A DNA stretch of 64,000 nt, taken from assembly GCA_044450885.1 (NCBI GenBank), contig JBIOJL010000001.1:446-64445 (forward strand), given 5' to 3'. The translations under genes were made by a program, and so were the position numbers. This document shows, piece after piece, positions 1 through 64,000 of the stretch. Below the pieces are notes generated by a model, which made no database searches, was not told the origin of the DNA, and was given only the letters and a program-made list of their open reading frames with translations. How positions within the stretch are numbered: position 1 is the first letter of the stretch; every line of letters begins with the position of its first letter. The stretch comes from Tepidisphaerales bacterium (GTDB lineage: Bacteria > Planctomycetota > Phycisphaerae > Tepidisphaerales > Tepidisphaeraceae).

Positions 1-909
1 TTCACCCTGGTCGAGTTGCTCGTCGTGATCGGGATCATCGCCCTGCTCATCTCCATCCTCCTGCCGGCGCTCAACGCCGCCAAGGAACGCGCCAACCGCG
101 TGAAATGCGCCTCGAACCTGCGCCAGATCGGCCAGGCCCTCCAGCTCTACGCCAATGACAACAAGATGTTCCCGAGGACCTACTACAACCCCGCCCAGTC
201 GACCAACAGCGGCAGCGCCACCACCGACAACTCGTTCTTCCTGGGCGGCGCCAAGAACGCCCCGAACTCCAACCCCTTCACCGTGGGCGGCCAGGGCAAC
301 GTCGGCGTCAACAACGTGTTGGCCGCGATGTTCCTCCTGGTGCGCACGACCGACCTGAACCAGGAAGTGTTCGTCTGCCCGAGCTCCAATCAGGAGAAGG
401 ACACGTTCACCAATGCCAGCGGCACCACGCTGACCAACAAGGACGTGTCCAACTTCTCCGGCGCCACGAACGTCTCCTACTCGTTCGCAAACCCGTATCC
501 CACGAGCCAGACCGTTGCCGCGGGCGCCATCAGCCCGATCCAGGCCGGCTACAAGTGGTCGCCCAACGTGACGGCCGACTTCGCCACGGCCGGCGACCGC
601 AATGACGGCTTTACCGGCAAGACCCCGTCCAACAACCCCAACTCTGCCAGCGCCCAGAGCGACAACCGCCAACTCAACAGCCGCAACCATGAGCAGGACG
701 GCCAGAACGTTCTGTTCAACGACGGCCACGTGGACTGGTCCCAGAGCGCCTGGGTCGGCGCCAGCATGGACAACATCTACACGGCCGCCGGCACCATGCA
801 GGGTCAGACGACGGGCGTCTACCAGCAGAACAGCCCCGCGACCAGCAAGGACTACACCAGCGTTGAGCCGCAGATCGACCTGGACACGATTCTCCTCCCG
901 CACTACTAA
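1..909 (+). CDS. DUF1559 (H-X9-DG type) protein with a prepilin-type N-terminal cleavage/methylation domain; 5' end cut by the window edge
   Basis: Frame 1 reads [24 protein letters not shown] from nt 1, a pseudopilin N-terminal helix. The motif [11 protein letters not shown] lies near the C-terminus. Stop TAA at 907-909. Confidence 0.85.
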
Positions 910-948
910 CGTAGAAGCCGGTCTGGACAACGTGCCTTGCCCGACATT

Positions 949-977
949 CGGCCCGCCCCGTTACCACCGGGGCGGGC
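949..977 (+). terminator. GC-rich hairpin downstream of the DUF1559 gene; possible terminator
   Basis: GGCCCGCCCC (949-958) pairs perfectly with GGGGCGGGCC (968-977) across a 9-nt loop, 40 nt after the stop. There is no clear T-tract. Confidence 0.4.
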
Positions 978-1256
978 CTGCTGCTGCGCCGTGATTCCGT
1001 GGGGTTTGGTCGCCCGCGATGATCTACCGTGGCCCCGCGATGACCCGTCGCGATGAGCCGTGGGTGTGCCGAAAGATCCGGTCAAGTGCTGCCGGTGCCC
1101 TCACCGGCAGAGTCGACCATCGATCAAGACCGCCAGCGAGGGCACTGGCGGCACTGTTGCGACCATTGTCGCCCGGATTCTTGGGCACACCCATGAGCTG
1201 TCGCGGTCACAGCCGCTTTGCCGCGAGCGGCTCGGTGGAGTAGGCTATTCCACCCT

Positions 1257-2717
1257 ATGGGTGACTCGACTCCTGCCGACGATTCGGTCCGCCGCTCCGG
1301 CTGGCCCCGGCCGCTCAAGGCGCGGCACCGCACGGGCGTCGTTGGTCTGGCCTCTTCGGGCAAGAGCACGTTCCTGGTCAGCGTCATCGACCGCATCTGG
1401 CGGCTGGACGACACCGACGAACGAAAGCTCGGCTTCTTCCACTTCACCCGCCACGTGCAGCAGCTCCCGCCATTCGCCGATGAGGGCGGGTTTCCATACC
1501 GGCAATACCGCGACTACTACCGCACGCAGCAGTGGCCGGACAAGACGGTGGCCACCAGCGAGTATCGCTGCAAGTTCTACCGCACCGGCCGGCATGCGCT
1601 GGGCCGGCTGGCGGCCGGGCTGTATGGGGAGGAACACACGCTGGCCGACATCCCCGGCGAGCGGCTGGCCGATTTCTCCATGGCGGGCAAGAGCTACGCC
1701 GAGTGGTCGGACTGGTTGCTGGACCGGCTGCAGGGCAACAAACAGTACCGGGTGCTGGCCGAGGAGTTCCTGCACCTGCTCGAGCAGCCGGCCCTGAACG
1801 AGCCGGCGCTGCTGAATGCCTACAAGATGGCGCTGGCGAACTTCACGCGGAAGATGCTGCCGCTGGTCTGCCCGTCGACGTTCCTGGTCCACGAGAAACA
1901 GCTCTATCCCAGGGGCGGCGACGAGCCGGCGCATGCGCTGCCGGTCGAGAGGCTGGTCGGCCGGGGCGTGTGCGGGCTGGATGAGACCACGCAGTTTGTC
2001 CCGCTGGGCGCGGCCGCCCGGTCGGCCAACCCGCAACTCGCGGCGACGATGGCGCAGCGCTACGACGACTACTACCAGGCGATCACCCGGCCGCTGGCCC
2101 GCGGGTTTGAGAACTGCGACGAGCTGCTGGTGCTGGTGGATGTCTGTGCCATCCTCGCCGGCGGGCCGGATGCGTACTATGGGGCGCGCTGGTCGCTGCA
2201 GATGATGCTGGAGGCGCTGGACCCCGGCTGCACCAAGACCGATCTGCTCACGGGGTTTGCCAAGGCGCTGTTCACGGGCCTGCGGCTCGGCCCGTCGCGC
2301 GTGCGGAAGATCGGGTTCGTTGCCACCAAGGCCGACGTCGTCCACAGCCGCGACCGGGCCAACCTGCGGGCGCTGCTGAAGGCCATGACCCAGGACCTGC
2401 TGGCCGCGGCCACGCTGCGGCGGCATTTGGATGTGGACTTCTTCTACTGCGCCGCCATCGAAGCCGGCGCCGACGGCGGCGAATACCCGCGCATCCGCGG
2501 CTGGGCCCGGCGCTCGGCCGAGTTGGAGTACCTCGAGTTCCCCAACTCCGCCGTCCCCCGCCAGTGGCCGGCCGAAACGCAGTGGGAAGGCCAGCGTTAC
2601 CGCTTCGCCGCCCCCGAGCCCCCGAAACTCGATCTGCTGGGCCAGAAGCCGTTTCCCAGCATCGGGATGGACGAGATCATGAAGTTCATCGGGTGGGATG
2701 GGGCGGAGGGAGAATGA
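1257..2717 (+). CDS. ycjX: YcjX-family P-loop NTPase (DUF463)
   Basis: P-loop VVGLASSGKSTFLVSVI. Other matches to my recollection of YcjX: DIPGERLADF, LVLVDVCAILAGGPDAY, a TKxD-like FVATKADVV, and a C-terminal KPFPSIGMDEIMKFIG. Length (~486 aa) also fits. ATG 1257 is preferred over the TTG at 1218 in the track. Confidence 0.85.
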   Translation: MGDSTPADDSVRRSGWPRPLKARHRTGVVGLASSGKSTFLVSVIDRIWRLDDTDERKLGFFHFTRHVQQLPPFADEGGFPYRQYRDYYRTQQWPDKTVATSEYRCKFYRTGRHALGRLAAGLYGEEHTLADIPGERLADFSMAGKSYAEWSDWLLDRLQGNKQYRVLAEEFLHLLEQPALNEPALLNAYKMALANFTRKMLPLVCPSTFLVHEKQLYPRGGDEPAHALPVERLVGRGVCGLDETTQFVPLGAAARSANPQLAATMAQRYDDYYQAITRPLARGFENCDELLVLVDVCAILAGGPDAYYGARWSLQMMLEALDPGCTKTDLLTGFAKALFTGLRLGPSRVRKIGFVATKADVVHSRDRANLRALLKAMTQDLLAAATLRRHLDVDFFYCAAIEAGADGGEYPRIRGWARRSAELEYLEFPNSAVPRQWPAETQWEGQRYRFAAPEPPKLDLLGQKPFPSIGMDEIMKFIGWDGAEGE

Positions 2718-2900
2718 CTGCATATGTGGCCAATGGCCGCCAAAGTGGGGCCAGCGTCCTCGCTGGCCATCTGTCCGCCCCCGCGGGAATTGCCCTGGGA
2801 TTGGTCGCAGTTGAAGAGGTTGGCTGCCTGCTTACTTACCACACACATAGGCGTGGCGACGAACAGCCGATATAATGGTCGTGAAGATGCGGCGGTGCCC

Positions 2901-3878
2901 ATGATTGAACGGATTGACTTCGAGAACTTCCGGATACTTAAGAAGGCGACACTGCCACTGTCGCCGCTGACGCTGCTGATTGGGCCGAATGGAAGCGGCA
3001 AGACAACCGTCCTTCAGGCGCTAAACGCACTGAAGGGTTCTGCCAATACGGATGTTGCCTCATTCACGCCCATTGGGTTAAGCCCGCAGGATGCGCCGCC
3101 GTCAGTCAGCGTTTACATGCGTTTTGGCAAGGAGGAAGCGGTCTGGCGCGAGCAGTGGAAGCCTCAACCTAGGCCGGCGCCCCAGGCTGCAGACGAGCGT
3201 GTGAAGAGGGTCGTTTCGCGAATCCGAGTGTTCAATCTCGATCATATCGCGATCGCGGCCGAATCGCCGGTGCAGGCCGGACTTGAACTGGCCGAGTCGG
3301 GCAGGAATCTGACGGCGGTTCTGGATCAACTCCGCGACGCCGCACCGGAGCGATTCGAGGCCATCAATTCTGACCTCTGCCGCTGGCTTCCTGAATACGA
3401 CCACGTTCTGTTCACAACGCCCAGATCCGGCCAGAAGGCATTCTCGCTGCGGCTTCGAGGTGTCCGTGGTGTCGTGCCATCCAAGGCGTTGTCTCAAGGA
3501 ACGCTGCTTGCCATGGCCATGCTCACGCTGGCGTACTTGCCGGATCCGCCGTCCGTTGTTTGTATCGAGGAGCCCGACCGCGGGCTGCATCCTCGCCTGT
3601 TGCGGGATGTCTGCGACGTGCTGCGGCGCCTGGCATATCCCAAGGATGCGGGGGACGACCGCGAGCCTGTCCAGGTTATCGCAACCTCCCATTCGCCGTC
3701 GATGCTCGACCTGTTCCGCGACCGGCCCGAGGAAGTGGTCATTGCGGAGCGGAACAACGATAACGTCTCCTTCCATCGTCTTTCCGACCGCACTGATCTC
3801 TCGGAAATCCTGCACGACACGAACCTGGGCGATCTCTGGTACGCCGGCGTCCTGGGGGGAGTCCCGGTTACGCCATGA
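2901..3878 (+). CDS. ABC/SMC-type ATPase (AAA_15/AAA_21-like)
   Basis: MIERIDFENFRILK...LTLLIGPNGSGKTT (Walker A), LSQGTLLAMAM (signature-like), VVCIEEPDRGLHP (Walker B/D-loop), VIATSHSPSMLD (H-loop). ATG at 2901; the 2724 start in the track is a read-through extension. Visibly lower GC than the flanks. Confidence 0.8.
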   Translation: MIERIDFENFRILKKATLPLSPLTLLIGPNGSGKTTVLQALNALKGSANTDVASFTPIGLSPQDAPPSVSVYMRFGKEEAVWREQWKPQPRPAPQAADERVKRVVSRIRVFNLDHIAIAAESPVQAGLELAESGRNLTAVLDQLRDAAPERFEAINSDLCRWLPEYDHVLFTTPRSGQKAFSLRLRGVRGVVPSKALSQGTLLAMAMLTLAYLPDPPSVVCIEEPDRGLHPRLLRDVCDVLRRLAYPKDAGDDREPVQVIATSHSPSMLDLFRDRPEEVVIAERNNDNVSFHRLSDRTDLSEILHDTNLGDLWYAGVLGGVPVTP

Positions 3879-4510
3879 AGATCGCGGTTTTCAGCGAATC
3901 GTCGGCCGACGAAGCTGCCGTCCGGATTCTGGCGGAGGCGGTGCTGGGACAGCCAATCGAACCGGTCGCAGGCAAGGCGCTGCGCCGGCCGCGAAACGGC
4001 TGGACCCATGTGGTGAAACTGCTTCGGGCCGTGATACTCGACCTGTATTTCCAGACGGATGCGGACGGGTTGATTGTCGTCGTTGATTCGAACGATTCGC
4101 CGTACCACGCACGGAACCATGACCCGGCAGCCGAGTCCGACTGCCGCTGGTGCCAGTTGATGCGCGAGGCCAACCGGGCGTGCCAGGCGCTGGCCGCCCG
4201 TCCGTGCAACAAGCGTTTCCGCGTGGCCATTGGACTCACGCCGCCTGCGATTGAAACCTGGCTCCTCTTCCGTCGCAGTCCCCACTACACGGAAGCTGCC
4301 TGGATACGTGGCCAGGGCGAGGGCCGGCCCGCGTTGAATCGCCGCCAGCTCAAGCAGGAACTCTACGGGACGATTTCGCCACCCCTGGCGCTGGAGACAG
4401 AGAAGATGGTGGAATCAGCGCGCAGGCTGGCAGGGGAGGTTGAGGCGTTTGAACGGGCGTTTCCGATCGGGTTTGGCGCGATGGCCGACGAACTTCGCCG
4501 TTGGCGCTGA
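3875..4510 (+). CDS. DUF4276-like / Toprim-like small protein partnered with the upstream ATPase
   Basis: ATGA overlap with the ATPase stop. IAVFSESSAD (acidic residue after strand 1), LIVVVDSND (DxD-like) and AIETWLL resemble the LEILVED / VVVCDLDD / EAWLL pattern I recall for DUF4276. No search was possible. Confidence 0.6.
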   Translation: MKIAVFSESSADEAAVRILAEAVLGQPIEPVAGKALRRPRNGWTHVVKLLRAVILDLYFQTDADGLIVVVDSNDSPYHARNHDPAAESDCRWCQLMREANRACQALAARPCNKRFRVAIGLTPPAIETWLLFRRSPHYTEAAWIRGQGEGRPALNRRQLKQELYGTISPPLALETEKMVESARRLAGEVEAFERAFPIGFGAMADELRRWR

Positions 4511-4564
4511 CATGTCCGGCTCGCCAACGCAGCCTTCGGCGATACAACCGCTTGAGAAACAACA

Positions 4565-4592
4565 TTGCCCCATCACCCGCCCGACGTACAAT
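4565..4592 (+). promoter_or_regulatory. Sigma70-like promoter candidate for ycjF
   Basis: TTGCCC (4565-4570), 16-nt spacer, TACAAT (4587-4592), then GGAG at 4612-4615 and ATG at 4621. Planctomycete promoter rules are poorly known. Confidence 0.25.
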
Positions 4593-4620
4593 GTGACGGG
4601 GTGTCGATACTGGAGCAACC

Positions 4621-5817
4621 ATGACTCAGAGCATCCCATCATCGTTCAGCCGCCCCCGGCCGGGACAGTCGCCGGCCGCCGTTGAACTGTTGCGCGAGGC
4701 GGTGCCGGTCGGAGCGCCGCAGGCGCAGCGGACCGGGCCGGCGCAGGGGATTCCGCCGTATGCGCTGGACCTGCTGGATGACGCGGTGTCGGTGTCGCCG
4801 CCGGCGGAGGATGCTGATGATGAGTCGCCCTGGGCCGAACAACTCGGCAAACCACACAGCCTGACGACCACGCTGCTCAACGCGCTCTTCGTGCTGGCGG
4901 TGGTGCTGGCGCTCTTCGTGGCGTCGCAGGCGGCGCTGCTCTTCAACCAAGTGGCGCTTTTGCCCGCGGTGGCCCGTCCGTTCGGCTACACGCTGCTGGC
5001 GATCCTGGCGGGCGTGCTCGCCTGGTGCGGGATGCGGTTCACCTGGAGATATCTGCGCCTGCGGGTCAGTCCGACGCTCGACCTCAACCTGCAAAAGGAC
5101 CTGCGGCGGCTCGACCAGGCCCGTCGCGAGATGCGCGAGCACCACGCCGCCCGGGCACGCGAGGTCCTGGCCAGCCTGCTGGAGGATTACCCGGTGGACC
5201 GCCCGCGCGAGATGCGGGAACTGCGGCAGGCCGGCTTCACGCGCGTGGAGATCGAGACGCTCAGCGGAACGCGATTTCACCTGAGCGGCCGGACCGCACC
5301 GGCCGACGACCCCGAGTGGCTGGCGATGTACGAGTCGGGTTTCCTGGCCACGCTGGACGCGGTGGCCGACCGGCAGGTGAAGCAGTATTACACGCGGGTG
5401 CTGACGTTCACGGCCGCCTCGCCGCGCGGCGGGCTGGACACGCTGATCGTGCTGTGGAGTTCGTACCAGATGGTGTCGGACCTCTGCCGCATCTACAACG
5501 TGCGGGCCGGGCGCTGGGGCACGGCGGTGATCCTGGGGCACCTGGTGGCCAACGTGCTGGCCGCCCGCGGCGTTCACACGGCCGCCGATTCGGCGGCGGG
5601 TTCACTCAGCAATGTGGCGCATCAGCATCTGTCGCAGACGGCGGCGGCGGCGGCGGGAATCGCCGCGAAGTTCCTCGGGCGCGTGGCCGAAGGCGGGGTG
5701 AACTGCCTGCTGATGTACCGGCTGAGCGTGCTGGCGCGGGATTATCTGCGGCCGATCCGCCGGCGGGTCGTGGCGGAGGAAAACGTGACGCGGGAGGAGA
5801 CGCCCGTCGCTGGATGA
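4621..5817 (+). CDS. ycjF: YcjF-family membrane protein (DUF697/UPF0283)
   Basis: Acidic and Pro-rich N-terminus, two N-proximal TM helices (ALFVLAVVLALFV, LLAILAGVLAWCG), a basic coiled segment, then a C-terminal hydrophobic DUF697-like region (LIVLWSSYQMVSDLCRIYNV...GGVNCLLMYRLSVLARDYLRPI). This is the usual partner of ycjX. Confidence 0.8.
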   Translation: MTQSIPSSFSRPRPGQSPAAVELLREAVPVGAPQAQRTGPAQGIPPYALDLLDDAVSVSPPAEDADDESPWAEQLGKPHSLTTTLLNALFVLAVVLALFVASQAALLFNQVALLPAVARPFGYTLLAILAGVLAWCGMRFTWRYLRLRVSPTLDLNLQKDLRRLDQARREMREHHAARAREVLASLLEDYPVDRPREMRELRQAGFTRVEIETLSGTRFHLSGRTAPADDPEWLAMYESGFLATLDAVADRQVKQYYTRVLTFTAASPRGGLDTLIVLWSSYQMVSDLCRIYNVRAGRWGTAVILGHLVANVLAARGVHTAADSAAGSLSNVAHQHLSQTAAAAAGIAAKFLGRVAEGGVNCLLMYRLSVLARDYLRPIRRRVVAEENVTREETPVAG

Positions 5818-5820
5818 AGA

Positions 5821-5868
5821 GTTCAAGGTTCAAGAGTTCAAGGGTTCAAAGGTCCAAGGGTTCCAGGA
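5821..5868. repeat. Tandem octanucleotide array (GTTCAAGG-like, ~6 units)
   Basis: gttcaagg ttcaagag ttcaaggg ttcaaagg tccaaggg ttccagga, directly after the ycjF stop. Confidence 0.8.
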
Positions 5869-7455
5869 TTGGGGCGCGTGGCGAGGATGCGTCCGTCAAA
5901 GGACATGACACAGCCGGCCGAACATCCTCTTCCACCATTGCACGTCTGGGGCCGACGTCTGTGGCGCGGGCTGGCGGCTACGATCCTTCTGCTGGTCGTC
6001 CTGCGCATCGGGTGGGGGATGCTCTGGAAACATCGGCTGCACGCGGCCGAAACGCAGATGAGGGCGGCGGGGACGTGGGTTGACGGGCCATGGGTGATCA
6101 CGGCGGAGAACGCGGACGAGCACTGGTCGCTGCTGCTGCGGGCGGCGAGGCTGGCCTCGACGCGACCGGGTTGGCCGGACGCCGGCGACTACATCCAGCC
6201 CGAAAGCATGTCGCAATCCAAATGGATTGAAGCCCACCACAAGGTCGAAGCGTCGGATGCGGCCGTCCTGTCGCTGGCCCGGCGGGCACGGGTGGTGTGG
6301 GAACAGTCGTCGCACAAGCCGTCGCCGGAGACGGGCACAGCAGTACCAGTTAATGTCACGGATTGCTGGAGACTGCGCGAGGCGATTGCCGAAGGAGCGA
6401 TTTACAGTCAAAGCCGGGGCGATCAGGCCGAGGCGATCCGCCGACTCCGCGATCTCGTGCATACGGCAGCATCGCTCTACCGTAATGGCGGCCTTGGCGA
6501 TGTGATGATGGGCGTTTACTTCGATAGAAGCACGACCTTGTCGATTCACTATTCCGTGGCCGGACTTGCCGGGGTGTCCGATCCCGAGGTCCGGCGCGAG
6601 TTGGAATCGCTGCTGGCGGAGCTTTGCGATGAGACGCCTCTCCAGCGTGCCGTGGATGCGGTCCCATGCTGGCGCCAGCCGGTCTTCGATTGCACAGACG
6701 TCAACGCGGCGGGCAATGGGTTCAACCGACTTCTGGCTCCGCTGGCAAATCGAACCAAGGCTCGCTGGGCGATCTACGTTTCGAGGATGTCGGAGGCTGC
6801 ACAGGCCGAAAGCCTGCCGGCCGCGCGGCGCGCAATGCCGCTGTCGACTTGGGTGCCCATGGTTGAAGGCTGGCACTACATGTGGGAGGGTTTTCCCAGA
6901 ATGCCGTCCGGTCACCCGCCGACACTAATTCGCTGGCTTTACCTCGATTGGGTTTCCAACGACGACAACAGAGGACCCGAGGACCTCTCGCCCATCATCA
7001 CCCTGCTTTTCGAGTCTCGTATGGCGCGCCGGTCTGCGGCAGCCGCAATTGCCGTCCACCTGTTTCGTGCGGACGCCGGACGCTGGCCGGTGAATCTGGA
7101 GCAACTCGTGCCGGCATATCTCCCGTCGGTTCCGATTGACATCTGCGCCGGAGACAGCGCCACCATGCAGTATCTGGTGTTGCAGGATTCACGATTTCCC
7201 GCCGGGCAGCGCCCGGTCCTTTATTACGCCGACCAGACGCCCATCCGGATGGGAATAGACGGGCTGCCCGCCGACATCCATCGCCATCTACCGTCACAGC
7301 CAGACTGGCCGCTTTACCGTCCATTGGGGTATGCGCAACAATACCGACAATACCGCGATCTCGCACGCCTTTCCTCACCGCAGAGTGTCAACAACAATCC
7401 AAACAAACCCAACGCAGCAGGGCAGAACCCCAAGCAGGGCGACGGCGGCCAATAG
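5869..7455 (+). CDS. Hypothetical N-terminally membrane-anchored protein
   Basis: Long ORF with one TM helix (GLAATILLLVVLRIGWGML) and no recognised motifs. Start uncertain (several in-frame ATGs). The 3' end overlaps the convergent gene by 81 nt. Confidence 0.55.
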   Translation: MGRVARMRPSKDMTQPAEHPLPPLHVWGRRLWRGLAATILLLVVLRIGWGMLWKHRLHAAETQMRAAGTWVDGPWVITAENADEHWSLLLRAARLASTRPGWPDAGDYIQPESMSQSKWIEAHHKVEASDAAVLSLARRARVVWEQSSHKPSPETGTAVPVNVTDCWRLREAIAEGAIYSQSRGDQAEAIRRLRDLVHTAASLYRNGGLGDVMMGVYFDRSTTLSIHYSVAGLAGVSDPEVRRELESLLAELCDETPLQRAVDAVPCWRQPVFDCTDVNAAGNGFNRLLAPLANRTKARWAIYVSRMSEAAQAESLPAARRAMPLSTWVPMVEGWHYMWEGFPRMPSGHPPTLIRWLYLDWVSNDDNRGPEDLSPIITLLFESRMARRSAAAAIAVHLFRADAGRWPVNLEQLVPAYLPSVPIDICAGDSATMQYLVLQDSRFPAGQRPVLYYADQTPIRMGIDGLPADIHRHLPSQPDWPLYRPLGYAQQYRQYRDLARLSSPQSVNNNPNKPNAAGQNPKQGDGGQ

Positions 7456-8400
7456 GCGCCTGAGCAGCATCCCTGCAATGGCCCACCGGGCAGCCCTCTT
7501 TCCGCCGATTGCGACCAGTCCGCCATACACTCGCACTGGAAATGCGATCAGACCACTCACAACCAGGAGTGCGAGCGCCACAGAAACTCGCAGAGGCGAG
7601 CGAAGCCAGTTACTGTCGACAGGCTCGGACATGGCCCAGACGATGAATGTGGTCGCCACGACCGGCAGCATGAGCAGCGGAGCCACGGCATAGCATCCGG
7701 CCGCCTCGGCCTGGGTGGGATCCTGCTTGCCCACCCGCCGAAAACAAGATCGCAGCCCGGCGCCCGCTTCGACCACAAGCAGCCCCACATAGACAAACAT
7801 TGCTGGCCAGCGTGTCATTCCCACCGACCAGAGCATCCGCGGTTCGAACATCCACGGGATCCCCGCGTCACGCGTATCCAGAAAAAACGATCCCAGCCCC
7901 ACCGCCCACAGGAAGAACGCCACTCCGAACATCGCAAACAACAACAGGATGGCCACACTGACCCAGAAGAACCGCGCGGCCTCGCGCAGTTCCAGCGGCA
8001 GGCGCATCTGTTGCTGCCAGGCGCGCCCGTTAAGCGTGGCCAGGAGAACGGTCTTGACGAAGGCTCGTACGCGCCCGATGTTCCGCCGCCTCAGCCACGG
8101 CAACGTCTGGGCCAGTAGCAACTCCCGCGTGAACGGCCGGCCGCACTCGCTGCAAACGTCCGACGGCGTGCCACGCAGGTCATACCCGCAACGCGGGCAG
8201 AGAATGGGATTCTGAGTGGTGGGTTCCGACGCCACGCAGCCAGTGGACCAGCCGTGGGCCTGTGTGTCAATCGGGTCAATGGGATTGATCCGGCGGGGAC
8301 TGTTGGCGGAGGCGGCGAATCGCTTCGAGATGCACCACGGCATAGCGGTCCTTGTCACGCCCGGCCGCCTGCTTCGCGAGAATGAGCGTGTCCAGATCAA
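7375..8400 (-). CDS. Polytopic membrane protein with N-terminal zinc ribbon (CPRCGYDLRG...CSECG)
   Basis: CxxC-x11-CxxC ribbon followed by at least 5 hydrophobic helices. The true start is probably internal (ATG 8343 or GTG 8235), because 8400 overlaps the upstream gene. Confidence 0.6.
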   Translation of the reverse strand: MIWTRSFSRSRRPGVTRTAMPWCISKRFAASANSPRRINPIDPIDTQAHGWSTGCVASEPTTQNPILCPRCGYDLRGTPSDVCSECGRPFTRELLLAQTLPWLRRRNIGRVRAFVKTVLLATLNGRAWQQQMRLPLELREAARFFWVSVAILLLFAMFGVAFFLWAVGLGSFFLDTRDAGIPWMFEPRMLWSVGMTRWPAMFVYVGLLVVEAGAGLRSCFRRVGKQDPTQAEAAGCYAVAPLLMLPVVATTFIVWAMSEPVDSNWLRSPLRVSVALALLVVSGLIAFPVRVYGGLVAIGGKRAARWAIAGMLLRRLLAAVALLGVLPCCVGFVWIVVDTLR

Positions 8401-8785
8401 TGACCTTCAGGTCGATGTCATCGAGCTTCATCGATACCGACATGGCTTCAACTTCCTCGTAGGTGCCAACGCCGGTGAGTTCGCCAAGGATGTCCAGACG
8501 ACCCAGATCCGTATCGAAGTTCAGATTGCGGAATCCGTGGAGGCGCGCGGGATCCTCGAATAGCGGCAGCTTGTCCGGACGCATACGGAAACGGGCGTTA
8601 ATCCCCTGCATGGCTCGATGAATCCGCTCAAGATTCTCGTCGGTCATGGGTGCAAAGACATCAACATCGAAGGTGGCCACCGGTGAGCCCCAGATCGATC
8701 CCGCCAGGCCGCCGACGACGATGAACCGCACATCATGGTCCTTCAGCCGCCTCAGCAACGCGGTAAACGAAATTGGGGTCGCCAT
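8276..8785 (-). CDS. Pol-beta superfamily nucleotidyltransferase-like protein (MNT/DUF6036-like)
   Basis: LLRRLKDHDVRFIVVGGLAGSIWGSPVATFDVDVF fits the hG[GS]-x9-13-DhD NTase motif. The C-terminal LILAKQAAGRDKDRYAVVHLEAI is typical of this small NTase family. ATG at 8785. Confidence 0.65.
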   Translation of the reverse strand: MATPISFTALLRRLKDHDVRFIVVGGLAGSIWGSPVATFDVDVFAPMTDENLERIHRAMQGINARFRMRPDKLPLFEDPARLHGFRNLNFDTDLGRLDILGELTGVGTYEEVEAMSVSMKLDDIDLKVIDLDTLILAKQAAGRDKDRYAVVHLEAIRRLRQQSPPDQSH

Positions 8786-9944
8786 AGAGCCTCTCGTGCA
8801 AGTTGCGCATGGTGTTGACGAAATCCTCGACACGAGCGAGACGCTGCTCGGGCGAAAGGGCAAGATGCTCGGCAACAAGGTCAAGATCCACGCCATGCGC
8901 ATCCTCACCCAGGCACGGGGACAATTGCTCTGCGATGGCGTGCGTCGAAACAGGCATCCAGGATGATTCTACCATGCCGTCCGCTGCAAATCCTCCTTCT
9001 TCGTGTGTTTCGTGTTTCGTGACTCCGCTCGGCCCCGGGGCCGGGACCTGTGGCGGCGGCCCTACCGCTTCCGCAGGTTGCGCGCCGTGTGGATCGCCAA
9101 ATCCAAACGTCGATCCGCATTCGGGGCAGCGATCGGGGGTGGCGCGAAGGTCGTAGCCGCATTTGGGGCAACACCACGGCGGAAACCCGCGGGCGGGGCG
9201 GCAGGCGCGCCAGACGGCGCGCATCGCCCAGTACGCCAGCAGCGCGACGCACGCGGCCAGCGTCCCGTCCACGACGGCGATCACAGCCCAATCGACGGTG
9301 CCGTTCACATGCGGGATGGTGTCCAGGTTGTCGATGCGCTCGGCATGAAGCCCATAATACGGGCGGTCGGTTGGGTCGTCGACCTGTAGCCTACCGTAGA
9401 CGCGTACCATCTCCCTGCTGGGCGGCGTTGTCATGTTGGCGGGAACGGCAACAGCGAGCGACCCGCCTCCGTGCGGATGGTCTCCGAAGAAGGGCTGCAC
9501 CAGGTTGAACTCGCCGCTGCTGAACGAGGTCAACGACATCCCGGTTACGATCACATGCTGGTTCTCAAGGTGCAGCGGATCACGCCCGGTCTCGCGGGTG
9601 AAAGACTGGAGGTTGACCTTGACGTAGCGGTAGGAGACTTTGCGGGGCGAGGCCGTCGGGACCCAATGGCGCAGCCACAACATCGCCACCACGCTGCACG
9701 CGACCAGCAGCGACCCGACGCCGAGGATGATGCCGAGGCGGCGTCTCACGACGATGATTGTACCATCTACGGAGCCCGCACCACCTCGAACGAGTCCTGC
9801 GGCTTGACCGAGCCGCGGCCGCCCCAGGCGAAGCCGTGGGCAACGTGGCCCCGCGGACGGGCACCGATGACCTGCCGACCTCGACACCGACCGTCGGCCG
9901 CCTGTCCATGACCGCCGACGCCGTATCAGATTCTTGCGATGCAC
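8733..9944 (-). CDS. Membrane protein with a C-proximal zinc ribbon (CPKCGYDLRATPDRCPECG) and a ~75-aa C-terminal extension
   Basis: TM (LGIILGVGSLLVACSVVAMLWL), ~170-aa domain, TM (WAVIAVVDGTLAACVALLAYW), ribbon, Pro-rich linker, then a helical tail (LSPEQRLARVEDFVNTMRNL). A likely start is GTG 9749 just before RRRLGIIL; the 9944 start is uncertain. Confidence 0.55.
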   Translation of the reverse strand: MHRKNLIRRRRSWTGGRRSVSRSAGHRCPSAGPRCPRLRLGRPRLGQAAGLVRGGAGSVDGTIIVVRRRLGIILGVGSLLVACSVVAMLWLRHWVPTASPRKVSYRYVKVNLQSFTRETGRDPLHLENQHVIVTGMSLTSFSSGEFNLVQPFFGDHPHGGGSLAVAVPANMTTPPSREMVRVYGRLQVDDPTDRPYYGLHAERIDNLDTIPHVNGTVDWAVIAVVDGTLAACVALLAYWAMRAVWRACRPARGFPPWCCPKCGYDLRATPDRCPECGSTFGFGDPHGAQPAEAVGPPPQVPAPGPSGVTKHETHEEGGFAADGMVESSWMPVSTHAIAEQLSPCLGEDAHGVDLDLVAEHLALSPEQRLARVEDFVNTMRNLHERLYGDPNFVYRVAEAAEGP

Positions 9945-9995
9945 TTGACCACCTATTGACCCAGACTATTGCCCGGCCATGCCCGGCCATGCCGG

Positions 9996-10115
9996 GCGCG
10001 ACCATTTTTCCGGGCAACGGAGATGTGTCGGAGTACCGACACCACGGGCTGGAAGCCCGTGCCACGAAATTCAGCCGGCCAGATGCGGTTCCCGGAAGAA
10101 CAGTCACGCCCGCCA
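9996..10115 (+). repeat. 120-bp dispersed repeat containing two hairpins (copy 1)
   Basis: Near-identical, with a few mismatches, to the reverse complement of 62931-63050. It contains GTGTCGG-agta-CCGACAC and CACGGGCT-gga-AGCCCGTG. It is flanked on both sides by CCATGCCCGGCCATGC. Confidence 0.85.
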
Positions 10116-10178
10116 TGCCCGGCCATGCACGGAGGTGCTTGCCAGAATCCGGAAACCGCGTTATTGTGCTGGAATCGC

Positions 10179-10252
10179 GGCCGAGTACCCAAGTGGACTA
10201 AGGGGACGGATTGCAAATCCGTTATTCGCCGGTTCGAATCCGGCCTCGGCCT
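10179..10252 (+). tRNA. tRNA-Cys: tRNA-Cys (anticodon GCA)
   Basis: Acceptor GGCCGAG/CTCGGCC, D-arm CCCaagtggactaaGGG, anticodon arm ACGGA-ttGCAaa-TCCGT, T-arm GCCGG-ttcgaat-CCGGC, discriminator T. No encoded CCA. Confidence 0.9.
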
Positions 10253-10336
10253 TTGCCTATTGTCCCGCGGCGATCACTCTGGTCCGATACGTCACGAGAT
10301 TCGCAAGCGGGAACGGGTTTCTCATCCCCAGACACA

Positions 10337-10361
10337 TGGATGGAGCCGGAGTTGAACCGGC
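10337..10361 (-). other. tRNA 3'-half-like fragment (T-arm plus acceptor 3' strand)
   Basis: The minus strand reads GCCGG-TTCAACT-CCGGC-TCCATCC-A, with a canonical T-loop. No matching 5' acceptor (GGATGGA), D-arm or anticodon stem can be folded upstream. Confidence 0.4.
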
Positions 10362-10477
10362 AACACACGGATTTTTCAGTCCCAAGAAAACCGCGTTTCT
10401 CGCTTGTGATCCTTCGACATTGCGTTATGATTACAGCGAGATAGGGGCTCTATGTATCTTCTGTCCGGCCATTTACC

Positions 10478-13400
10478 ATGCATCATGCGATGAAGGAGGG
10501 GATCGTGCGCCGCAACGTAAACTCGTCTGCACGTTCAATCTGTCGCCGTGGCCACCGATTAGCCAGTCTTGGAAAGGCCGCGGCTCATGCGGTCGAGCAA
10601 CTCGAATCGCGTACGCTCCTGAACTCAGGCGGCGATCCCGGAATGCCGGTGTTGCCGCCAGGATGCGTCGGCGTGCAGACGGCGGCCGGGCTGGAGGTTT
10701 CGCACCAGTCGATTGCCGGGCTGTACGCCCCGAAGTACGTCATTCTCGACCGCACGCCGGCGTTTGCCGCGGACGGAACGCTGGCGCCGTTCGCCACATC
10801 CGGCCCGACGGGGCTGACTCCGGCAAAGGTCCGCCGCGCCTACGGCATCGACCAGATCATGTTCGGCTCGGTGACGGGCGACGGCACCGGGCAGACCATC
10901 GCCATCGTCGATGCCTACGACTACCCGACCGCCTGGGCCGACCTGCAGGCCTTCGATCTGGCCTTCGGGCTGCCGAACCCGCCGAGTTTCACCCGGGTCA
11001 ACCAGACCGGGGGGTCGACGATGCCCGGGACCGACCCGGCCGGAAAGGGCAACAGTTGGGCACTGGAAGCGGCGCTGGACATCGAATGGTCGCATGCGAT
11101 GGCGCCGGGCGCCGGCATCGTGCTGGTGGAAGCCACCACGCCATCGGATGCCGACCTGATTCAAGCCGCGGCCGGTTATGCGCGCACCATTCCCGGCGTG
11201 GTGGCCGTCACCATGAGCTTCGGCCGCGACGAAGACTCGGCCGTGACCGGCCTGGACACCTGTTTCACCACGCCCGCCGGACACCCGGGGGTCACGTTCC
11301 TCGCCTCAACCGGCGACAACGGCGCGCCGGGCGGGTATCCCGCGACATCGCCGAACGTGGTGGCCGTCGGCGGAACCACATTGACAGTAGACGCCTCGGG
11401 CAACTACGTCAGCGAAAGCGGCTGGTCCGGCAGCGGCGGGGGCATCAGCAGCTACGAGAACCAGCCGACGTATCAGAAAGGAGTTGTCACCCAGAGTTCG
11501 ACGCGCCGCACGATCCCGGACGTCGCGTTCGACGCCAACCCCAGCAGCGGTGTTTCCGTATGCGACAGTTATGATTTTGGCACAAGCACACCCTGGACCG
11601 TGCTCGGCGGCACGAGCCTGTCATCGCCCTGCTGGGCAGGCATCATCGCCGTCGCCGACCAGGCCAGGTCGCTGTCGGGGCTCGGGCCGCTCGACGGCAT
11701 CGCCAAGACGTTGCCAAGACTGTACAGCATGTCGTCGAGCGCATATCACGACATCGTCACAGGCAGCAATGGATACTCCGCGGGCGCTGGATACGACCTG
11801 GTGACGGGCCGGGGTTCGCCGATCGCCAATGTGCTGGTCCCCTTGCTCGTCGGCGCCGGGCCCCTGGTTACGGGCTCGACTCCGAACGGCGTGGTCGGCA
11901 GCACGCCAACCACGCTCGATTTCACCTTCAACACCGCGATGGATCCGGCCAGTTTCTCGATCGGCACCGACGTGGCCGGCTTCACCGGGCCGGGCGGCAT
12001 CGATCTGAAGCCGACGATCGGGGGGTTCGCCTGGCTGAGCGCGCAGTCTCTCCGCATCAACTTCGCGTCCAGCAGCGCGGAGGGGCTCTACACCATGGTC
12101 ATCGGTCCGCAGATTCTCTCGACCGACGGGCGGCCCATGGACCAGGACGGCGACGGCATTGCAGGCGAGGCGGTTGACGATCGGTACACCGCTACGTTCC
12201 GATACAGCAGTTCCACCATGGGAATTGTCTCCACAAGCCCCGCGGCCGGAAGCAACGTACTGCTGCCGATGACCACGCTCGAAGTGAACTTCACGAAGCC
12301 GTACGATCCGGCGTCGATCGGCACCAACGATCTGACCTTAAGCCAGGGAAGCGTGGCGGGCTTCACGCCGGTGGACAATGACACCGTTCGATACACGCTC
12401 GCGGGCCTGACGGCCGAGGGGACTCTCAATGTCAGCGTGGCGGCCGGCGCCGTCACCGATCTGGCCGGGAATCCCGGCAGTGCCTGGCTGGCCACCTACT
12501 ACCTCGACAATCCGACGCTGGCATTTCCGGCTCCGTTGCAGGCGATCACCAGCGCCAGCGGGTTCATCTACAGCCGCTCGACGACCACCTATCTGACCCC
12601 TGGAGACACCGACAGTTTCACGATCAGCCTCGACGCCGGGCAGGCGCTCACCATCGTCGCCGATCCGGGGACCGGGCTGCTGCCGTCGGTGGCTGCCCTG
12701 GATCCGTCGGGCCTCACGCTTGGGTCGGCGTCGGCTCCCGGCGCGGGCAAGGATGCCGTCTTGCAGACGGCACCGGTACTTGCGGCGGGAACGTATACCG
12801 TGGGCGTATCGGCCCTTTCGGGGACTTCAGGCTCGTGCACGGTGCAACTGCTGTTGAATGCGGCCGTGGAAGCGGAGGGGCACGACGGTGCGACGAATGA
12901 CACCCGGGCGACCGCACAGAGCATTGACGGCGCGTTCGTGGCGCTGATCCCCGGGTCGTACCGGGCGGCCGTTGTCGGGTGGGGCGGGATCGCCGGGGGC
13001 ACCGCTCTGAGCGCCGATTTCACATCCGGCGCCAACGGGTTCACCGTCGACAACTCGGGCGGCGGCCTGTGGCATCTGTCCTCGGGACACGGGGCCGACA
13101 CCGGACACTCCAGCCCACAGAGTTTCTATTACGGAACCGGCGAGAGCGCCACCGGCGGCGGAACCTACAACACGGGAAGCCGCAATTACGGGAGCCTTGT
13201 TTCACCCTCGTTCGTCGTGCCATCGGCCGGCACGCCCACCGTGGCCTTCAACTACATCCTCAGGACCGAAGGTTCCAGTTCCTACGACGTGGCGCGGCTC
13301 CAGATCAACTCCGGCAGCGGGTGGGTGACGCTGGCGAGCTACAACGCCGTTGCTGAGAGCGCCACCTGGAAGGCGGCCACGCCGGTCAGCATCGCCTCAT

Positions 13401-16400
13401 ATTCGGGCAAGACCGTGCAGATCCGATTCTATTTCGACACGGTCGACAGCGCAGCCAACACCTACGAAGGGTGGTACGTCGACGACGTGGTCGTCAAGGC
13501 CGACGTGGCCGGAACGGACTGCTATTCCGCGACGCTGGCGGCCGGCGAGCCCGTGAACGTGGGGCTGAGCCAACTCGCGGGCAGCGGCGCCCACGTGGCG
13601 CTGCAGGATGCCGCCGGTAACACGCTGGCGTCCGGGACAACGGGGGCCGGCAACTTCGCCGAGGTCATCCGCAACTACACGCCGGCGACCTCCGGCGTGT
13701 ACTATCTCGTGGTGACCGCCGGCACGGGCGCGGATTATGCCGTCGTCGTGACGCGCAACGCCGCGCTGGATATCGAGGCCAACGACAGCATCGCACTGGC
13801 CCAGGACATGGCCGGCGCACCGGCCGCCATCGGCACCATCGCGGTCGCCGGCGGTTCGCCGACGACGGTGTTTTCCGACGGCTTCGAGTCGGGCACGCTT
13901 GGCTCGGCCTGGAGCGCTTACGCCTCCGACGCAGTTTATGGCCGGACGCGGGTCAGCAGTTCTTACGGCGCGGCCGGCGGCGCCTATGCGATGCTGATGG
14001 ACACGGCCGCGACCGCCGGTTCGTACAATTTGAACGAGGCCGTGCTCACGGTGAATCTCGCGGGCGCGATCAGCGCTTCGCTCTCATTTTCAACGATCCA
14101 GTTCGCGGACGAGACCGATCCGATGACCGCCGACTTCACCGGCCACTTCAACGGCGACGGCGTGGCGATCAGCGCCGACGGCAACCGCTGGCACCCCGTG
14201 CTCAGCGCGCCGCTCGATTCGACGTGGAAGACATACACGATCGATCTGGTTGCCGAAGCAGCCAAGGCGGGCATGTCGCTCGGCGGCAACTTCAAGATCA
14301 AGTTCCAGCAATACGACAATTTTCCGCTGACGACGGACGGCCGAGGGTGGGACAACGTCGCCGTCACCGCGGCGATGCCGAATGCAGGCGACGACTACTA
14401 TCTGCTGTCGCTGACCGCCGGAACGGTGGCCCGTCTCTCGACGCTGACGCCCGGCGGCGGCCCCGGCGAATTCGTCAACACCCTTGACCCGGCCATCGAT
14501 CTGTACGATCCGGCCGGCAACAAGGTGGCCTCGGACGACAACAGCGCTGGCGACGGACGCAATGCGGCGATCGCATATGCCATTGGCACCAGCGGCACCT
14601 GGAAGGTGCGCATCCGTAGCGTCGACGGCACCAGCGGCGAATATGTCCTGCGGCGTTCGGCCGACATACCCGTGGACCCGACGCCCGCGCGGCCGGATCT
14701 GGCCGACCAGTCCGACACCGGACTGTCTTCGACCGACAACCTCACGCGGTTGAACAACAGTTCGCCGGCCACCGCCCTGCAGTTCCGCATCGGCAATACG
14801 ATCGCCGGCGCCGCCGTCGTGCTCTTCTGCGACGGCCAGGTCATCGGCAGCGCCGCCGCCGATGGGAAAGAAACGGTGATCGCCACGAACGGCTCGACCA
14901 TCCTGCCGGACGGCGCCCATGTCTTCACGGCAGTCCAGACGCCGGCAGGCTCGACGACGTCGCCGGCATCCGCGCCGCTTAATGTCACCATCGTCGCCAC
15001 CGCGCCGGGCATTCCGCCGGCGCCGGTGCTGCAGGCGGCCAGCGACACGGGTATCAGCCCGAACGACGGCATCACCGCCGACACCACGCCGACTCTGGAT
15101 ATCAATGCCGGGCCGTACTACCGCTTGTACCGCAACGGGTCGAAAGTCAGCGGCGATTATGAGACGGCCTCATCCTTCACTTCCGCGGTCCTGCCCGACG
15201 GCGCCTGGGAGTTCACCGTCACGGCGGTGGACGCGGCCGGCAACGAGTCGGCCCCGGGCGATCCCGCGCGGGTGACGATCGACACCGTCGCGCCGGCCAC
15301 CCCCGCCGCGCCGGACCTGCAGGCCGCAAGCGACTCCGGGATCAGCTCAACCGACAACCTCACGCGGGTGCAGATGCCCGTAATCGACGTTGCGGGTTCG
15401 CCCTACTACCGACTCTATCGCGATGGCATCCGCGTCAGCGGCCTGTACGACTCCACGCCGGCGTACGTTTCGGCCAGCCTGACTGACGGCGCTTACGCGT
15501 TCACGCTCGTCTCCGTCGACGCGGCCGGGAATGCTTCCCCCGCCAGCCAGCCGCTGAACATCATCGTCGACACGATCGCGCCCCGGACTCCCGCAACACC
15601 GGATTTGCTGGCTTCCAGCGACGGGGGCGGCTCGGACACGGACAACATCACCAACATCAACACGCCGACCTTTGCGGTGACGGCCGGTCCTTATTTCCGC
15701 TTCTACCGCGACGGGGTTCAGATCAGCGGCGATTACATTTCCGGAACGACATATGCCGCGGCGCCGCAGGCGGATGGCACCTACGGCTATGCCGCCTGCG
15801 CGGTCGACGCCGCCGGCAATGTCTCGCGGATGTCGGCGCGGCTGGCGGTGACGATCGACACAACCATCCTGTTCGCGCCGGACCTGGTGGCCGCGACGGA
15901 CAGCGGCGTCAGCGACAGCGACAACATCACCCAGTTCAACAACAGTTCTCCGCAGAAGGCGCTGCAGTTCCGGCTGGCGAACACTCAGGCGGGCGTGGCG
16001 GTGCAGTTGTACGCCAATGACATCTGTCTCGCCCAGTTCGTCGCGGCCGGACCCGACAGCCTGGTGACGTGCGATGAGTCGGCGATCCTCCCGGACGGGA
16101 CCTACCGCGTGGTTGCCCGCCAGCGGGATCCCATCCGGAAGCTGTTCGTCGAATCCACGCCGATGACCCTCACCATCGACACGGTGGCGCCGCAGCCGGC
16201 GACGCTGCGGCTCGATCCCGCCTGCGACACGGGCATCAGCAGCACCGACAACCTCACGAGTATTGCCTGCCCGCAGATCGACGTGAACGCCGAGTTCTAC
16301 ACACTGTTTGTGGACGGAGTTCAGAATGGGGCAGCCTACGGTTGCGGACAAGCCGGCCCCGACCTCGGCCAGGATGGCGCGCATGCGCTGGCGGCCATCG

Positions 16401-19400
16401 CCATGGACGTCGCGGGGAATGCGGCGCCGCTGTCCGAGGTCCTGACGGTCACGCTCGACACGGAGGCGCCGGATACGCCGCCCGCCCCCGACCTGGATGC
16501 GGGCAGCGACAGCGGCATCAGCAACACCGACAACATCACCAACGACAACACGCCCACGTTCAACATCACGGCCGGGCCGTACTATCGGCTCTACCGCGAC
16601 GGCGTGCTCATCAGCGGGCTGTATGAGACATCGCCGACCTTTACCGCGACGGTGCAAGCCGATGGTTCGGCGGATTACTGCCTGTATGCCGTCGACGCCG
16701 CCGGGAATGTCTCGGCTGCCAGTTCCCTTAACGTGACCATCGACACGGTCGCCCCGTCGGCCCCGGCGGCGCCGGACCTGGACGCATCAACCGATTCGGG
16801 TCTCAGCAGCACCGACAACATCACCAATGCCGCCAGCCTCAAGTTCTACGTCTCCACGGGCGCGGACTCGATGCGGTTGTTCATCAACGGCGCCCAGGTG
16901 ACGCCCGACGGCCAGCCGTCGGGCGAGGTCACGGTGGCGTCGCCGGGCGACGGAGTGTGGAGTTTCACGACGATGGCCGTGGATGTCGCCGGCAATGTAT
17001 CCCCGGCGAGCGCCGCGCTCAGTGTTACCGTGGATACGGTGGCCCCGGCGGTGCCGGCGGCCCCGGACCTTCAGGACGGCAGCGACAGCGGCAGTTCCAA
17101 CACCGACAATATCACCAGGATCAAGACGCCGGCATTCAACGTGGCGGCCGGCCCTTATTTCCAGTTCTACCGCAATGGCGCCCGAATCAGCGGGACGTAC
17201 CAGACAGGCACTTCCTACACCGCGCCCACCCAGGCGGACGGCACCTGGGCGTACACGGTGACGGCGATCGACGCCGCCGGCAACGAATCGGCCGGCAGTA
17301 GCGCGTTGAGCGTCACGATCGACACCGTCGCCCCCGCCGCTCCGGCCATTCCCGATCTGCAGGCGGCGAGCGACAGCGGCGTAAGTTCGACGGACAACGT
17401 CACCAACAACACGGCGCCGCTTGTCGACCTCGAGGCCCCGGAAGCGGGCATCCTCCATTATGTCGTTGACGGACTCGACACGGCCATACCGGTTGACGGG
17501 CCCGGTACGGTGACGCGCGCGGCCGGCGGTGGCGTTGCGCTCGGTCCGAAGATCGCGGTGGCGACCGGAACCGGCACATTTGACGTGGCCGTGGCCGACG
17601 TCAACAACGACGGCATACCGGACATCATCGCCACCAATGCCGTAGCACATACCGTGAGCGTCAATCTTGGCAACGGTGACGGGACATTCCAGGCCGCCAT
17701 TTCCACCTCGTTCGCGCACAATGGCCCCCTGGGAATCGCCGCGGCCGACTTCAACCACGACGGCAAATGCGATGTCGTTGTCGCCGACAGCACCGACAAA
17801 GCCTACGTCCTGTTCGGAAACGGCGCTGGTAGGTTCACGACTGGTCCCGTGCTGCAACTGAGGGCCGGCTGCTCGGTGATGAGGCTTGCCGCCGTGGACC
17901 TGAATGCCGACGGCAATGTCGACGTTGTTGCTGCCGAACGCTTGTACCCCGGCGTCGGCGTAGTCTACGGAAACGGCGACGGGACCTTTCAACCTTGTGC
18001 CTCGTACGACGCGGGCGGCGGGGAAATGTACGAGGTGGCCTTCGCCGACTTCAACAAGGACGGCCGCCTCGACATTGCATACCGCGTAGGAATCGCCGCG
18101 GACTGGTCGATCGTGACCATGCTCCAGGACGCCAGCGGCAAGTTCGGACCGCCCCTCTTCACCACCACCGGCAACAGCATCGGAGGCTTCGCTGTCGGAG
18201 ATTACGACAAGGATGGCTCTGTTGACCTTGTGGCGTCTCCGGGAGGCACCGCCGGCGAATTATACTTCCTCAAGGGGAACGGCAACGGGACTTTCACCCT
18301 GAGTGGACAGTCCGCTGTCGCCGCTGCCGGCCAGTGTGTTTCCGCGGATTTTAACGCTGATGGCAACCTGGATTGCGCCAGTCTCAGTTCCACGGCTGAC
18401 GCGATCGCTCTCCTGCTCGGCAATGGCGATGGCACGTTCCAGGCGTGCAAGGTCTACCCGACCAGCGGCAGCACGTTTGACCTCGTCAGCATCGACTTCA
18501 ACGCTGATGGCCGACCCGACCTCGCCATGCCCGACTACGAAGGAAACGCGGTGAATGTCCTCATGACCAGCCCGGCCGTGCTTGCCGATGGCATGCATAC
18601 GGCGTACGCCCGCATGGAAGACATCGCCGGCAACCTATCAGCCTCCAGCCCGTCGCTTACGATCACGGTCGACACGATCGCGCCCGCCGCGCCGGCGGCC
18701 CCGGACCTGCAGGCGGCCAGCGACAGCGGCATCTCCAACACCGACAACATCACCAACATCACGAACCCGGCCTTCAGCGTCTCGGCCGGCCCCTACTTCC
18801 GCTTCTACCAGAACGGCTTGCAACTGGGCGGGGACTACCAGACGGGAACAAACTACACGCTGGCCACACAGAGCGACGGCACATCGAGCTACAGTGTGGT
18901 GGCGGTGGATGCCGCGGGCAACGCGTCCGCTCCCAGCCCGGCGCTGAGCGTCACCATCGACACGGTGGCGCCAGACACCATCGCGCCCACGGTTCCCGAC
19001 CTCGAAGATGCCAGCGACAGCGGCATCTCCAACACCGACGACCTCACCAACAACGCCACACCGGGTTTTGCCGTCACCGCTCCCGAGGCCGGCGTCGTGC
19101 GGCTGATGGTGGATGGCGCAGCCGGGCCGGCGGTGCAGGTCGCGGGCCCCGGCATGGTCCGCCTGACCATCGCCTCTGCTCTCAGCGATGGCGCGCACCA
19201 GGTGAGCGCTGCGATGGAGGACCTTGCAGGCAACCAGGGGCCCCGGAGCACAACTCTATCCGTGACCATCGACACGGTGGCGCCGGCCGCACCGGCCGCA
19301 CCCGACCTCGAGGCCGCCAGCGATTCGGGCATCTCCAGCACGGACAACATCACCAACGTCAAGGCACCGATCTTCGACGTGGGCGCCACCCCGTACTTCC

Positions 19401-22400
19401 GCTTCTACCGCAACGGAACCCTGATCAGCGGCGGCTACGAGACCGGAACCAGTTACACGTTGGCCGCCCAGAGCGATGGCAGCTACAGCTTCACGGTGGC
19501 AGCCGTCGACGCCGCGGGCAACGTTTCGGCCTTGAGCCCGGCGCTGGCAGCAACCATCGATACGGTGGCCCCGACGGTTTCCGTCACGCCGCTGAGCACC
19601 ACCGACGCCACGCCTCCCTTGAGCGGGTCCGCCAGTGAGAATCTGGGGATGGCATCGGTCACGGTCGACGGCAGCACCTACTCCGCCATCGTCAACGGCA
19701 CGGCCTGGAGCCTCGCCGACAACACGATCAGCCCGCCGCTGGCCTACGGTGTGTACGACGTGGCCGTCACCGCGACGGACCTCGCCGGCAATGTCGCCAG
19801 CGACACAACCAGCAACGAATTGACGGTGGCCGTGGCGGCGCCCGCGACCCCCGACTTGATTGCTGCCTCCGATACCGGGGTCTCCTCCACCGACGACGTG
19901 ACAGCGTTGAACAACGCCTCGCCCGCCGCCGCCCTGACGTTCCTGATCGGCAATACCATCCCGGGTGCCATTGTCTCGCTCTATGCCAACGGTATGCTGA
20001 TCGGCAGCGCACTGGCGAGTGGCGACAGCACCGCCGTCACCAGCGACGGCGCCACCGTTCTGGCCGATGGCAAGGTGTCGCTGATCGCCCGCCAGAACCT
20101 GAACGGGCATCCCTCGGCCGACTCCCCTGCCCTGACGGTCACGGTCGACACGATCGCCCCCGCGTCCCCCGTCGCACCCGACCTGCAGGCGGCCAGCGAC
20201 TCGGGCATCAGCAACACCGACAACATCACCAACATCACAACGCCGACGTTCGCCGTCTCGGCCGGCCCGTACTTCCGCTTCTATCGCGACGGCATCCAAC
20301 TCAGCGGGGACTATCAGGCAGCGAGCACGTACACCCTAGCGTCGCAGGCCGATGGTACGTACAGCTACACCATTGCCAGCGTCGATGCGGCCGGCAACGT
20401 CTCGGCGCCGAGCGCACCACTCTCCGTGACCATCGACACCGTGGCCCCGCCCGCGCCGGTCCAGCCCGATCTCCAGGCCGGCAGCGACAGCGGCATCAGC
20501 AACAGCGACAATATTACCAAGGTCACGATGCCGGCGGTCGATCTGATTGCCTCCGAGGCGGGCACGTTGACGGTCACCCTGGACGGCATCGCTTTGGGCA
20601 CGGTCGCGGCCTCGGGAGCCGGCACCTATCCGATCATCGCGGGCCAGTCAGGATACGGGTTCGCCACGCCCGTTCCCTATGCCGTGGCCGGTAACCCGGC
20701 GCGCCTCGCGGTGGCGGACCTCAATGGCGATGGAAGACCGGACATTGTCACCGTCAACGGTGATTCCATATCCGTGTTGCTCAATCGCGGCGCGGGTTCG
20801 TTCCAGCCGGCCGTTACCACGGCCGTGACAGGCGCGGCCGATGTCGCGGTGGCTGACGTGAACCAGGACGGCCGGGCCGACTTGCTGGTGGCAGCGGGCA
20901 GCACGAATACGGTCGTGCTCCTGTTGGGCAACGGCGACGGCACGTTCCAGACCGCGCGCCTGGCGCTGAATTTCGGTGCTCCGGTCACTTCGGTGGCCGT
21001 CGCCGACTTCAACCTCGATGGCCGTCCAGACCTTGTGGTGGGCGGACCGGGGATTGCCGGCACGAAGGCACTGGGTACCTATATCGGGGATGGAACGGGC
21101 GGTTTCCTGCTCGCCGGGATTGTGAGTAATGCCAGTTCCGTGACGCGCCTGGCCATCGGCAACTTCGGAGGCGATGCGTATCCGGACGTTGTGGCCATCG
21201 GGTCGTTCGCGGTGCCCAGCGCCTGCGATTTCCTGGGGTATCGGGGCAGCGCCAGCGGGGTGTTAAGCTGGCGCGATGGCTGGGGGGGAACGACTGCCTA
21301 CACGTCTCTGGCGGCCGGCGACTTCAACAACGACGGCGTGACCGACTTCGTGGTTGGGTTGCCGAATGGAACGCTCGAATTGCACGCGGGATTCAGCGGC
21401 AACGTCGACACCGGCCATGTCTCGATGACGCCTTCCGCGGTCCCCACCAGCGCGGTCCTGGCCGACGTCAACGGCGACGGGAAAGCTGACATCGTCTGCA
21501 CCTCCCAGAGCAATTACCTCGACATCTTTCTGGCCTCCGGCGGCACTGGATACTATCCCAACTTTACCAGGCAAGTCGTCGCCGTCGCCACACCACTGGC
21601 CGGCCTGGCGCTTGGCGACTTCAACGCCGACGGCAGGCCGGATCTCGCCGCGGTCGCGCCAACCAGCGCCGCCGCCGACGTCTTCATCAACGGCGTGGCT
21701 CTCGTCGACGGAGTGCATACGGTATCGGTGCGACTGACCGACCTGGCCGGCAACATCTCGGCGCCCAGCCCCACGCTCTCCATCACGATCGATACGATCG
21801 CGCCCGCTTCCCCCGTCGCCCCCGTTCTTCAGGCCGCCAGCGACAGCGGCGTCTCCAACACGGACAACATCACCAACGTCACAACCCCGGCCTTCACCGT
21901 CGCCGCCGGCCCGTATTTCCAGTTCTACCGCAATGGCACGCGCATCAGCGGCACCTACCAGACCGGGACCGCGTACACCGCGCCTGCCCAGGCGGACGGC
22001 GCCTACACCTACAGCGTCACGGCCATCGACGCGGCCGGAAACGAGTCGGCCGCCAGCACGGCATTGAGCGTTACCATCGACACCATCGCCCCCGCCGCGC
22101 CGGCGGCCCCGGACCTGCAGGCAGCCAGCGACAGCGGCATCTCCAACACCGACAACATCACCAACATCACGAACCCGGCCTTCACGGTCTCGGCCAGCCC
22201 CTACTTCCGCTTCTACCAGAACGGCCTGCAGCTCAGCGGGGACTACCAGACGGGAACAAGCTACGCGCTGGCCGCACAGAGCGACGGCACGGTCGGCTAC
22301 GCCGTAGCGGCGGTGGATGCCGCGGGCAACGTGTCCGCTCTAAGCCCGGCGCTGAGCGTCACCACCGACACGGTTGCCCCGGAAGCCCCTGCGGCGCCGG

Positions 22401-25400
22401 ATCTGGACGCCTCGACCGACACCGGCACGAGCAGCACCGACAACATCACGGCCGCCACGGTCCTGATGTTCAACGTCACCGCCAGTCCATACTTCCGGCT
22501 CTTCCGCGATGGAGCCAAAATCAGCGGCGATTACGAGGCGGGTTCCACCTATACGACCGCGACTCAACCGCTCGGCACATTGAACTACGCAGTGGCCGCT
22601 GTTGACGCCGCAGGAAACCAGTCGGCACTTTCACCGGTTCTGCCGGTGACGATCAACTCGCTGACGGTCACGCTGCCGGCCAGCGGATGGGAAGGGCAAA
22701 CGCTCACCGGCGGCGGAACGGTGCAACTCGGCTCCGCGCCGACCGCGGATGTCGTCGTGGCGCTTGGATCCTCGGACACGACGGAACTGGCCGTGCCGGC
22801 GACCGTAACCGTCAAAGCCGGGCAGACGACCGCCACGTTCAACATCACGTTGCCCGCGGATGGTCTGCGCGACGGTACGCAGGCGGCGACGGTGACCGCC
22901 ACGGCAGCGGGGCTGATTTCCAGCAGCCCCAGCCTGGCGGTGCATGACGCCGATTTGGCTCGATTGACCTTCGATACGATCAGCGGACCCAAGACGGCCG
23001 TGGTGCCCTTTTCGGTCACCATCCGAGCCTGGAACATCGCCGACGAGGCGATCGCGGTCTACGTCGGCACGGCCTCCCTCAGTGCCGCGGGACAGGGCGG
23101 TTCGGTGGCGATGACTCCGGCCTCGGCGACGTTGATCGGGGGGACCTGGACTCACACCGTGACGTTGAACGCGGTCGATCCGGCCGTGACGCTCAGTGCC
23201 AGTGTGGCCGGGGTGACGGGCACGAGCAATGCGTTTGCCGTACAGGCCGGCGCGATGGCCGGCTTCCAGTGGGGAACGGTCAGTTCGCCACAGACAGTCA
23301 ACGCACCGTTTTCGGCCACGCTGACGGCGAAGGATGTCAACGGGTTCACGGCCACCAGTTTCAACGGCAGCGCTACTGTCAGTGGATGGACGGGCAGTTC
23401 CAACACGATGCTGGGCAACCTTGCTTCCACCAAAAGCAACGGTGATTATGCGTTCACTTCGGGCTACAGCTTCACTCCCACGCGGAACATTCTGGTTACG
23501 CACGTTCGCAGCTATTTCGGCGTCAAGGTCTGCATCTGGACCGACACCGGCACCCTGCTGGCCAGCCAGAACGTTTCCGGCCCTTCCATGACGTGGACTG
23601 AAACACCCTTGTCGTCCTCACTCCAGCTTGTGGCAGGCACGGCCTACCGCATCACCGTGTACAGCACGCAGAACTACTATTGGCGCAACGACGTGCCGGC
23701 CAACCCGTCTTTCGCGACCCTTGGCGATACCTGGGAGATTGATGGCGACCGGTTCCCGACGGGCCTGGACACGGGCGTATTCTGGCTCGTGGATCTTCGT
23801 GGCAACGTCGGCGCCGGCGCGCAGGTGCCCGTTGCTCCAACGACCGCCACATTCATCAACGGCCTCTGGAACGGCAACGTGACGGCGGCCCAGATCGTCA
23901 ACGGCATGTATCTGCACGCCGATGACGGCGCCGGCCACACCGCCGACAGCAATTTCTTCGACGTCGCCAGCCCTCCCATCCCGTCCGCTCCGGTGCTTGC
24001 CTCCGCGAGCGACACGGGCATCTCCAACAGCGACAGACTCACCAACCTCAACAACGCCAATCCCGCGAAGGCGCTGCAGTTCACCGTCGGCAACACCACG
24101 CCGGGCGCCACGGTCGCGCTCTATGTCAACAACGTGATGATCGGCAGCGCCGGCGCCGCTGCCACCACTACCACCATCACCACCAACGGCACAACCACCC
24201 TGGCCGATGGCAGCGTGTCCATCGTCGCCCGGCAGGCCATCGGCGGCGTATCCTCCGCCGACTCGCCGGCTGCGAGCGTCACCGTCGATACCGTGGCGCC
24301 TGCGACGCCGGTTGCGCCCGATCTGCAGGCCGCCTGCGACAGCGGTCTGTCCAGCACCGACAACATCACCAACGTCGCAACCCCGACGTTCACCGTCGCG
24401 GCCAGTCCCTATTTCCAGTTCTACAGGGACGGCACCCGCATCAGCGGAACTTACCAGACGGGCACTTCCTATGTCGCGCCTGCCCAGACGGACGGCGCCT
24501 ATGCCTATACCGTCACGGCGATCGATGCGGCCGGGAACGAATCGGCCGCCAGCGCCGCCTTGAACGTCACCATCGACACCATCGCCCCCGCGGTTCCTCC
24601 GGCCCCGGACCTCGATGCTTCCACCGACACCGGCGCCAGCGACACCGACAACATCACCGACGCCACGGTGCTGAAATTCAACGTGTCGGCCAGTCCCTAT
24701 TTCCGCGTGGTCCGCGATGGCACCAGAATCAGCGGCGATTATGAGGCGGGGTCCAGTTACACGACAACAACACAACCGCTGGGGACATTCAACTACGCGG
24801 TCATCTCCGTCGACGCGGCGGGCAATCAATCGGCGCTGTCGCCGGCCCTGCCGGTCACGATCACCGTCTTCGGCCCGCCGGCTCCGGTCCTCGCTGCCGG
24901 AAGCGACACCGGCGTCTCCAGCACGGACAGAATTACCCAATACAACAACAGTTCTCCCGCCAGCGCATTGGTGTTTACCGTCGGCCCGACAACGCCGGAT
25001 GCAACTGTGAACCTGTACTGCGACGGCATCCTGATCGGCAGCACGATCGCGACTGGAACCACGACGACCATCGCCACCGACGGGACGACATCGCTTTCCG
25101 ATGGGACTCACAGCATCGTCTGGCGCGAGCAGCCATCCGGCCAGGCCGAATCCGCAAACTCGCAGGCATTGCTGGTGACCATCGACACGATTGCTCCGCC
25201 CGCGGCCATTCCAGATCTGGATGCGTCGAGCGACACTGGGGTGAGCAGCACGGACAACATCACCAACGTCAGCGCGATGTATTTCAACGTCGCCGCGCCC
25301 TATTACAGCCTCTATATCGATGGAACCCTGGACGGCATGGTCTACCGCACCGGGCAGACCAGCGCCAGCATCGTCACCGACGGCACGCACCAGATCACGG

Positions 25401-27739
25401 CCGTGGCGCTCGATGCCGCCGGCAACGCCTCGGCGATGTCGGCGGAGCTGCTGGTGACGCGCGACACGGCGGCGCCCGACGCTCCGGCGGCCCCGGACCT
25501 GCAGGATGCCAGCGACAGCGGCATCTCCAACAGCGACAACATCACCAATGCCGCCACGCCCACATTCACGGTGGCCGCCGGGCCCTATTTCCGCTTCTAT
25601 CGCAACGGCGCGATCATCAGCGGCAACTACCAGACCGGGAGCTCGTACACCGCAGGCACTCAGGCCGACGGGTCGTATACCTACACTGTCGCCGCGGTCG
25701 ATGCGGCCGGGAACGTTTCCGCAGCCAGCAGCGGCCTGGGCGTCACCATCGACACCATCGCACCGACGATTCCGGCCGCGCCGGACCTGGATGCCTCAAC
25801 CGACACCGGCAGCAGCAACACCGACAACATCACCGACGCCACGGTGCTGAAGTTCAACGTCTCGGCAAACCCGTATTTCCGCATCTTCCGCGATGGCGCC
25901 CGGATCAGCGGCGACTACGAAACGGGCGACACCTACACGACGGCCACGCAACCGCTGGGGACGTTCAACTATGCCCTGGGCGCCGTCGATGTCGCGGGCA
26001 ACCAGTCGGCGCTCTCTCCGGGCCTGCCGGTGACGATCACCGTCTTCGCGCCCACGATATATGTCGACGTCAATTCTCCCGGCCCCACGCACAACGGAAT
26101 TTCGTGGGCAACGGCGTATGTGGATCTGCAGCAGGCCCTGACGGCGGCGGCAGCGGGCAATACCGTCAAAGTGGCGGATGGCACGTACAAGCCGACCTCG
26201 ACCAGCGACCAGACCAAATCCTTCCAGCTCAAGACGGGCGTGGCCGTGTACGGCGGATACGCGGGATACGGCGCGGCCAACCCCGATGCCCGCGATGTTG
26301 CGGCTTACCCGACGATTCTCTCGGGTGATATCGGCGCCATCGGCAACAACGCCGACAACAGCTACCACGTGGTCGTCGGTAGCGGCACCACCAGCACGGC
26401 CGTCCTGGACGGGTTCACGATCACGGCCGGCAATGCCAACGGAAGCTCATTCCCAACCAACTCCGGCGGCGGAATGTATAACTCAACCGGCAGCCCGACG
26501 GTCGCCAACTGCACCTTCAGCAACAACACGGCCGGCAGCACCACCAGCAGCAACAGCGGCGGAGCCGGGATGTACAACTACGGCAGTTCATCTCCGGCCC
26601 TGACCAACTGCATCTTCAGCTACAACGTCAGCCTTAACTACGGCGGCGGGATGTACAATTACTCATCCTCCCCGACGCTCACCAACTGCACATTCATCAG
26701 GAATAATTCCAACAACAGCACCGCCAGCCGCGGTGGCGGAATGTACAACAACAGTTCCTCGCCAACGCTGACCAACTGCATCTTCACGGGGAACACGGCC
26801 ACGGGCGCCACCAAGGGCACCGGCGGCGGAATCTACAACGACTTCTCGGCCTCCGCGCCAACGCTGATCAATTGTGTTCTGACCGAGAACTGGGCCATCG
26901 GCGCCAGTGGCACGGGCGGCGGAATGTACAGCTTCCTGTCGTCGCCGACGTTGATCAACTGCACGCTTGCCGGAAACGTCTGTGGTGGCACCGGCGGCGG
27001 GATTTCCAGCACCAGCGCCACCCTGACGCTGACCAATTGCATTCTCTGGGGCAATTCGGCCCCGACCGGCAGCCAGATACAGCCCAGCGGCACGACGAAT
27101 GTGAACTACTGCGACATCCAGGGTGGTGGTTTCGCGGGCACGGGCAACATCAGCGCCGACCCGCTCTTTATCCGCAATCCAGGCAGTGGGCCGGACGGCA
27201 CTTTAGGCACGTCCGACGACGATTACGGCGACCTGCGGCTGCGGACCGGTTCCCCAGCCCTGAACATCGGTTCCAACGCGGCCATTCCAGGCGGCATCAC
27301 GACCGACGTGGCCGGTAATGCGCGAATCCAGAATGGCACGGTCGATCTGGGTGCGTATGAAGGCGCCGCCACCGTTCCCTCGAGAACCATCTACGTGGAT
27401 CTCAACGCCGCGGGGGCCGGCACCTCCTGGAGCGGCGCTTGCGCCAGCCTCCAGTTCGCCCTCGCAGTGGCAAGCGCCGGCGACACCATCCGCGTTGCCG
27501 ATGGCACGTATAAGCCCACCACAAGAACCGACACTACGGCCGCCCAGACAAAACAGACGGCCGGGAAGGCGGTGCCGATCCTGCCGGCCGCACCGGCCGG
27601 GCAAGCGGGGCGACGGATCGTGGCGAGTCCGGCCGTGGTTTCCCCATTTTCCCGGAGCGGCATGATCGGAAGCGAGCCGCCCGCAGGCGGCCCGGTCCCG
27701 AACATCCTGGGCAAGAAGCAGGCGAGTCCGTTCTTCTGA
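10478..27739 (+). CDS. Giant (5753 aa) multidomain surface/secreted protein: S53 sedolisin-like peptidase, PPC/jelly-roll domains, 26 Ig-like modules, 2 FG-GAP blocks, beta-helix
   Basis: Single uninterrupted ORF. The start is ATG 10478 or GTG 10505, the latter preceded by AAGGAGG. The leader ends in LESRTLL. Domain evidence is given in the sub-features. Confidence 0.9.
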   Translation: MHHAMKEGIVRRNVNSSARSICRRGHRLASLGKAAAHAVEQLESRTLLNSGGDPGMPVLPPGCVGVQTAAGLEVSHQSIAGLYAPKYVILDRTPAFAADGTLAPFATSGPTGLTPAKVRRAYGIDQIMFGSVTGDGTGQTIAIVDAYDYPTAWADLQAFDLAFGLPNPPSFTRVNQTGGSTMPGTDPAGKGNSWALEAALDIEWSHAMAPGAGIVLVEATTPSDADLIQAAAGYARTIPGVVAVTMSFGRDEDSAVTGLDTCFTTPAGHPGVTFLASTGDNGAPGGYPATSPNVVAVGGTTLTVDASGNYVSESGWSGSGGGISSYENQPTYQKGVVTQSSTRRTIPDVAFDANPSSGVSVCDSYDFGTSTPWTVLGGTSLSSPCWAGIIAVADQARSLSGLGPLDGIAKTLPRLYSMSSSAYHDIVTGSNGYSAGAGYDLVTGRGSPIANVLVPLLVGAGPLVTGSTPNGVVGSTPTTLDFTFNTAMDPASFSIGTDVAGFTGPGGIDLKPTIGGFAWLSAQSLRINFASSSAEGLYTMVIGPQILSTDGRPMDQDGDGIAGEAVDDRYTATFRYSSSTMGIVSTSPAAGSNVLLPMTTLEVNFTKPYDPASIGTNDLTLSQGSVAGFTPVDNDTVRYTLAGLTAEGTLNVSVAAGAVTDLAGNPGSAWLATYYLDNPTLAFPAPLQAITSASGFIYSRSTTTYLTPGDTDSFTISLDAGQALTIVADPGTGLLPSVAALDPSGLTLGSASAPGAGKDAVLQTAPVLAAGTYTVGVSALSGTSGSCTVQLLLNAAVEAEGHDGATNDTRATAQSIDGAFVALIPGSYRAAVVGWGGIAGGTALSADFTSGANGFTVDNSGGGLWHLSSGHGADTGHSSPQSFYYGTGESATGGGTYNTGSRNYGSLVSPSFVVPSAGTPTVAFNYILRTEGSSSYDVARLQINSGSGWVTLASYNAVAESATWKAATPVSIASYSGKTVQIRFYFDTVDSAANTYEGWYVDDVVVKADVAGTDCYSATLAAGEPVNVGLSQLAGSGAHVALQDAAGNTLASGTTGAGNFAEVIRNYTPATSGVYYLVVTAGTGADYAVVVTRNAALDIEANDSIALAQDMAGAPAAIGTIAVAGGSPTTVFSDGFESGTLGSAWSAYASDAVYGRTRVSSSYGAAGGAYAMLMDTAATAGSYNLNEAVLTVNLAGAISASLSFSTIQFADETDPMTADFTGHFNGDGVAISADGNRWHPVLSAPLDSTWKTYTIDLVAEAAKAGMSLGGNFKIKFQQYDNFPLTTDGRGWDNVAVTAAMPNAGDDYYLLSLTAGTVARLSTLTPGGGPGEFVNTLDPAIDLYDPAGNKVASDDNSAGDGRNAAIAYAIGTSGTWKVRIRSVDGTSGEYVLRRSADIPVDPTPARPDLADQSDTGLSSTDNLTRLNNSSPATALQFRIGNTIAGAAVVLFCDGQVIGSAAADGKETVIATNGSTILPDGAHVFTAVQTPAGSTTSPASAPLNVTIVATAPGIPPAPVLQAASDTGISPNDGITADTTPTLDINAGPYYRLYRNGSKVSGDYETASSFTSAVLPDGAWEFTVTAVDAAGNESAPGDPARVTIDTVAPATPAAPDLQAASDSGISSTDNLTRVQMPVIDVAGSPYYRLYRDGIRVSGLYDSTPAYVSASLTDGAYAFTLVSVDAAGNASPASQPLNIIVDTIAPRTPATPDLLASSDGGGSDTDNITNINTPTFAVTAGPYFRFYRDGVQISGDYISGTTYAAAPQADGTYGYAACAVDAAGNVSRMSARLAVTIDTTILFAPDLVAATDSGVSDSDNITQFNNSSPQKALQFRLANTQAGVAVQLYANDICLAQFVAAGPDSLVTCDESAILPDGTYRVVARQRDPIRKLFVESTPMTLTIDTVAPQPATLRLDPACDTGISSTDNLTSIACPQIDVNAEFYTLFVDGVQNGAAYGCGQAGPDLGQDGAHALAAIAMDVAGNAAPLSEVLTVTLDTEAPDTPPAPDLDAGSDSGISNTDNITNDNTPTFNITAGPYYRLYRDGVLISGLYETSPTFTATVQADGSADYCLYAVDAAGNVSAASSLNVTIDTVAPSAPAAPDLDASTDSGLSSTDNITNAASLKFYVSTGADSMRLFINGAQVTPDGQPSGEVTVASPGDGVWSFTTMAVDVAGNVSPASAALSVTVDTVAPAVPAAPDLQDGSDSGSSNTDNITRIKTPAFNVAAGPYFQFYRNGARISGTYQTGTSYTAPTQADGTWAYTVTAIDAAGNESAGSSALSVTIDTVAPAAPAIPDLQAASDSGVSSTDNVTNNTAPLVDLEAPEAGILHYVVDGLDTAIPVDGPGTVTRAAGGGVALGPKIAVATGTGTFDVAVADVNNDGIPDIIATNAVAHTVSVNLGNGDGTFQAAISTSFAHNGPLGIAAADFNHDGKCDVVVADSTDKAYVLFGNGAGRFTTGPVLQLRAGCSVMRLAAVDLNADGNVDVVAAERLYPGVGVVYGNGDGTFQPCASYDAGGGEMYEVAFADFNKDGRLDIAYRVGIAADWSIVTMLQDASGKFGPPLFTTTGNSIGGFAVGDYDKDGSVDLVASPGGTAGELYFLKGNGNGTFTLSGQSAVAAAGQCVSADFNADGNLDCASLSSTADAIALLLGNGDGTFQACKVYPTSGSTFDLVSIDFNADGRPDLAMPDYEGNAVNVLMTSPAVLADGMHTAYARMEDIAGNLSASSPSLTITVDTIAPAAPAAPDLQAASDSGISNTDNITNITNPAFSVSAGPYFRFYQNGLQLGGDYQTGTNYTLATQSDGTSSYSVVAVDAAGNASAPSPALSVTIDTVAPDTIAPTVPDLEDASDSGISNTDDLTNNATPGFAVTAPEAGVVRLMVDGAAGPAVQVAGPGMVRLTIASALSDGAHQVSAAMEDLAGNQGPRSTTLSVTIDTVAPAAPAAPDLEAASDSGISSTDNITNVKAPIFDVGATPYFRFYRNGTLISGGYETGTSYTLAAQSDGSYSFTVAAVDAAGNVSALSPALAATIDTVAPTVSVTPLSTTDATPPLSGSASENLGMASVTVDGSTYSAIVNGTAWSLADNTISPPLAYGVYDVAVTATDLAGNVASDTTSNELTVAVAAPATPDLIAASDTGVSSTDDVTALNNASPAAALTFLIGNTIPGAIVSLYANGMLIGSALASGDSTAVTSDGATVLADGKVSLIARQNLNGHPSADSPALTVTVDTIAPASPVAPDLQAASDSGISNTDNITNITTPTFAVSAGPYFRFYRDGIQLSGDYQAASTYTLASQADGTYSYTIASVDAAGNVSAPSAPLSVTIDTVAPPAPVQPDLQAGSDSGISNSDNITKVTMPAVDLIASEAGTLTVTLDGIALGTVAASGAGTYPIIAGQSGYGFATPVPYAVAGNPARLAVADLNGDGRPDIVTVNGDSISVLLNRGAGSFQPAVTTAVTGAADVAVADVNQDGRADLLVAAGSTNTVVLLLGNGDGTFQTARLALNFGAPVTSVAVADFNLDGRPDLVVGGPGIAGTKALGTYIGDGTGGFLLAGIVSNASSVTRLAIGNFGGDAYPDVVAIGSFAVPSACDFLGYRGSASGVLSWRDGWGGTTAYTSLAAGDFNNDGVTDFVVGLPNGTLELHAGFSGNVDTGHVSMTPSAVPTSAVLADVNGDGKADIVCTSQSNYLDIFLASGGTGYYPNFTRQVVAVATPLAGLALGDFNADGRPDLAAVAPTSAAADVFINGVALVDGVHTVSVRLTDLAGNISAPSPTLSITIDTIAPASPVAPVLQAASDSGVSNTDNITNVTTPAFTVAAGPYFQFYRNGTRISGTYQTGTAYTAPAQADGAYTYSVTAIDAAGNESAASTALSVTIDTIAPAAPAAPDLQAASDSGISNTDNITNITNPAFTVSASPYFRFYQNGLQLSGDYQTGTSYALAAQSDGTVGYAVAAVDAAGNVSALSPALSVTTDTVAPEAPAAPDLDASTDTGTSSTDNITAATVLMFNVTASPYFRLFRDGAKISGDYEAGSTYTTATQPLGTLNYAVAAVDAAGNQSALSPVLPVTINSLTVTLPASGWEGQTLTGGGTVQLGSAPTADVVVALGSSDTTELAVPATVTVKAGQTTATFNITLPADGLRDGTQAATVTATAAGLISSSPSLAVHDADLARLTFDTISGPKTAVVPFSVTIRAWNIADEAIAVYVGTASLSAAGQGGSVAMTPASATLIGGTWTHTVTLNAVDPAVTLSASVAGVTGTSNAFAVQAGAMAGFQWGTVSSPQTVNAPFSATLTAKDVNGFTATSFNGSATVSGWTGSSNTMLGNLASTKSNGDYAFTSGYSFTPTRNILVTHVRSYFGVKVCIWTDTGTLLASQNVSGPSMTWTETPLSSSLQLVAGTAYRITVYSTQNYYWRNDVPANPSFATLGDTWEIDGDRFPTGLDTGVFWLVDLRGNVGAGAQVPVAPTTATFINGLWNGNVTAAQIVNGMYLHADDGAGHTADSNFFDVASPPIPSAPVLASASDTGISNSDRLTNLNNANPAKALQFTVGNTTPGATVALYVNNVMIGSAGAAATTTTITTNGTTTLADGSVSIVARQAIGGVSSADSPAASVTVDTVAPATPVAPDLQAACDSGLSSTDNITNVATPTFTVAASPYFQFYRDGTRISGTYQTGTSYVAPAQTDGAYAYTVTAIDAAGNESAASAALNVTIDTIAPAVPPAPDLDASTDTGASDTDNITDATVLKFNVSASPYFRVVRDGTRISGDYEAGSSYTTTTQPLGTFNYAVISVDAAGNQSALSPALPVTITVFGPPAPVLAAGSDTGVSSTDRITQYNNSSPASALVFTVGPTTPDATVNLYCDGILIGSTIATGTTTTIATDGTTSLSDGTHSIVWREQPSGQAESANSQALLVTIDTIAPPAAIPDLDASSDTGVSSTDNITNVSAMYFNVAAPYYSLYIDGTLDGMVYRTGQTSASIVTDGTHQITAVALDAAGNASAMSAELLVTRDTAAPDAPAAPDLQDASDSGISNSDNITNAATPTFTVAAGPYFRFYRNGAIISGNYQTGSSYTAGTQADGSYTYTVAAVDAAGNVSAASSGLGVTIDTIAPTIPAAPDLDASTDTGSSNTDNITDATVLKFNVSANPYFRIFRDGARISGDYETGDTYTTATQPLGTFNYALGAVDVAGNQSALSPGLPVTITVFAPTIYVDVNSPGPTHNGISWATAYVDLQQALTAAAAGNTVKVADGTYKPTSTSDQTKSFQLKTGVAVYGGYAGYGAANPDARDVAAYPTILSGDIGAIGNNADNSYHVVVGSGTTSTAVLDGFTITAGNANGSSFPTNSGGGMYNSTGSPTVANCTFSNNTAGSTTSSNSGGAGMYNYGSSSPALTNCIFSYNVSLNYGGGMYNYSSSPTLTNCTFIRNNSNNSTASRGGGMYNNSSSPTLTNCIFTGNTATGATKGTGGGIYNDFSASAPTLINCVLTENWAIGASGTGGGMYSFLSSPTLINCTLAGNVCGGTGGGISSTSATLTLTNCILWGNSAPTGSQIQPSGTTNVNYCDIQGGGFAGTGNISADPLFIRNPGSGPDGTLGTSDDDYGDLRLRTGSPALNIGSNAAIPGGITTDVAGNARIQNGTVDLGAYEGAATVPSRTIYVDLNAAGAGTSWSGACASLQFALAVASAGDTIRVADGTYKPTTRTDTTAAQTKQTAGKAVPILPAAPAGQAGRRIVASPAVVSPFSRSGMIGSEPPAGGPVPNILGKKQASPFF
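10810..11850 (+). other. S53 (sedolisin/kumamolisin-like) peptidase domain of the giant protein
   Basis: TIAIVDAYDYP, ALDIEWSHAMAPGA, FLASTGDNGA, SPNVVAVGGT, and the serine motif LGGTSLSSPCWAGI (~11606-11640) all match subtilisin-fold S53/S8 signatures. Confidence 0.8.
12590..14660 (+). other. PPC-like (pre-peptidase C-terminal) and MAM/jelly-roll-like domains
   Basis: Three D(x)Y/F...L.AG....V...G..Y.V.V segments, e.g. DTDSFTISLDAGQALTIV...AGTYTVGVS and DDYYLLSLTAGTVARL...GTWKVRIRS. Two jelly-roll-like segments ending in WYVDDVVV and GWDNVAV. Confidence 0.5.
17540..18570 (+). other. FG-GAP/VCBS beta-propeller-like block 1
   Basis: Repeated VADVNNDGIPDI, AADFNHDGKCDVV, AVDLNADGNVDVV, FADFNKDGRLDI, VGDYDKDGSVDLV, SADFNADGNLD, SIDFNADGRPDL, interleaved with (L)GNGDGTFQ. 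Confidence 0.75.
20650..21690 (+). other. FG-GAP/VCBS beta-propeller-like block 2
   Basis: VADLNGDGRPDIV, VADVNQDGRADLL, VADFNLDGRPDLV, AGDFNNDGVTDFV, LADVNGDGKADIV, LGDFNADGRPDLA, with GNGDGTFQ-type turns. Confidence 0.75.
26050..27370 (+). other. Right-handed beta-helix module (Pmp-repeat / choice-of-anchor-Q-like)
   Basis: IYVDVNSPG...SWATAY.DLQQAL...VKVADGTYKPT...YGGYAGYGA.NPDARD, followed by ~10 turns of GGGMYN..SSPTLTNC.F..N, and ending in NYCDIQGG...DPLF. Confidence 0.75.
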
Positions 27740-27903
27740 GCCGGCTCCCTTTCGCGTGGCGGCGTTATGATCGAGCATCAAGACACTGTCGGACTCTCTG
27801 TGAAGCTGCCGCTGAGGAAATCCCTCACTGAACTGAATTGCAGCGATCCGGTTTGGCTGACACCAAGAGCGGGCTCCAGACGCGGCCCGCGGGAGGAGAA
27901 CAC

Positions 27904-30900
27904 GTGACTCAGCGAGCGATATTACCAGCGGGCAAGTGGGTTTGCAGGAACACGAGTTGGCGGCAACACAAGCCGACGGGCCTCCTCCAGAGGGTAGGCT
28001 GCGTGGCCGAGCCACTCGAAGGCCGGTTGCTGCTGTCCAAGACGATTTACGTCGATGTGAATTCGCCGGCCCCGGCGACGAATGGGCCATCGTGGTCACA
28101 AGCGTACAAAGATCTGCAACTGGCGCTGGGGGTGGCGGTGTCCGGGGATACGATCAAGGTCGCGGACGGGACGTATAAGCCGACGTCAGGGACGGATCGG
28201 ACGATCTCGTTCCAATTGATGACCGGCGTGGCGATTTATGGCGGATACGCCGGCTACGGCGCGCCCAATCCGGATGCACGGAATGTGACAGGAACGCCGT
28301 CAATTCTGTCGGGGGACATTGGCACGGTCGGAACCAACACGGACAACAGTTATCATGTGTTGGTGGGCAGCGGGACGACATCCACGGCTGTACTGGATGG
28401 TTTCACAATCACGGCCGGAAATGCTAATGGCAGCGGTTCCCCCACTTATTACGGCGGCGGGATGTATAACTCGCCCGGGAGTCCAACGCTGACCAACTGC
28501 ACGTTCAGCGGGAACTCGGCGTCCTACGGCGGCGGGATGGAGAACGACACCTCCTCGCCGAGGCTGACCAACTGCACTTTCAGTGGCAATTCCGCATCGT
28601 CCTACGGCGGCGGGATGGACAGCTCCTCTTCCAGCCCGACGCTGACCAACTGCACGTTCAGCGGCAACTCAGCGTCCGCCGGCGGCGGGATGTACAACTA
28701 CTCTTCCGGCCCGACACTGACCAACTGCACGTTCAGTGGCAATTCCGCCTCGTCCTCCGGCGGCGGCGTGTACAGCTCCTCCTCCAACCCGAAACTCACC
28801 AACTGCATCCTCTGGGGCAACGGTAATTCGCCGATCTATAACTACTCCAGCACCCCGGTGATCACCTACAGCGACATCCAGGGCGGCTACACCGGCACCG
28901 GCAACCTCAACGTCGATCCGCTGTTCGTCCGCAACCCCTCCGGCACCGACTACGGCGACTTGCGGCTGCGGCTGAGTTCCCCGGCTATCGACGCGGGAAA
29001 GAATGCGGACGTGCCCGCTGGCACAACGACGGACCTAGGCGGTGGTCCCCGCTTCAAGGATGTTCCCTCGAAGGCCGACACGGGCGCGGGCACCGCCCCG
29101 ATTGTGGACATGGGCGCATATGAAGCATCATGGAGCACCGTGATGTACGTTGATCCCAACGCCACGGGAATTGAAGACGGCACCACCTGGGCCACGGCTT
29201 ACAGGAGCTTCGCTTCGGCGCTGGCGATGGCCATTTCCGGCCAAGAGATTCGCGTGGCCGATGGGACCTACAAGCCGACACCGGGCACCGATCGAAGTAT
29301 CTCGTTTCAGTTGAAGAGCGGCGTGGCGTGTTTCGGCGGCTATGCCGGCTGTGGCGCGGCCGATCCGAATGCGCGGGATGTGGTGGCGAATCCCTCTATT
29401 CTGTCGGGGGATCTCGGCACGGCTGGAAACAACACGGACAACAGCTATCACGTCGTTGTCGGCAGCGGTACGGATAGTACCGCTATCCTGGATGGCATCA
29501 CGATCGCCGCTGGAAATGCCGATACAAGCAGTTTCCCGACCTATTGCGGCAGTGGAATGTTTAACTCATTCGGCAGCCCAACGTTGTTCAACTGCACGTT
29601 CAGCGGAAACTCAGCGTCCTACGGCGGCGGCATTTTCAACACCCTCTCTTCCAGCCCGGCGCTGACGAACTGCACGTTCAGCGGGAACACGGCTGGTTCC
29701 GGCGGCGGCATCTACAACAACTCCTCTTCCAACCCGACGCTGACCAACTGTATGTTCACTGGGAACTCGGCGTTCCACGGCGGCGGGGTGTACAGCTACT
29801 CTTCTGACGGCGTTACTTCCAACCCAACGTTGACCAACTGCACATTCAGTGGAAACTCGGCGATTGGCAACGGCGGCGGGATGTTCAGCTACGACTGGAA
29901 CTCCTCATCGTCGGCGACACTGACGAACTGCACGTTCAGCGGAAACACAGCCGACTTCGGCGGTGGGATGTACAACACCCACAGCGCGACGTCGCTCGTC
30001 CTGGTCAACTGCGTGTTCATCGGCAACTCGGGCGTTTGCGGCGGCGGGATGTACAACGACTCCGCTTCCAGCCCGACGCTGACCAACTGCACGTTCAGCG
30101 GGAACACCGCCTCCATCTCCGACGGCGGGATCGCCAACTTCGGCAGTGGGATCTACAACTCCGCCTCCTCGCCGCGACTTACGAACTGCATCATCTGGGG
30201 CAGCGGCAGCTTGCCGATCTTCAATTACGGTTCCAGCACGCCGGTGATCACCTACAGCGACATCCAGGGCGGCTACGCCGGTATCGGCAACATCAGCGCT
30301 GACCCGCTTTTTGTGCGTTCGCCTTGGACAGGATTCGATGGCCTGTTCGGTACGACCGATGATGACTACGGGGACGTGCGTTTGCGTACGGGATCTCCGG
30401 CCCTGGACATCGGCTCCAATTCGGCAATTCCCGCTGGCGTCATCACCGATCTGGCCGGCAATGGCCGAATCCAGAACGGTACGGTGGATATGGGCGCTTA
30501 TGAAGGGCCGGTCACTGCCCCGACTTCCAAGACCATCTACGTGGACCTTAACGCCGCCGGCGTTAACAACGGAGCCTCCTGGACGAATGCCTTCACCAGC
30601 CTCCAGTCGGCCCTGCTGGTGTCAATTGACGGGGACACCATCCGCATCGCGGACGGGGCGTACAAGCCGACGAGCACGAACGACCGAACGATCTGCTTTG
30701 CCCTCAGGAATGCCGTCGGCATCTACGGCGGCTACGCCGGGTACGGGGCGCCGAATCCCAATGCGCGGGACATAGTTGCTTACCCCACCGTCCTTTCCGC
30801 AGACATCGGGACGATCAGCGACACCTCTGACAACAGCTATCATGTGCTCACCGCAAGCGGAGTGGGGAGTTCGACTGTTCTTGACGGCTTTACAGTGACT

Positions 30901-33198
30901 GGAGGGGAAGCCGATGGCCCTGGTGCGAGCCAATCCATGGGAGGCGGCCTGTTTGCGAAGGGCAGTTCACCGTCGCTGACCAACTGCGCGTTCAGTGGGA
31001 ACACTGCCTTCGGGTCGTATGGCTATGGCGGCGGAATGTACAATACCGCCTCCTCGAGCCCGTCGCTGATCAACTGCACGTTCATCGGGAATTCGGCCAG
31101 CGGCCGAGGCGGCGGGATGTATAACGATTTCATTGCAAGCCCTGAACTGATTAATTGTATGTTCAGTGGCAACTCGGCGTCCTCCGACGGCGGCGGGATG
31201 TACAACATCGCCATTTCCAGCCCGAGACTGACCGACTGCGTGTTCAATGGGAACTCGGCCTACCGCGGCGGCGGGATGTACAGCTACCACTGGAACTCCT
31301 CAACGTCGGCGACACTGACCAACTGCACGTTCAGCGGGAACTCAGCGTCCTACGGCGGCGGGATGGAGAACGACACCTCCTCGCCGAGGCTGACCAACTG
31401 CACTTTCAGTGGCAATTCCGCATCGTCCTACGGCGGCGGCATGTACAACAACGCCTTGTCCAATCCGACGCTGACCAACTGCATCCTCTGGGGTAACGGC
31501 AACTCGCCTATCTATAACTACTCCAGCACGCCGGCGATCACCTACAGCGACATCCAGGGCGGGTTCACGGGCACCGGCAACATCAACTCCGACCCGCTCT
31601 TCCTCCGCAATCCCAGCGGCTCTGACTATGGCGACCTCCGTCTAAAGCCAACCTCACCCTGCATCGATGCCGGTTCCAACGCCGCTGTTCCTGCGGGCAT
31701 CACCACCGATCTTGTCGGCAACACCCGCATCGTCGACTACCCCGGCGTTCACGATCCGGGCGCCATCGTTGACATGGGCGCCTACGAACGCCAACTCCCC
31801 CTCGCGGTCAGTTCCGGTGCGGATACGGCGATCAATGAAGGCTCCGGCCTGGCGCGCTCGGGGTCCTTCACCGATGCGGACATCACCGACACCCTGACCG
31901 CAACCGTCAACTACGGCGACGGCGGCGCAATGATCCCCCTGACACTCAACGCCGACAAGAGCTTCCTCCTGGCCCACACCTACGAGGAGAATGGCCTGTA
32001 CGCGGTCACAGTCAGTGGAACCAGCAGCAACAACGGCTCCGCGGCCGGTTCCTTCAAGGTGACCGTCAACAACGTCGCCACGGCCGTGGCGCTGCCCGTC
32101 TCGCTGCGGATGAGCCTGGGAACACCGTTGGCCACAACCGGCTCATTCACCGACCCGGGCCCCAACGATACTTGGACGGCCACCGTGAACTACGCCGATG
32201 GTTCCGGACCGCAGGCATTGGCGCTCAACGCGGACAAGACCTTCATCCTCAATAAGACCTACCCCACGCCCGGCACCTATCCCGTCACCGTGACCATCAC
32301 CGACAAGGACGGCTCGGCCGGCACCGCCACCCTGCTCGCCAGAGTCACCGGCATCGTGGCTCGCTCCATCTTCTACAACAACAGCTTCTACGACGGCAAC
32401 GACCCGGCGGCCAACGCGGCCGATGACAACGCCATCGCCACCGACAAGCAGGCACTGTTGCCGGGACAACAGGCGTCCTTTGCCAACTACACCAGCTTCA
32501 GCAAGGGGATCAACGGCATCATGATCGACCTGGCCAACCCGGCCAGCAGCCCGGGGATTGCGGCGGCGGACTTCCTGTTCCGCGTCGGCAACTCGGCCAC
32601 GCCGGATGCCTGGACGACAGCCCCGGCACCCAGTGTCGTCGTCGTGCGCAGCGTGGCCGGCGCCGACCGCATCGAACTGGTCTGGCCGGACGGCGCCATC
32701 CGCAGGCAGTGGCTGCAGGTGACGGTGCTGGCCGATGCCAACACCGGCCTGGCCGCGCCGGACGTGTTCTACTTCGGCAACGCCATCGGCGAGAGCGGCA
32801 ACTCGACCACGGACGCCGCGGTCACCAGCGCCGACATGCTGGCCGCGCGAGGACACCCGGCTGCGGGCCCCGTGGCCATAACCAATCCCTGGGATTACAA
32901 CCGCGATGGCAGCGTCAACAGCGCTGACACCACGGTCGCCCAGACGAACCAGACGGCGGGGAGTGCGGTGCTGATCCTGCTGGCTGGCGGCACCGGCCGG
33001 GCAAACCGGGCAATCGGCGCTGGCGGGTGGCGGCCTGGCATCCCCATTCTCCCGGATCGGTCTGATCGGCATAAACCCAACCGCAGGCAGCCCTGTCCCG
33101 GACATCCTGGGCAAGAAGCAGTTGGATTTGCTCTCCTGAGTCCATCCTGTGGTGTATCTTTACCGGATGGAGGGCTGCGGCAGCAGTCCCGGTATTGA
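27904..33198 (+). CDS. Large (about 1765 aa) beta-helix / PKD / dockerin-like surface protein, paralogous to the C-terminal part of the giant gene; extreme 3' end apparently frameshifted
   Basis: GTG 27904 is preceded by GGAGGA; the track uses TTG 27838. The leader ends in LEGRLLL (28015-28035). There are three IYVD..ADG.YKPT beta-helix modules (~28050, 29140, 30535) and two PKD-like units (31800-32340). A Ca-loop-like DYNRDGSVNSAD lies at ~32893-32928. After a CTGG-CTGG duplication (32980-32987) the conserved tail continues in the +1 frame and stops at 33137-33139. Confidence 0.85.
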   Translation: MTQRAILPAGKWVCRNTSWRQHKPTGLLQRVGCVAEPLEGRLLLSKTIYVDVNSPAPATNGPSWSQAYKDLQLALGVAVSGDTIKVADGTYKPTSGTDRTISFQLMTGVAIYGGYAGYGAPNPDARNVTGTPSILSGDIGTVGTNTDNSYHVLVGSGTTSTAVLDGFTITAGNANGSGSPTYYGGGMYNSPGSPTLTNCTFSGNSASYGGGMENDTSSPRLTNCTFSGNSASSYGGGMDSSSSSPTLTNCTFSGNSASAGGGMYNYSSGPTLTNCTFSGNSASSSGGGVYSSSSNPKLTNCILWGNGNSPIYNYSSTPVITYSDIQGGYTGTGNLNVDPLFVRNPSGTDYGDLRLRLSSPAIDAGKNADVPAGTTTDLGGGPRFKDVPSKADTGAGTAPIVDMGAYEASWSTVMYVDPNATGIEDGTTWATAYRSFASALAMAISGQEIRVADGTYKPTPGTDRSISFQLKSGVACFGGYAGCGAADPNARDVVANPSILSGDLGTAGNNTDNSYHVVVGSGTDSTAILDGITIAAGNADTSSFPTYCGSGMFNSFGSPTLFNCTFSGNSASYGGGIFNTLSSSPALTNCTFSGNTAGSGGGIYNNSSSNPTLTNCMFTGNSAFHGGGVYSYSSDGVTSNPTLTNCTFSGNSAIGNGGGMFSYDWNSSSSATLTNCTFSGNTADFGGGMYNTHSATSLVLVNCVFIGNSGVCGGGMYNDSASSPTLTNCTFSGNTASISDGGIANFGSGIYNSASSPRLTNCIIWGSGSLPIFNYGSSTPVITYSDIQGGYAGIGNISADPLFVRSPWTGFDGLFGTTDDDYGDVRLRTGSPALDIGSNSAIPAGVITDLAGNGRIQNGTVDMGAYEGPVTAPTSKTIYVDLNAAGVNNGASWTNAFTSLQSALLVSIDGDTIRIADGAYKPTSTNDRTICFALRNAVGIYGGYAGYGAPNPNARDIVAYPTVLSADIGTISDTSDNSYHVLTASGVGSSTVLDGFTVTGGEADGPGASQSMGGGLFAKGSSPSLTNCAFSGNTAFGSYGYGGGMYNTASSSPSLINCTFIGNSASGRGGGMYNDFIASPELINCMFSGNSASSDGGGMYNIAISSPRLTDCVFNGNSAYRGGGMYSYHWNSSTSATLTNCTFSGNSASYGGGMENDTSSPRLTNCTFSGNSASSYGGGMYNNALSNPTLTNCILWGNGNSPIYNYSSTPAITYSDIQGGFTGTGNINSDPLFLRNPSGSDYGDLRLKPTSPCIDAGSNAAVPAGITTDLVGNTRIVDYPGVHDPGAIVDMGAYERQLPLAVSSGADTAINEGSGLARSGSFTDADITDTLTATVNYGDGGAMIPLTLNADKSFLLAHTYEENGLYAVTVSGTSSNNGSAAGSFKVTVNNVATAVALPVSLRMSLGTPLATTGSFTDPGPNDTWTATVNYADGSGPQALALNADKTFILNKTYPTPGTYPVTVTITDKDGSAGTATLLARVTGIVARSIFYNNSFYDGNDPAANAADDNAIATDKQALLPGQQASFANYTSFSKGINGIMIDLANPASSPGIAAADFLFRVGNSATPDAWTTAPAPSVVVVRSVAGADRIELVWPDGAIRRQWLQVTVLADANTGLAAPDVFYFGNAIGESGNSTTDAAVTSADMLAARGHPAAGPVAITNPWDYNRDGSVNSADTTVAQTNQTAGSAVLILLAGGTGRANRAIGAGGWRPGIPILPDRSDRHKPNRRQPCPGHPGQEAVGFALLSPSCGVSLPDGGLRQQSRY

Positions 33199-33212
33199 TA
33201 TTGGAGGCGAAG

Positions 33213-33728
33213 ATGAAACGAGTCAATTTACTCGTGGCTGGTCTTGTTTTGTTCCTGGCGGGAACGGCGGCCAGTGCCGCACCGGTCGTCAGTGTCGGGC
33301 ATGTGTATGCTCCGCTCAACGGCACGCTGAGCTTCCAGTTGACGGTTTCCGACGCGGGCAATGCCGCGGCCGAAGACATCGAAGGCATGCTCCTGACGCT
33401 GCAGATCGCTGACGGCACGGGCACGACTCCCAAGGTTCAGTCCATCGACATGCTCACCGGAACCATCTGGACCGGCCATGGATCCTCCGCGATCGTCCCC
33501 GATGGCGGCAATGAACCGCAGTTCGCCTCCCGGAGCATCATCACGGATGCATTCGGAGACTATGTGAACGCCAACGGGGTGACCCCTTCCGCCAGGCGAC
33601 GAATGCGGACGGGGGGCGGGCGGTCATTTCCGCAGGTCGTGCATGATCGCGATCACGCCCCCCGCGTGGCTGATGGCCTCGTAGACGCCGCGGTAGTCCT
33701 TGTAGGTCAGCTTCTTGTCACAGCGTAG
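33213..33728 (+). CDS. Small secreted protein, possibly cohesin-like; 3' end doubtful
   Basis: GGAGG at 33203-33207, ATG at 33213, signal peptide MKRVNLLVAGLVLFLAGTAASAAP. The beta-rich body is LSFQLTVSDAGN...MLLTLQIADG. The last ~35 codons overlap the convergent exbD and look like read-through. Confidence 0.45.
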   Translation: MKRVNLLVAGLVLFLAGTAASAAPVVSVGHVYAPLNGTLSFQLTVSDAGNAAAEDIEGMLLTLQIADGTGTTPKVQSIDMLTGTIWTGHGSSAIVPDGGNEPQFASRSIITDAFGDYVNANGVTPSARRRMRTGGGRSFPQVVHDRDHAPRVADGLVDAAVVLVGQLLVTA

Positions 33729-34031
33729 GCGCACTTCGCAGTCCCGCGGATTGCTCCGCGCGGCCAGGATTCCCTTAAGCTCGGTCTCCAGCGTGCCGGA
33801 ACTGCCGACGAGCTGGCCGTTCAGATAGATCTTCGCCTCGCGGTCGACGATCACGGTGACGGGCGAATCGGTCTTGCCGGTGCGGGACAGTTGGGGAAGC
33901 ACCACGCTCAGCCTGTCGCGCATGAAGGTGCTGGTGAGCATAAAGAAGAAGATGATCAGGAAGGCGATGTCGGCCAGGCTGATCATCTGCGTCTCTTTGA
34001 TCGGCTCAGTTCTTCGGCGTGCGAGTTTCAT
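33624..34031 (-). CDS. exbD: ExbD/TolR-family biopolymer transport protein (copy 2)
   Basis: MKLARRR...ISLADIAFLIIFFFMLTSTF (single TM), then VTVIVDREAKIYLNG...VRLRCDKKLTYKDYRGVYEAISHAG. ATG at 34031. Confidence 0.85.
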   Translation of the reverse strand: MKLARRRTEPIKETQMISLADIAFLIIFFFMLTSTFMRDRLSVVLPQLSRTGKTDSPVTVIVDREAKIYLNGQLVGSSGTLETELKGILAARSNPRDCEVRLRCDKKLTYKDYRGVYEAISHAGGVIAIMHDLRK

Positions 34032-34434
34032 CGCGGCGCTCCTCTGAAATAAGCACGACCCCGCCGGCCTGCTGGATGGCGTACAGAATGTCGCCGTTGC
34101 GCTGAAACGACAGGTCGTCGGCCGGGAATACCACGACGGCCCGCTGGTCCTCGCTGGCCGCGCCGGCCAGCAGGCCGCGCAACTGCAGTTCCAGGTCGCC
34201 CAGCGGAACGGGCATGCCGTTGACCGCAAGCCTGGATTCGCCGGCCTCGATGCGGATCGGCTTGTCGATGGTCTTCTCCGGCGAAATCGTCGCCGTCGGC
34301 AGGGCGACGGTCAGCGACAGGTTGCTGACGAACGTCGAGGCGATCAGGAAAAAGATGATGATCTGCCACGCAATGTCGGCCAGCGTGATGAAGGGGATGT
34401 AAGGGCCGGGGCGATGGTGGCGGACGAGTCTCAT
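34006..34434 (-). CDS. exbD: ExbD/TolR-family biopolymer transport protein (copy 1)
   Basis: ITLADIAWQIIIFFLIASTF, then IRIEAGESRLAVNG...VVVFPADDLSFQRNGDILYAIQQAG. Overlaps the next exbD by 26 nt. Confidence 0.85.
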   Translation of the reverse strand: MRLVRHHRPGPYIPFITLADIAWQIIIFFLIASTFVSNLSLTVALPTATISPEKTIDKPIRIEAGESRLAVNGMPVPLGDLELQLRGLLAGAASEDQRAVVVFPADDLSFQRNGDILYAIQQAGGVVLISEERRDETRTPKN

Positions 34435-34465
34435 GTTTCCTCGATGACAGACAGGAATGCCTGTC

Positions 34466-35110
34466 CTACTGCTGCGACTGCTTGTCCAGGATTCGCTCGA
34501 CCAGGGCGGTGCCGGTGGACTGCACCTGCAGCACGAAGCGGTTGACGCGGCTGACGAAGTAGTTGTATTCGACCGTGGACATGGCCGCGACGATCAGGCC
34601 GCCGGCCGTGCAAAGCAGGGCCTCGGAAATGCCGCCGGCGACGGCCTCGGGCGTCATGTTGCCGACGCTGTGAATCGAGCCGAAGGCGCGGATCATGCCG
34701 AAGACGGTGCCCATCATGCCCAGGATCGGAGCGAGGCTGGCACAGGTGGCGAGGATGGTCAGATGACGTTCCAGGTAGTCCACGACGTGGCCTCCGTGGT
34801 CTTCCATCGCCTGGGTGATGCCTTCCTCGATCTCCTCGGGGCGCTTGCCGATGCGCTCGAGGAACACCAGCTTGCGCAGGCCGATGCCCAGCGTCTCAGC
34901 CACCGGCCCGCCGGTTCGCTGGCAATGGCCGATGGCGCCGTCGAGGTCGGCGCGTTCCATGGCCTTGGACAGTTCGTTGAGAAGGTCTTCGCTGTCGACG
35001 TCGGCCTTGCGCATCACCAGCCAGCGTTCGAAGGTGACGCCGAGGCTGATGATGGAACAGGCGGTGATGACCCAGAGAGCCCAGCCGCCGCGAATGATGA
35101 AGTCGAGCAT
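34466..35110 (-). CDS. exbB: MotA/TolQ/ExbB proton-channel protein
   Basis: Three TM helices and the family core LATCASLAPILGMMGTVFGMIRAF...GGISEALLCTAGGLIVA. Confidence 0.9.
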   Translation of the reverse strand: MLDFIIRGGWALWVITACSIISLGVTFERWLVMRKADVDSEDLLNELSKAMERADLDGAIGHCQRTGGPVAETLGIGLRKLVFLERIGKRPEEIEEGITQAMEDHGGHVVDYLERHLTILATCASLAPILGMMGTVFGMIRAFGSIHSVGNMTPEAVAGGISEALLCTAGGLIVAAMSTVEYNYFVSRVNRFVLQVQSTGTALVERILDKQSQQ

Positions 35111-35128
35111 GTGTCACCTGTACAAATC

Positions 35129-35206
35129 GTGATCGGTTATCAGTGATCGGTGATCGGTACAGACTACCGATCACTGATCACCGATCACTGCTCACCGATC
35201 ACTCAC
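35129..35206. repeat. Head-to-head heptanucleotide array (GTGATCG x4 facing TCACCGA x4) forming a long imperfect palindrome
   Basis: gtgatcg gttatca gtgatcg gtgatcg gtacaga ctaccga tcactga tcaccga tcactgc tcaccga tcactca. It fills the spacer between the TPR gene stop and the exbB start. Confidence 0.8.
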
Positions 35207-36910
35207 ATCCACGTCCGGAACGTTATACCGCTGTTCCAGCACGGTGTGCGCGTGGCTGGCTTCCGGCGTGTGGGGGTACTTGCGGAGCACGAGGCGATAC
35301 GTCGCCACCGCGCGCTGGCTGTCGTTCTTCTCCTCGTGGCAGTTGGCGATCTCCAGGTACGCCCGGCGCACGGCGTTGGCAGCGCCGGCATAGTCCTGGA
35401 TGAGCCGCTCGTAGGCCGCGACCGCCTCATCCTGCTTCTTCTGCACGCGCAGGAGCGAGCCGAGCCGGAAGATCGCCCTGACGCTGCGCTCCTCCTCACT
35501 CGGGAAACGGGCGAGCAGTTCGCGGAGCGTGGCGACGGCCGTAGCCGGAGTGTTCATCAGGCCCGACTCGAGATCGGCCCGTTCGAGCAGCGCTTCGGCG
35601 CTGACGGCCGGCGAGTAGAAGCGCTTGACGATCTCGGTGAGTTCCTTCTGGCCGGCCGGCAGGTCTTTGGTTTTCGCGAGTTTGCCGTAGTAGGTGGCGG
35701 CGACGAGAAAATGCGCGGCGGGTTTGCTGTCGAGCAGCCAGTATGCCTCGCGGGCCTTGGGCGCGTCGCCGCGGGATTCATGGAGTTCGCCGACCATGAC
35801 CTTGACCTTCTCGACATCGGCGCCGGTGCGGTAGTCGCCGATGAAGGTCATCAAGCGCGGTAGTTCGGTCTTGTGCAGGTCGCACAGGGCGAATTGCGCC
35901 CAGCGCCGCAGGCGCTCGCATTTGTCGGCGATGTGCCGCAGCACCTTGTCCTTGTCGTCCGGCCCCTTGGCGCCGATGGCCGCCGCGATCTGCTGGATGA
36001 GCGCGTCGGCCGCGGCGGCGGGTGGCTCGGTGCTGATGACTTCGTTGAGCAGCACGAAAAGGTTGGCCGTGCCCGGGCGGGAGGCGTATGCCGCGAGCGT
36101 CAGGCGATAGGCCAGCGGTTTCTCTTCCCTGGGCAGGCGGCGGATCAGCGCCAGGGCGTCGTCGTGGCGATCGAAGGCGATGTAGGCCTGCACGACGCGG
36201 GAAATGGCCTCGGCGCGGGATGGGAGTTGCAGCAGCAGTTTCACCGCGGCGTCGACTTCCTTCTTCTGGATGAAGAGGCTGGCCGTGAAGAGGATGGCAT
36301 CGTTGTAGGCGGCCGTCGCGGTGCTGTCGCCGGCAAAGTCGGCCGGCTTCTTCTCGAGGATCTTCGCGTAGTTCTCGGCCACCTTGCCAGGCTTGTCCAA
36401 GGCGGAGTAGCTGTCGATCTGGGCCCGCAGGGCGTGCAGGACCAGCGGGCTGTTGGGGAAGTCGTTTATGACGAAGTTGAATTCCTTGATCGCTTCGTTG
36501 TGGAACTTGCGTTTCTGCTGGGTGAGCGCGACCCAGAGTTGCACGCGGTCGGAGCGGGGATCCTTGGGGTACTTCTCCATGAAGTCGTAGAGACGATCGA
36601 CCAGGTCCTGGGACGGCGCATCCTTGGCGTAGAACCCGGCGATGCGTTCAAACTCGCGGGCGGGCGCGACGCCGGGGGCGACGGCGTCGCCATCGGCGGC
36701 GAGAACGGGGGAGGCGGTCAGGAAACACAGAAAGAACAAAGGGATTGAGGCACGAAGGCACGAAGGCACGAAGTGGAAGAAAGAAAGGACGCAAGCGACA
36801 GGGAACGGAGACAGGCGAGGCGAGGCAAAGAACGCCGCGGAGTACCGCGGCACACGGGCAGGATGCCCGTGCCACCATGTGGCTGGCATGAAGCCGGTTT
36901 GTGTGTTCAT
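35192..36910 (-). CDS. TPR-repeat protein (~572 aa), secreted/periplasmic
   Basis: YbgF-like TPR units (e.g. FMEKYPKDPRSDRVQLWVA, VINDFPNSPLVLHAL, LLARFPSEEERSVRAIF, VLRKYPHTPEASHAH). ATG 36910 forms an ATGA overlap with the upstream stop and has GGAG upstream. An alternative GTG 36769 lies just before the signal-like SIPLFFLCFLTASPVLA. A REP-like hairpin (36853-36871) and a GGCACGAA x3 array (36749-36772) in the first 140 nt argue for the shorter form. Confidence 0.75.
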   Translation of the reverse strand: MNTQTGFMPATWWHGHPARVPRYSAAFFASPRLSPFPVACVLSFFHFVPSCLRASIPLFFLCFLTASPVLAADGDAVAPGVAPAREFERIAGFYAKDAPSQDLVDRLYDFMEKYPKDPRSDRVQLWVALTQQKRKFHNEAIKEFNFVINDFPNSPLVLHALRAQIDSYSALDKPGKVAENYAKILEKKPADFAGDSTATAAYNDAILFTASLFIQKKEVDAAVKLLLQLPSRAEAISRVVQAYIAFDRHDDALALIRRLPREEKPLAYRLTLAAYASRPGTANLFVLLNEVISTEPPAAAADALIQQIAAAIGAKGPDDKDKVLRHIADKCERLRRWAQFALCDLHKTELPRLMTFIGDYRTGADVEKVKVMVGELHESRGDAPKAREAYWLLDSKPAAHFLVAATYYGKLAKTKDLPAGQKELTEIVKRFYSPAVSAEALLERADLESGLMNTPATAVATLRELLARFPSEEERSVRAIFRLGSLLRVQKKQDEAVAAYERLIQDYAGAANAVRRAYLEIANCHEEKNDSQRAVATYRLVLRKYPHTPEASHAHTVLEQRYNVPDVDVSDR

Positions 36911-39900
36911 CGCGGCTCCACAACCTGTTCCAGCGCCATGCGCGAGAGGTTGGCGTATTCGCTTCTTGGGTAATCGTAGATCACGCGCTGGAGCAGTTCG
37001 CGGATCTTCTCCGGCCGCAACACCACGATTCCCCTGGGGGCCTTGCTCAACTGCTGCATCTGGATCAGCGTGGCCGCGTGCCAGTAGAGTAGCGCCGGCA
37101 TATCCTTGTCGCTGGCGGCGAAGATCTTCTCCGTCTGCACGAACCAGGCGACGGCCTCGTCGGGGCGGGAGGAGACCGCCAGCCACTGCCCGGCCTTGAG
37201 CGCCACCGGGCCGGCGTTCTCGTGCTTGGGAAACTTCTCGACGAACTTCTGGGCGATCGACACCGCGTCGGCGAACTGCTCGCCGCGGGCGAAGTAGTTC
37301 ATCATGCGGATCATCGCCATGGGCACGTGCGGATCGTCGGGGTGGTGATAGGTGAGCAGCACGTAGGCATCGGCCGCCTCGTCGAACCGTCCCATGTTCT
37401 CCAGCGCCTGGCCGACCTTGAAGCGGGCCCTGGCGACGAATTCGGACTTGGGCCAGCGGGTGACGATCTCCTGGAATCTCGCCAGCGCCTCGCGGTGGTT
37501 ACCCTTGAGTGACTGAATGTTGCCCAGGTAATAGTTGGAACTGGCGGCGAGGGCATCTTCGGGAAAACGCGTGACAAGCTGCGAGAAGTAGTCGGTGGAC
37601 TCGACGAGGTATTCATCCGCCCGCTCGTACGCGCCGGCCAGATACAGGCGCCGGCCGATCTGGTAGGCCGACTGGCCGGTGCGATACCAGAGCTTCATTT
37701 CCTCCTGGGCATCCTTGAACTGGCGGGAGAAGCCTTCGACGGTGCCGTCGGTGCCGCCGGACACTTCCAGCCGCACGGTCTGCGCCGCAGACTGAGCGCG
37801 CGTCTCGCGCAGGTAGTCCATGTAGGTCACCTCGATGGTGCCGCCGTAGCTGGCCTGTAGCACATCGTCGTTCGGTTTGGCCGCGGCGTTGTCCGTCTGG
37901 ATCTTGCCGCGGAAAACGCCGCTGTGCGGCTCGGTCTCGGAGAGCATGAGGATTTCCCGGTCGCCGCCGGAGGATTTGACGACGACGGCCACCTGGCCGA
38001 TGGCGGCCGAACGGTCGGCGTCGAAATCGACAACCTGCACGTAGATCGGCTCGCCGAGGCGGAATTTCGAGATCGAGTCGAGATATCCGGCGTTGGTCAC
38101 CGTCAGCGTGGCATCGGACGCCAGCGCGACGTAGGCCACGCGCTCGACATTTTCCGGCGGCGCCTGCCTGGGATTCTGGTAGTCGACGATCACCTCGCCG
38201 CCGGGGACGATGCTGACGGCGTCTTTGTCCTCGGCGTCGTCGCTGGCCTTGGTCGGCACGCGGACTTTGTATTTGCCGGAGGCGTCGCGTTTGGCCGCGA
38301 CGGTCACCTTCTGGATGAGCCGCCCGGCCACGCTGCGGATGCGCACCTCGACGCTGGCGGCCGGGAGGTCCGGGTCGTCAATGATGAGGTCGAACGGCTG
38401 GCCGGGCGTGAGCGGGCCATCCGCCGGGTCGGGCACAGCGGCGGGCTGCGTCGTCGGCATCGGCGCGTTGGGGGCGTCGCTCGCGCCCAGGGCCTTGAGC
38501 CGCTCGATGCGGCCATTGAGCCGGTCGATGTGGCTGGTCAGGGCGGCGATGGTCTCCTTCAGAGTGTCGGCCTCGCTGAGCGCGCCGTCGGTGGGCGCGG
38601 TCGTCGGCGCCTTGGCCGGGGCGGCCGCCTGGCGCTTCTTGAGTATCTCGCGGCGTTCCTCGAAGAGCGTTCGTTCGGCCGCGTACGCCGGCAGACGCGC
38701 GTTGAGTTCCCGGCGCAACGTCGCCAGCCGCTGTTCCTGGGCGGCCATCGCGCGGCGGTTGGGGTTGGCGAGGTTGATCACGGGGATCACGGGTTCACCG
38801 TCGGGTTTGGCAATCGCCTTCGCCCTGGCGGGCGCTTTGCCGGTCGCGTCGTCGGCCACGGCGCGGGTTTGCAGGTCGGCCGTGGGGACGCGGACGTCGG
38901 TGTATGAGACACGAATGATGTCGTCGCCGTATACGGCAAGTTCATTGGCCGGGGCGACCTTCGCGGGATCGCCCAGGCGGCGTTCGGGCTGGGTGTCGCC
39001 GAGCACCAGGTCGAGCTGCTGCGAGGCGACGCCGGGGGCGGTGCATGGGAGCATCAATTCCTGGGCCACGTTGCCGATCAGCGTGTTGATCTTCACCGTC
39101 ACGCCCGTGGCGGCGTTCGCCATGGCGTCGGGATCGTGGATCGCCAGCGTCAGCCGGCCTTTGCCGGCCGGACGAACCGCGACCGGAATCTCGCTTGCCT
39201 CGGTTGGTTTGATCTCGAACGGCCAGGCGCTGGTGACGGCCGGCAGGTTCTGCCAGTCGCCGGCGGTGGGCTGGTTCTCCAGCACGCTCAGGTAGCGGAA
39301 GGTCTTGTAGCCCGGCTGCATGTTCTGCTGGTCGAGGTACTTGAACCACACCAGGTCGCCCGGCCGGACGTAGAGCAGCCGGGGGTTGTCCCTGGCCTCG
39401 GGATTGGCCGAGAGCGACAGCGGCGCGGCGAAGACGCCGGTCGAGTTGCCGGTTTCCGTCAGTTCCAGCAGTTGCCGGGCGCCGGTTTCGCTGAAGGCTT
39501 CCACATGCGCCGTGTCGGGGTTCGGCGTCACATCCAAGTCGGGATCGTTCAGCATGATGTGGGGCGAAGCGCCCAGATCCAGCCGCCAGGCGGGGCGGAA
39601 GTTCGTACCCTTCGCTTCCAGGTCGGCCGGTTTCACCAGCGACAGCACGCCGTTGTGGTAGCGCGCGCCCAGGCGGCGCGACTGGCGCACGACCGGGACT
39701 CCCGGGGTTTCGTTGTCCACATCCGTGTACCGTGCGAACACGGTCTGGCCGACGTTGAACTCCAGCACGGATGCGTTGTCGGCGCCGGCGGGGGCGACGT
39801 CGGCCGGGAGAAGCTGGTTGCCCTGGGTGTCGGTGAGGATGATCTGCCCGATGGCCGGGGCGTCGCCGCGGAATTTGGCGATGTCGATGCGGATGGTCCG

Positions 39901-41769
39901 GGCGGAGGCGCCCTTGAGATCGACGGCGTTGCCGGTCGGCTGCGACTGGTCCGTGAGCCGGATGACCTTCTCCGGCCCGTCGCCGCGCAGGGTGATGGTC
40001 AGGTCGGTGGGCATGTTCTTCACCGCCAGCCGATCGTCGCCCGATCCCCACAGCAGCCTGGCCAGCGATGCCTGCTGGTGCAGATCGATCTCGATGTAGG
40101 GCGCTTTGTCGCCCATCTTGGCCTGCCAGAAGGTGAGTGCTTTCACCTGCGGCGGACGAACATTGGGCTGGGTCGTGGGCGCAGGGCTGTTGGCGTCGAC
40201 GTCGATGGCGCTGAAGGCCGGGTGGCCGGGGGTTTCGGAACTGGCGGTGATGGTCGGGCCGGACGACGCGGTCGGCACGCTGCCGACGAAGACGCCGGTG
40301 CGCGGGCCGGTTTCGGTCAGGCGCACGGTGACCACGCTTTCCCGGCCGCCACCCTGGGCGACCACCTCCGCGGTCACCGGGTCCATGCGCTCGAGGTCCG
40401 CGTCGACAATCTGCACGTAGACCGGCGAGCCGGGATTGAGCGTGCCGCTGCTGCTCTTGCCGGCGGCCACCGCCGGGCGTTCATCCCTCGGCGCGGGTGC
40501 CGCGCCCTCGGCTCTGGGCATGTCGCGCTGAAATCGCGGCGGAGGGTCGGGCAGTGGCACGCTGTCGATGTTGATGGCCCCGTCATCGACCACCTTGATC
40601 TTGTGGACCTTGCCCCCCTGCTCGCCGTAGGTCAGCTCGATGACGTCGCCGCCGCCAACCTGCAGCACGCCGTCGTTGAGCGCCGGCATCGCCAGCGCCG
40701 TGCGGATGCGGCCGACGTAAAGCTGGTCGCTCACGGGGTTCTTCTCGAGCCGCACGGTTTCCCTGTCGCCCGATGACGCCGACAGCGTCGCATTCACCAC
40801 CGTCGAACGCGTGCGCGTGAAGTAGTTGGAGTCGTACACCTTGACGATCAACTCGTCGCCCGGCCGGACGCGCGTCTGCATGGCCGCGCCTACAACGGAG
40901 CATGCTTCGTACAACTTTTTCGCCTCGAGGAAATCGCCGCTGTCGAAATAGATCTGCCCGACAAGGAAGATGGCCCGCTTGACCATCTCCGTCTCGCCGT
41001 AGCGGTTCCAGAGCTTGCGGAAGGTGGCGATGGCCTGGTCGGTCTGCTTGAGCTGCACGTAGGCCCGGCCGAGGTGGAACATGGCCATGGCGGCGATCGC
41101 GGGATCTTCCGCCTCAACCAGCGACAGCAGCTTTTCCCGGGCGGCATCCGCCTGGTTGGCCAGCAGCAGCACCTGTGCATCGCCCAGGTCGGCGTACACC
41201 AGCGCCCGGCGCGACTGCGTGGTGCGGCGCAGCAGCGCCAGTTCCTCCTTCGCCGGCTCGATCCGCGCCTGCCGCATCATCACCTCGGCGCGCCGCAAGC
41301 GCAACATGCCGCGATCCGGCGATTGCAAGTTCTCGCCGTAGAGTTCGCCCGGGAGGCCGTAGAGCTGAAGCGCGATATCCTGTTCCTCTTTGGTCCCCTG
41401 CGCAAAGTGGTAATCCCCTGCGGCCACGAACAGCGCCACCGGCGGCTTGAACGACGCGAAATCCGGGCGGGCTCGGGCTGCGTCAAGCAGCGCCGCCGCC
41501 TTCGCGCCATCGTTGGCGCGCAACGCTTCCATGGCCTCGGCCAGGATTTGGGGCGTGGTCTTCACCGCCGGCGCTGCGGCCGGAGCCGCCGCGGGCGGCT
41601 TCTTCACCTGGGCGAAGAGAGACGCGGGAACCAGGAAGAACAAAGCGAGGGCGAGGAGAGGAATTTCAGATTTGAAATTTGAAATTTGAAATTTGAAATT
41701 TGAACTCGCAAATCCCAGATTTGCATTTTGCACTTTGCACTTTGCATTTTGCATTTTCCCGCTACTCAT
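36907..41769 (-). CDS. Giant TPR protein (~1620 aa) with repeated beta-rich modules and coiled-coil/Pro-rich segments
   Basis: N-terminal signal-like IPLLALALFFLVPASLFAQ. TPR units at both ends (C-terminal VTRFPEDALAASS, IVTRWPKSEFVARA, VEKFPKHENAGP, IYDYPRSEYANL). Internal modules carry (L/S)(T/S)ETGP.TGVF motifs. ATG 41769 overlaps the upstream stop (ATGAGTAG); alternative ATG at 41754. Confidence 0.8.
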   Translation of the reverse strand: MSSGKMQNAKCKVQNANLGFASSNFKFQISNFKSEIPLLALALFFLVPASLFAQVKKPPAAAPAAAPAVKTTPQILAEAMEALRANDGAKAAALLDAARARPDFASFKPPVALFVAAGDYHFAQGTKEEQDIALQLYGLPGELYGENLQSPDRGMLRLRRAEVMMRQARIEPAKEELALLRRTTQSRRALVYADLGDAQVLLLANQADAAREKLLSLVEAEDPAIAAMAMFHLGRAYVQLKQTDQAIATFRKLWNRYGETEMVKRAIFLVGQIYFDSGDFLEAKKLYEACSVVGAAMQTRVRPGDELIVKVYDSNYFTRTRSTVVNATLSASSGDRETVRLEKNPVSDQLYVGRIRTALAMPALNDGVLQVGGGDVIELTYGEQGGKVHKIKVVDDGAINIDSVPLPDPPPRFQRDMPRAEGAAPAPRDERPAVAAGKSSSGTLNPGSPVYVQIVDADLERMDPVTAEVVAQGGGRESVVTVRLTETGPRTGVFVGSVPTASSGPTITASSETPGHPAFSAIDVDANSPAPTTQPNVRPPQVKALTFWQAKMGDKAPYIEIDLHQQASLARLLWGSGDDRLAVKNMPTDLTITLRGDGPEKVIRLTDQSQPTGNAVDLKGASARTIRIDIAKFRGDAPAIGQIILTDTQGNQLLPADVAPAGADNASVLEFNVGQTVFARYTDVDNETPGVPVVRQSRRLGARYHNGVLSLVKPADLEAKGTNFRPAWRLDLGASPHIMLNDPDLDVTPNPDTAHVEAFSETGARQLLELTETGNSTGVFAAPLSLSANPEARDNPRLLYVRPGDLVWFKYLDQQNMQPGYKTFRYLSVLENQPTAGDWQNLPAVTSAWPFEIKPTEASEIPVAVRPAGKGRLTLAIHDPDAMANAATGVTVKINTLIGNVAQELMLPCTAPGVASQQLDLVLGDTQPERRLGDPAKVAPANELAVYGDDIIRVSYTDVRVPTADLQTRAVADDATGKAPARAKAIAKPDGEPVIPVINLANPNRRAMAAQEQRLATLRRELNARLPAYAAERTLFEERREILKKRQAAAPAKAPTTAPTDGALSEADTLKETIAALTSHIDRLNGRIERLKALGASDAPNAPMPTTQPAAVPDPADGPLTPGQPFDLIIDDPDLPAASVEVRIRSVAGRLIQKVTVAAKRDASGKYKVRVPTKASDDAEDKDAVSIVPGGEVIVDYQNPRQAPPENVERVAYVALASDATLTVTNAGYLDSISKFRLGEPIYVQVVDFDADRSAAIGQVAVVVKSSGGDREILMLSETEPHSGVFRGKIQTDNAAAKPNDDVLQASYGGTIEVTYMDYLRETRAQSAAQTVRLEVSGGTDGTVEGFSRQFKDAQEEMKLWYRTGQSAYQIGRRLYLAGAYERADEYLVESTDYFSQLVTRFPEDALAASSNYYLGNIQSLKGNHREALARFQEIVTRWPKSEFVARARFKVGQALENMGRFDEAADAYVLLTYHHPDDPHVPMAMIRMMNYFARGEQFADAVSIAQKFVEKFPKHENAGPVALKAGQWLAVSSRPDEAVAWFVQTEKIFAASDKDMPALLYWHAATLIQMQQLSKAPRGIVVLRPEKIRELLQRVIYDYPRSEYANLSRMALEQVVEPR
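41661..41757. repeat. Two adjacent heptanucleotide arrays (ATTTGAA x5; GCA(T/C)TTT x5) inside or at the 5' end of the giant TPR gene
   Basis: 7-nt periodicity over ~98 nt. On the coding strand this gives MQNAKCKVQNANLGFASSNFKFQISNFKSE, immediately before the signal-peptide hydrophobic core. Confidence 0.85.
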
Positions 41770-44713
41770 CTTTCCCTCCCCGCTTCTGGTTGATGAAGTT
41801 GATGTGCTTCTGCGCCTTGGCCGCCAGTTCCGTCGCATTCTGTTCCTCGACCACGCGATAGAATGTCTGCAATGCCTCGGAACTCAGCCCGAGTTTGTAC
41901 TGGCAGATGCCCTTCTGGAGCAGCACCTCGCCGAGGTTGGGCGAATCGGGATAGTCGATCAGCACCCGCCCGAAGTATTCCAGCGCCCGCCGGTGGTCGC
42001 CGATGGAGACGTAATACTCGGCCACTTTTGTGAGCCCCTTCGCGGCCAGCACGGAATCGGGGTATTGCTTGGCCAGCCGTTCGAAGACGTCGAGGCCGGT
42101 CTGGCCGGCGGCGATCTTCGCCCGACCGATCATGAACAGCGATTCCGGGGCGAGCGGGCTGGTCGGGAATCGTTTGACCAGATCCTCGAACTCGGTGATG
42201 GCCCGGGTCAGATCGCGGTTGATACCCGGTTTGCCGCCGGCCGCGACGTCCTGTTCGATCTGCTTTTCGCCACGTTCCAGGCTCGCCTGGCCCATGGCGA
42301 ACATCGCATCGCCGATGTATTCGCTCTTGGGATAGCGGGCGATCAGCGTCTGGCAGGCCGCCACCGCTTCATCCAGAAGCCCGGCGTAGAAGTAGATGCG
42401 CCACGAATGATGCAGTGCCTCTTCCGCCAGGCCGCTCTTGTCGCCGGCCTTGGCCACCTCGTTGCAGTCGGCCTGAGCCGACGCCAGAAACTCGCGCCCG
42501 CGCCGGGCGAGCCCGAGGTCGAGATAGATCTTGCCGATTTCCCCGGCCGCCACGGCGCGTCGCAGTTTGGCCTCCATGTCCAGCGGCGTCTGCCGGTATT
42601 TCACGGCCGCCACTTCACCGCCGGCGTCGGCGATGCAGTCCACGGTCTTGGCCAGCACCCAGCCATCGGGATGCCGGATGGCCTTGACATCCACATACGC
42701 CATCCGTAGCGAGCACAGCCCGTTTCGGGACTTCTCGTTCCGCAGCGACAGCGAAGCGCCGCCATCGCTGATGAGGCCTTCTTTGGTGACGGGAACCACC
42801 TTCTGGAAGATGCCCGTGTGCGTCCCGGTTTCCGTGAGGGTCACCTTGATCGAGGCCGCGCCTTCCGGCACGAGCGGCACCGCCCTGGCCTGCTCCGTGG
42901 CCTCGCTCGTTTCGCCGGGCGTGGCCCGTTGCGTTGTCGGCGCGGCGGCCGATGCGACCGCCTCCCGCAGTTCCGCCGTCCGCTGATCCACGATCGGCAC
43001 GGCCGCCAGCACCACCGTCACCGTGTCCGGCCGGTCGGAAACGTCCGCATCGAAATCCTCCACCCGCAGCATGATCTCCGAGTTGAGGACCACCTGCTGC
43101 GCCGGCTCCTGCCCGTCGCGCGTGAGGATGTCGATGATCGCATCTGATGCCACTTCGACTACGTCCTTGCGAATCGCCTTGTCGGGTGGATTGGGACCGT
43201 TTGGTCCGACCTCGTCGTAGTATTCAATCTCGATCCGGTCGCCGCCGCTGAGTTCCAATCGCTGGAACTGCCGCTGCAGCAGCCGCCCCCAGACCGACAG
43301 CGTCGACAGCCTGGCGTCGATGGTGTCGATGTTGGTGGGAGTCTTGGCGACGGCCAGCCGCATCTGCAGGATTTCGTTCTCGGTCATGCCGCGTTTGTCG
43401 GCTTCCCCGGCCGTCGCGGCCGCCGGGACGGCCGGCTCATCTTCGTCCATTCCCGCGAGCGGCCTGGCGGCGGCGGTCTGGAACGGATCGGCGACCGGTT
43501 TGGGCACATCGCCTTCTTCGGCCGCCGGCATCGTGGTGGGCACGGTTGTCGGAGCGGTCGTCGGCCGTTTGCCCGCCACGGCCGCGAGCGATTGTTCCGG
43601 CGCCCACGCCGCAAGCGTCTTCTCGAACGCCGCGTAGGCCGCGTCAATTGTCTTGCAGGCCTCGGCGTTCATCGCCTTTGCCTTCGCCATCAATTGTTCG
43701 CTCTCGGCCACCAGCGCCGCCCGTTTCTTCTCGGTCCCGGCCGGGTTCACGATCTTCTGCGTCGACCGTTCCAGCTCGAAGGCATCCTCCGCCTTCTGCT
43801 TGCCCGCCTGCTGCATCTGCTCGGCCTCGGCAAGCTGGGCGCGGAGTTTCGCGGCCGTGGCTTCGGAGAAGATGTCTTTCAGATCCCCGCTGTGGCGCGG
43901 CGCGCCCAAAGCCGTCGGTATGGTCGCGATGAACACCGGGCTGCGCTGTCCGAGCGGCTCGAGTTCCACCACCTCGACGTCCCCCGATGTCGTCCTCACG
44001 GTCGCCGTCACCGTTCGCAGTGTTTCGCCGACGTTCACGTCGGCATCTGTAACCCGCAGATACAACCGCTGTCCCGGCGAAATCCGGCGGTGGGCCGCGG
44101 TCTTCTCGCCGATCACCGTCCCGACCATGCGATACGCCTTGAGCGCCTGCTGGTACTGCTCCATCGCCAGATGCGCATCGCCGATCGCCTGATACGCCTG
44201 GTTCACCAGCGGATGCCCCGGATGCCGGTCGATGAACCGGCGGAACTGGCTGAACGCTTGGGTGTACAGCTTGCCCGCAAGGCAGGATTGCCCGACCATG
44301 AAATCGCAGCGCACGCCCGCAGCCGTCTCGTCGTCGTTCGCGGCCGAATCCGCCGCCGCGGCCGCCCGGCGATAGTGCGTGGCCGCCTCCGCGTATTTCT
44401 TCGCCTCGAAGCTGCAATCACCCAGCCGGGCGTGGGCCCGCACCGTGAGGTCGGAGTTCGGATAACCGGTCAGCACTTTCTGGAACAGTTCCGCCGCGCG
44501 GCCCAGGTCGCCCACAAGGAAGGTCGTGTCCGCGGTGCGGAACAGGTTGGCCGCCTCCTCGCTCACGCGGCTCTCGCGCCGGTTCGCCAGGCGCGCCTCG
44601 CGGTCCGACGGCTGCGTCGCCGGCGGTTCCTTCCGCGCCGCCGCCATGGCGGCGATGGCGGCCAGAAACAGAAGCAGACATCGTGACGACGTTATACTAC
44701 AATGGTGGGTCAT
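41762..44713 (-). CDS. Large TPR protein (~983 aa) with coiled-coil, Pro/Thr-rich linker and beta-rich modules
   Basis: ATG 44713 (MTHHCSITSSRCLLLFLAAIAAMAAA). N-terminal TPRs (VLTGYPNSDLTVRA, FIDRHPGHPLVNQA). C-terminal YbgF-like TPRs (LIARYPKSEYIGDA, LVKRFPTSPLAPES, LAKQYPDSVLAAKG, LIDYPDSPNLGEV). Central linker PTTAPTTVPTTMPAAEEGDVPKP. Confidence 0.8.
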   Translation of the reverse strand: MTHHCSITSSRCLLLFLAAIAAMAAARKEPPATQPSDREARLANRRESRVSEEAANLFRTADTTFLVGDLGRAAELFQKVLTGYPNSDLTVRAHARLGDCSFEAKKYAEAATHYRRAAAAADSAANDDETAAGVRCDFMVGQSCLAGKLYTQAFSQFRRFIDRHPGHPLVNQAYQAIGDAHLAMEQYQQALKAYRMVGTVIGEKTAAHRRISPGQRLYLRVTDADVNVGETLRTVTATVRTTSGDVEVVELEPLGQRSPVFIATIPTALGAPRHSGDLKDIFSEATAAKLRAQLAEAEQMQQAGKQKAEDAFELERSTQKIVNPAGTEKKRAALVAESEQLMAKAKAMNAEACKTIDAAYAAFEKTLAAWAPEQSLAAVAGKRPTTAPTTVPTTMPAAEEGDVPKPVADPFQTAAARPLAGMDEDEPAVPAAATAGEADKRGMTENEILQMRLAVAKTPTNIDTIDARLSTLSVWGRLLQRQFQRLELSGGDRIEIEYYDEVGPNGPNPPDKAIRKDVVEVASDAIIDILTRDGQEPAQQVVLNSEIMLRVEDFDADVSDRPDTVTVVLAAVPIVDQRTAELREAVASAAAPTTQRATPGETSEATEQARAVPLVPEGAASIKVTLTETGTHTGIFQKVVPVTKEGLISDGGASLSLRNEKSRNGLCSLRMAYVDVKAIRHPDGWVLAKTVDCIADAGGEVAAVKYRQTPLDMEAKLRRAVAAGEIGKIYLDLGLARRGREFLASAQADCNEVAKAGDKSGLAEEALHHSWRIYFYAGLLDEAVAACQTLIARYPKSEYIGDAMFAMGQASLERGEKQIEQDVAAGGKPGINRDLTRAITEFEDLVKRFPTSPLAPESLFMIGRAKIAAGQTGLDVFERLAKQYPDSVLAAKGLTKVAEYYVSIGDHRRALEYFGRVLIDYPDSPNLGEVLLQKGICQYKLGLSSEALQTFYRVVEEQNATELAAKAQKHINFINQKRGGKDE

Positions 44714-44846
44714 TGACCGCTCCTCCAGCCGTGCCGCGGCAGTCTCCCCAACTACCGAGGCCAATAAATCCCGTGTCGCCAGCCTGACGGGTTCGTCTCA
44801 GGATAGTTACCGCCGCCACCCGTGCGGTGTTGCTTTGGAGCGGTGG

Positions 44847-47063
44847 CTACTGTGGCGCCACAACCTCGAACGGTATCGCCGGCAACATTCCAAGCGGCGT
44901 ACGCCGTTTGGCCGCCTTACCGGTCTCCGTCCCGGATTCCGAAGATACCGCCGCAACCGCATTGACGAGCAGGTTCCCCTTCAGGCCGGGTTTGGCCTTG
45001 GCGGCATCGCATTGGAGGACGATTTCCGTGCCCTCTCCAGCCGCGGACACACCCTGGATGGCGATGCCTTCCGGCGGATCGCTCAAGACGCATTCAATCT
45101 CGCCGCCGGCAGCGCCCCCGGGAATTTCGACCTGCACGCGGATTGTCCCACCGGAGGGAATCTTGACGGGGACCGCGCTGAGAATTCTCGCCGTCTTGCC
45201 CGCCCCGCGCCCGGAAACCACGGCCTTCAGTTCCCTGGCGACGACCAGATGCCGATAGGCGAACGCCTGCATCATGTCCTCGGCGGGCATGGCCCGGCGG
45301 ACCACCTCCCGGCCGTCGATAGTCGCGCGGCCCTCGAAACTCACGCCCACCGGCTGCCGCGCGCCCGCCGACGGGGCGGTCAGCGTCAGCCGCACCTGCT
45401 CCAGATTCCCCGGCACCCAGCCACCGCTCAGGGCGAAGCCGGGCGGGGCATCCTTCAATTCCAGGGCAATGTCGCCGGCAAACCCGTCCCGCCGCAGAGC
45501 ATAAATGGTGACGGGTACAATTTCGCCGCCGCGCAGGCTGATACTAGATGGCACCACCCGCAGCCCGAAATCCGGCCGGGGCGCGCTGATCCGCAGCCGA
45601 TATCCATACTCCGGACCGCCTTTGCGCTGGGCATCGCCCAGGTGCAGGTAATAGGTTCCATCCGCCGGCAGAGTGAATTCGATCAGCGAATCCGCATGGT
45701 GCGTCATCAGCCCGGCGCCTTTGTCCTCGTGGTCGTCGTTGAACGCCAGTTGTTTCCCGGCCGCGTCCGTCAGCCGCAGCACCGAATCCAGCGGCGAGTT
45801 CAGCCGCCGCGCGTTTACCTCGGCTACGATCTTCTCGCCCGCCCGGCCATCGAAACGGAACACGTCCCAGTCGCCCGGGAAGTCGATCCGCCCGTTGATG
45901 ATGATGGGCAGCGTCACCCGTTGTGCCTGCTCGCGCGTGTTGTTGGGTTCCTGCTCCACGCACTCGGGCAGAGTGTCCACGGCAAAGGGGACGAGGTTGG
46001 AAACCACATCCTCGTTGCGGACGGAAAGCAGGACAATGCCCGGCGATTTCGTATTCGGCACCAGACTGGACCTCGGGAAATTCCAACCCCGGACATCAAC
46101 CGTTGCCTGAGCGCCGACGGCGCAACCCAGCGGGAAGATGCTGGTGATAAAGGGAATCTCACCCATGGTGATGCGGTAGACGAAGTCCTCGCGGCCGCGG
46201 TAGAGGGCATCCTTGATCTCAAGGACGTACTCGCCGTCCGTGGGTATCTTGTAGTAGAGAACGGGGTCGGGATTGAAACGAAAATCGTCGGCGTATCCGA
46301 GCACGTCGCCCCTGGCATCGTACAGCGTGACGGCGGCCTGGAACCAGCCGGGGACGGCGTCGGCGATATACGGGATCAACTCGCGGGCGCTGACCGCCAC
46401 GACGAGCCGCTGTCCCTTGCGGGCCTTGAAGCGGAAGCGGTCCTGTTCGCCGGGCATGATCTGCCCGTTGACGATGGCCGGCAGCGTGACGTTCGTCATG
46501 CTGCCCGGGCCGCTTGATTCCGCCTCGTGGAATTCGGGCAACTGGCCGATGCAGAACACGAACGGATTCGACCACCCCGCGGGCGTCCCCAGCCGCAGAT
46601 CCCGCTTGCCGGGCTCGGCGTTTGCGGCAATCACGACGTGGACGATCACCGTCTCGGCCAGCGCCGGGCTGGCCGGTTTTCTCTGCGAGGTGTTGAGTTT
46701 CCTGCTGATTTCCGCCGCCAGTTTCTCGTCCGCGGCCGTCCACACGGGCCTCGTGGAAGCCACCGCTCCGCCCCGGGACACCGCCTGCCGCTTCTCCTGC
46801 AGTTCCTTCAACTTCGCTCTCAAAGCGCCGATCTGTCCCTGCGACAGCGGTTTGACATGTTCGACCACGGCCGCCCGCACGCCCGTGCCCGAGACACTCG
46901 CGCTGGTGATGCCATCCAGATGCTGCCCACCGACCGCAATATCAAACTCCGTCCCCTGTCGCCCGCCGGCCGGGTAGATGTAACCGATGCGCGGAGTGCG
47001 ATCCTGGGCGAGCGCGGGTAGCGAGATCGCGAGCATCAGCAGAAGAGAGCGGGTTGAGAACAT
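44847..47063 (-). CDS. Secreted protein with two PPC (pre-peptidase C-terminal)-like domains
   Basis: Signal peptide MFSTRSLLLMLAISLPALAQD. EQDRFRFKARKGQRLVVAV...DGEYVLEIKD and GDWDVFRFDGRAGEKIVAEV...DGTYYLHLGD are PPC-like. Confidence 0.75.
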   Translation of the reverse strand: MFSTRSLLLMLAISLPALAQDRTPRIGYIYPAGGRQGTEFDIAVGGQHLDGITSASVSGTGVRAAVVEHVKPLSQGQIGALRAKLKELQEKRQAVSRGGAVASTRPVWTAADEKLAAEISRKLNTSQRKPASPALAETVIVHVVIAANAEPGKRDLRLGTPAGWSNPFVFCIGQLPEFHEAESSGPGSMTNVTLPAIVNGQIMPGEQDRFRFKARKGQRLVVAVSARELIPYIADAVPGWFQAAVTLYDARGDVLGYADDFRFNPDPVLYYKIPTDGEYVLEIKDALYRGREDFVYRITMGEIPFITSIFPLGCAVGAQATVDVRGWNFPRSSLVPNTKSPGIVLLSVRNEDVVSNLVPFAVDTLPECVEQEPNNTREQAQRVTLPIIINGRIDFPGDWDVFRFDGRAGEKIVAEVNARRLNSPLDSVLRLTDAAGKQLAFNDDHEDKGAGLMTHHADSLIEFTLPADGTYYLHLGDAQRKGGPEYGYRLRISAPRPDFGLRVVPSSISLRGGEIVPVTIYALRRDGFAGDIALELKDAPPGFALSGGWVPGNLEQVRLTLTAPSAGARQPVGVSFEGRATIDGREVVRRAMPAEDMMQAFAYRHLVVARELKAVVSGRGAGKTARILSAVPVKIPSGGTIRVQVEIPGGAAGGEIECVLSDPPEGIAIQGVSAAGEGTEIVLQCDAAKAKPGLKGNLLVNAVAAVSSESGTETGKAAKRRTPLGMLPAIPFEVVAPQ

Positions 47064-47077
47064 GGGGCTCCTTTGCT

Positions 47078-47138
47078 CGTAGTACCGCCTTCAGGCGGTC
47101 TGCACAGGACCGGCTAAAGCGCTAAAGCCGGTACTACG
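47078..47138. repeat. Nested-hairpin element between the DUF1501 stop and the next gene; possible terminator/REP
   Basis: Outer stem CGTAGTACC / GGTACTACG encloses ACCGCC-ttca-GGCGGT and CCGGC-taaagcgctaaa-GCCGG. Confidence 0.5.
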
Positions 47139-47143
47139 AACGA

Positions 47144-48556
47144 TCACATGATCTCCTTCAGCCTCCCGCCCATCGGCATCCCTTCATCCGGGCCGGCGGT
47201 CACACGAACGGGGGGGCCACCGGGGTTGGGCAAGTTGCCGTCGGGGTCGATCCCGAGCATCTCGTACATGCTGGCGATCAGATCCACTGGATAGACCGGG
47301 CGGTTCTTCACCGTTTCACCCCTGGCGTCGGATTCGCCGACCACGATGCCTCCCTTGAAGCCGCCGCCGGCGAGCGCCGCGCAGAAGCATCGGCCGTAAT
47401 GCCCGCGTCCGCCGTCCCACGGCGGCTGCCAGTCGATCTTCGGCGTCCGGCCGAATTCGCCGCTCCACCAGACAATCGTCGTGTCGAGCAGGCCGCGATC
47501 CGAGAGATCCTGCAGGAGCGCCGCCATGCCTCTGTCCATCTGCGGCAGTTTCTGTCGCATCTGCTGGAAATGCTGCGAGTGGGTGTCCCATCCGCCGTAA
47601 TTGATGGTGATGTAGGGGAACCCGCGCTCGACCAGCCGGCGGGCGACCAGGCACGACTGCCCGAACGTATTCCGGCCGTAGGCCAGCCGCACCTCGTCCG
47701 ATTCCTCCTCGAGGTCGAACACCTTGCCCTCATCGCCCAGGATCAGGTCGTACGCCTGTTTCCCCGCCTGCTCCGAAGCAACAAGCTCCGGATCATTCTT
47801 CACGGCCCGATCGAGCGTACCGAGATTGTGGAGCAGGTCGCGCCGTCCTTCCTGCCGCTGGCGAGTGATGCCTTCGGCGATGATCCCTTCCACGGCGAAC
47901 TGGGCCGCCCCCGGATTGCCGCCCGTCGCAAACGGCTTGTACTTCGGGCCCAGGAAGCCAGCTTCGGAAAACCGCCCCTGCGGCTGCGTCAGCACGATGT
48001 AGGGCGGGATCAGCCCTTTGTAGCCGGCGTCGTAGCCCTTGAACAGCGACACCACTGCGCCCACGGATGGATACAGCAACTTCTCACCAGGTTTGCGGCC
48101 GGTCTGCACCATGTACGCCGCCGTCTCGTGGCCGTCGTTGCCGTGGGTCATGCTGCGGATGATGGAATACTTGTCGGCCTGCTGCGCCAGGAGGGGCAGC
48201 AACTCGCAGATGCGGATGCCCTCCACATTCGTGGCGATCGGCTTGTCCAGCGGGCCGCAGTAGTCATGGCCCGCCTCCGGCTTGGGGTCGAACGTATCCA
48301 GGTGCGATGGCCCGCCCCACATCCAAATCTGGATCACCGACTTGGCCTTCCCCTTGCCGCCGGCCGTTCGTGCCGCCGGCCGGGTTGTCGGCAGGCCAAG
48401 CACGTTGGGCGCCAGAAACGTCGGCCGCGTCGTCGGCTGCACCTGTCCCAGCACGTTGCCGGCCAGCATCGCCCCCGCCGCGCCACACAGTCCGCGTTGC
48501 AGGGCAAGACGCCTCGAAATCCGCCCGTCACCCGAGTCTATCGCGTCATGTTTCAT
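47144..48556 (-). CDS. DUF1501 (sulfatase-fold) protein with twin-arginine signal
   Basis: ISRRLALQRGLCGAAGAML (TAT-like), IQIWMWGGPSHLDTFDPKP, WDTHSQHF, WSGEFGRTP. ATG at 48556. Confidence 0.9.
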   Translation of the reverse strand: MKHDAIDSGDGRISRRLALQRGLCGAAGAMLAGNVLGQVQPTTRPTFLAPNVLGLPTTRPAARTAGGKGKAKSVIQIWMWGGPSHLDTFDPKPEAGHDYCGPLDKPIATNVEGIRICELLPLLAQQADKYSIIRSMTHGNDGHETAAYMVQTGRKPGEKLLYPSVGAVVSLFKGYDAGYKGLIPPYIVLTQPQGRFSEAGFLGPKYKPFATGGNPGAAQFAVEGIIAEGITRQRQEGRRDLLHNLGTLDRAVKNDPELVASEQAGKQAYDLILGDEGKVFDLEEESDEVRLAYGRNTFGQSCLVARRLVERGFPYITINYGGWDTHSQHFQQMRQKLPQMDRGMAALLQDLSDRGLLDTTIVWWSGEFGRTPKIDWQPPWDGGRGHYGRCFCAALAGGGFKGGIVVGESDARGETVKNRPVYPVDLIASMYEMLGIDPDGNLPNPGGPPVRVTAGPDEGMPMGGRLKEIM

Positions 48557-48566
48557 AGCGCACCTC

Positions 48567-48627
48567 GTAGGGTGGGCACTGCCCACCATCCGTGTTCGCA
48601 ATCCATGGTGGGCAGTGCCCACCCTAC
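48567..48627. repeat. Perfect 23-bp-arm inverted repeat (GTAGGGTGGGCACTGCCCACCAT / ATGGTGGGCAGTGCCCACCCTAC)
   Basis: Arms at 48567-48589 and 48605-48627 with a 15-nt loop. Each arm is itself palindromic (GGTGGGCA/TGCCCACC). It fills nearly the whole DUF1553-DUF1501 spacer. Confidence 0.9.
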
Positions 48628-48629
48628 AT

Positions 48630-50201
48630 TCAATGCCTGTACAGAAACTCCGAACTGTTGAACAACGTCCACGCGAGATCGACCAGCACTTCCCGCCCCT
48701 TCGCGACGCCCGTTCCCGCGTATGCCTCGAGCGTCTTGAGTTCCTCTTCCGTCGGCTGGCGCGAGAGGATCGTCAGGTAGATCTCGGCCGCGGTCTGCCG
48801 CAAGTTGCTGCCGGACTGTATCACCGTCTGCAATTTCCGGCCTTGCTCGATCTTGCGCTGGATGTGACTGGAATTCAGGAAATGCAGCCGCTGCGCGGGC
48901 GTGGGACGATTGTTGCGCTCCGACTCGAGACCGTTGTCGCGCGGCGGCCGGCCGAACATCTCCAGGAACGAGCTGGTGATGCTCCCATCCGCCAGGGCGA
49001 TCGTCCGCTGGTTCTCCGGGATGAACGTGAACGGCTCGGGAATCGGGCTCGAATACTTCTCCGTCGTCCCGGTGATCTGGCACATCGCGTCGATGAGCAC
49101 CTCCGCCTCCAGCCGCCGCAGCGGGTAGTACGCGAAGTTCGCCTTGGCCTCGGCCTTGTCGCTCCGGGGAACCGAGGCGAGCTGGTACGTCCTGGAGTTC
49201 AGGATCAGCCGGTAGACGTGTTTCAGATCGTACTTGCCCGCGACCAGTTCCTGTGCCAGATAGGCCAGCAATTCGGGATTGCTGGCCGGATTGTCCGGGC
49301 GGATGTCGTCCGGCTCATGGATGATCCCCCGCCCCAGCAGCCAGGACCATTGCCGGTTGACGATGTTGCGCGCAAACCACGGGTTCTTCGGGTCGATCAG
49401 CCAGTCGGCGAAGACCTCGCGCGGATCCACGTCGGCCGGTATCTTCACCGCCGTCCCATCGGGGAACACCGCCGCCAGGTCGCCTTGGGCCGACTTCTCC
49501 AGATCAAACAGGATGATCTCTTCCTTCCACTCCGCCGTGTGTTTGCGGCCGATCCGCGAGAAGAACGCGGCCATGCCCGACAACTGTTCCTTCGGCCACT
49601 TGTCCGCCCGCGTCCCCATAAACGTCAGCGCCACCGCCTGCGCCACTCCCTGCGGATCCTTGTTCTGCACGGCCCGGTAGAAGTTGACCTCGGGCACGCG
49701 GAAGCTGCTGCCGCTGGCCGTGAGCATTTCCCGGACAAACCGGTCATACGGCTTGTTCTGCTTGAGGCTCGTCCGGATCCAGTGGTGATAGCCCTGCACC
49801 GCGTTGGGCCACAAATTGATGGGAAACTCCGCCTTGACCCGCAGCAGATCGCTCCACTTCATCGCCCAGTAATCCGCGTATTCGTCCGCCTCCAGCAGGC
49901 GATCGATCAACACGCGCCGTTTGTCGGGATTGGGATCGAGCAGGAACTCCTTCGCTTCGCGTGCCGTGGGCAGCGTGCCGGCCACATCCAGGTAGACGCG
50001 CCGGACAAACACCGCGTCCGAGCAGACATTGGCCGGCCGGATGCCCAGTTGCTCCAGCCTGGCCAGCACCAGTTTGTCGATGGGATTCCCGGCGGTCAGC
50101 ACGGCGTCGCTTTCAAACGGGCCCAGCGCCTCGTTGGGCGCGGCCGCCGCGCTGAATGCCCCCAACAACAAAGCCGCCCAGATCACGGGTGTTCTGGTCA
50201 T
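48630..50201 (-). CDS. DUF1549/DUF1553 protein (planctomycetal PSD-type), short form without cytochrome-like domain
   Basis: Signal peptide MTRTPVIWAALLLGAFSAAAAP. FVRRVYLDVAGTLPTAREAKEFL (DUF1549 motif). The C-terminal part has the DUF1553-like LNSSEFLYRH ending. ATG at 50201. Confidence 0.85.
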   Translation of the reverse strand: MTRTPVIWAALLLGAFSAAAAPNEALGPFESDAVLTAGNPIDKLVLARLEQLGIRPANVCSDAVFVRRVYLDVAGTLPTAREAKEFLLDPNPDKRRVLIDRLLEADEYADYWAMKWSDLLRVKAEFPINLWPNAVQGYHHWIRTSLKQNKPYDRFVREMLTASGSSFRVPEVNFYRAVQNKDPQGVAQAVALTFMGTRADKWPKEQLSGMAAFFSRIGRKHTAEWKEEIILFDLEKSAQGDLAAVFPDGTAVKIPADVDPREVFADWLIDPKNPWFARNIVNRQWSWLLGRGIIHEPDDIRPDNPASNPELLAYLAQELVAGKYDLKHVYRLILNSRTYQLASVPRSDKAEAKANFAYYPLRRLEAEVLIDAMCQITGTTEKYSSPIPEPFTFIPENQRTIALADGSITSSFLEMFGRPPRDNGLESERNNRPTPAQRLHFLNSSHIQRKIEQGRKLQTVIQSGSNLRQTAAEIYLTILSRQPTEEELKTLEAYAGTGVAKGREVLVDLAWTLFNSSEFLYRH

Positions 50202-50272
50202 TGGTTTCTCTCGGTCGTCAACACCGCACTCCATAGGCTTAAACACGCCGCGGGCTGGAACGTTGCCGCAGA

Positions 50273-50352
50273 CTGATCACCGATCGCCGATCACTGATCA
50301 CGCGATCACCGATCACCGATCACGACTGGCGAACTGGCGACCGGCGACTGGC
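50273..50352. repeat. Heptanucleotide arrays (CCGATCA-like x7, then CGACTGG-like x4)
   Basis: ctgatca ccgatcg ccgatca ctgatca cgcgatca ccgatca ccgatca cgactgg cgaactgg cgaccgg cgactgg. Lies in the divergent spacer between the DUF1553 start and the ABC remnant. Confidence 0.8.
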
Positions 50353-50407
50353 AACTATCGCCGCACGCGATAGACTCCGCCTTCACCGTCTGCCACAGGA
50401 GCGACCC

Positions 50408-50672
50408 TTGGCCCCGCTGTTGCATCTGACCTCCATCACCAAGCACTTCGGCGGCGTGCAGGCCCTCAAGGGCGTCTCCTTCGAACTCGAGCCCGGCGAA
50501 GTCCACGCACTCGTCGGCGAAAACGGCGCGGGCAAATCCACGCTCATCAAGGTCATCACCGGGGCCCACCCGCCCGACTCAGGGACGCTGCAGATCCGCG
50601 GCCAGACTCTCACCGACAACGACCCCGGCGTTGCCCGCTCGCGCGGCGTGGCCGCCATCTACCAGCAACCGG
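50408..50672 (+). pseudogene. N-terminal remnant (~88 aa) of a sugar-type ABC transporter ATPase (RbsA/MglA/XylG-like)
   Basis: LLHLTSITKHFGGVQALKGVSFELEPGEVHALVGENGAGKSTLIKVITG...GVAAIYQQPAL matches the first nucleotide-binding domain up to the Q-loop. Similarity then stops. The rest of the 426-aa ORF is low-complexity read-through across the GH2 gene. Confidence 0.7.
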
Positions 50673-50726
50673 CCCTGTGTTTCAAATCTGAACCGTATCG
50701 CGCCGAGTCCCTTTCAGGAGTTTTCT

Positions 50727-52871
50727 ATGCGACCATTGCGAGTCATCTGCTGCCTGGCCGTCGTCCTCACCGTCTCGGCCACTGTGTCCGTCAAGCCGCT
50801 CGAACCGCGCAAGGGCTCCAGCTTCGACGGCGAATGGCAGGTCGAGCAGGGGTCGATGGATCAGCAGCCGGCGCAGTTCGGGCATACCGTGTCCGTGCCG
50901 GGGCTGATCGACATGGCCAAGCCGGCGTTTACCGAGGTCGGCAGGAAGAGCCCGCAGCGACAGGCTTTCTGGTACCGCCGCACGTTCAAGCTCGACTCGG
51001 CCACCGACCGCACGCTGCTGCTCATCCACAAGGCCCGCTACGGAACCAGGGTCTTCGTCAACGACCAGTTGGCCGGCGAGCATCTGCCCTGTTTCACGCC
51101 CGTGACTCTCGATATCAGCAAGCTCCTCAAGCCGGCCGGGCAGGAGAACACGCTGGTCATCCGCGTCGGGGCCGACCGCGAGTCCGTCCCGGCCGGGCAG
51201 CCCAGCGGCTGGGACTTCGAGAAATACCTCTACATTCCCGGCATCTACGACTCGGTCGAGCTGATCCAGACCAGCGACACCTACATCCGCAACGTGCAGA
51301 CCGTGCCGGATATACAGAATGGCAAGGTCCGCGTCGTGGCCGAAATTCAGGGCGGGGCGAAGGCGGCGGACCTGAGCCTCAAGGCGGACGTGGTCGAGGC
51401 CGCTTCGGCCAACCCCGCCGGCAGCGCCAGCCCGGCGGCCGTGCATGTCGACGCCGGCGCCGTGCAGTCGGCCGACGTCGTCGTGCCTATCGAGCAATGC
51501 AAACTCTGGTCGCCGGAGAATCCGTTCCTCTACGAATTGCGCCTCTCCACGGGCACCGACGCCGTCAGCGTTCGCTTCGGCATGCGTACTTTCCGTTTCG
51601 ACCCGCAGACCAAGCGGGCGATGCTCAACGAGAGACCGTATTACCTGCGCGGCACGAACATCTGCGCCTATCGCTTCTTCGAGGATGACCAGCGCGCCGA
51701 CCGGCCTTGGCGCGAGGAATGGGTCCGTCGCGTACACGAGAAGTTCAAGACCATGCACTGGAACTCGATGCGCTACTGCATCGGTTTTCCGCCCGATTTC
51801 TGGTACGACATCGCCGACGAAACCGGCTTTTTGATCCAGGATGAGTTCCCCATCTGGCTGCTCGGCAAGGCCCCGGAGAGCCCCGCCGCCGAGAAGATCA
51901 TCCCCGAGTACACCGAGTGGATGCGCCACCGCTGGAATCACGCCTGCGTCGTCATCTGGGATGCACAGAACGAGAGCTTCACGCCCGAGTCGGGCAAGGC
52001 GCTGTCGGCCGTCCGCAAGCTCGATCTGTCCAATCGTCCCTGGGAGAACGGCTGGGGCGAGCCACAGGCCGACACCGACTGCGTTGAGGCGCATCCGTAT
52101 GTGTTCATCAAGGCCTGGGAGAAACCCAACCCGATCAGCCTGCGCGATCTGGAGAAGCTCGACCCCAAGCCGGGGTTGCAGCAGTCCCAGCGCAAGCGGG
52201 ATGTGGCCATCATCATCAACGAGTACGCCTGGCTCTGGCTCAACCGCGACGGCTCGACCACCAGCCTGACCAAGAACGTCTACGACATCCTGGCCGGGCC
52301 CAACGCCACGCCCGAGCAGCGGCGGGTGATCTACGCACGCACTCTGGCGGCCAAGACCGAGTTCTGGCGCTGCCACCGGAAAGTCGCCGGCGTGCTGCAC
52401 TTCTGCGGCCTGGGCTACTCCCGTCCATCGGACAAGCCGCGCCCCGAAGGCGGGGCGACGTCGGACCACTTCATCGACATGGAGCGCCTCATCTTCGAGC
52501 CCAACTTCGAGAAGTACATGCGCGAGGCGTTCAACCCCGTCGGTCTGATGCTCGACTACTGGGGCGCCGACCTGGCCGCCGGCCAGACGCACACGCTCAA
52601 GGTCTACGTCATCAACGACCTCCAGAAGCCGTACGCCGGCCCGGTGACCCTGCGCCTGATCCAGAACGACAAGGAAATCGCCCGCGCCGCCGCCAACTGC
52701 ACCGTCGATCCGTGGGGGCAGCAGATTGTCTCCATCCCCATCCGCATCCCGCAGGCCGGCGGGACATACACCCTGTCGGCCGAGCTGATCGACGGCAATG
52801 GCGTGGTGATTCACTCGCTGCGGGAAGCGACTGTAACCGCGATCGCCGATCGCGGTTTCCCGCCGCCATGA
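50727..52871 (+). CDS. Glycoside hydrolase family 2-like enzyme, secreted
   Basis: AGGAG at 50715-50719, ATG at 50727, signal peptide MRPLRVICCLAVVLTVSATVS. FWYRRTFKLD...KARYGTRVFVNDQLAGEH (sugar-binding domain), LWSPENPFLYEL, MHWNSMRYC...FWYDIADETGFLIQDEFPIW (TIM barrel). The last ~12 codons are supplied by the hairpin repeat. Confidence 0.8.
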   Translation: MRPLRVICCLAVVLTVSATVSVKPLEPRKGSSFDGEWQVEQGSMDQQPAQFGHTVSVPGLIDMAKPAFTEVGRKSPQRQAFWYRRTFKLDSATDRTLLLIHKARYGTRVFVNDQLAGEHLPCFTPVTLDISKLLKPAGQENTLVIRVGADRESVPAGQPSGWDFEKYLYIPGIYDSVELIQTSDTYIRNVQTVPDIQNGKVRVVAEIQGGAKAADLSLKADVVEAASANPAGSASPAAVHVDAGAVQSADVVVPIEQCKLWSPENPFLYELRLSTGTDAVSVRFGMRTFRFDPQTKRAMLNERPYYLRGTNICAYRFFEDDQRADRPWREEWVRRVHEKFKTMHWNSMRYCIGFPPDFWYDIADETGFLIQDEFPIWLLGKAPESPAAEKIIPEYTEWMRHRWNHACVVIWDAQNESFTPESGKALSAVRKLDLSNRPWENGWGEPQADTDCVEAHPYVFIKAWEKPNPISLRDLEKLDPKPGLQQSQRKRDVAIIINEYAWLWLNRDGSTTSLTKNVYDILAGPNATPEQRRVIYARTLAAKTEFWRCHRKVAGVLHFCGLGYSRPSDKPRPEGGATSDHFIDMERLIFEPNFEKYMREAFNPVGLMLDYWGADLAAGQTHTLKVYVINDLQKPYAGPVTLRLIQNDKEIARAAANCTVDPWGQQIVSIPIRIPQAGGTYTLSAELIDGNGVVIHSLREATVTAIADRGFPPP

Positions 52872-53095
52872 GCCTGTAGCCGCGATCGCCGGTCGCGGTT
52901 CCGCGCCACGATGATGGATAGCCGCGATCGCCGACCGCGGATATCCGCCGCGATGAGCCTGTAGCCGCGATCGTTGATCGCGGTTTGCCCCCGCGATGAC
53001 CGTTGTAGCCGCGATCGTTGATCGCGGTTCCCCGTTGATCGCGGTTCCCGGCCGCGATGACCCATCGCCGCTACAGGCGACGATCGCGGCCACAG
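52831..53095. repeat. Tandem ~43-bp hairpin minisatellite (5-6 units) with core CTGTAGCCGCGATCGCCGATCGCGG
   Basis: Units start at 52831, 52874, 52917, 52959 and 53003, plus half-units to ~53095. Each contains CCGCGATC-gcc-GATCGCGG followed by a (c/g)CCGCGATGA(g/c)C spacer. Confidence 0.85.
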
Positions 53096-53110
53096 CCACC
53101 GACTCGGTTG

Positions 53111-53815
53111 TCAGCCCCAGATCACGATACGGAAGGCCCGGAACGCGTCTGGGTTGAAGCCCATCCCCTCATTGATCTGATGGGCCGTATCCCAGATGTA
53201 CTGGAAGAGAAGCGGAGCGCCCGTGAGCAGCATAAAGTAGCCGAAATAGCAGATCGAGCGCACGCCGGGCGAGTTGAGCTTCTCCTGTATATGCTCCGGC
53301 AGGAACGGGCAGATGATGCGGAAGCCGTCGGTAGGCGGAATGGGCAGCAGGTTGAGCAGCACCGACAGGATCTGCAGCACGGCCAGCGCGCCGACCCAGA
53401 GCTGCGCCGGGGTCCACTGGGCCACGGGCAGACCCGGCTGCACCCAGCCGGCAGCGGGGCTGAGCAGCAGGCAGAGGATGATGTAGAGGATGAAGTTGGA
53501 CAGCGGCCCGGCGGCCGAGACGGCGACCTGCCAGCGCCGGCCGCGGAGCAGGTCATCGCGGACGTAGGTGGCGCCGCCCGGCAGGGGGATGCCGCCCATG
53601 AGGAAGATGATGGCCGGGAAGACGAGGGAACCGAGCGGGTCGATGTACTGGAGCGGGTTGAGGGTGAGTCCGCCGCGCTCGGCGATGGTGTAGTCGCCGC
53701 CGAAATGGGCGGCCAGTCCGTGGGCGAACTCGTGGATGGTGACCGAGAGGATCCATCCGATGAGGACGGCCCAGAGCATGGGATTGTCAAGGTGGGTCCA
53801 AGCAAGCATGAGCAT
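53111..53815 (-). CDS. Site-2 protease family (peptidase M50) membrane metalloprotease
   Basis: ILSVTIHEFAHGLAA (HExxH in a TM helix), LLNLLPIPPTDGFRI (NxxPxxxxDG), several TM helices. ATG at 53815; the upstream extension in the track is repeat DNA. Confidence 0.85.
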   Translation of the reverse strand: MLMLAWTHLDNPMLWAVLIGWILSVTIHEFAHGLAAHFGGDYTIAERGGLTLNPLQYIDPLGSLVFPAIIFLMGGIPLPGGATYVRDDLLRGRRWQVAVSAAGPLSNFILYIILCLLLSPAAGWVQPGLPVAQWTPAQLWVGALAVLQILSVLLNLLPIPPTDGFRIICPFLPEHIQEKLNSPGVRSICYFGYFMLLTGAPLLFQYIWDTAHQINEGMGFNPDAFRAFRIVIWG

Positions 53816-53861
53816 GACGGGGACAGTATGGCGAATCGAGAGAAAAGGGAAAGCGGGCACA

Positions 53862-54030
53862 AGGAAAAAGGAAAAAGGAAAAAGGAAGAAGGAAGAAGGT
53901 CTGGCAAAGCCAATGTCAAGTGACCAGTGATCGGTGATCGGTGACAAGTGACGAGTGACCAGTGACCAGTGACCAGTGACCAATGACAAGTGACCAGTGA
54001 CAAATAACAAATATCAAATAACAAACAACC
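53862..54030. repeat. Heptanucleotide arrays (AGGAA(A/G)A x5, then GTGACCA/GTGATCG/ATAACAA-like x15)
   Basis: Strict 7-nt periodicity through the divergent spacer between the M50 protease gene and trpG. Confidence 0.85.
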
Positions 54031-54085
54031 ACTGCCCCCCGCGCCGTTTTACTTTTCCCCCCTCGGAACATACGCTAGCACCGCC

Positions 54086-54655
<570 letters not shown>

Positions 54656-57600
54656 TGCCCTTCTCCGCATCCACCTTGAACTGGTACCTGTTGGGCGCGC
54701 CCGGGACGATGGAGAACGTCGTCTTGGCCGTCTTGCCGTCGGGCAGTTTGACCGTCAGTTCGTAGTCGCCGTGGAAGCCGCGGAAGGCGATGTGGCCTTC
54801 TTCCAGCGGCGTTGAAGGGATGTTGGTCACCCATTTGCCGCGGATCAATGCCTTGAGACGGTCGAACACGGGCTTGGGTTTGTACTTGTCATCCAGCATG
54901 CCGGCGCCACCGAGCAACGTGTCGGGGCCGAAATTCCAGTAGTTGATCGCCTCGCAGGCCGGGTGGCTGAAGAGGACGGTGTAGAACCACTCGGCGAAGT
55001 CGGCCTGGAGTTCGGGCGTCCAGTTTCCCTTGCGGAGCGGGCCGAGGATCTGGGCCGGCAGGCCCCGGCGGTCCATGCCGGAGTCGTCTTCCAGCCCCGA
55101 GCCCCCGCCGATCGGGAAGACTGCCTCGCTGACGTGGAAGCGCACGCCCTCGGCGGCGAACTTGTCCATGGTGTCGTACATCTGGTGTGCATCGGGCCAG
55201 ACGCCGTAGGGTTTGTGGCCGTGGGAGGAGTAGAAGTCCATGGGCGTGCCGGCGGACTTGAGCGACTGGATGTCGGGCAGGCTGCGGTAGATGTCGTAAT
55301 AGACGTCCCGTCCCATATGGTAGAAGTTGTTGCAGTCGCTGATGCCCAGGCGGATTTGCGGGTACTTGGCGCGGATCTCCCTGATGACGGGCCCGAGGTA
55401 CGCCATGTAGTACCGGTCGTTGGTGATCTGGTACGTGCGGATGCGGTCGTGATAGCGGTCGACCAGTTCCATGATGTGCCTGTGGACCAGGTCCTCGAGC
55501 ACCGACGAACTCTTGTAGTGCAGCCAGGTTGGCGGGATGCCGGTGAGATAGTGGTATTCGATCTCGATGCCGTGTTTGGTACACCAGTCGACGTACTTGT
55601 CGAGTTCGGCGAAGCGGCGGTCGCCCTCGACCGGCTCGACGTACATCCACTTTCCGCTGAAGGGGATCACCGAGTAATTGAAGACCTGGGGGAAAAGCTC
55701 GAGTTCCCGCGGATCGACGGGCCGGGGTTTGTAGTCCATGCCCACGGCGGAACCCTCGACGGGCTCGAAGAACGCCAGCGAGGCGCCGAAGCCGAAGCTC
55801 TGGCGGGTCTGGCGGACCTCGTATTCCACGCCCGACAGCGGCTGGCCCGCGGCGTCGGCCAGTTCTATCTTGACGTCGCCCTTGCGGTACTTCTCGATGT
55901 TGGGCAGGCAGACGTCGTGGACGAAACTGCCAGGGACGAGCGGGTCCTGGTCGAGCCAGGCATCCCTGTCGTACACGCCCTCGGGCACGATCGACTTGGC
56001 TTCGTAGATCGACCACGATTTGTTCTGGTAGGCCAGCTTGAGCCCGCGCCCCTTCCTGGTGTTGTGGACCACGATGTAGTCGGCGTGGTTGTCCTTGGCC
56101 ATCTTCAGCAGCTCGTCGTCGGGCAGGTCGCGGAACTGGCGTCCGGGGTTCTGCTCGAACAGGCCCTTTTCATCGTACATCAGGTTGGGCCGGAGGAGCT
56201 TCATCTTCTTCCACCAGTTGCTGGCGAAACCGGCGTTGAAATAGGCCTGGGTGCCGTCGCGCCATTCGCCGACGATGGCCCGGTCGGAATGGATGCGGAA
56301 GCCGCTCTCCCGGGGCGGCGTGAGGAACAGCGCGTCGGGAAGGGTGTGCGTGCGGGCCCACTCCTGGGCCTCGACCCAGCGGGCCCTGGCCTGGGCGTCG
56401 GGGTCGTCACGTTTGAGCGCCTCGTCGAGCATCGGCTTGCGCTCGTATGCCCCGATCAGGATGACGATCGCCAGTCCCTCGGCCAGAAAGACCAGGTTCG
56501 CCCACGGGCGCAGCCTGATCTGCGACACCAGCCAGATGCCGACACCGGCGGCCAGGGCGATCAGCGCGGTGACATTCGTCGGCCAGCCCTTGCGGAAATC
56601 GACGGCGCTTTCGCCCGGGATGAAGGGCACGGCGAAGTCGATGCGTTGCCAGGCGATCAGCGTGAGCAGGAGAAGCCCGCCGGTGGTCAACGCCTGGAGC
56701 CAGTTCAGCCGGCCGGTGATCCACGCCATGACGACGCTGAGGGCGAGTATCCACGGCAGCAGCGCCAGCAGGGGGGGCAGGGCGATGGCGGCGAAGACGC
56801 CGACGGCCAGGATCAGGTCGAGGATGCGGCCGCAACGCTGGAGGAGTTCGGTGAATTCGTGTTCGGACAATCGATCCGTCTTGCGAGGATCGCCGGCCGG
56901 ATCGAGGCGCGACCACGGCCGGCGCAGCATGCATGCCAGCCCGTAGGCGGTGTGGGCGAACATGAGGATCATCAGCAGGCGCGAGCTGCGGAAGAGTTGG
57001 GCGCGGAGGACGGTGGGCTTGATGCGGTTGGCAAGGGCTCCGGCGAACGCGTCGCTGGCGCAGACCGCTCCGATGGCAAAGAGCGCCAGCACGGCGATGC
57101 CCATGATGAGGCTCTTTCGCTGCCGGTCGCGGGGGGCGGCGAAACTCAGCGAGAGAATCGCCATGCCCAGGAGCAGTCCGAAGCGGGGGATGTCGGAGGC
57201 GCCGGTCTGCCACCAGACCGACGGGAAGGAATGGTCGGCCGAGCGGATACGCGTCAGCCAGATCCATTCGGCGTCGAAAACCTGTTTCTGGCGGACCATC
57301 TCCTGGGCCGTCGGGAACGCGACCGCGCCGAAGACCAGCAGGTAGACGGCGAACCGCAGGATGCCCACCCGGCGCAGGTCGCAGAGCAGACAGAGCGTGA
57401 ACATGACGACGAGATAGGCGGCGGTCAGGGCGTGGAGGTTGAAGAGAATCCCCGCCAGAACGAACGCGGACAGTTTCTTCTCCCGGTAGAACAGCTCCAT
57501 GGCGATGATGGCGATGGGGAAGACGAACCAGGTGTGGGTGAAGCCCATGGAGTAGATCGAGTCGCCGCCCAGGGCCTGGTGCGAGCCGGTGATCATGAGC

Positions 57601-58150
57601 AGGATCATGATCAGCCCGGCCAGGCTGTCGTTGAAGATGGTCTTCACCAGCCAGTAGCAGGCGCCCACGAACGCGATCGTGGTGAGCACGTGCAGCAGCA
57701 GATAGGTGCGTTCGAGGCCGAAGGGCCTGACCAGGGCGGCGGCCGCCTGGAAAAAGAACGACGGGTAATCGCGGATGGTGTTGGTGACCATCGGATCGTT
57801 GGCGAACAGATGCGAGTCGATGTACCACTTGAGAAACGGGACCTGGATGGTCTGGTTGCCCACGCCCAGGCGGTAGCCGCCGAGGAGGATCAGGGCGATG
57901 GCCAGCAGCACCAGGGCGCTGGCCGCCAGGAGTGTGGCGCTGAGGCTGGTCCGTCGCACCGAGGCTGCGGGCAGGACCGGCAGCGCGGGGATTGCGTAGG
58001 GCATCGCGACATCGGGCGGCATGGGAGCGGTGGTGTTCATAAATGGCGAGAACCTCGCGGTCCCGTCTGCTTCTACCGGTGCCGCGGGGAAAAGTTTCAC
58101 AAACGCGACGGACAGGCGTGACCAGAGACTTGCGCAATTCTATGCGGCCA

Positions 58151-58175
58151 TCTGTAGCCGCGATCGCCGATCGCG
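58151..58175. repeat. Solo copy of the CTGTAGCCGCGATCGCCGATCGCGG hairpin
   Basis: Exact 25-nt core, in the spacer upstream of the oxidoreductase gene. Confidence 0.8.
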
Positions 58176-58387
58176 GTGTGCAGCGCCAGCGTCCTGGCCG
58201 AGTCCAACCCGGTTCGCTCGCGAACATGAGGAATGGCCAGCGGGGACGCTGGCCCCACTTCTCGGCCGTGCGGAAGCACGGCCCTCCCGATTTGCCAGGC
58301 CGGGGCGGCGTAAACGCGGGTGCGATCCCGCGGTAGAGTTCATTGGAAGTTCGAACTTGTTTCCAGTGTGCTGACTTGGAGTTTCCT

Positions 58388-59755
58388 ATGATTCGGTCTT
58401 CACTATCCCGCAGGCGTTTCATGCATGGTCTGGCCACCGTGGCCGGGGCGACCTTTGCCGGCCCGTATCTGCTCCGCGCGGCCGAACCGGGCAAGGACAA
58501 GATCCGCTTTGGACACGTCGGCACCGGCGGCCAGGCCGGCGCCCATCACGACCTGTCCAAGAATGAGGGCATCTGCGTCTGCTATACGGATGCCGACAAG
58601 GCCCGCTACGGCGGCCTGGCGCAAATCGCGCCGAATGCGAAGGCGTACACCGACTACCGCAAGATGTTCGATGCGCACCTCAAGGAGATCGACGCGGTGG
58701 TCGTGGCCGTGCCCGATCACCACCATTTCCTGCCGTCCATGATCGCCGTCACCAACGGCAAGCACTGCTACACCGAGAAGCCTCTCTGCTGGTCGGTGAT
58801 GGAGTGCCGCAAACTTGCCGAAGCGACGGCCGCCAAGCAGGTGGCAACCCAGATGGGCAACATGGGCCATGCCAACGAAGGCAACCGGCTGATCGTCGAG
58901 TGGGTCCGCGGCGGGCTGCTGGGCGAGATCAAGGAAGTCCATAGCTGGACGAACCGGCCGGTCTGGCCGCAGGGAATCAAGCGCCCGCCGGCCAAGCCGG
59001 TCCCGGCGACTCTCGACTGGGAGAGCTGGATCGGTCCGGCCCCGTTCCGCGAATATCACGAGAGCCTGCACCCGTTCAACTGGCGCGGCTGGTTCGACTT
59101 CGGCTGTGGCGATATCGGCGACATGGGCTGCCATACCTGGGACAACGTCTTCTGGTCGATGAACCCGGACTATCCCGAGACGGTCGAGCTGGTGAAGATC
59201 ACCGGCCAGCAGCCGGAGACGTTCCCCAAGCAGAGCAGCATCAAGTGGGTTTTCCCGGCCAAGGACAATCGCCCCGGCTTCATCGCCACCTGGTCCTCCG
59301 GCGGCCTGAAGCCCGACGTTCCCGAGGAGATGCTCAACGATCCCACCTACACCGACAGCGGCAAGAAGAAGGCCGAACTTCCCGGCTCGGGCAATCTGTA
59401 CATCGGCACCAAGGGCAAGCTGCTGGTCTCCGGCGACTACGGCGACAGCCCGCGGCTGATTCCGGAATCGTTCCATCGCGAAACCAAGAAGCCGGACAAG
59501 ACCATCCCGCGTTCGCCCGGCCACAAGCCGGAATGGCTCAAGGCCATCCGCGGCGAGAAGCCCTGGAATTACCCCGGTTCGAATTTCGCGACCTATGCCG
59601 GCATGCTGACCGAAGTGCAGTTGCTCGGCTCGCTGGCGATCAAGATCGGCCAGGTGGGTTTCAAGATCGAGTGCGACCCGACCGGCAAGACGGTCAAGAC
59701 CAGGGAAGCCCAGGCGATGCTGTGGCGCGAGCCGCGGCAGGGGTGGAACGTATAG
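58388..59755 (+). CDS. Gfo/Idh/MocA-family oxidoreductase with twin-arginine signal
   Basis: GGAG then ATG at 58388. SRRRFMHGLATVAGATFAG (TAT), IRFGHVGTGGQAG (Rossmann), VVVAVPDHHH, YTEKPL. Confidence 0.88.
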   Translation: MIRSSLSRRRFMHGLATVAGATFAGPYLLRAAEPGKDKIRFGHVGTGGQAGAHHDLSKNEGICVCYTDADKARYGGLAQIAPNAKAYTDYRKMFDAHLKEIDAVVVAVPDHHHFLPSMIAVTNGKHCYTEKPLCWSVMECRKLAEATAAKQVATQMGNMGHANEGNRLIVEWVRGGLLGEIKEVHSWTNRPVWPQGIKRPPAKPVPATLDWESWIGPAPFREYHESLHPFNWRGWFDFGCGDIGDMGCHTWDNVFWSMNPDYPETVELVKITGQQPETFPKQSSIKWVFPAKDNRPGFIATWSSGGLKPDVPEEMLNDPTYTDSGKKKAELPGSGNLYIGTKGKLLVSGDYGDSPRLIPESFHRETKKPDKTIPRSPGHKPEWLKAIRGEKPWNYPGSNFATYAGMLTEVQLLGSLAIKIGQVGFKIECDPTGKTVKTREAQAMLWREPRQGWNV

Positions 59756-59842
59756 GCTGGTGCGAAGGTGCGATCTTTTGGGCGCACAACGGAGAATGAC
59801 GCATGAGCGACAAGATCACTGTCACGAACTGAATCAGGCGAT

Positions 59843-61012
59843 TCACCGCGGCGCCGCCAGTTCCGGCTTCGGATGCAGCAGTGCGTCGACGATCGCCACA
59901 TACGCCGGCTTCCGCTGGTTGCTGGAATCGAAGATCAGCGGGTTCTGCCCGAAGCGCCAGGTGCGCCGGTCGCTCAGGCCCCAGAACGTCACGCGCTCCA
60001 TCACATCCTTGTGCTTGATGCAAATGGCAAACAACCGGGCATAGGCATCGGCCTGCGCCTTGAGGTCCTCCGCCGACGGCGGCGCTCCGCCGCCGAACCC
60101 GCGGCCGCCGGGCCCGGGGCCAAACTGCCCACCCGAGGTGCCGCGAATGGTCACATCTAGTTCCGTGACACTGACTTTCAGCCCCAGCGAGGCATAGTCG
60201 GAAATCGCCTTGTCGAGCGCGACATAAGGGATGCCGTTCGTGCTCCAGTGCCCCTGGATTCCCACGCCGTGAATCGCCGCGCCGTCCTTGATCAGCCGCT
60301 TGAGCAGCACCATCGAACTGGCGTGCTTGGGGCCGGCCTCAATGCCGTAGTCGTTGTAATACATCTTCGCGTCCGGGTCGCCTTCGTGCGCGAACTTGAA
60401 CGCCAGCGTCAAAAATTCCGGACCCATGGCCTGCAGCCACGAGGAGTTGCGGAGGTTCTCCGCCTGCGCCGTCTGGTCGTTGCCGCGGTCGCTGATCGCC
60501 TCGTTGACGACATCCCAACCGCGAATCTTCCCTTGATAGCGGCCCACCAGCGTGCTGATGTGGTCCTTCAGGCGCTGGGTGACCTTCGCCTTGTCGCCGT
60601 CGCGGAAGAACCAGTCGTTGGTCTGGGCATGCCACACGAGCGTGTGGCCGTGGACGGCAATCTGGTTGTCCACGCACCATTTCACCAGGGCGTCCGGCCG
60701 CTCAAATCGCCAGGTGTCCTCGCCGGGATGAACCGGGGCCGGCTTCATGCAGTTCTCCGGCGTCACAATGCCGAAGTTCTCCTTGAGCAGACTCATTTCC
60801 TGGTCGGAATAGTTGCCGGGCACATCGCCCGCCATGCCGATGAGAAAGTGGTTCTTGTACACCTCCTTGATGGACGGGCCGTGCTGGTCCATCGCGATCG
60901 GCGCGGCCGGCCGCGATGCGGGTTCTGAGGCCATGGCGCCCGTGGAAGTCAGAATGGTGATCGCCACACTGGCGAACATAATCGGGGCGCGGCGTTGGTT
61001 ATCGTGCCTCAT
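59843..61012 (-). CDS. Glycoside hydrolase family 10 endo-1,4-beta-xylanase, secreted
   Basis: FGIVTPENCMK, HGHTLVWHAQTNDW, IRGWDVVNEAI (acid/base Glu), YYNDYG, IHGVGIQGH, LKVSVTELDV (nucleophile Glu). ATG 61012 is preceded by AAGGA. Confidence 0.9.
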   Translation of the reverse strand: MRHDNQRRAPIMFASVAITILTSTGAMASEPASRPAAPIAMDQHGPSIKEVYKNHFLIGMAGDVPGNYSDQEMSLLKENFGIVTPENCMKPAPVHPGEDTWRFERPDALVKWCVDNQIAVHGHTLVWHAQTNDWFFRDGDKAKVTQRLKDHISTLVGRYQGKIRGWDVVNEAISDRGNDQTAQAENLRNSSWLQAMGPEFLTLAFKFAHEGDPDAKMYYNDYGIEAGPKHASSMVLLKRLIKDGAAIHGVGIQGHWSTNGIPYVALDKAISDYASLGLKVSVTELDVTIRGTSGGQFGPGPGGRGFGGGAPPSAEDLKAQADAYARLFAICIKHKDVMERVTFWGLSDRRTWRFGQNPLIFDSSNQRKPAYVAIVDALLHPKPELAAPR

Positions 61013-61056
61013 TGCCGTTCCTTTCTGCATCACGGAAAATTCGCTGGACGAAGTCC

Positions 61057-61120
61057 ATAGGGTGGGAGTACCCGCCCACCGTTCGCGCCAAGAGGATCGG
61101 TGGGCGGGTACGCCCACCCT
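61057..61120. repeat. 24-bp-arm inverted repeat (TAGGGTGGGAGTACCCGCCCACCG / CGGTGGGCGGGTACGCCCACCCTA)
   Basis: One mismatch between arms and a 16-nt loop. It shares the TAGGGTGGG...GCCCACC ends with the element at 48567-48627. Fills the spacer between two minus-strand genes. Confidence 0.9.
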
Positions 61121-61126
61121 ACAGGG

Positions 61127-62833
61127 CTACTCGTCCTTCACACGGACCGCCTGTTTGTAAAGCGGCACATCGTGGCCGTCGTCCACGCCGATGTCGAAGC
61201 TCTCCCTGGCATCCAGTGCCTTGATCACCTCGACGTGCGCGTTCCGCATCAGGCGGCGGTAGCGCCGCGAAGAATCGTTCCTGCCTTCGGCGTCCATCTC
61301 GCGCACCCACCAGAGGTCGAAGGGCTGCTTTCGCCCCGTCGGCGATTCGAGGGTGAGGAAATAGCCGTAAGGGATGAGTATCAGCTTGTCGATGAGCGGC
61401 CGCTGGCCCCGGATTGACGGGCGCGGGCGCTCCATGGCGTGGCGGCGCAGCGACCTGGTCAGCTCGATCTGCTCCGGCCAGGGCATGTGGTGGTCATGGT
61501 CGCTCGTCCAGAACCAGATGTACCGGGCCCCCATGTCGTAGGCGAGATTGATGCCCGCCGGGGAGAGTGCGGGGTCGGCCTGGCCATAGATGCTCGTGCC
61601 CCAGTCCCTGCCAAACTGCCTGGCCGCCCCGCGCAGGAAGGCATAGTGGTAGCGGAACATCTCCTCCGCGGTGAACACGCGGTCGAGACCGGTGGAAGCT
61701 TTGAGGTTGGTGTTGAAGGCATCGAGCTGGTAGCGGCCCTCGTGGACGATTCCGGCCGCCCCGCCGGCAAGCTGGTAGCAGGCGGTTTCGTAAACGGTCT
61801 CCCAGGTCGGGAAGTCCGCGTTGACGAGCCGCATGTCGCCAAGGCTGATGCCCCTCGCCCGCAGCTCCCGCTCGATGCCGTATGCCGCGCCGTTGGGTCC
61901 GAAATAGCCGGTGTGGATGCGCCCGGTCAGCACGGCGGCCGCGTCGGTGAAGTACTGAAGCCTGGTGTGGATCCTCTTGTCCCCCACCATGACGCAGGTC
62001 GGCTCGTCCATGAACATCTCGTTGCCGGCGTAGTTGCTGCGGTAGAAGTCGGCCGGGTATTGCACAGGCGTGTCGCCCGCGGCACTGCGAATGTAGAAGA
62101 CCGCCTCGTTGCGGACCCACTTCTCCTGCTCGGGAGAGACGCAGAAGAGGTTCATGCCCGCGTCGATGCGGGCGCGGTAATCCTCCGCTGCCAGCGGGAC
62201 GTACTGGTAATTCCGCCGCTGCGGCGTCTGTGGCAGACGGTGGCCTTCCTTGTCCCGGCTGTTGCCGCTGGTTCCGACCAGCAGCTCGGGATCGAGTTCC
62301 AGCACTTTCACGTTTTCCCATTGTGCCCACTGCGCATCGGCATCGACGCGCTCCAGCGAGAGCACGTGTCCGAGGTACTCACAGGTGGCAGGGAACCCCT
62401 GCTGCCGGCGAGCACCCTTGGCCGGGCGGGGGATGAAATGAAGCAGGAAATCCTGCCACCGCGGAAGGAGCGGCAAGCGGGTGTGGATGTTGCGGTATTC
62501 CAGCACCTCTCCGGCCGGCGTAACGCGGAGCTGGTAGCGTGTGAACTTCAGCGGCTCGGCCGAGTCGCCCAACGGATCGCGCGAAGTGCCGCCGCGGAGC
62601 TCAAAGAGCACGGACGTCTTGCCCTCCTCTTCTTTGCGAACGGTGAGCTGCCAAGAGATGCCGTCGCCCTCATTTGCCGGGCCATACGCCAGGTCCACGA
62701 GCGAAAACGGCGCCGACGCCCCGGTCTCGGCCGAGAGGACGCGATAGCGGACCTTGACCTGAGCGGCCAGGGTGGACTCGCCAGGCAACAATGCCGACAA
62801 CAAACCAGCCAGAATCAAGACTTGCGTTCGCAC
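61127..62833 (-). CDS. Hypothetical secreted protein (~568 aa), unknown family
   Basis: GTG 62833 gives VRTQVLILAGLLSALLPGESTLAAQ (signal peptide). The 130 upstream codons in the track are translated repeat DNA. No family motif recognised. Co-directional with the GH10 gene. Confidence 0.6.
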   Translation of the reverse strand: MRTQVLILAGLLSALLPGESTLAAQVKVRYRVLSAETGASAPFSLVDLAYGPANEGDGISWQLTVRKEEEGKTSVLFELRGGTSRDPLGDSAEPLKFTRYQLRVTPAGEVLEYRNIHTRLPLLPRWQDFLLHFIPRPAKGARRQQGFPATCEYLGHVLSLERVDADAQWAQWENVKVLELDPELLVGTSGNSRDKEGHRLPQTPQRRNYQYVPLAAEDYRARIDAGMNLFCVSPEQEKWVRNEAVFYIRSAAGDTPVQYPADFYRSNYAGNEMFMDEPTCVMVGDKRIHTRLQYFTDAAAVLTGRIHTGYFGPNGAAYGIERELRARGISLGDMRLVNADFPTWETVYETACYQLAGGAAGIVHEGRYQLDAFNTNLKASTGLDRVFTAEEMFRYHYAFLRGAARQFGRDWGTSIYGQADPALSPAGINLAYDMGARYIWFWTSDHDHHMPWPEQIELTRSLRRHAMERPRPSIRGQRPLIDKLILIPYGYFLTLESPTGRKQPFDLWWVREMDAEGRNDSSRRYRRLMRNAHVEVIKALDARESFDIGVDDGHDVPLYKQAVRVKDE

Positions 62834-62930
62834 CGGACCTCCCGAAAATGCTCCAAGTGTTGCGCAGTATACCTGAGGACCGCCGGACCATCGAGCGCGG
62901 CACCCGTCGCCGGCACCCGTCGCCAGCTTC

Positions 62931-63050
62931 TGGCGGGCGTGACTATTCTTCCGGGAACCGCCTCTGGCCGGCTGAATTTCGTGGCACGGGCTTCCAGCCC
63001 GTGGTGTCGGTACTCCGACACATCTCCGTTGCCCGGGAAAATGGTCGCGC
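62931..63050 (-). repeat. 120-bp dispersed repeat (copy 2, inverted relative to 9996-10115)
   Basis: Its reverse complement matches 9996-10115 with a few substitutions (e.g. agatgcgg/agaggcgg, gaacag/gaatag). Confidence 0.85.
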
Positions 63051-63106
63051 CCCTTCTGGCCGCCGGCGGCGGCCATGCCGAGTTCTACCGCCAGTGCGCG
63101 ATCGCC

Positions 63107-63131
63107 CTGTAGCCGCGATCGCCGATCGCGG
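63107..63131. repeat. Solo copy of the CTGTAGCCGCGATCGCCGATCGCGG hairpin
   Basis: Exact 25-nt core. Confidence 0.8.
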
Positions 63132-63226
63132 CACCGTGGTCGGACCACGTATTCCCGCAATCGGGAGGGCCGTGCTTCTGCACGGCCGGGGCAGAGTGGT
63201 GCCGGTGCCCTCACCGGCACGGTCCC

Positions 63227-63979
63227 TCATTTCCCCCTCAGCTTCTCCAAAACCTCCCACGCCTCCACCTGCAACTCCTCCGTCGTATAGACCACGAGTT
63301 TGCCATTGATGTAGCGAATGTTCCCGACCTTGCCTCCGGCATCGAGCCACGATTCCGGATGCCGCTCCATGATCAAATCCCTGATGGCGCTAACCACGTT
63401 ATCCTCCTGCGTATAGCGGCTGTCCCCTTGCGCAAGGCCCCGTTTGTTTCGGATCGCATCCACGACAATGTCCCGGATGTTGTAGATTCTGGTGCGTGCG
63501 TAGTCCGCGAACCATGCGGCACTCGCCACGTGGACCACGTCATCGTCTTCGAGTTGCCAGCCGGGCCTGTGGTCCGGCTCGCCCGTCTGGTCCAGCGCCA
63601 TCTGCAGCACCCGGCTTGCCGGGATACAATGAAGGTGTAGTGTCACCGGCGCCGATTCCTCGACATCCACGCCCTTCAAATCCCGCCAATCCACGTCCAC
63701 ATTGGCCCCGGTGCGCTGGCGAATGTCTTCGATCACATCCGCCAGCGGAATCCCGAGGTAGTCCACCTCGTCCAGCACCATCGTCAGCGGCCCCTCGGTC
63801 GTCCCATCCCGTGCCACCGGCCGCGTCGATGGTTTTCTTGGCAGGAAGCTGTCAATCGGCTCGACCACGCCTGACACCACCATGCGTTCGGCCGACCCGC
63901 CTGGCCGCAGGCGCAGCGACCGCACGATGACGATCCCCGCCAGCCCGATCAGCAGCCCGATGACAAGCGTCTGTCGCAT
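63227..63979 (-). CDS. Hypothetical N-terminally anchored protein
   Basis: MRQTLVIGLLIGLAGIVIV (TM anchor). The IPLADVIEDIRQRTGANVDVDW segment is reminiscent of secretin/TonB N-terminal (STN)-type folds, but this is a weak impression only. Confidence 0.6.
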   Translation of the reverse strand: MRQTLVIGLLIGLAGIVIVRSLRLRPGGSAERMVVSGVVEPIDSFLPRKPSTRPVARDGTTEGPLTMVLDEVDYLGIPLADVIEDIRQRTGANVDVDWRDLKGVDVEESAPVTLHLHCIPASRVLQMALDQTGEPDHRPGWQLEDDDVVHVASAAWFADYARTRIYNIRDIVVDAIRNKRGLAQGDSRYTQEDNVVSAIRDLIMERHPESWLDAGGKVGNIRYINGKLVVYTTEELQVEAWEVLEKLRGK

Positions 63980-64000
63980 GAACTACTTCCTCAACTGCTC

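Follow-up and report, generated by a model that had tools for sequence, protein, structure and literature searches.

The genes ycjX and ycjF are adjacent almost universally and form one transcription unit (PMC3041696); in Escherichia coli they are induced by infection with phage phiX174 (PMC8125068). Several described defence systems consist of an ABC-type ATPase and a smaller partner. AbiL/RloA-RloB and MADS3-MADS4 combine an AAA_21 ATPase with an RloB/DUF4276 Toprim-like partner and belong to the OLD-like group, and PARIS combines the ABC ATPase AriA with the DUF4435 Toprim nuclease AriB (PMC11464382). HEC-01 (Hma-embedded candidate 01) comprises the ABC ATPase HEC-01A and the Toprim protein HEC-01B; the single assay published for it detected no protection, and the system is unvalidated (bioRxiv 10.1101/2024.01.29.577857).

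We analysed a stretch of 64,000 nt from a Tepidisphaerales bacterium, hereafter the window, in which ycjX and ycjF share domains (DUF463 and DUF697), order and orientation with the E. coli ycjX-ycjF(-tyrR) operon. In E. coli K-12, however, a 4-nt overlap joins the two genes, which are transcribed together (PMC3041696), in line with the first-pass annotation of this DNA, whereas in the window immediate adjacency is lost: a gap of 1,903 nt that contains two foreign, same-strand genes separates them, and ycjF, unlike its E. coli counterpart, is preceded by its own promoter-like motif. The features of the locus are:

1257-2717, + strand: ycjX, left conserved flank, encoding a DUF463 P-loop protein (Pfam PF04317, 3.5e-45)
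2718-2900, + strand: left spacer, 183 nt, with an 8-bp GC hairpin and a TATAAT inside
2705-4606, no strand: variable segment, non-homologous to the relative L001 (blastn, window versus L001)
2901-3878, + strand: gene for a compact ABC-type ATPase of 325 aa (Pfam AAA_21 4.6e-27, AAA_15 1.6e-21)
3875-3878, + strand: ATGA stop/start overlap of the ATPase gene and g2, read from the sequence, with translational coupling
3875-4510, + strand: g2, encoding 211 aa of a family that lacks a Pfam model
4511-4620, + strand: right spacer, 110 nt, with a promoter-like TTGCCC/TACAAT and a GGAG inside
4621-5817, + strand: ycjF, right conserved flank, encoding a DUF697 membrane protein (Pfam PF05128, 1.9e-20; TIGR01620, 2.5e-19)

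The first-pass annotation had already placed ycjX and ycjF at these positions, with two ATGA-joined genes between them, and the Pfam matches and the overlap agree with it. Its 110-nt right spacer also stands, its left spacer of 184 nt becomes 183 nt, and its description of the insert as an 'ATPase pair' is wrong, as g2 has no P-loop and only the first gene encodes an ATPase. The DUF463 match falls in an open reading frame at 1218/1257-2717 whose product name at NCBI is 'YcjX family protein'.

Total GC is 0.608 in the ATPase gene and 0.643 in g2, against 0.684 in ycjX and 0.699 in ycjF. At third codon positions (GC3) the values are 0.70 and 0.75 against 0.90 and 0.87, so the greater A/T richness first noticed by eye is real, and both inserted genes differ from the flanks in codon usage. 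GC3 across the 26 genes called in the window has a mean of 0.823 (sd 0.059), with the ATPase gene at the minimum. The L002 copy of the cassette has the same low GC3, and in L003, L006 and L028 the cassette also lies below its neighbours. Three family-less genes just 3′ of ycjF (5869-9944) have a cassette-like GC3 of 0.72-0.75; because low GC3 is thus shared by nearby native-looking orphan genes, composition alone is weak proof of foreign origin.

Comparison with relatives identifies the ycjX-ycjF gap of this Tepidisphaerales clade as a replaceable slot whose cargo differs by lineage. Outgroups (YcjX identity 63% for L008, 49% for L009-L011 and 45% for L012) have DUF463 followed directly by DUF697 across a gap of 109-120 nt. 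Close relatives were defined by a YcjX identity of at least 90%, which gave five lineages for comparison, window included. The cassette is carried by three of the five (the window, L002 and the P0164 contig); L001 instead holds an unrelated 242-aa gene in a 1.17-kb cargo, and the ERZ1426827 contig a DUF2281 gene with three others. Five close lineages thereby show three different cargos, and three outgroups show the empty site. In blastn, window and L001 match only at 1216-2704 and 4607-5781. The ycjX gene is 86-87% identical in nucleotides to those of L001 and L002, homology stops at 2704-2706, and homology to L001 resumes at 4607, just before ycjF; a search of the L001 slot for cassette remnants found none. 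The 242-aa protein of L001 matches no family in Pfam, PADLOC or NCBIfam and has 158 homologues, all unnamed. A genome-context check of one such homologue was uninformative. Two scans of metagenome contigs, one with YcjF alone and one with a YcjX alignment, returned no relatives.

The two inserted genes also occur as a pair of their own. A g2 homologue lies directly 3′ of an AAA_21 ATPase gene in all five other contexts, among them a 5.8-Mb genome, Opitutales ASA1 and Blastocatellia, with ycjXF nearby in none and toxin-antitoxin-rich surroundings in only one. The ATPases of those contexts are 37-41% identical to the window ATPase over the full length, and the 4-nt ATPase/g2 overlap recurs in L002, L003, L004 and L006. 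An apparently truncated ATPase in L003, called as a 144-aa gene, proved by tblastn to be an intact 333-aa ATPase. The ATPase and the ~210-aa g2 are translationally coupled and travel as a unit across phyla.

Because ycjX and ycjF are adjacent in outgroups and E. coli, the cargo varies and the pair is autonomous elsewhere, we conclude that a derived insertion of a foreign two-gene cassette between ancestrally adjacent genes is supported. The first-pass annotation had proposed just such a horizontally acquired cassette inside the operon, and the synteny comparison that it called for (adjacency in three outgroups and E. coli, different cargos among close relatives) came out in its favour. The outcome that it set against this was both genes present in the gap of most relatives, with codon usage like that of the host. 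The first half was found, in three of five close lineages; the proposal nevertheless stands because the cassette keeps non-native codons in each of the two lineages and is missing from two relatives and from every outgroup.

The insertion is not recent. Between the window and L002, dS is 0.48 for the ATPase gene and 0.31 for g2, compared with 0.44 for ycjX and 0.51 for ycjF, and this similarity of cassette and flanks points to an old event; dN/dS is 0.17-0.18, the mark of purifying selection. The cassette entered before the window/L002 split, was retained under purifying selection and was later inactivated in L002. There, one in-frame stop interrupts each of the ATPase and g2 genes, with ycjX and ycjF intact, and g2 is missing 9 nt beside the invariant D71 and carries F200S as well. 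On the YcjX tree the cassette is found both at the base of the close clade (window) and in a nested member (L002); a rooting that rests on 5 informative sites against 1 would mean two replacements, independent of each other. No integrase, mobility machinery or terminal repeats marking the cassette were found; direct and inverted repeats at the borders are at chance level, no Rfam family or tRNA lies there, and the nearest tRNA is at 10179.

Signals in the spacers bear on how ycjF might be expressed. The TATAAT ahead of the insert exists, although at 2871-2876 and not at ~2867-2872 as first reported. Together with its surroundings it is kept in L002, 2707-2841 is not, and a promoter scan found no -35 element for it. 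The GC hairpin at 2749-2768 is perfect, spans 8 bp and is present in the MFE fold; its z of -1.55 is not significant, and for this reason and for lack of a U-tract we dropped its reading as a terminator. Upstream of ycjF, the TTGCCC (4565), 16-nt spacing, TACAAT (4587-4592) and GGAG (4612-4615) are as the first-pass annotation had described them. This is the only sigma-70-like match in 1000-6200 (one found versus 0.5 expected). L002 has the same two hexamers at the same distance (3559-3586 there), in a spacer that as a whole is only 70% identical, and the motif is absent from L001 and three outgroups, whose ycjX-ycjF spacers (those of the outgroups) have no recognisable homology to the 110-nt spacer. 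The motif thus sits in cassette-specific DNA and is conserved in cassette-bearing alleles only. To the earlier suggestion that ycjF 'acquired or kept' a promoter, this pattern favours 'acquired' and not 'kept': judged from sequence, the putative promoter probably came with the cassette.

The ATPase retains an intact Walker A (2982-3005), signature LSQGT (3489-3503), Walker B (3555-3578) and H-loop (3681-3695). Its PADLOC matches are HEC-01A (4.4e-46; six HEC-01A models match at ≤1e-33), PDC-M07A (1e-30), mad3 (5.6e-30), AriA (2.9e-28) and AbiLi (2e-21), and it matches NCBIfam MADS3 at 3.8e-33, scoring 115 bits and so falling far short of the cutoff of 420 bits. An AF2 model made without an alignment was unusable (pLDDT 41).

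For g2, searches of Pfam, PADLOC and NCBIfam returned nothing even at E≤10. The protein has 184 homologues, and there are 744 clusters at 50% identity; the family spans Planctomycetota, Verrucomicrobiota, Acidobacteriota and other phyla, the nearest homologue outside the clade being 48% identical and from other phyla. Invariant residues include E8, S9, E13, D71, R91, E127, K160, Y164 and FPxGF (196-200). The AF2 model (pLDDT 92.7) has strands and helices in the order b-a-b-a-b-a-b, with the invariant E8, D71 and E127 just past strands; Foldseek against BFVD and the PDB, where OLD, Gabija and PARIS structures are deposited, gave no match at E≤1e-3 (TM ~0.3). Searching PDB sequences with a profile from the g2 alignment yielded noise only (ARF GTPases, E>0.1), and tblastn against PLSDB plasmids and INPHARED phages found no match. 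RloB is the top sub-threshold Pfam match in 6 of 40 g2 relatives (best 5e-4), and DUF4276 is a sub-threshold match in 2 of 40; in the P0011 relative the sub-threshold RloB match is collinear over residues 57-188. Alignment to DUF4276 with hhalign (3, then 10 plasmid proteins) covered only 12-25 N-terminal columns at a probability <1% (0.3% with 10 proteins, not significant), pairing the 'SES.ADE' motif of g2 with the 'EGqTEE' motif of DUF4276. The DxD motif shows variation; the window protein has DSND. The resemblance of g2 to Toprim/RloB stays below threshold, and the protein is not recognisably Toprim, although the order of its strands and the places of its acidic residues would be compatible with a Toprim-type domain.

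We consider it probable that an autonomous, horizontally mobile two-gene module, with a defence-like working of the pair, fills the ycjX-ycjF gap through slot exchange. Cargo would be swapped by homologous recombination via the conserved ycjX and ycjF flanks. The pair may work like OLD, PARIS, AbiL, MADS3-4 or HEC-01 systems: the ABC ATPase would act as a sensor or scaffold, and g2 would be a small effector with an acidic site, which may be a highly diverged nuclease of Toprim/RloB type. The ATPase would keep g2 in check until a trigger (infection, for instance) frees or activates it. ycjF could be expressed from the promoter-like element brought by the cassette or by read-through. A defence or immune role of the ATPase and g2 is something we infer only, because the g2 model drew no structural match and the likeness to Toprim/RloB is sub-threshold.

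Two readings would make the cassette native to the locus. The first-pass annotation had offered a lineage-specific four-gene operon in which the ATPase and g2 partner YcjX/YcjF, for instance as a membrane-stress module. The four genes point the same way with little space between them, and the layout has lasted over a dS of ~0.3-0.5 with purifying selection and occurs in three lineages; we nevertheless reject the four-gene unit as highly improbable, because the pair occurs without ycjXF in five independent genomes and because nonsense mutations have broken both cassette genes of L002 but neither ycjX nor ycjF. ycjXF likewise occurs without the pair in outgroups and E. coli, and unrelated genes replace the pair in close relatives. 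Just as hard to credit is an ancestral position of the pair between ycjX and ycjF, with deletion elsewhere and the window in the primitive state. Its presence in basal and nested members of the YcjX tree would fit, but precise independent losses would be demanded in three outgroup lineages and Proteobacteria, leaving gaps of 0-120 nt, and neither the atypical codon usage for the host nor a nearest non-clade g2 homologue of only 48% identity in other phyla speaks for an ancestral origin.

An autonomous but non-immune module, either a toxin-antitoxin (addiction) pair or a housekeeping ABC-ATPase complex in DNA repair or RNA processing, is a more serious contender that we still regard as unlikely. 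Pfam labels AAA_21 a 'putative AbiEii toxin', no signature of a nuclease family could be detected in g2, housekeeping genes are the neighbours in most other genomes, g2 relatives are absent from the phages and plasmids of INPHARED and PLSDB, and HEC-01 itself showed no defence activity (bioRxiv 10.1101/2024.01.29.577857). Against this, the best matches of the ATPase are all defence-system models, with E down to 4e-46; patchy cross-phylum spread, GC3 low relative to hosts, turnover and pseudogenisation typify defence and accessory genes; and the coupling of an ATPase to a small partner parallels AbiL, MADS3-4 and PARIS (PMC11464382).

The preferred reading of an exchangeable, defence-like module has a bolder form, which we think quite improbable: the ATPase and g2 would be an undescribed cross-phylum immune system, with an effector fold that has no PDB relative, and ycjX-ycjF a hotspot in an envelope-stress operon. 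As E. coli ycjXF is induced by phiX174, read-through from the ycjX promoter would switch the cargo on during envelope damage by infection, and the Tepidisphaerales hotspot would put immune cargo inside an envelope-stress operon. The insertion itself is routine genome plasticity. The g2 proteins form a sizeable family that is missing from Pfam, PADLOC and NCBIfam and keeps strict linkage to a minimal, HEC-01A-like ABC ATPase. As a candidate new kind of effector in the large class of ABC-ATPase-driven defence systems g2 is tractable, and it occurs in phyla whose defence biology has hardly been tested. As a cargo-exchange slot, the gap suggests that tightly linked conserved pairs can anchor recombination of accessory genes, and its intact, pseudogenised, replaced and empty states offer a natural series for the study of cassette turnover.

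With defence and accessory hotspots between core genes the slot shares fixed flanks, an empty outgroup site and varied, low-GC and decaying cargo. Unlike the usual hotspots, it has no integrase, tRNA or att-like repeats, it lies inside a conserved, normally co-transcribed pair and not between operons, and only one of its three cargos has a defence-like annotation. Among HMMs the ATPase matches HEC-01A of HEC-01 best (4.4e-46), and HEC-01 likewise places a small protein after an ABC ATPase; however, the window ATPase is shorter by ~80 residues and lacks most of profile positions ~50-183, the PADLOC model of HEC-01B is unmatched by g2 (0 matches at E≤10), and HEC-01 sits in the Hma helicase-methylase-ATPase system, whereas the window pair adjoins ycjX/ycjF with family-less genes downstream. 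AbiL and MADS3-4 resemble the pair in an AAA_15/21 ATPase and a partner gene of ~210-230 aa overlapping the ATPase stop, and RloB tops the sub-threshold matches of g2 relatives. Plasmid-borne relatives of the ATPase have a DUF4276 protein after them; these ATPases are only 22-33% identical to that of the window, and, unlike MADS, the locus has no methyltransferase or other MADS genes. PARIS similarly couples the genes of an ABC ATPase and a separate small effector, and PADLOC models of AriA are hit at 2.9e-28 and 2e-24, but these matches are partial (the best stretch of the 2.9e-28 model is residues 157-270), g2 has no match to the DUF4435 of AriB at E≤10 and no Foldseek link to the 8UX9 chains, and at 325 aa versus ~470 aa the window ATPase probably lacks the hexamer-forming insertion of AriA. 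The PARIS mechanism, in which an ATPase scaffold releases its effector on a trigger, is nonetheless a plausible analogy, and with OLD-like two-gene systems in general the window pair shares an intact ABC ATPase and an adjacent, co-oriented and co-inherited partner.

Two genes separate a DUF463 ycjX from a DUF697 ycjF, as the first-pass annotation had proposed and as Pfam matches and an ATGA overlap bear out. The features of the locus are as follows:

1218/1257-2717: ycjX, Pfam DUF463 (YcjX) match, 3.5e-45
2718-2900: spacer between ycjX and the ATPase gene, 183 nt
2871-2876: TATAAT
2901-3878, + strand: ATPase gene, 325 aa; AAA_21 4.6e-27, AAA_15 1.6e-21
3875-3878: ATGA common to the ATPase gene and g2
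3875-4510, + strand: g2, 211 aa, locus tag ACHRHE_00020, between the ATPase gene and ycjF
4511-4620: spacer between g2 and ycjF, 110 nt
4565-4592: TTGCCC-16-TACAAT
4612-4615: GGAG
4621-5817: ycjF, Pfam DUF697 (YcjF) match, 1.9e-20

The 110-nt spacer, the TTGCCC-16-TACAAT motif and the GGAG had been read correctly; the other spacer had been put at 184 nt, the TATAAT about 4 nt from its actual position, and in the supposed 'ATPase pair' only the first gene encodes an ATPase. Its start is 2901, because a longer in-frame ORF from 2724 is not kept in L002 (a Tepidisphaeraceae MAG) and the AAA_15/21 profiles begin at residue 1 of the protein from 2901. Upstream of ycjX lies a GC-rich palindromic element of ~70 nt (1086-1155; core CTGCCGGTG-CCCT-CACCGGCAG), which recurs in L002 (5246-5313, opposite strand, downstream of ycjF, 78.6% identity) and, as a 25-nt piece, at the window's far end (63195-63219). 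The element resembles a dispersed REP-like repeat, and Rfam 'miRNA' matches to it merely reflect the hairpin.

Adjacency of ycjX and ycjF is reported to be near-universal, with a transcription unit common to both (PMC3041696). The genes overlap by 4 nt in E. coli K-12, and in outgroup genomes the DUF697 gene directly follows ycjX after a gap of 109-120 nt (L008, L009-L011 and L012; YcjX 63%, 49% and 45% identical, respectively). Judged by this gene order, the two-gene cassette was inserted into an ancestrally adjacent pair, in support of its proposed foreign origin. The synteny comparison suggested earlier found varied cargo in close relatives (YcjX at least 90% identical, from a homologue search and the P0121 cluster). 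L002 carries the same cassette, collinear with window 2842-5768 at 84.9% nucleotide identity, and in a JGI contig an intact g2 (93% identical) precedes ycjF. In L001, a Phycisphaerales MAG, homology to the window ends at 2704 and restarts at 4607, and the slot holds an unrelated 1.17-kb segment with a single 242-aa gene (GC3 0.61), in which we looked for cassette remnants and found none. Four genes fill the slot of an ENA contig, ERZ1426827; the first encodes a 63-aa DUF2281 protein and the others, in order, 297, 90 and 132 aa. In this clade, the slot is a multi-cargo hotspot. The L001 cargo (9470-10198) belongs to a family without a Pfam model; its 158 homologues are ~245 aa long, and some come from Anaerolineales, Lysobacterales and Tahibacter. 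In the single other context examined, the homologue stands alone.

An outgroup-rooted neighbour-joining tree of YcjX places the window as basal, then ERZ1426827, then L001 with L002, with weak support (5 versus 1 informative sites); on that tree, the cassette would be older than all four lineages and would have been replaced twice. Alternatively, cargo may move between lineages by recombination via the conserved flanks. Flank-mediated homologous exchange would be the most economical mechanism, because neither integrase, tRNA, Rfam element nor bounding repeat was found at the cassette borders and the breakpoints match the extreme ends of the two flanking genes. NG86 estimates between the window and L002 gave dS of 0.48 for the ATPase gene and 0.31 for g2, versus 0.44 for ycjX and 0.51 for ycjF, with dN/dS of 0.17 and 0.18 in the cassette versus 0.14 and 0.15 in the flanks. 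These values show that cassette and flanks diverged together, with purifying selection on the cassette, and that the insertion is an old event rather than a recent one. The L002 copy has one in-frame stop in its ATPase gene (Q123 to TAG) and one in g2 (at ~codon 80), a 9-nt deletion beside the invariant D71 of g2 and F200S in its invariant FPxGF motif, with ycjX and ycjF still intact. Assembly error is an unlikely source of these stops, since they are substitutions and the L002 fragment recurs in a second record.

The compositional distinctness read from third positions was borne out by measurement, but GC alone is not decisive. GC3 is 0.70 in the ATPase gene and 0.75 in g2 versus 0.90 in ycjX and 0.87 in ycjF (window GC 0.648; mean GC3 of 26 called genes 0.823, s.d. 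0.059), and is also low in the L002 cassette (0.72/0.74 versus flanks of 0.88/0.87) and below that of neighbours in three of five other genomes carrying the pair. The dip is real yet not unique in the window, because the ATPase gene, the lowest, is followed in ranks 2-4 by three orphan genes downstream of ycjF (5869-9944; 0.72-0.75; no Pfam family), which encode 528 aa (+), 341 aa (-) and 403 aa (-). Their low GC3, together with 78% nucleotide identity of window 5915-8273 in L002 and its absence from L001, marks the whole ycjXF neighbourhood as fast-evolving accessory DNA. The highest GC3 in the window (0.94) is that of a DUF1559 (SBP_bac_10) protein gene at 16-909; DUF1559 proteins with a prepilin-like N-terminus, as here, are typical of Planctomycetota. 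Two giant ORFs, both on the + strand, lie at 10478-27739 (5,753 aa) and 27838-33198 (1,786 aa), with a tRNA-Cys (10179-10252) just upstream of the former.

The sigma-70-like motif before ycjF is the sole such match in 1000-6200, where 0.5 are expected by chance, and planctomycete promoters are poorly defined. The evidence favours a putative ycjF promoter acquired with the cassette rather than kept, because the motif sits within cassette-specific DNA, has identical hexamers and spacing in L002 (spacer 70% identical overall) and has no counterpart ahead of ycjF in L001 or the three outgroups.

The other reading offered earlier, a four-gene unit tying the pair to YcjXF, is rejected because the pair occurs elsewhere as an autonomous module. 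A word-indexed search gave 184 homologues of g2, and an exhaustive profile search gave 744 when clustered at 50% identity; the best beyond its own clade is 48% identical, and those with a named source come from Planctomycetota, Verrucomicrobiota, Opitutales and Blastocatellia, among others. Five independent genomes have a g2 homologue directly 3' of a 321-369-aa AAA_21/AAA_15 ATPase (37-41% full-length identity to the window's), with unrelated other neighbours and no ycjXF nearby, and the 4-nt overlap recurs in L003, L004 and L006. A 144-aa ATPase call in L003 (7570-8004) is an artefact, tblastn giving an intact ~333-aa ATPase from near 7003. In L004 (8719-12285) and L027 (6671-8414), the gene after the pair encodes a MarR regulator and the next one a membrane protein (DUF2339 and DUF2157, respectively); the two settings may be shared or orthologous.

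The insertion itself is ordinary; the remaining interest is an uncharacterised g2 family strictly coupled to a minimal defence-type ABC ATPase. Searches of Pfam, PADLOC and NCBIfam with g2 gave no match even at E ≤ 10, and Foldseek of its AF2 model (pLDDT 92.7, pTM 0.90) found nothing in PDB or BFVD. The modelled order is strand (2-6), helix, strand (29-30), helix, strand (65-71), helix, strand (116-122), then helices; the invariant E8, D71 and E127 directly follow strands, which is an arrangement of Toprim type for which further support is weak. RloB was the best sub-threshold match in 6 of 40 relatives (top 5e-4), collinear in one (P0011, residues 57-188), and hhalign to DUF4276 aligned only the N-terminal acidic motif (probability 0.3%). 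We consider a divergent Toprim/RloB-like nuclease, held by the ABC ATPase, the likeliest mechanism, at slightly better than an even chance, membership not being established.

The ATPase has every ABC motif (GPNGSGKT as Walker A, LSQGT as signature, VVCIEEPD as Walker B, and an H-loop). All its leading PADLOC matches are to defence models: HEC-01A (4.4e-46), PDC-M07A (1e-30), mad3 (5.6e-30), AriA (2.9e-28), AbiLi (2e-21) and Old (1.4e-17); NCBIfam MADS3 (3.8e-33) falls under the model's cutoff, and the PDB match is the Ts OLD N-terminus (6P74). In OLD, PARIS, AbiL and MADS3-4, the effectors that accompany AAA15/21 ATPases are Toprim_Old, DUF4435, RloB or DUF4276 proteins (PMC11464382). Plasmid ATPases paired with DUF4276 are only 22-33% identical to the window's. 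The plasmid relatives in L017 (Aeromonas veronii pHX3), L021 and L022 have a DUF4276 gene next and adjoin DNA methyltransferase, DEAD-box helicase or Mrr genes, the Hma/MADS-type settings that served to define HEC-01. HEC-01 combines an ABC ATPase with a Toprim protein, and its sole assay showed no protection (bioRxiv 10.1101/2024.01.29.577857). The compact window ATPase differs from HEC-01A in missing most of the stretch that the latter has inserted between Walker A and the Q-loop region.

Follow-up and report, generated by a model that had tools for sequence, protein, structure and literature searches.

Whether a proton-channel gene and two partner subunits encoded next to three large TPR proteins make up a single trans-envelope machine, and what such a machine would do with neither TonB nor TolA beside it, is the question raised by a locus of a Tepidisphaerales bacterium (Planctomycetota, Phycisphaerae; GCA_044450885.1). 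The window analyzed here, that is, the whole stretch of 64,000 nt, spans positions 446-64,445 of the forward strand of contig JBIOJL010000001.1. A preliminary description of this DNA had put the locus forward as an uncharacterised machine in which the TPR proteins might replace TonB or TolA. The comparative analysis conducted here indicates that these six genes form the central part of a cluster found specifically in the PVC superphylum (Planctomycetota, Verrucomicrobiota and their relatives) and agrees that this cluster has no described function, but it assigns a different part to the TPR proteins.

Organization of the locus

The six genes, ordered TPR1-TPR2-TPR3-ExbB-ExbD1-ExbD2, all lie on the minus strand and show coding-type GC3 values (0.79-0.89). 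Gene calls and direct reading of the sequence confirmed the co-directional arrangement, gene sizes and start/stop overlaps of the preliminary description: TPR1 and TPR2 overlap in gATGAGTAG, TPR2 and TPR3 in ATGA, and the two ExbD genes by 26 nt. The hairpin in the spacer between TPR3 and ExbB folds with -44 kcal/mol (z = -5.3), and no T-run terminator follows it; arrays of its heptamer also occur at other intergenic spots. Pfam scans of 31 ORFs, among them the large coding-type ORFs of the window, returned no TonB_C, TolA, TolB, Pal/OmpA or TonB-dependent receptor, so that the absence of TonB, TolB, Pal and such receptors noted earlier holds for the window.

Beyond the core, the PSCyt2/PSD1 and DUF1501 genes form a pair that also immediately precedes the cluster in a close relative (L023) and in most Planctomycetia loci; they are conserved neighbours and, at most, putative members of the system. 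Synteny of the gene for the 738-aa PPC protein is restricted to the closest relatives. Two giant, convergent adhesin-like genes without synteny in relatives also adjoin the cluster, and Pfam identifies GH2 and GH10 genes a few kb upstream of it. CBM9 or NPCBM genes lie near two of the related loci (L001 and L003).

Table 1. Features of the locus and its surroundings (window coordinates).
Feature	Position	Strand	Remarks
PSCyt2/PSD1 protein	48630..50246	-	upstream neighbour; Pfam
DUF1501 protein	47144..48622	-	upstream neighbour; Pfam
Protein with PPC (pre-peptidase C-terminal) domain	44847..47063	-	738 aa; 133 nt upstream of TPR1
TPR1	41762..44713	-	983 aa
TPR2 ('giant' scaffold)	36907..41769	-	1620 aa
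Discoidin (F5/8 type C)-like domain of TPR2, putatively glycan-binding	39805..40254	-	residues ~506-655; Pfam, AF2
Long helical hairpin of TPR2 (coiled-coil-like)	38491..38763	-	residues ~1003-1093; AF2 (helices 724-770 and 787-814 of model)
TPR3	35192..36910	-	up to 572 aa
TPR3/ExbB spacer	35111..35191	-	81 nt; strong hairpin of GTGATCG heptamers; RNA folding
ExbB/TolQ-like proton-channel subunit	34466..35110	-	214 aa; three hydrophobic segments (TMH)
ExbD1	34006..34434	-	142 aa; single TMH; positional class D1
ExbD2	33624..34031	-	135 aa; single TMH; positional class D2

A TolQ/TolR-leaning stator

The stator proteins carry the expected Pfam domains (MotA_ExbB in ExbB, 6.8e-30; ExbD in both partner subunits, 4.8e-12 and 3e-16), and their matches in Pfam, NCBIfam and the PDB lean towards TolQ and TolR. 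ExbB scores 107 bits with the NCBIfam TolQ model against 68 bits with the ExbB model, and ExbD2 is nearer to TolR than to ExbD (TIGR02801, 1.5e-9), although all of these family-specific scores fall below cut-off. The best solved relative of ExbB is TolQ (8odt, 2e-18), with the threonines of the 'GTV' and 'CTAGG' motifs aligning with the lumen threonines of that structure; channel residues are conserved. The single transmembrane helices of ExbD1 and ExbD2 contain the proton-binding Asp within 'LADIAW' and 'LADIAF', respectively. Across 52 loci this membrane Asp is kept in all 104 ExbD sequences, the nearest neighbour of a sequence belongs to the same positional class in 100 of the 104 cases, and identity amounts to 42-44% within each class and 25% between them. 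By these comparisons the two ExbD paralogs diverged anciently into separate classes, each with an invariant membrane Asp, which points to a heteromeric 5:2 stator of composition ExbB5-ExbD1/ExbD2.

Architecture of the TPR proteins

TPR_6 and YfiO repeats occupy the ends of the TPR proteins (Pfam), and the YbgF and BamD models of NCBIfam exceed their cut-offs. The YbgF/CpoB-type repeats recognised in the preliminary description were recovered with TIGR02795 (120 bits in TPR1 and 111 bits in TPR2; cut-off 90.1). In both proteins the repeats are confined to the N- and C-terminal parts, the centres being made of β-sandwich modules, of which a module HMM recognises two in TPR1 and about six in TPR2. 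TPR1 runs from a signal-like segment and an N-terminal TPR region through its two modules, with a helical, Pro/Thr-rich stretch between them, to a C-terminal TPR region of YbgF/BamD type. Two segments of homology together match it over its full length with the ~775-aa TPR gene located before the giant gene in a related locus (L002). TPR2 likewise begins with a signal-like segment, followed by an N-terminal TPR region (~60-290), a β-sandwich chain and a C-terminal YbgF-type TPR region (~1354-1620). In a confident AF2 model (mean pLDDT 81.7), its core (residues 280-1400) is a chain of β-sandwich domains to which a discoidin domain and a single long hairpin of helices are added. Of the coiled-coil and Pro/Thr-rich stretches described earlier, the former is represented in TPR2 by this single hairpin, while the latter reduce to short linkers.

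Foldseek relates the TPR2 core to a Nitrosopumilus maritimus S-layer protein (1.5e-23) and to α2-macroglobulin/complement MG-domain arrays, all of them generic Ig/MG-like matches with low TM-scores. The β-sandwich module also matches the anammox Kustd1514 S-layer family (1.3e-15) and occurs in 10-32 tandem copies in proteins of 3000-6000 aa. The discoidin assignment is weak in TPR2 itself (F5_F8_type_C, 3.8e-4), where it coincides with a β-rich block of the model, but clear in a verrucomicrobial homolog (9.2e-13), and it is precomputed for many TPR2 orthologs. Discoidin/NedA-like galactose-binding domains in the giant proteins, together with PA14 in one homolog, point to glycan binding, a property that would suit uptake or the handling of surface polymers no less than attachment to the wall.

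TPR3 is an all-helical TPR protein, predicted to be exported. Conservation among its orthologs begins right after the N-terminal hydrophobic segment, and the extra N-terminal residues that a start at ATGA would add are unconserved in the alignment; hence, the true start may lie downstream. In each of the three TPR proteins, one hydrophobic segment at the N-terminus precedes an Ala-X-Ala-like site (cleavage judged by eye) and is the only membrane segment; all three look like exported periplasmic proteins.

Conservation across the PVC superphylum

TPR2 has 182 matches at E<=1e-30 among 1.84 billion representatives. Relatives in GTDB were surveyed with two peptide patterns as seeds, using the best 80 of 268 matches, and the locus frequencies given here are therefore not unbiased. 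In 76 GTDB loci, from three PVC phyla, the TPR2 relative is almost always followed by ExbB, ExbD and ExbD and, in most loci, by three further genes, which encode a small single-pass protein, a protein of the DUF4159 family and another TPR protein, the third; a ~550-aa positional equivalent of TPR3 ends the cluster in other PVC loci. Among the matches listed, ExbB lies directly 3' of the giant TPR gene in 30 of the 32 Planctomycetia loci, and 29 of the 32 have two ExbD genes; all three Lentisphaerae loci have ExbB and two ExbD genes after the giant gene, and both Verrucomicrobia loci have ExbB with one ExbD. The full order (giant TPR, ExbB, ExbD, ExbD, small TM, DUF4159, TPR) is shared by Planctomycetia, Lentisphaerae and an unclassified bacterium, and appears in permuted form in Verrucomicrobia. 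At the nucleotide level, synteny with three relatives (L004, L008 and L020) runs from TPR1 or TPR2 precisely to the stop codon of ExbD2.

The same gene set thus recurs in dozens of distant genomes, by which measure the block is not a chance neighbourhood, and the earlier proposal that stator and large TPR proteins form one unit is sustained in Planctomycetes, Verrucomicrobia and Lentisphaerae, where the stator genes are inherited along with those for two or three of the exported TPR proteins. The combination regarded in the preliminary description as contrary to it, a nearby canonical TonB with orthologous stator loci devoid of TPR genes, was not encountered; neither the window nor any related locus examined contains a canonical TonB or TolA.

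Candidate transducers in relatives

In relatives, two single-pass proteins are encoded beside the stator: a small protein with one TMH and a tail rich in Pro, Ala and Glu, and a DUF4159 protein of TonB-like topology (TMH, disordered linker and globular C-terminal domain). A model of the latter (pLDDT 81.6) comprises a TMH (27-52), disorder (60-130) and an α/β C-terminal domain with 4i66 as closest fold, followed by class-I glutamine-amidotransferase domains, and it yielded no vWA match. The motif S-x3-H is present in the TMH of 26 of the 45 DUF4159 homologs, one of these from Phycisphaerae. In Planctomycetia this His is replaced and the small TMH protein has none; docking in the manner of TonB is therefore not universal. 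With dedicated membrane proteins beside the stator in relatives, and only an N-terminal signal-like segment in the TPR proteins, the latter probably do not substitute for TonB/TolA, contrary to what had been suggested. Both presumed transducer genes are absent from the 64-kb window and, in the relative L020, from within 10 kb, leaving the modelled machine incomplete here.

Relationship to known systems

The cluster resembles Tol-Pal (TolQ-TolR-TolA-TolB-Pal-CpoB/YbgF) in having a channel nearest TolQ, one ExbD nearest TolR, YbgF/CpoB-type repeats and a predicted envelope location. Nonetheless, it lacks TolA, TolB and Pal, has two distinct TolR-like subunits where Tol-Pal has a homodimer, and places its TPR domains in proteins of 570-1620 aa with β-sandwich rods. 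With the Ton system (ExbB-ExbD-TonB) it shares the MotA_ExbB and ExbD domains and, in relatives, a protein of TonB topology, often with S-x3-H in its TMH; however, no TonB C-terminal domain was found in the cluster family examined and no TonB-dependent receptor in the window, and the candidate transducer ends in a class-I glutamine-amidotransferase-like (DUF4159) fold. The cluster also parallels the PVC loci with TPR, tolQ-like, two heterologous tolR-like and TMH/linker/vWA transducer genes (Mol Biol Evol 2025, PMC12204202, section 8), likewise without described function. Giant β-sandwich scaffolds are not described there, and the published Tichowtungia transducer has no detectable similarity to the DUF4159 proteins or to any of 82 loci; by these comparisons, the DUF4159-type cluster is a parallel family and not the same one.

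Alternative functions

One rather unlikely alternative is that the motor powers TonB-independent import of large glycans or glycoproteins across the outer membrane or into an enlarged periplasm, with the discoidin-bearing giant as a glycan-binding periplasmic or outer-membrane-proximal element. Besides these domains and PA14, the carriers are polysaccharide-degrading PVC lineages, and the GH2, GH10, CBM9 and NPCBM genes would fit. A precedent may be seen in MUL1 of Akkermansia muciniphila (Amuc_0543-0548; mul1A = Amuc_0544), another PVC host, where a locus with ExbB (Amuc_0548) and ExbD (Amuc_0546) interleaved with hypothetical proteins, as compared by annotation, has been linked by genetics to the handling of macromolecules at the envelope, the MUL genes being reported as necessary for intracellular mucin accumulation. 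Yet MUL1 has only one annotated ExbD, its gene order and apparent sizes are unlike those of the cluster, and read counts suggest that Amuc_0544 is mid-sized rather than giant. No Akkermansia ortholog appears among 107 DUF4159 matches, and MUL1 synteny is reported absent in aquatic Akkermansiaceae, although those lineages carry the cluster (L050). Neither a hydrolase nor an outer-membrane channel or transporter gene is consistently linked to the cluster in the loci examined, and its gene order is fixed across phyla, unlike that of substrate-specific uptake loci.

Distinctly less probable is the assembly, anchoring or surface transport of a structure on the cell surface, for example an S-layer, fibres, a holdfast or an adhesin track of gliding type, with the motor moving or tensioning surface components as Agl-Glt or T9SS PorLM do. 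The S-layer matches of the tandemly repeated module and the adjoining adhesin-like genes speak for it, but those genes are convergent and show no synteny in relatives, and the fold matches are generic. Myxococcus Agl-Glt combines, in AglR/AglQ/AglS, one TolQ-like channel and two different TolR-like subunits with the large TPR proteins GltD/GltE, an arrangement that the cluster recalls; however, no Glt- or Agl-specific family was matched in Pfam or NCBIfam, no TonB-like GltG/J or outer-membrane Glt component was found with the cluster and its carriers are not known to glide. The likeness to T9SS PorL/PorM (GldL/GldM) is conceptual, consisting of a 5:2-type proton motor, a periplasm-spanning rod of Ig-like domains and a TPR lipoprotein (PorW/SprE), whereas PorM is membrane-anchored as the inner subunit of the stator and the rods of the cluster are separate exported proteins. 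The window contains no Glt, T9SS or S-layer secretion component beyond weak, partial, TPR-driven matches (PorW/SprE, 33-37 bits against a cut-off of 250; PorE, 14.7 against 600). Most doubtful is an ordinary Ton/Tol system with its TonB/TolA gene elsewhere and the TPR genes as accessory CpoB/BamD-like neighbours without special mechanistic link. It is common for tol/ton operons to be split (SI of PMC12204202), the window is no longer than 64 kb and the TPR ends match YbgF and BamD models; nonetheless, some 50 related loci have no TonB_C or TolA-like gene beside the stator, where the DUF4159 and small TMH genes consistently lie, and Pal is reported missing from Planctomycetes (SI of PMC12204202). 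The translational overlaps that tie the TPR genes together, and their co-inheritance with the stator across three phyla, also argue against it.

Proposed mechanism and role

We prefer a Tol-like function in the envelope to glycan uptake or substrate-specific import, and tentatively regard a Tol/Ton-type trans-envelope machine with a Tol-Pal-like housekeeping function as the most likely reading; by analogy, the rigid and widely inherited gene order resembles that of a housekeeping machine. The reported lack of Pal in Planctomycetes and the want of any regularly linked hydrolase or outer-membrane transporter also speak for this reading. In such a machine, ExbB5-ExbD1/ExbD2 would act in the inner membrane as a 5:2 motor, heteromeric and driven by protons, and its work would reach the periplasmic TPR/β-sandwich scaffold through single-pass transducers, presumably the DUF4159 protein of TonB-like topology and the small TMH protein with its Pro/Ala-rich tail, whose genes would here have to lie outside the window or have been lost. 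The β-sandwich rod would span the periplasm, and partners, either of the outer membrane or associated with peptidoglycan, may dock at the TPR ends. The machine is not simply a Tol-Pal replacement, since the cluster is present in Verrucomicrobia and Lentisphaerae as well, and TolB and Pal are reported from one Lentisphaerae bacterium (SI of PMC12204202). It would couple the inner membrane, the cell wall and the outer membrane in a lineage without Pal, TolA and TolB.

Gene organization of the cluster

The six-gene feature is real and non-trivial. Its open reading frames (ORFs) run head to tail with coding-type GC3 (see the table), in a window of ~65% G+C whose gene content (DUF1501, PSD1/PSCyt2, DUF1559 and giant Ig-repeat proteins, by Pfam) is typical of Planctomycetota. 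The closest homologs of the central gene, with identities of up to 92%, come from Tepidisphaeraceae and Phycisphaerae metagenome-assembled genomes (MAGs). The gene overlaps reported in the preliminary description are present in the sequence (gATGAGTAG, ATGA and 26 nt shared by ExbD1 and ExbD2), and its domain calls, namely one MotA_ExbB protein, two ExbD proteins and YbgF/BamD-type TPR repeats, were recovered with both Pfam and NCBIfam. The absence it had noted of TonB and its usual partners also holds: a Pfam search of 31 ORFs, which include the large coding-type ORFs of the window, found no TonB_C, TolA, TolB, Pal or TonB-dependent receptor, and hence no cognate outer-membrane transporter within the 64 kb. 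TonB_C was equally missing from the annotated related loci, and TolA, TolB and Pal from the related loci. A defence-system (Zorya-type) identity was dropped, as none of the seven proteins submitted to PADLOC matched ZorA/ZorB or other anti-phage defence models.

Coordinates of the cluster and of other elements in the window
Feature	Position	Strand	Description
TPR1	41762-44713	-	983 aa
TPR2	36907-41769	-	1620 aa
TPR3	35192-36910	-	572 aa
ExbB	34466-35110	-	214 aa
ExbD1	34006-34434	-	142 aa
ExbD2	33624-34031	-	135 aa
Giant gene	10478-27739	+	5753 aa; ~29 Big_13 Ig-like domains, FG-GAP repeats, β-helix
Giant gene	27838-33198	+	1786 aa; β-helix, PKD, Chlam_PMP repeats
Small ORF	33195-33728	+	177 aa; clear signal peptide
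GTPase/ATPase gene row	1218-5817	+	YcjX-like GTPase (DUF463), AAA_21/AbiEii-like ATPase, DUF697 (YcjF-like) membrane protein
PSCyt2/PSD1 + DUF1501 pair	47144-50246
Heptamer array	35111-35191		GTGATCG/GTGATCA tandem repeats, TPR3/ExbB spacer
Heptamer array	50275-50323		intergenic
Heptamer array	53920-53946		intergenic

The stator

The channel subunit ExbB matches MotA_ExbB (PF01618, 6.8e-30) and has three hydrophobic segments, and both ExbD proteins carry the ExbD domain (PF02472, 4.8e-12 and 3e-16). ExbB falls under the cut-offs of the ExbB equivalog models TIGR02797 and TIGR02805, and scores higher against the TolQ model (107 bits, cut-off 221) than against the ExbB model (68 bits), both values being below cut-off; the top score against the TolR model is 38.6 bits, for a cut-off of 127.3. 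By these affinities the stator proteins are best described as TolQ/TolR-like, under the thresholds of the named families. The nearest solved relative of ExbB in a PDB sequence search is TolQ (8odt, 2e-18, residues 15-196 aligned), and both lumen threonines of TolQ are kept in that alignment. The ExbD paralogs have no sequence match among solved structures in the PDB.

The membrane aspartate, within L-A-D-I-A, is retained in ExbD1 and ExbD2, and is present in all 104 cluster ExbD proteins from 52 related loci. In this same set, the ExbD proteins sort by position, first or second, into two classes, with 42-44% identity within and 25% between them, and 100 of the 104 have their nearest neighbour from another locus in their own class; in the window, ExbB precedes a representative of either class. 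The persistence of the two classes across 52 loci implies that the ExbD duplication is older than the split of the PVC phyla. Sequence comparison thus argues for ExbD1 and ExbD2 acting as an obligate heterodimer within an ExbB pentamer, the 5:2 stoichiometry being presumed from the solved Ton and Tol motors.

The TPR scaffold proteins

TPR1, TPR2 and TPR3 each have a single N-terminal hydrophobic segment followed by small residues (in TPR2 also by a short Pro/Ala stretch), and the TPR3 ortholog alignment begins directly past it; all three are predicted to be Sec-exported periplasmic proteins. Their TPR repeats are confined to the protein ends, and a β-sandwich module with D-x-D-x-D and E-T-G-x-x-[ST]-G-x-F signatures is present, according to a module HMM, in about six copies in TPR2 and two in TPR1. 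TPR1 and TPR2 satisfy the TPR-domain model TIGR02795. Scores against the full-length CpoB model (NF008068, cut-off 383) are 30-60 bits, and the TPR2 model shows an architecture different from that of CpoB/YbgF, which is small and periplasmic with a coiled coil at its N-terminus and a TPR at its C-terminus. Residues 280-1400 of TPR2 were modelled with AlphaFold2 from 35 homologs (mean pLDDT 81.7). In this model, β-sandwich domains follow one another along the chain, together with a discoidin-like block and a single long hairpin of helices, all ahead of the C-terminal TPR. Foldseek searches with this model return multi-domain Ig/MG arrays, such as the Nitrosopumilus S-layer protein (1.5e-23), α2-macroglobulins and complement, with the low TM-scores that flexible rods would give. 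The anammox Kustd1514 S-layer repeat is also detected with NCBIfam.

The TPR2 β-sandwich module at residues ~1210-1350, which is without a Pfam model of its own, is repeated in tandem 10-32 times in proteins of 3000-6100 aa (P0213-P0215, P0221, P0247, P0256 and others) and also shows a match to the anammox Kustd1514 S-layer family. A weak homolog of 2179 aa (P0039, locus L006), with no stator nearby, was set aside as a different protein sharing modules.

Conservation across PVC bacteria

A pattern-seeded scan of GTDB with one genome per species, based on an alignment of 12 sequences, retrieved 268 relatives of the giant protein, and the best 76 loci were analysed. Counts derive from stop-to-stop ORFs scored with seed HMMs, the gene calls in the loci being our own; annotated contexts are concordant with the HMM survey. 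The best 76 loci come from Tepidisphaerales, other Phycisphaerae, Pirellulaceae, Planctomycetaceae, Gemmataceae and Isosphaera-type planctomycetes, and also from Opitutaceae, other Verrucomicrobiota and Lentisphaeria/Victivallales. Full-length TPR2 orthologs share 45-87% identity, and relatives of 2400-2800 aa share 22-28%. Of 1.84 billion representatives searched with the TPR2 core, 182 match at E<=1e-30; the family is specific and of moderate size.

The survey of phylogenetic co-occurrence proposed in the preliminary description finds the stator and the giant TPR gene recurring together across PVC loci. In Planctomycetia, ExbB lies directly after the giant gene in 30 of 32 loci, two ExbD genes are present in 29 of 32, and a DUF4159 gene in 22 of the 24 loci where the flank allows it; all three features occur in each of the three Lentisphaerae loci. 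The common order is a TPR gene (~800 aa), the giant TPR gene, ExbB, ExbD1, ExbD2, a small transmembrane protein, DUF4159 and another TPR gene (~550 aa). The two Verrucomicrobia loci have ExbB directly after the giant gene and DUF4159 (2/2 each), with a permuted order and one ExbD each. In Tepidisphaerales the pieces are rearranged yet remain together: 8 of 10 loci have ExbB, and 6 of 9 have DUF4159. The window carries the giant TPR-β-sandwich-TPR protein and its smaller TPR partner, as does the PVC cluster defined here.

Several loci have peculiarities of their own. In L007, an 88% identical relative, similarity to the window stops just past ExbB, no ExbD gene was detected after position 5752, and either an assembly break or a genuine loss of both ExbD genes would account for this. 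Metagenomic locus L005 has two giant homologs (2801 and >2689 aa) in tandem at 10001-28406, separated by smaller TPR genes, and the stretch covered contains no stator. Some species labels are doubtful (e.g. 'Planctomyces sp. SH-PL62' and 'Singulisphaera sp. GP187'), including those of L044 (CAMAUZ010000002.1) and of lake MAGs L053, L057 and L075. L044, labelled 'Akkermansia muciniphila', is a lake verrucomicrobial MAG, and its proteins group with those of a Verrucomicrobiota MAG from fresh water.

Candidate transducers beside the stator

Nucleotide synteny between the window and loci L004, L008 and L020 ends exactly at the ExbD2 stop codon. In L004, an 87% identical relative, two convergent genes follow the stator, encoding a 166-aa protein with a His-containing transmembrane helix (TMH), a single TPR-like hairpin and a tail rich in Pro, and a 530-aa DUF4159 protein; most other loci have an equivalent pair after ExbD2. 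Neither gene was found in the 64-kb window, by Pfam on the 31 ORFs or by tblastn with the proteins of relatives, and two convergent giant adhesin-like genes stand in their place.

In a model of a compact DUF4159 protein made with 46 sequences (pLDDT 81.6), residues 27-52 form a TMH and residues 60-130 are disordered; there is also an α/β head, nearest in fold to 4i66 (Hoch_4089) and to class-I glutamine-amidotransferase domains. The S-x3-H with which the TonB S-H-L-S signature begins is present in the TMH of 26 of 45 homologs, one from Phycisphaerae among them; Pirellulales-type proteins have Tyr in place of the His. As modelled, the DUF4159 protein would have the topology of TonB/TolA with a different head. 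The preliminary description suggested that the TPR proteins may stand in for TonB/TolA, a mechanistic detail that is probably wrong, as the substitute is likely to be this separate protein family beside the stator of relatives.

Other elements in and around the window

The heptamer array between TPR3 and ExbB can fold into a very stable hairpin of -44 kcal/mol (z -5.3), and arrays of this kind are also found elsewhere between genes (22 matches, with 2.6 expected); they may be REP-like elements or transcript-processing or attenuation signals. Both plus-strand giant genes converge on the cluster. Downstream of the 1786-aa gene, the 3' end of the 177-aa ORF, for which no family match was found, overlaps that of ExbD2 by ~100 nt. 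In the window, as in most Planctomycetia loci (L002, L035, L054, L063 and others), the PSCyt2/PSD1 and DUF1501 gene pair lies directly upstream of the cluster, and verrucomicrobial locus L044 has a DUF1501 gene downstream of it; a functional link between the two families may exist. The GTPase/ATPase gene row appears unrelated to the cluster.

Relation to known systems

The cluster belongs within the Ton/Tol/Agl family of 5:2-motor systems and is widely conserved in PVC bacteria, and the central claim of the preliminary description, that of an uncharacterized PMF-driven envelope machine without TonB/TolA, stands. With Agl-Glt the window shares one TolQ-like channel and two distinct TolR-like subunits, a likeness of layout and not of orthology, and no GltD/GltE, GltG/J or GltA/B/H/K families appeared among the Pfam and NCBIfam matches. 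The ExbB and two ExbD classes of the window match the stator part of the published PVC loci with a TMH-linker-vWA transducer (PMC12204202). Neither a vWA- nor a DUF4159-type transducer is present in the window. Identity with those loci was rejected, given that the DUF4159 fold is glutamine-amidotransferase-like and not vWA, and that the Tichowtungia transducer in the supplement of that paper, itself without a Pfam domain match, showed no similarity to the window, the 82 loci or the DUF4159 HMM. The two types are parallel variants on one theme. No description of the DUF4159-type cluster was found in the literature searched.

The MUL1 locus of Akkermansia muciniphila, from the same superphylum, is an intriguing functional analogue, compared here by gene order and product names alone. 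Its 'mucin transport gene' mul1A is Amuc_0544, and a supplementary expression table lists, in order, Amuc_0543 (hypothetical), Amuc_0544 (hypothetical), an unnamed hypothetical, Amuc_0546 (ExbD/TolR), Amuc_0547 (hypothetical) and Amuc_0548 (MotA/TolQ/ExbB). No Akkermansia protein was returned by the profile search for giant-protein homologs, whose candidates were dominated by TPR matches, or was among the DUF4159 matches listed. L044 was dropped as a direct link to MUL1 on account of its unreliable species label.

Proposed function of the cluster

A translationally coupled set thus joins a TolQ/TolR-like motor having two ExbD classes with co-inherited, predicted exported TPR-β-sandwich scaffolds. 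The proton-driven motor would act, through the DUF4159 protein and its small TMH partner, on a periplasm-spanning scaffold whose TPR ends may dock envelope partners and whose discoidin domain is predicted to bind glycan. The cluster has the ExbB-type channel and the ExbD membrane aspartate of Ton systems. A plain Ton or Tol system with a distant TonB is unlikely because of the genes that relatives consistently carry beside the stator. We favour a Tol-like housekeeping role because of the TolQ, TolR and YbgF affinities, the absence of Pal, reported to be lacking in Planctomycetes (supplement of PMC12204202), the rigid gene order across phyla, and the lack of a linked transporter or enzyme. A rival view is that of a glycan or macromolecule import machine, to which the discoidin and PA14 domains lend weight, as does the analogy with MUL1. 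The S-layer-type modules speak for another rival, a machine handling a surface layer or fibres.

The cluster might represent, beside Ton and Tol, a third class of 5:2-motor trans-envelope system that is specific to PVC bacteria, a tentative proposal that we hold to be possible but somewhat on the improbable side. Such a system would combine an obligately heteromeric ExbD1/ExbD2 plug with a new transducer, made of the DUF4159 protein (TonB-like TMH and glutamine-amidotransferase-fold head) and its small Pro-rich TMH partner, and with giant TPR-Ig-rod scaffolds that would span the periplasm, which is unusually wide in planctomycetes. Its task would be either that of Tol-Pal, tethering or constricting the outer membrane in Pal-less lineages (FtsZ-less Planctomycetes included), or the powering of the TonB-independent uptake of whole polysaccharides seen in PVC bacteria.

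The partner range of 5:2 rotary motors was flagged as under-explored in 2025 in a study that described only the parallel vWA variant (PMC12204202), and the cluster broadens it by uniting a TolQ/TolR-like motor, whose two ExbD classes are fixed, with putative non-TonB transducers and scaffolds that would span the periplasm. More generally, the cluster bears on the question of how such bacteria energise outer-membrane processes. Among these processes are division in the absence of FtsZ and the import of large polysaccharides with no SusC/D-type transporter. Canonical TonB/TolA are hard to find in several PVC lineages. One rigidly conserved cluster now provides a concrete, testable candidate for the missing machinery that energises the outer membrane.
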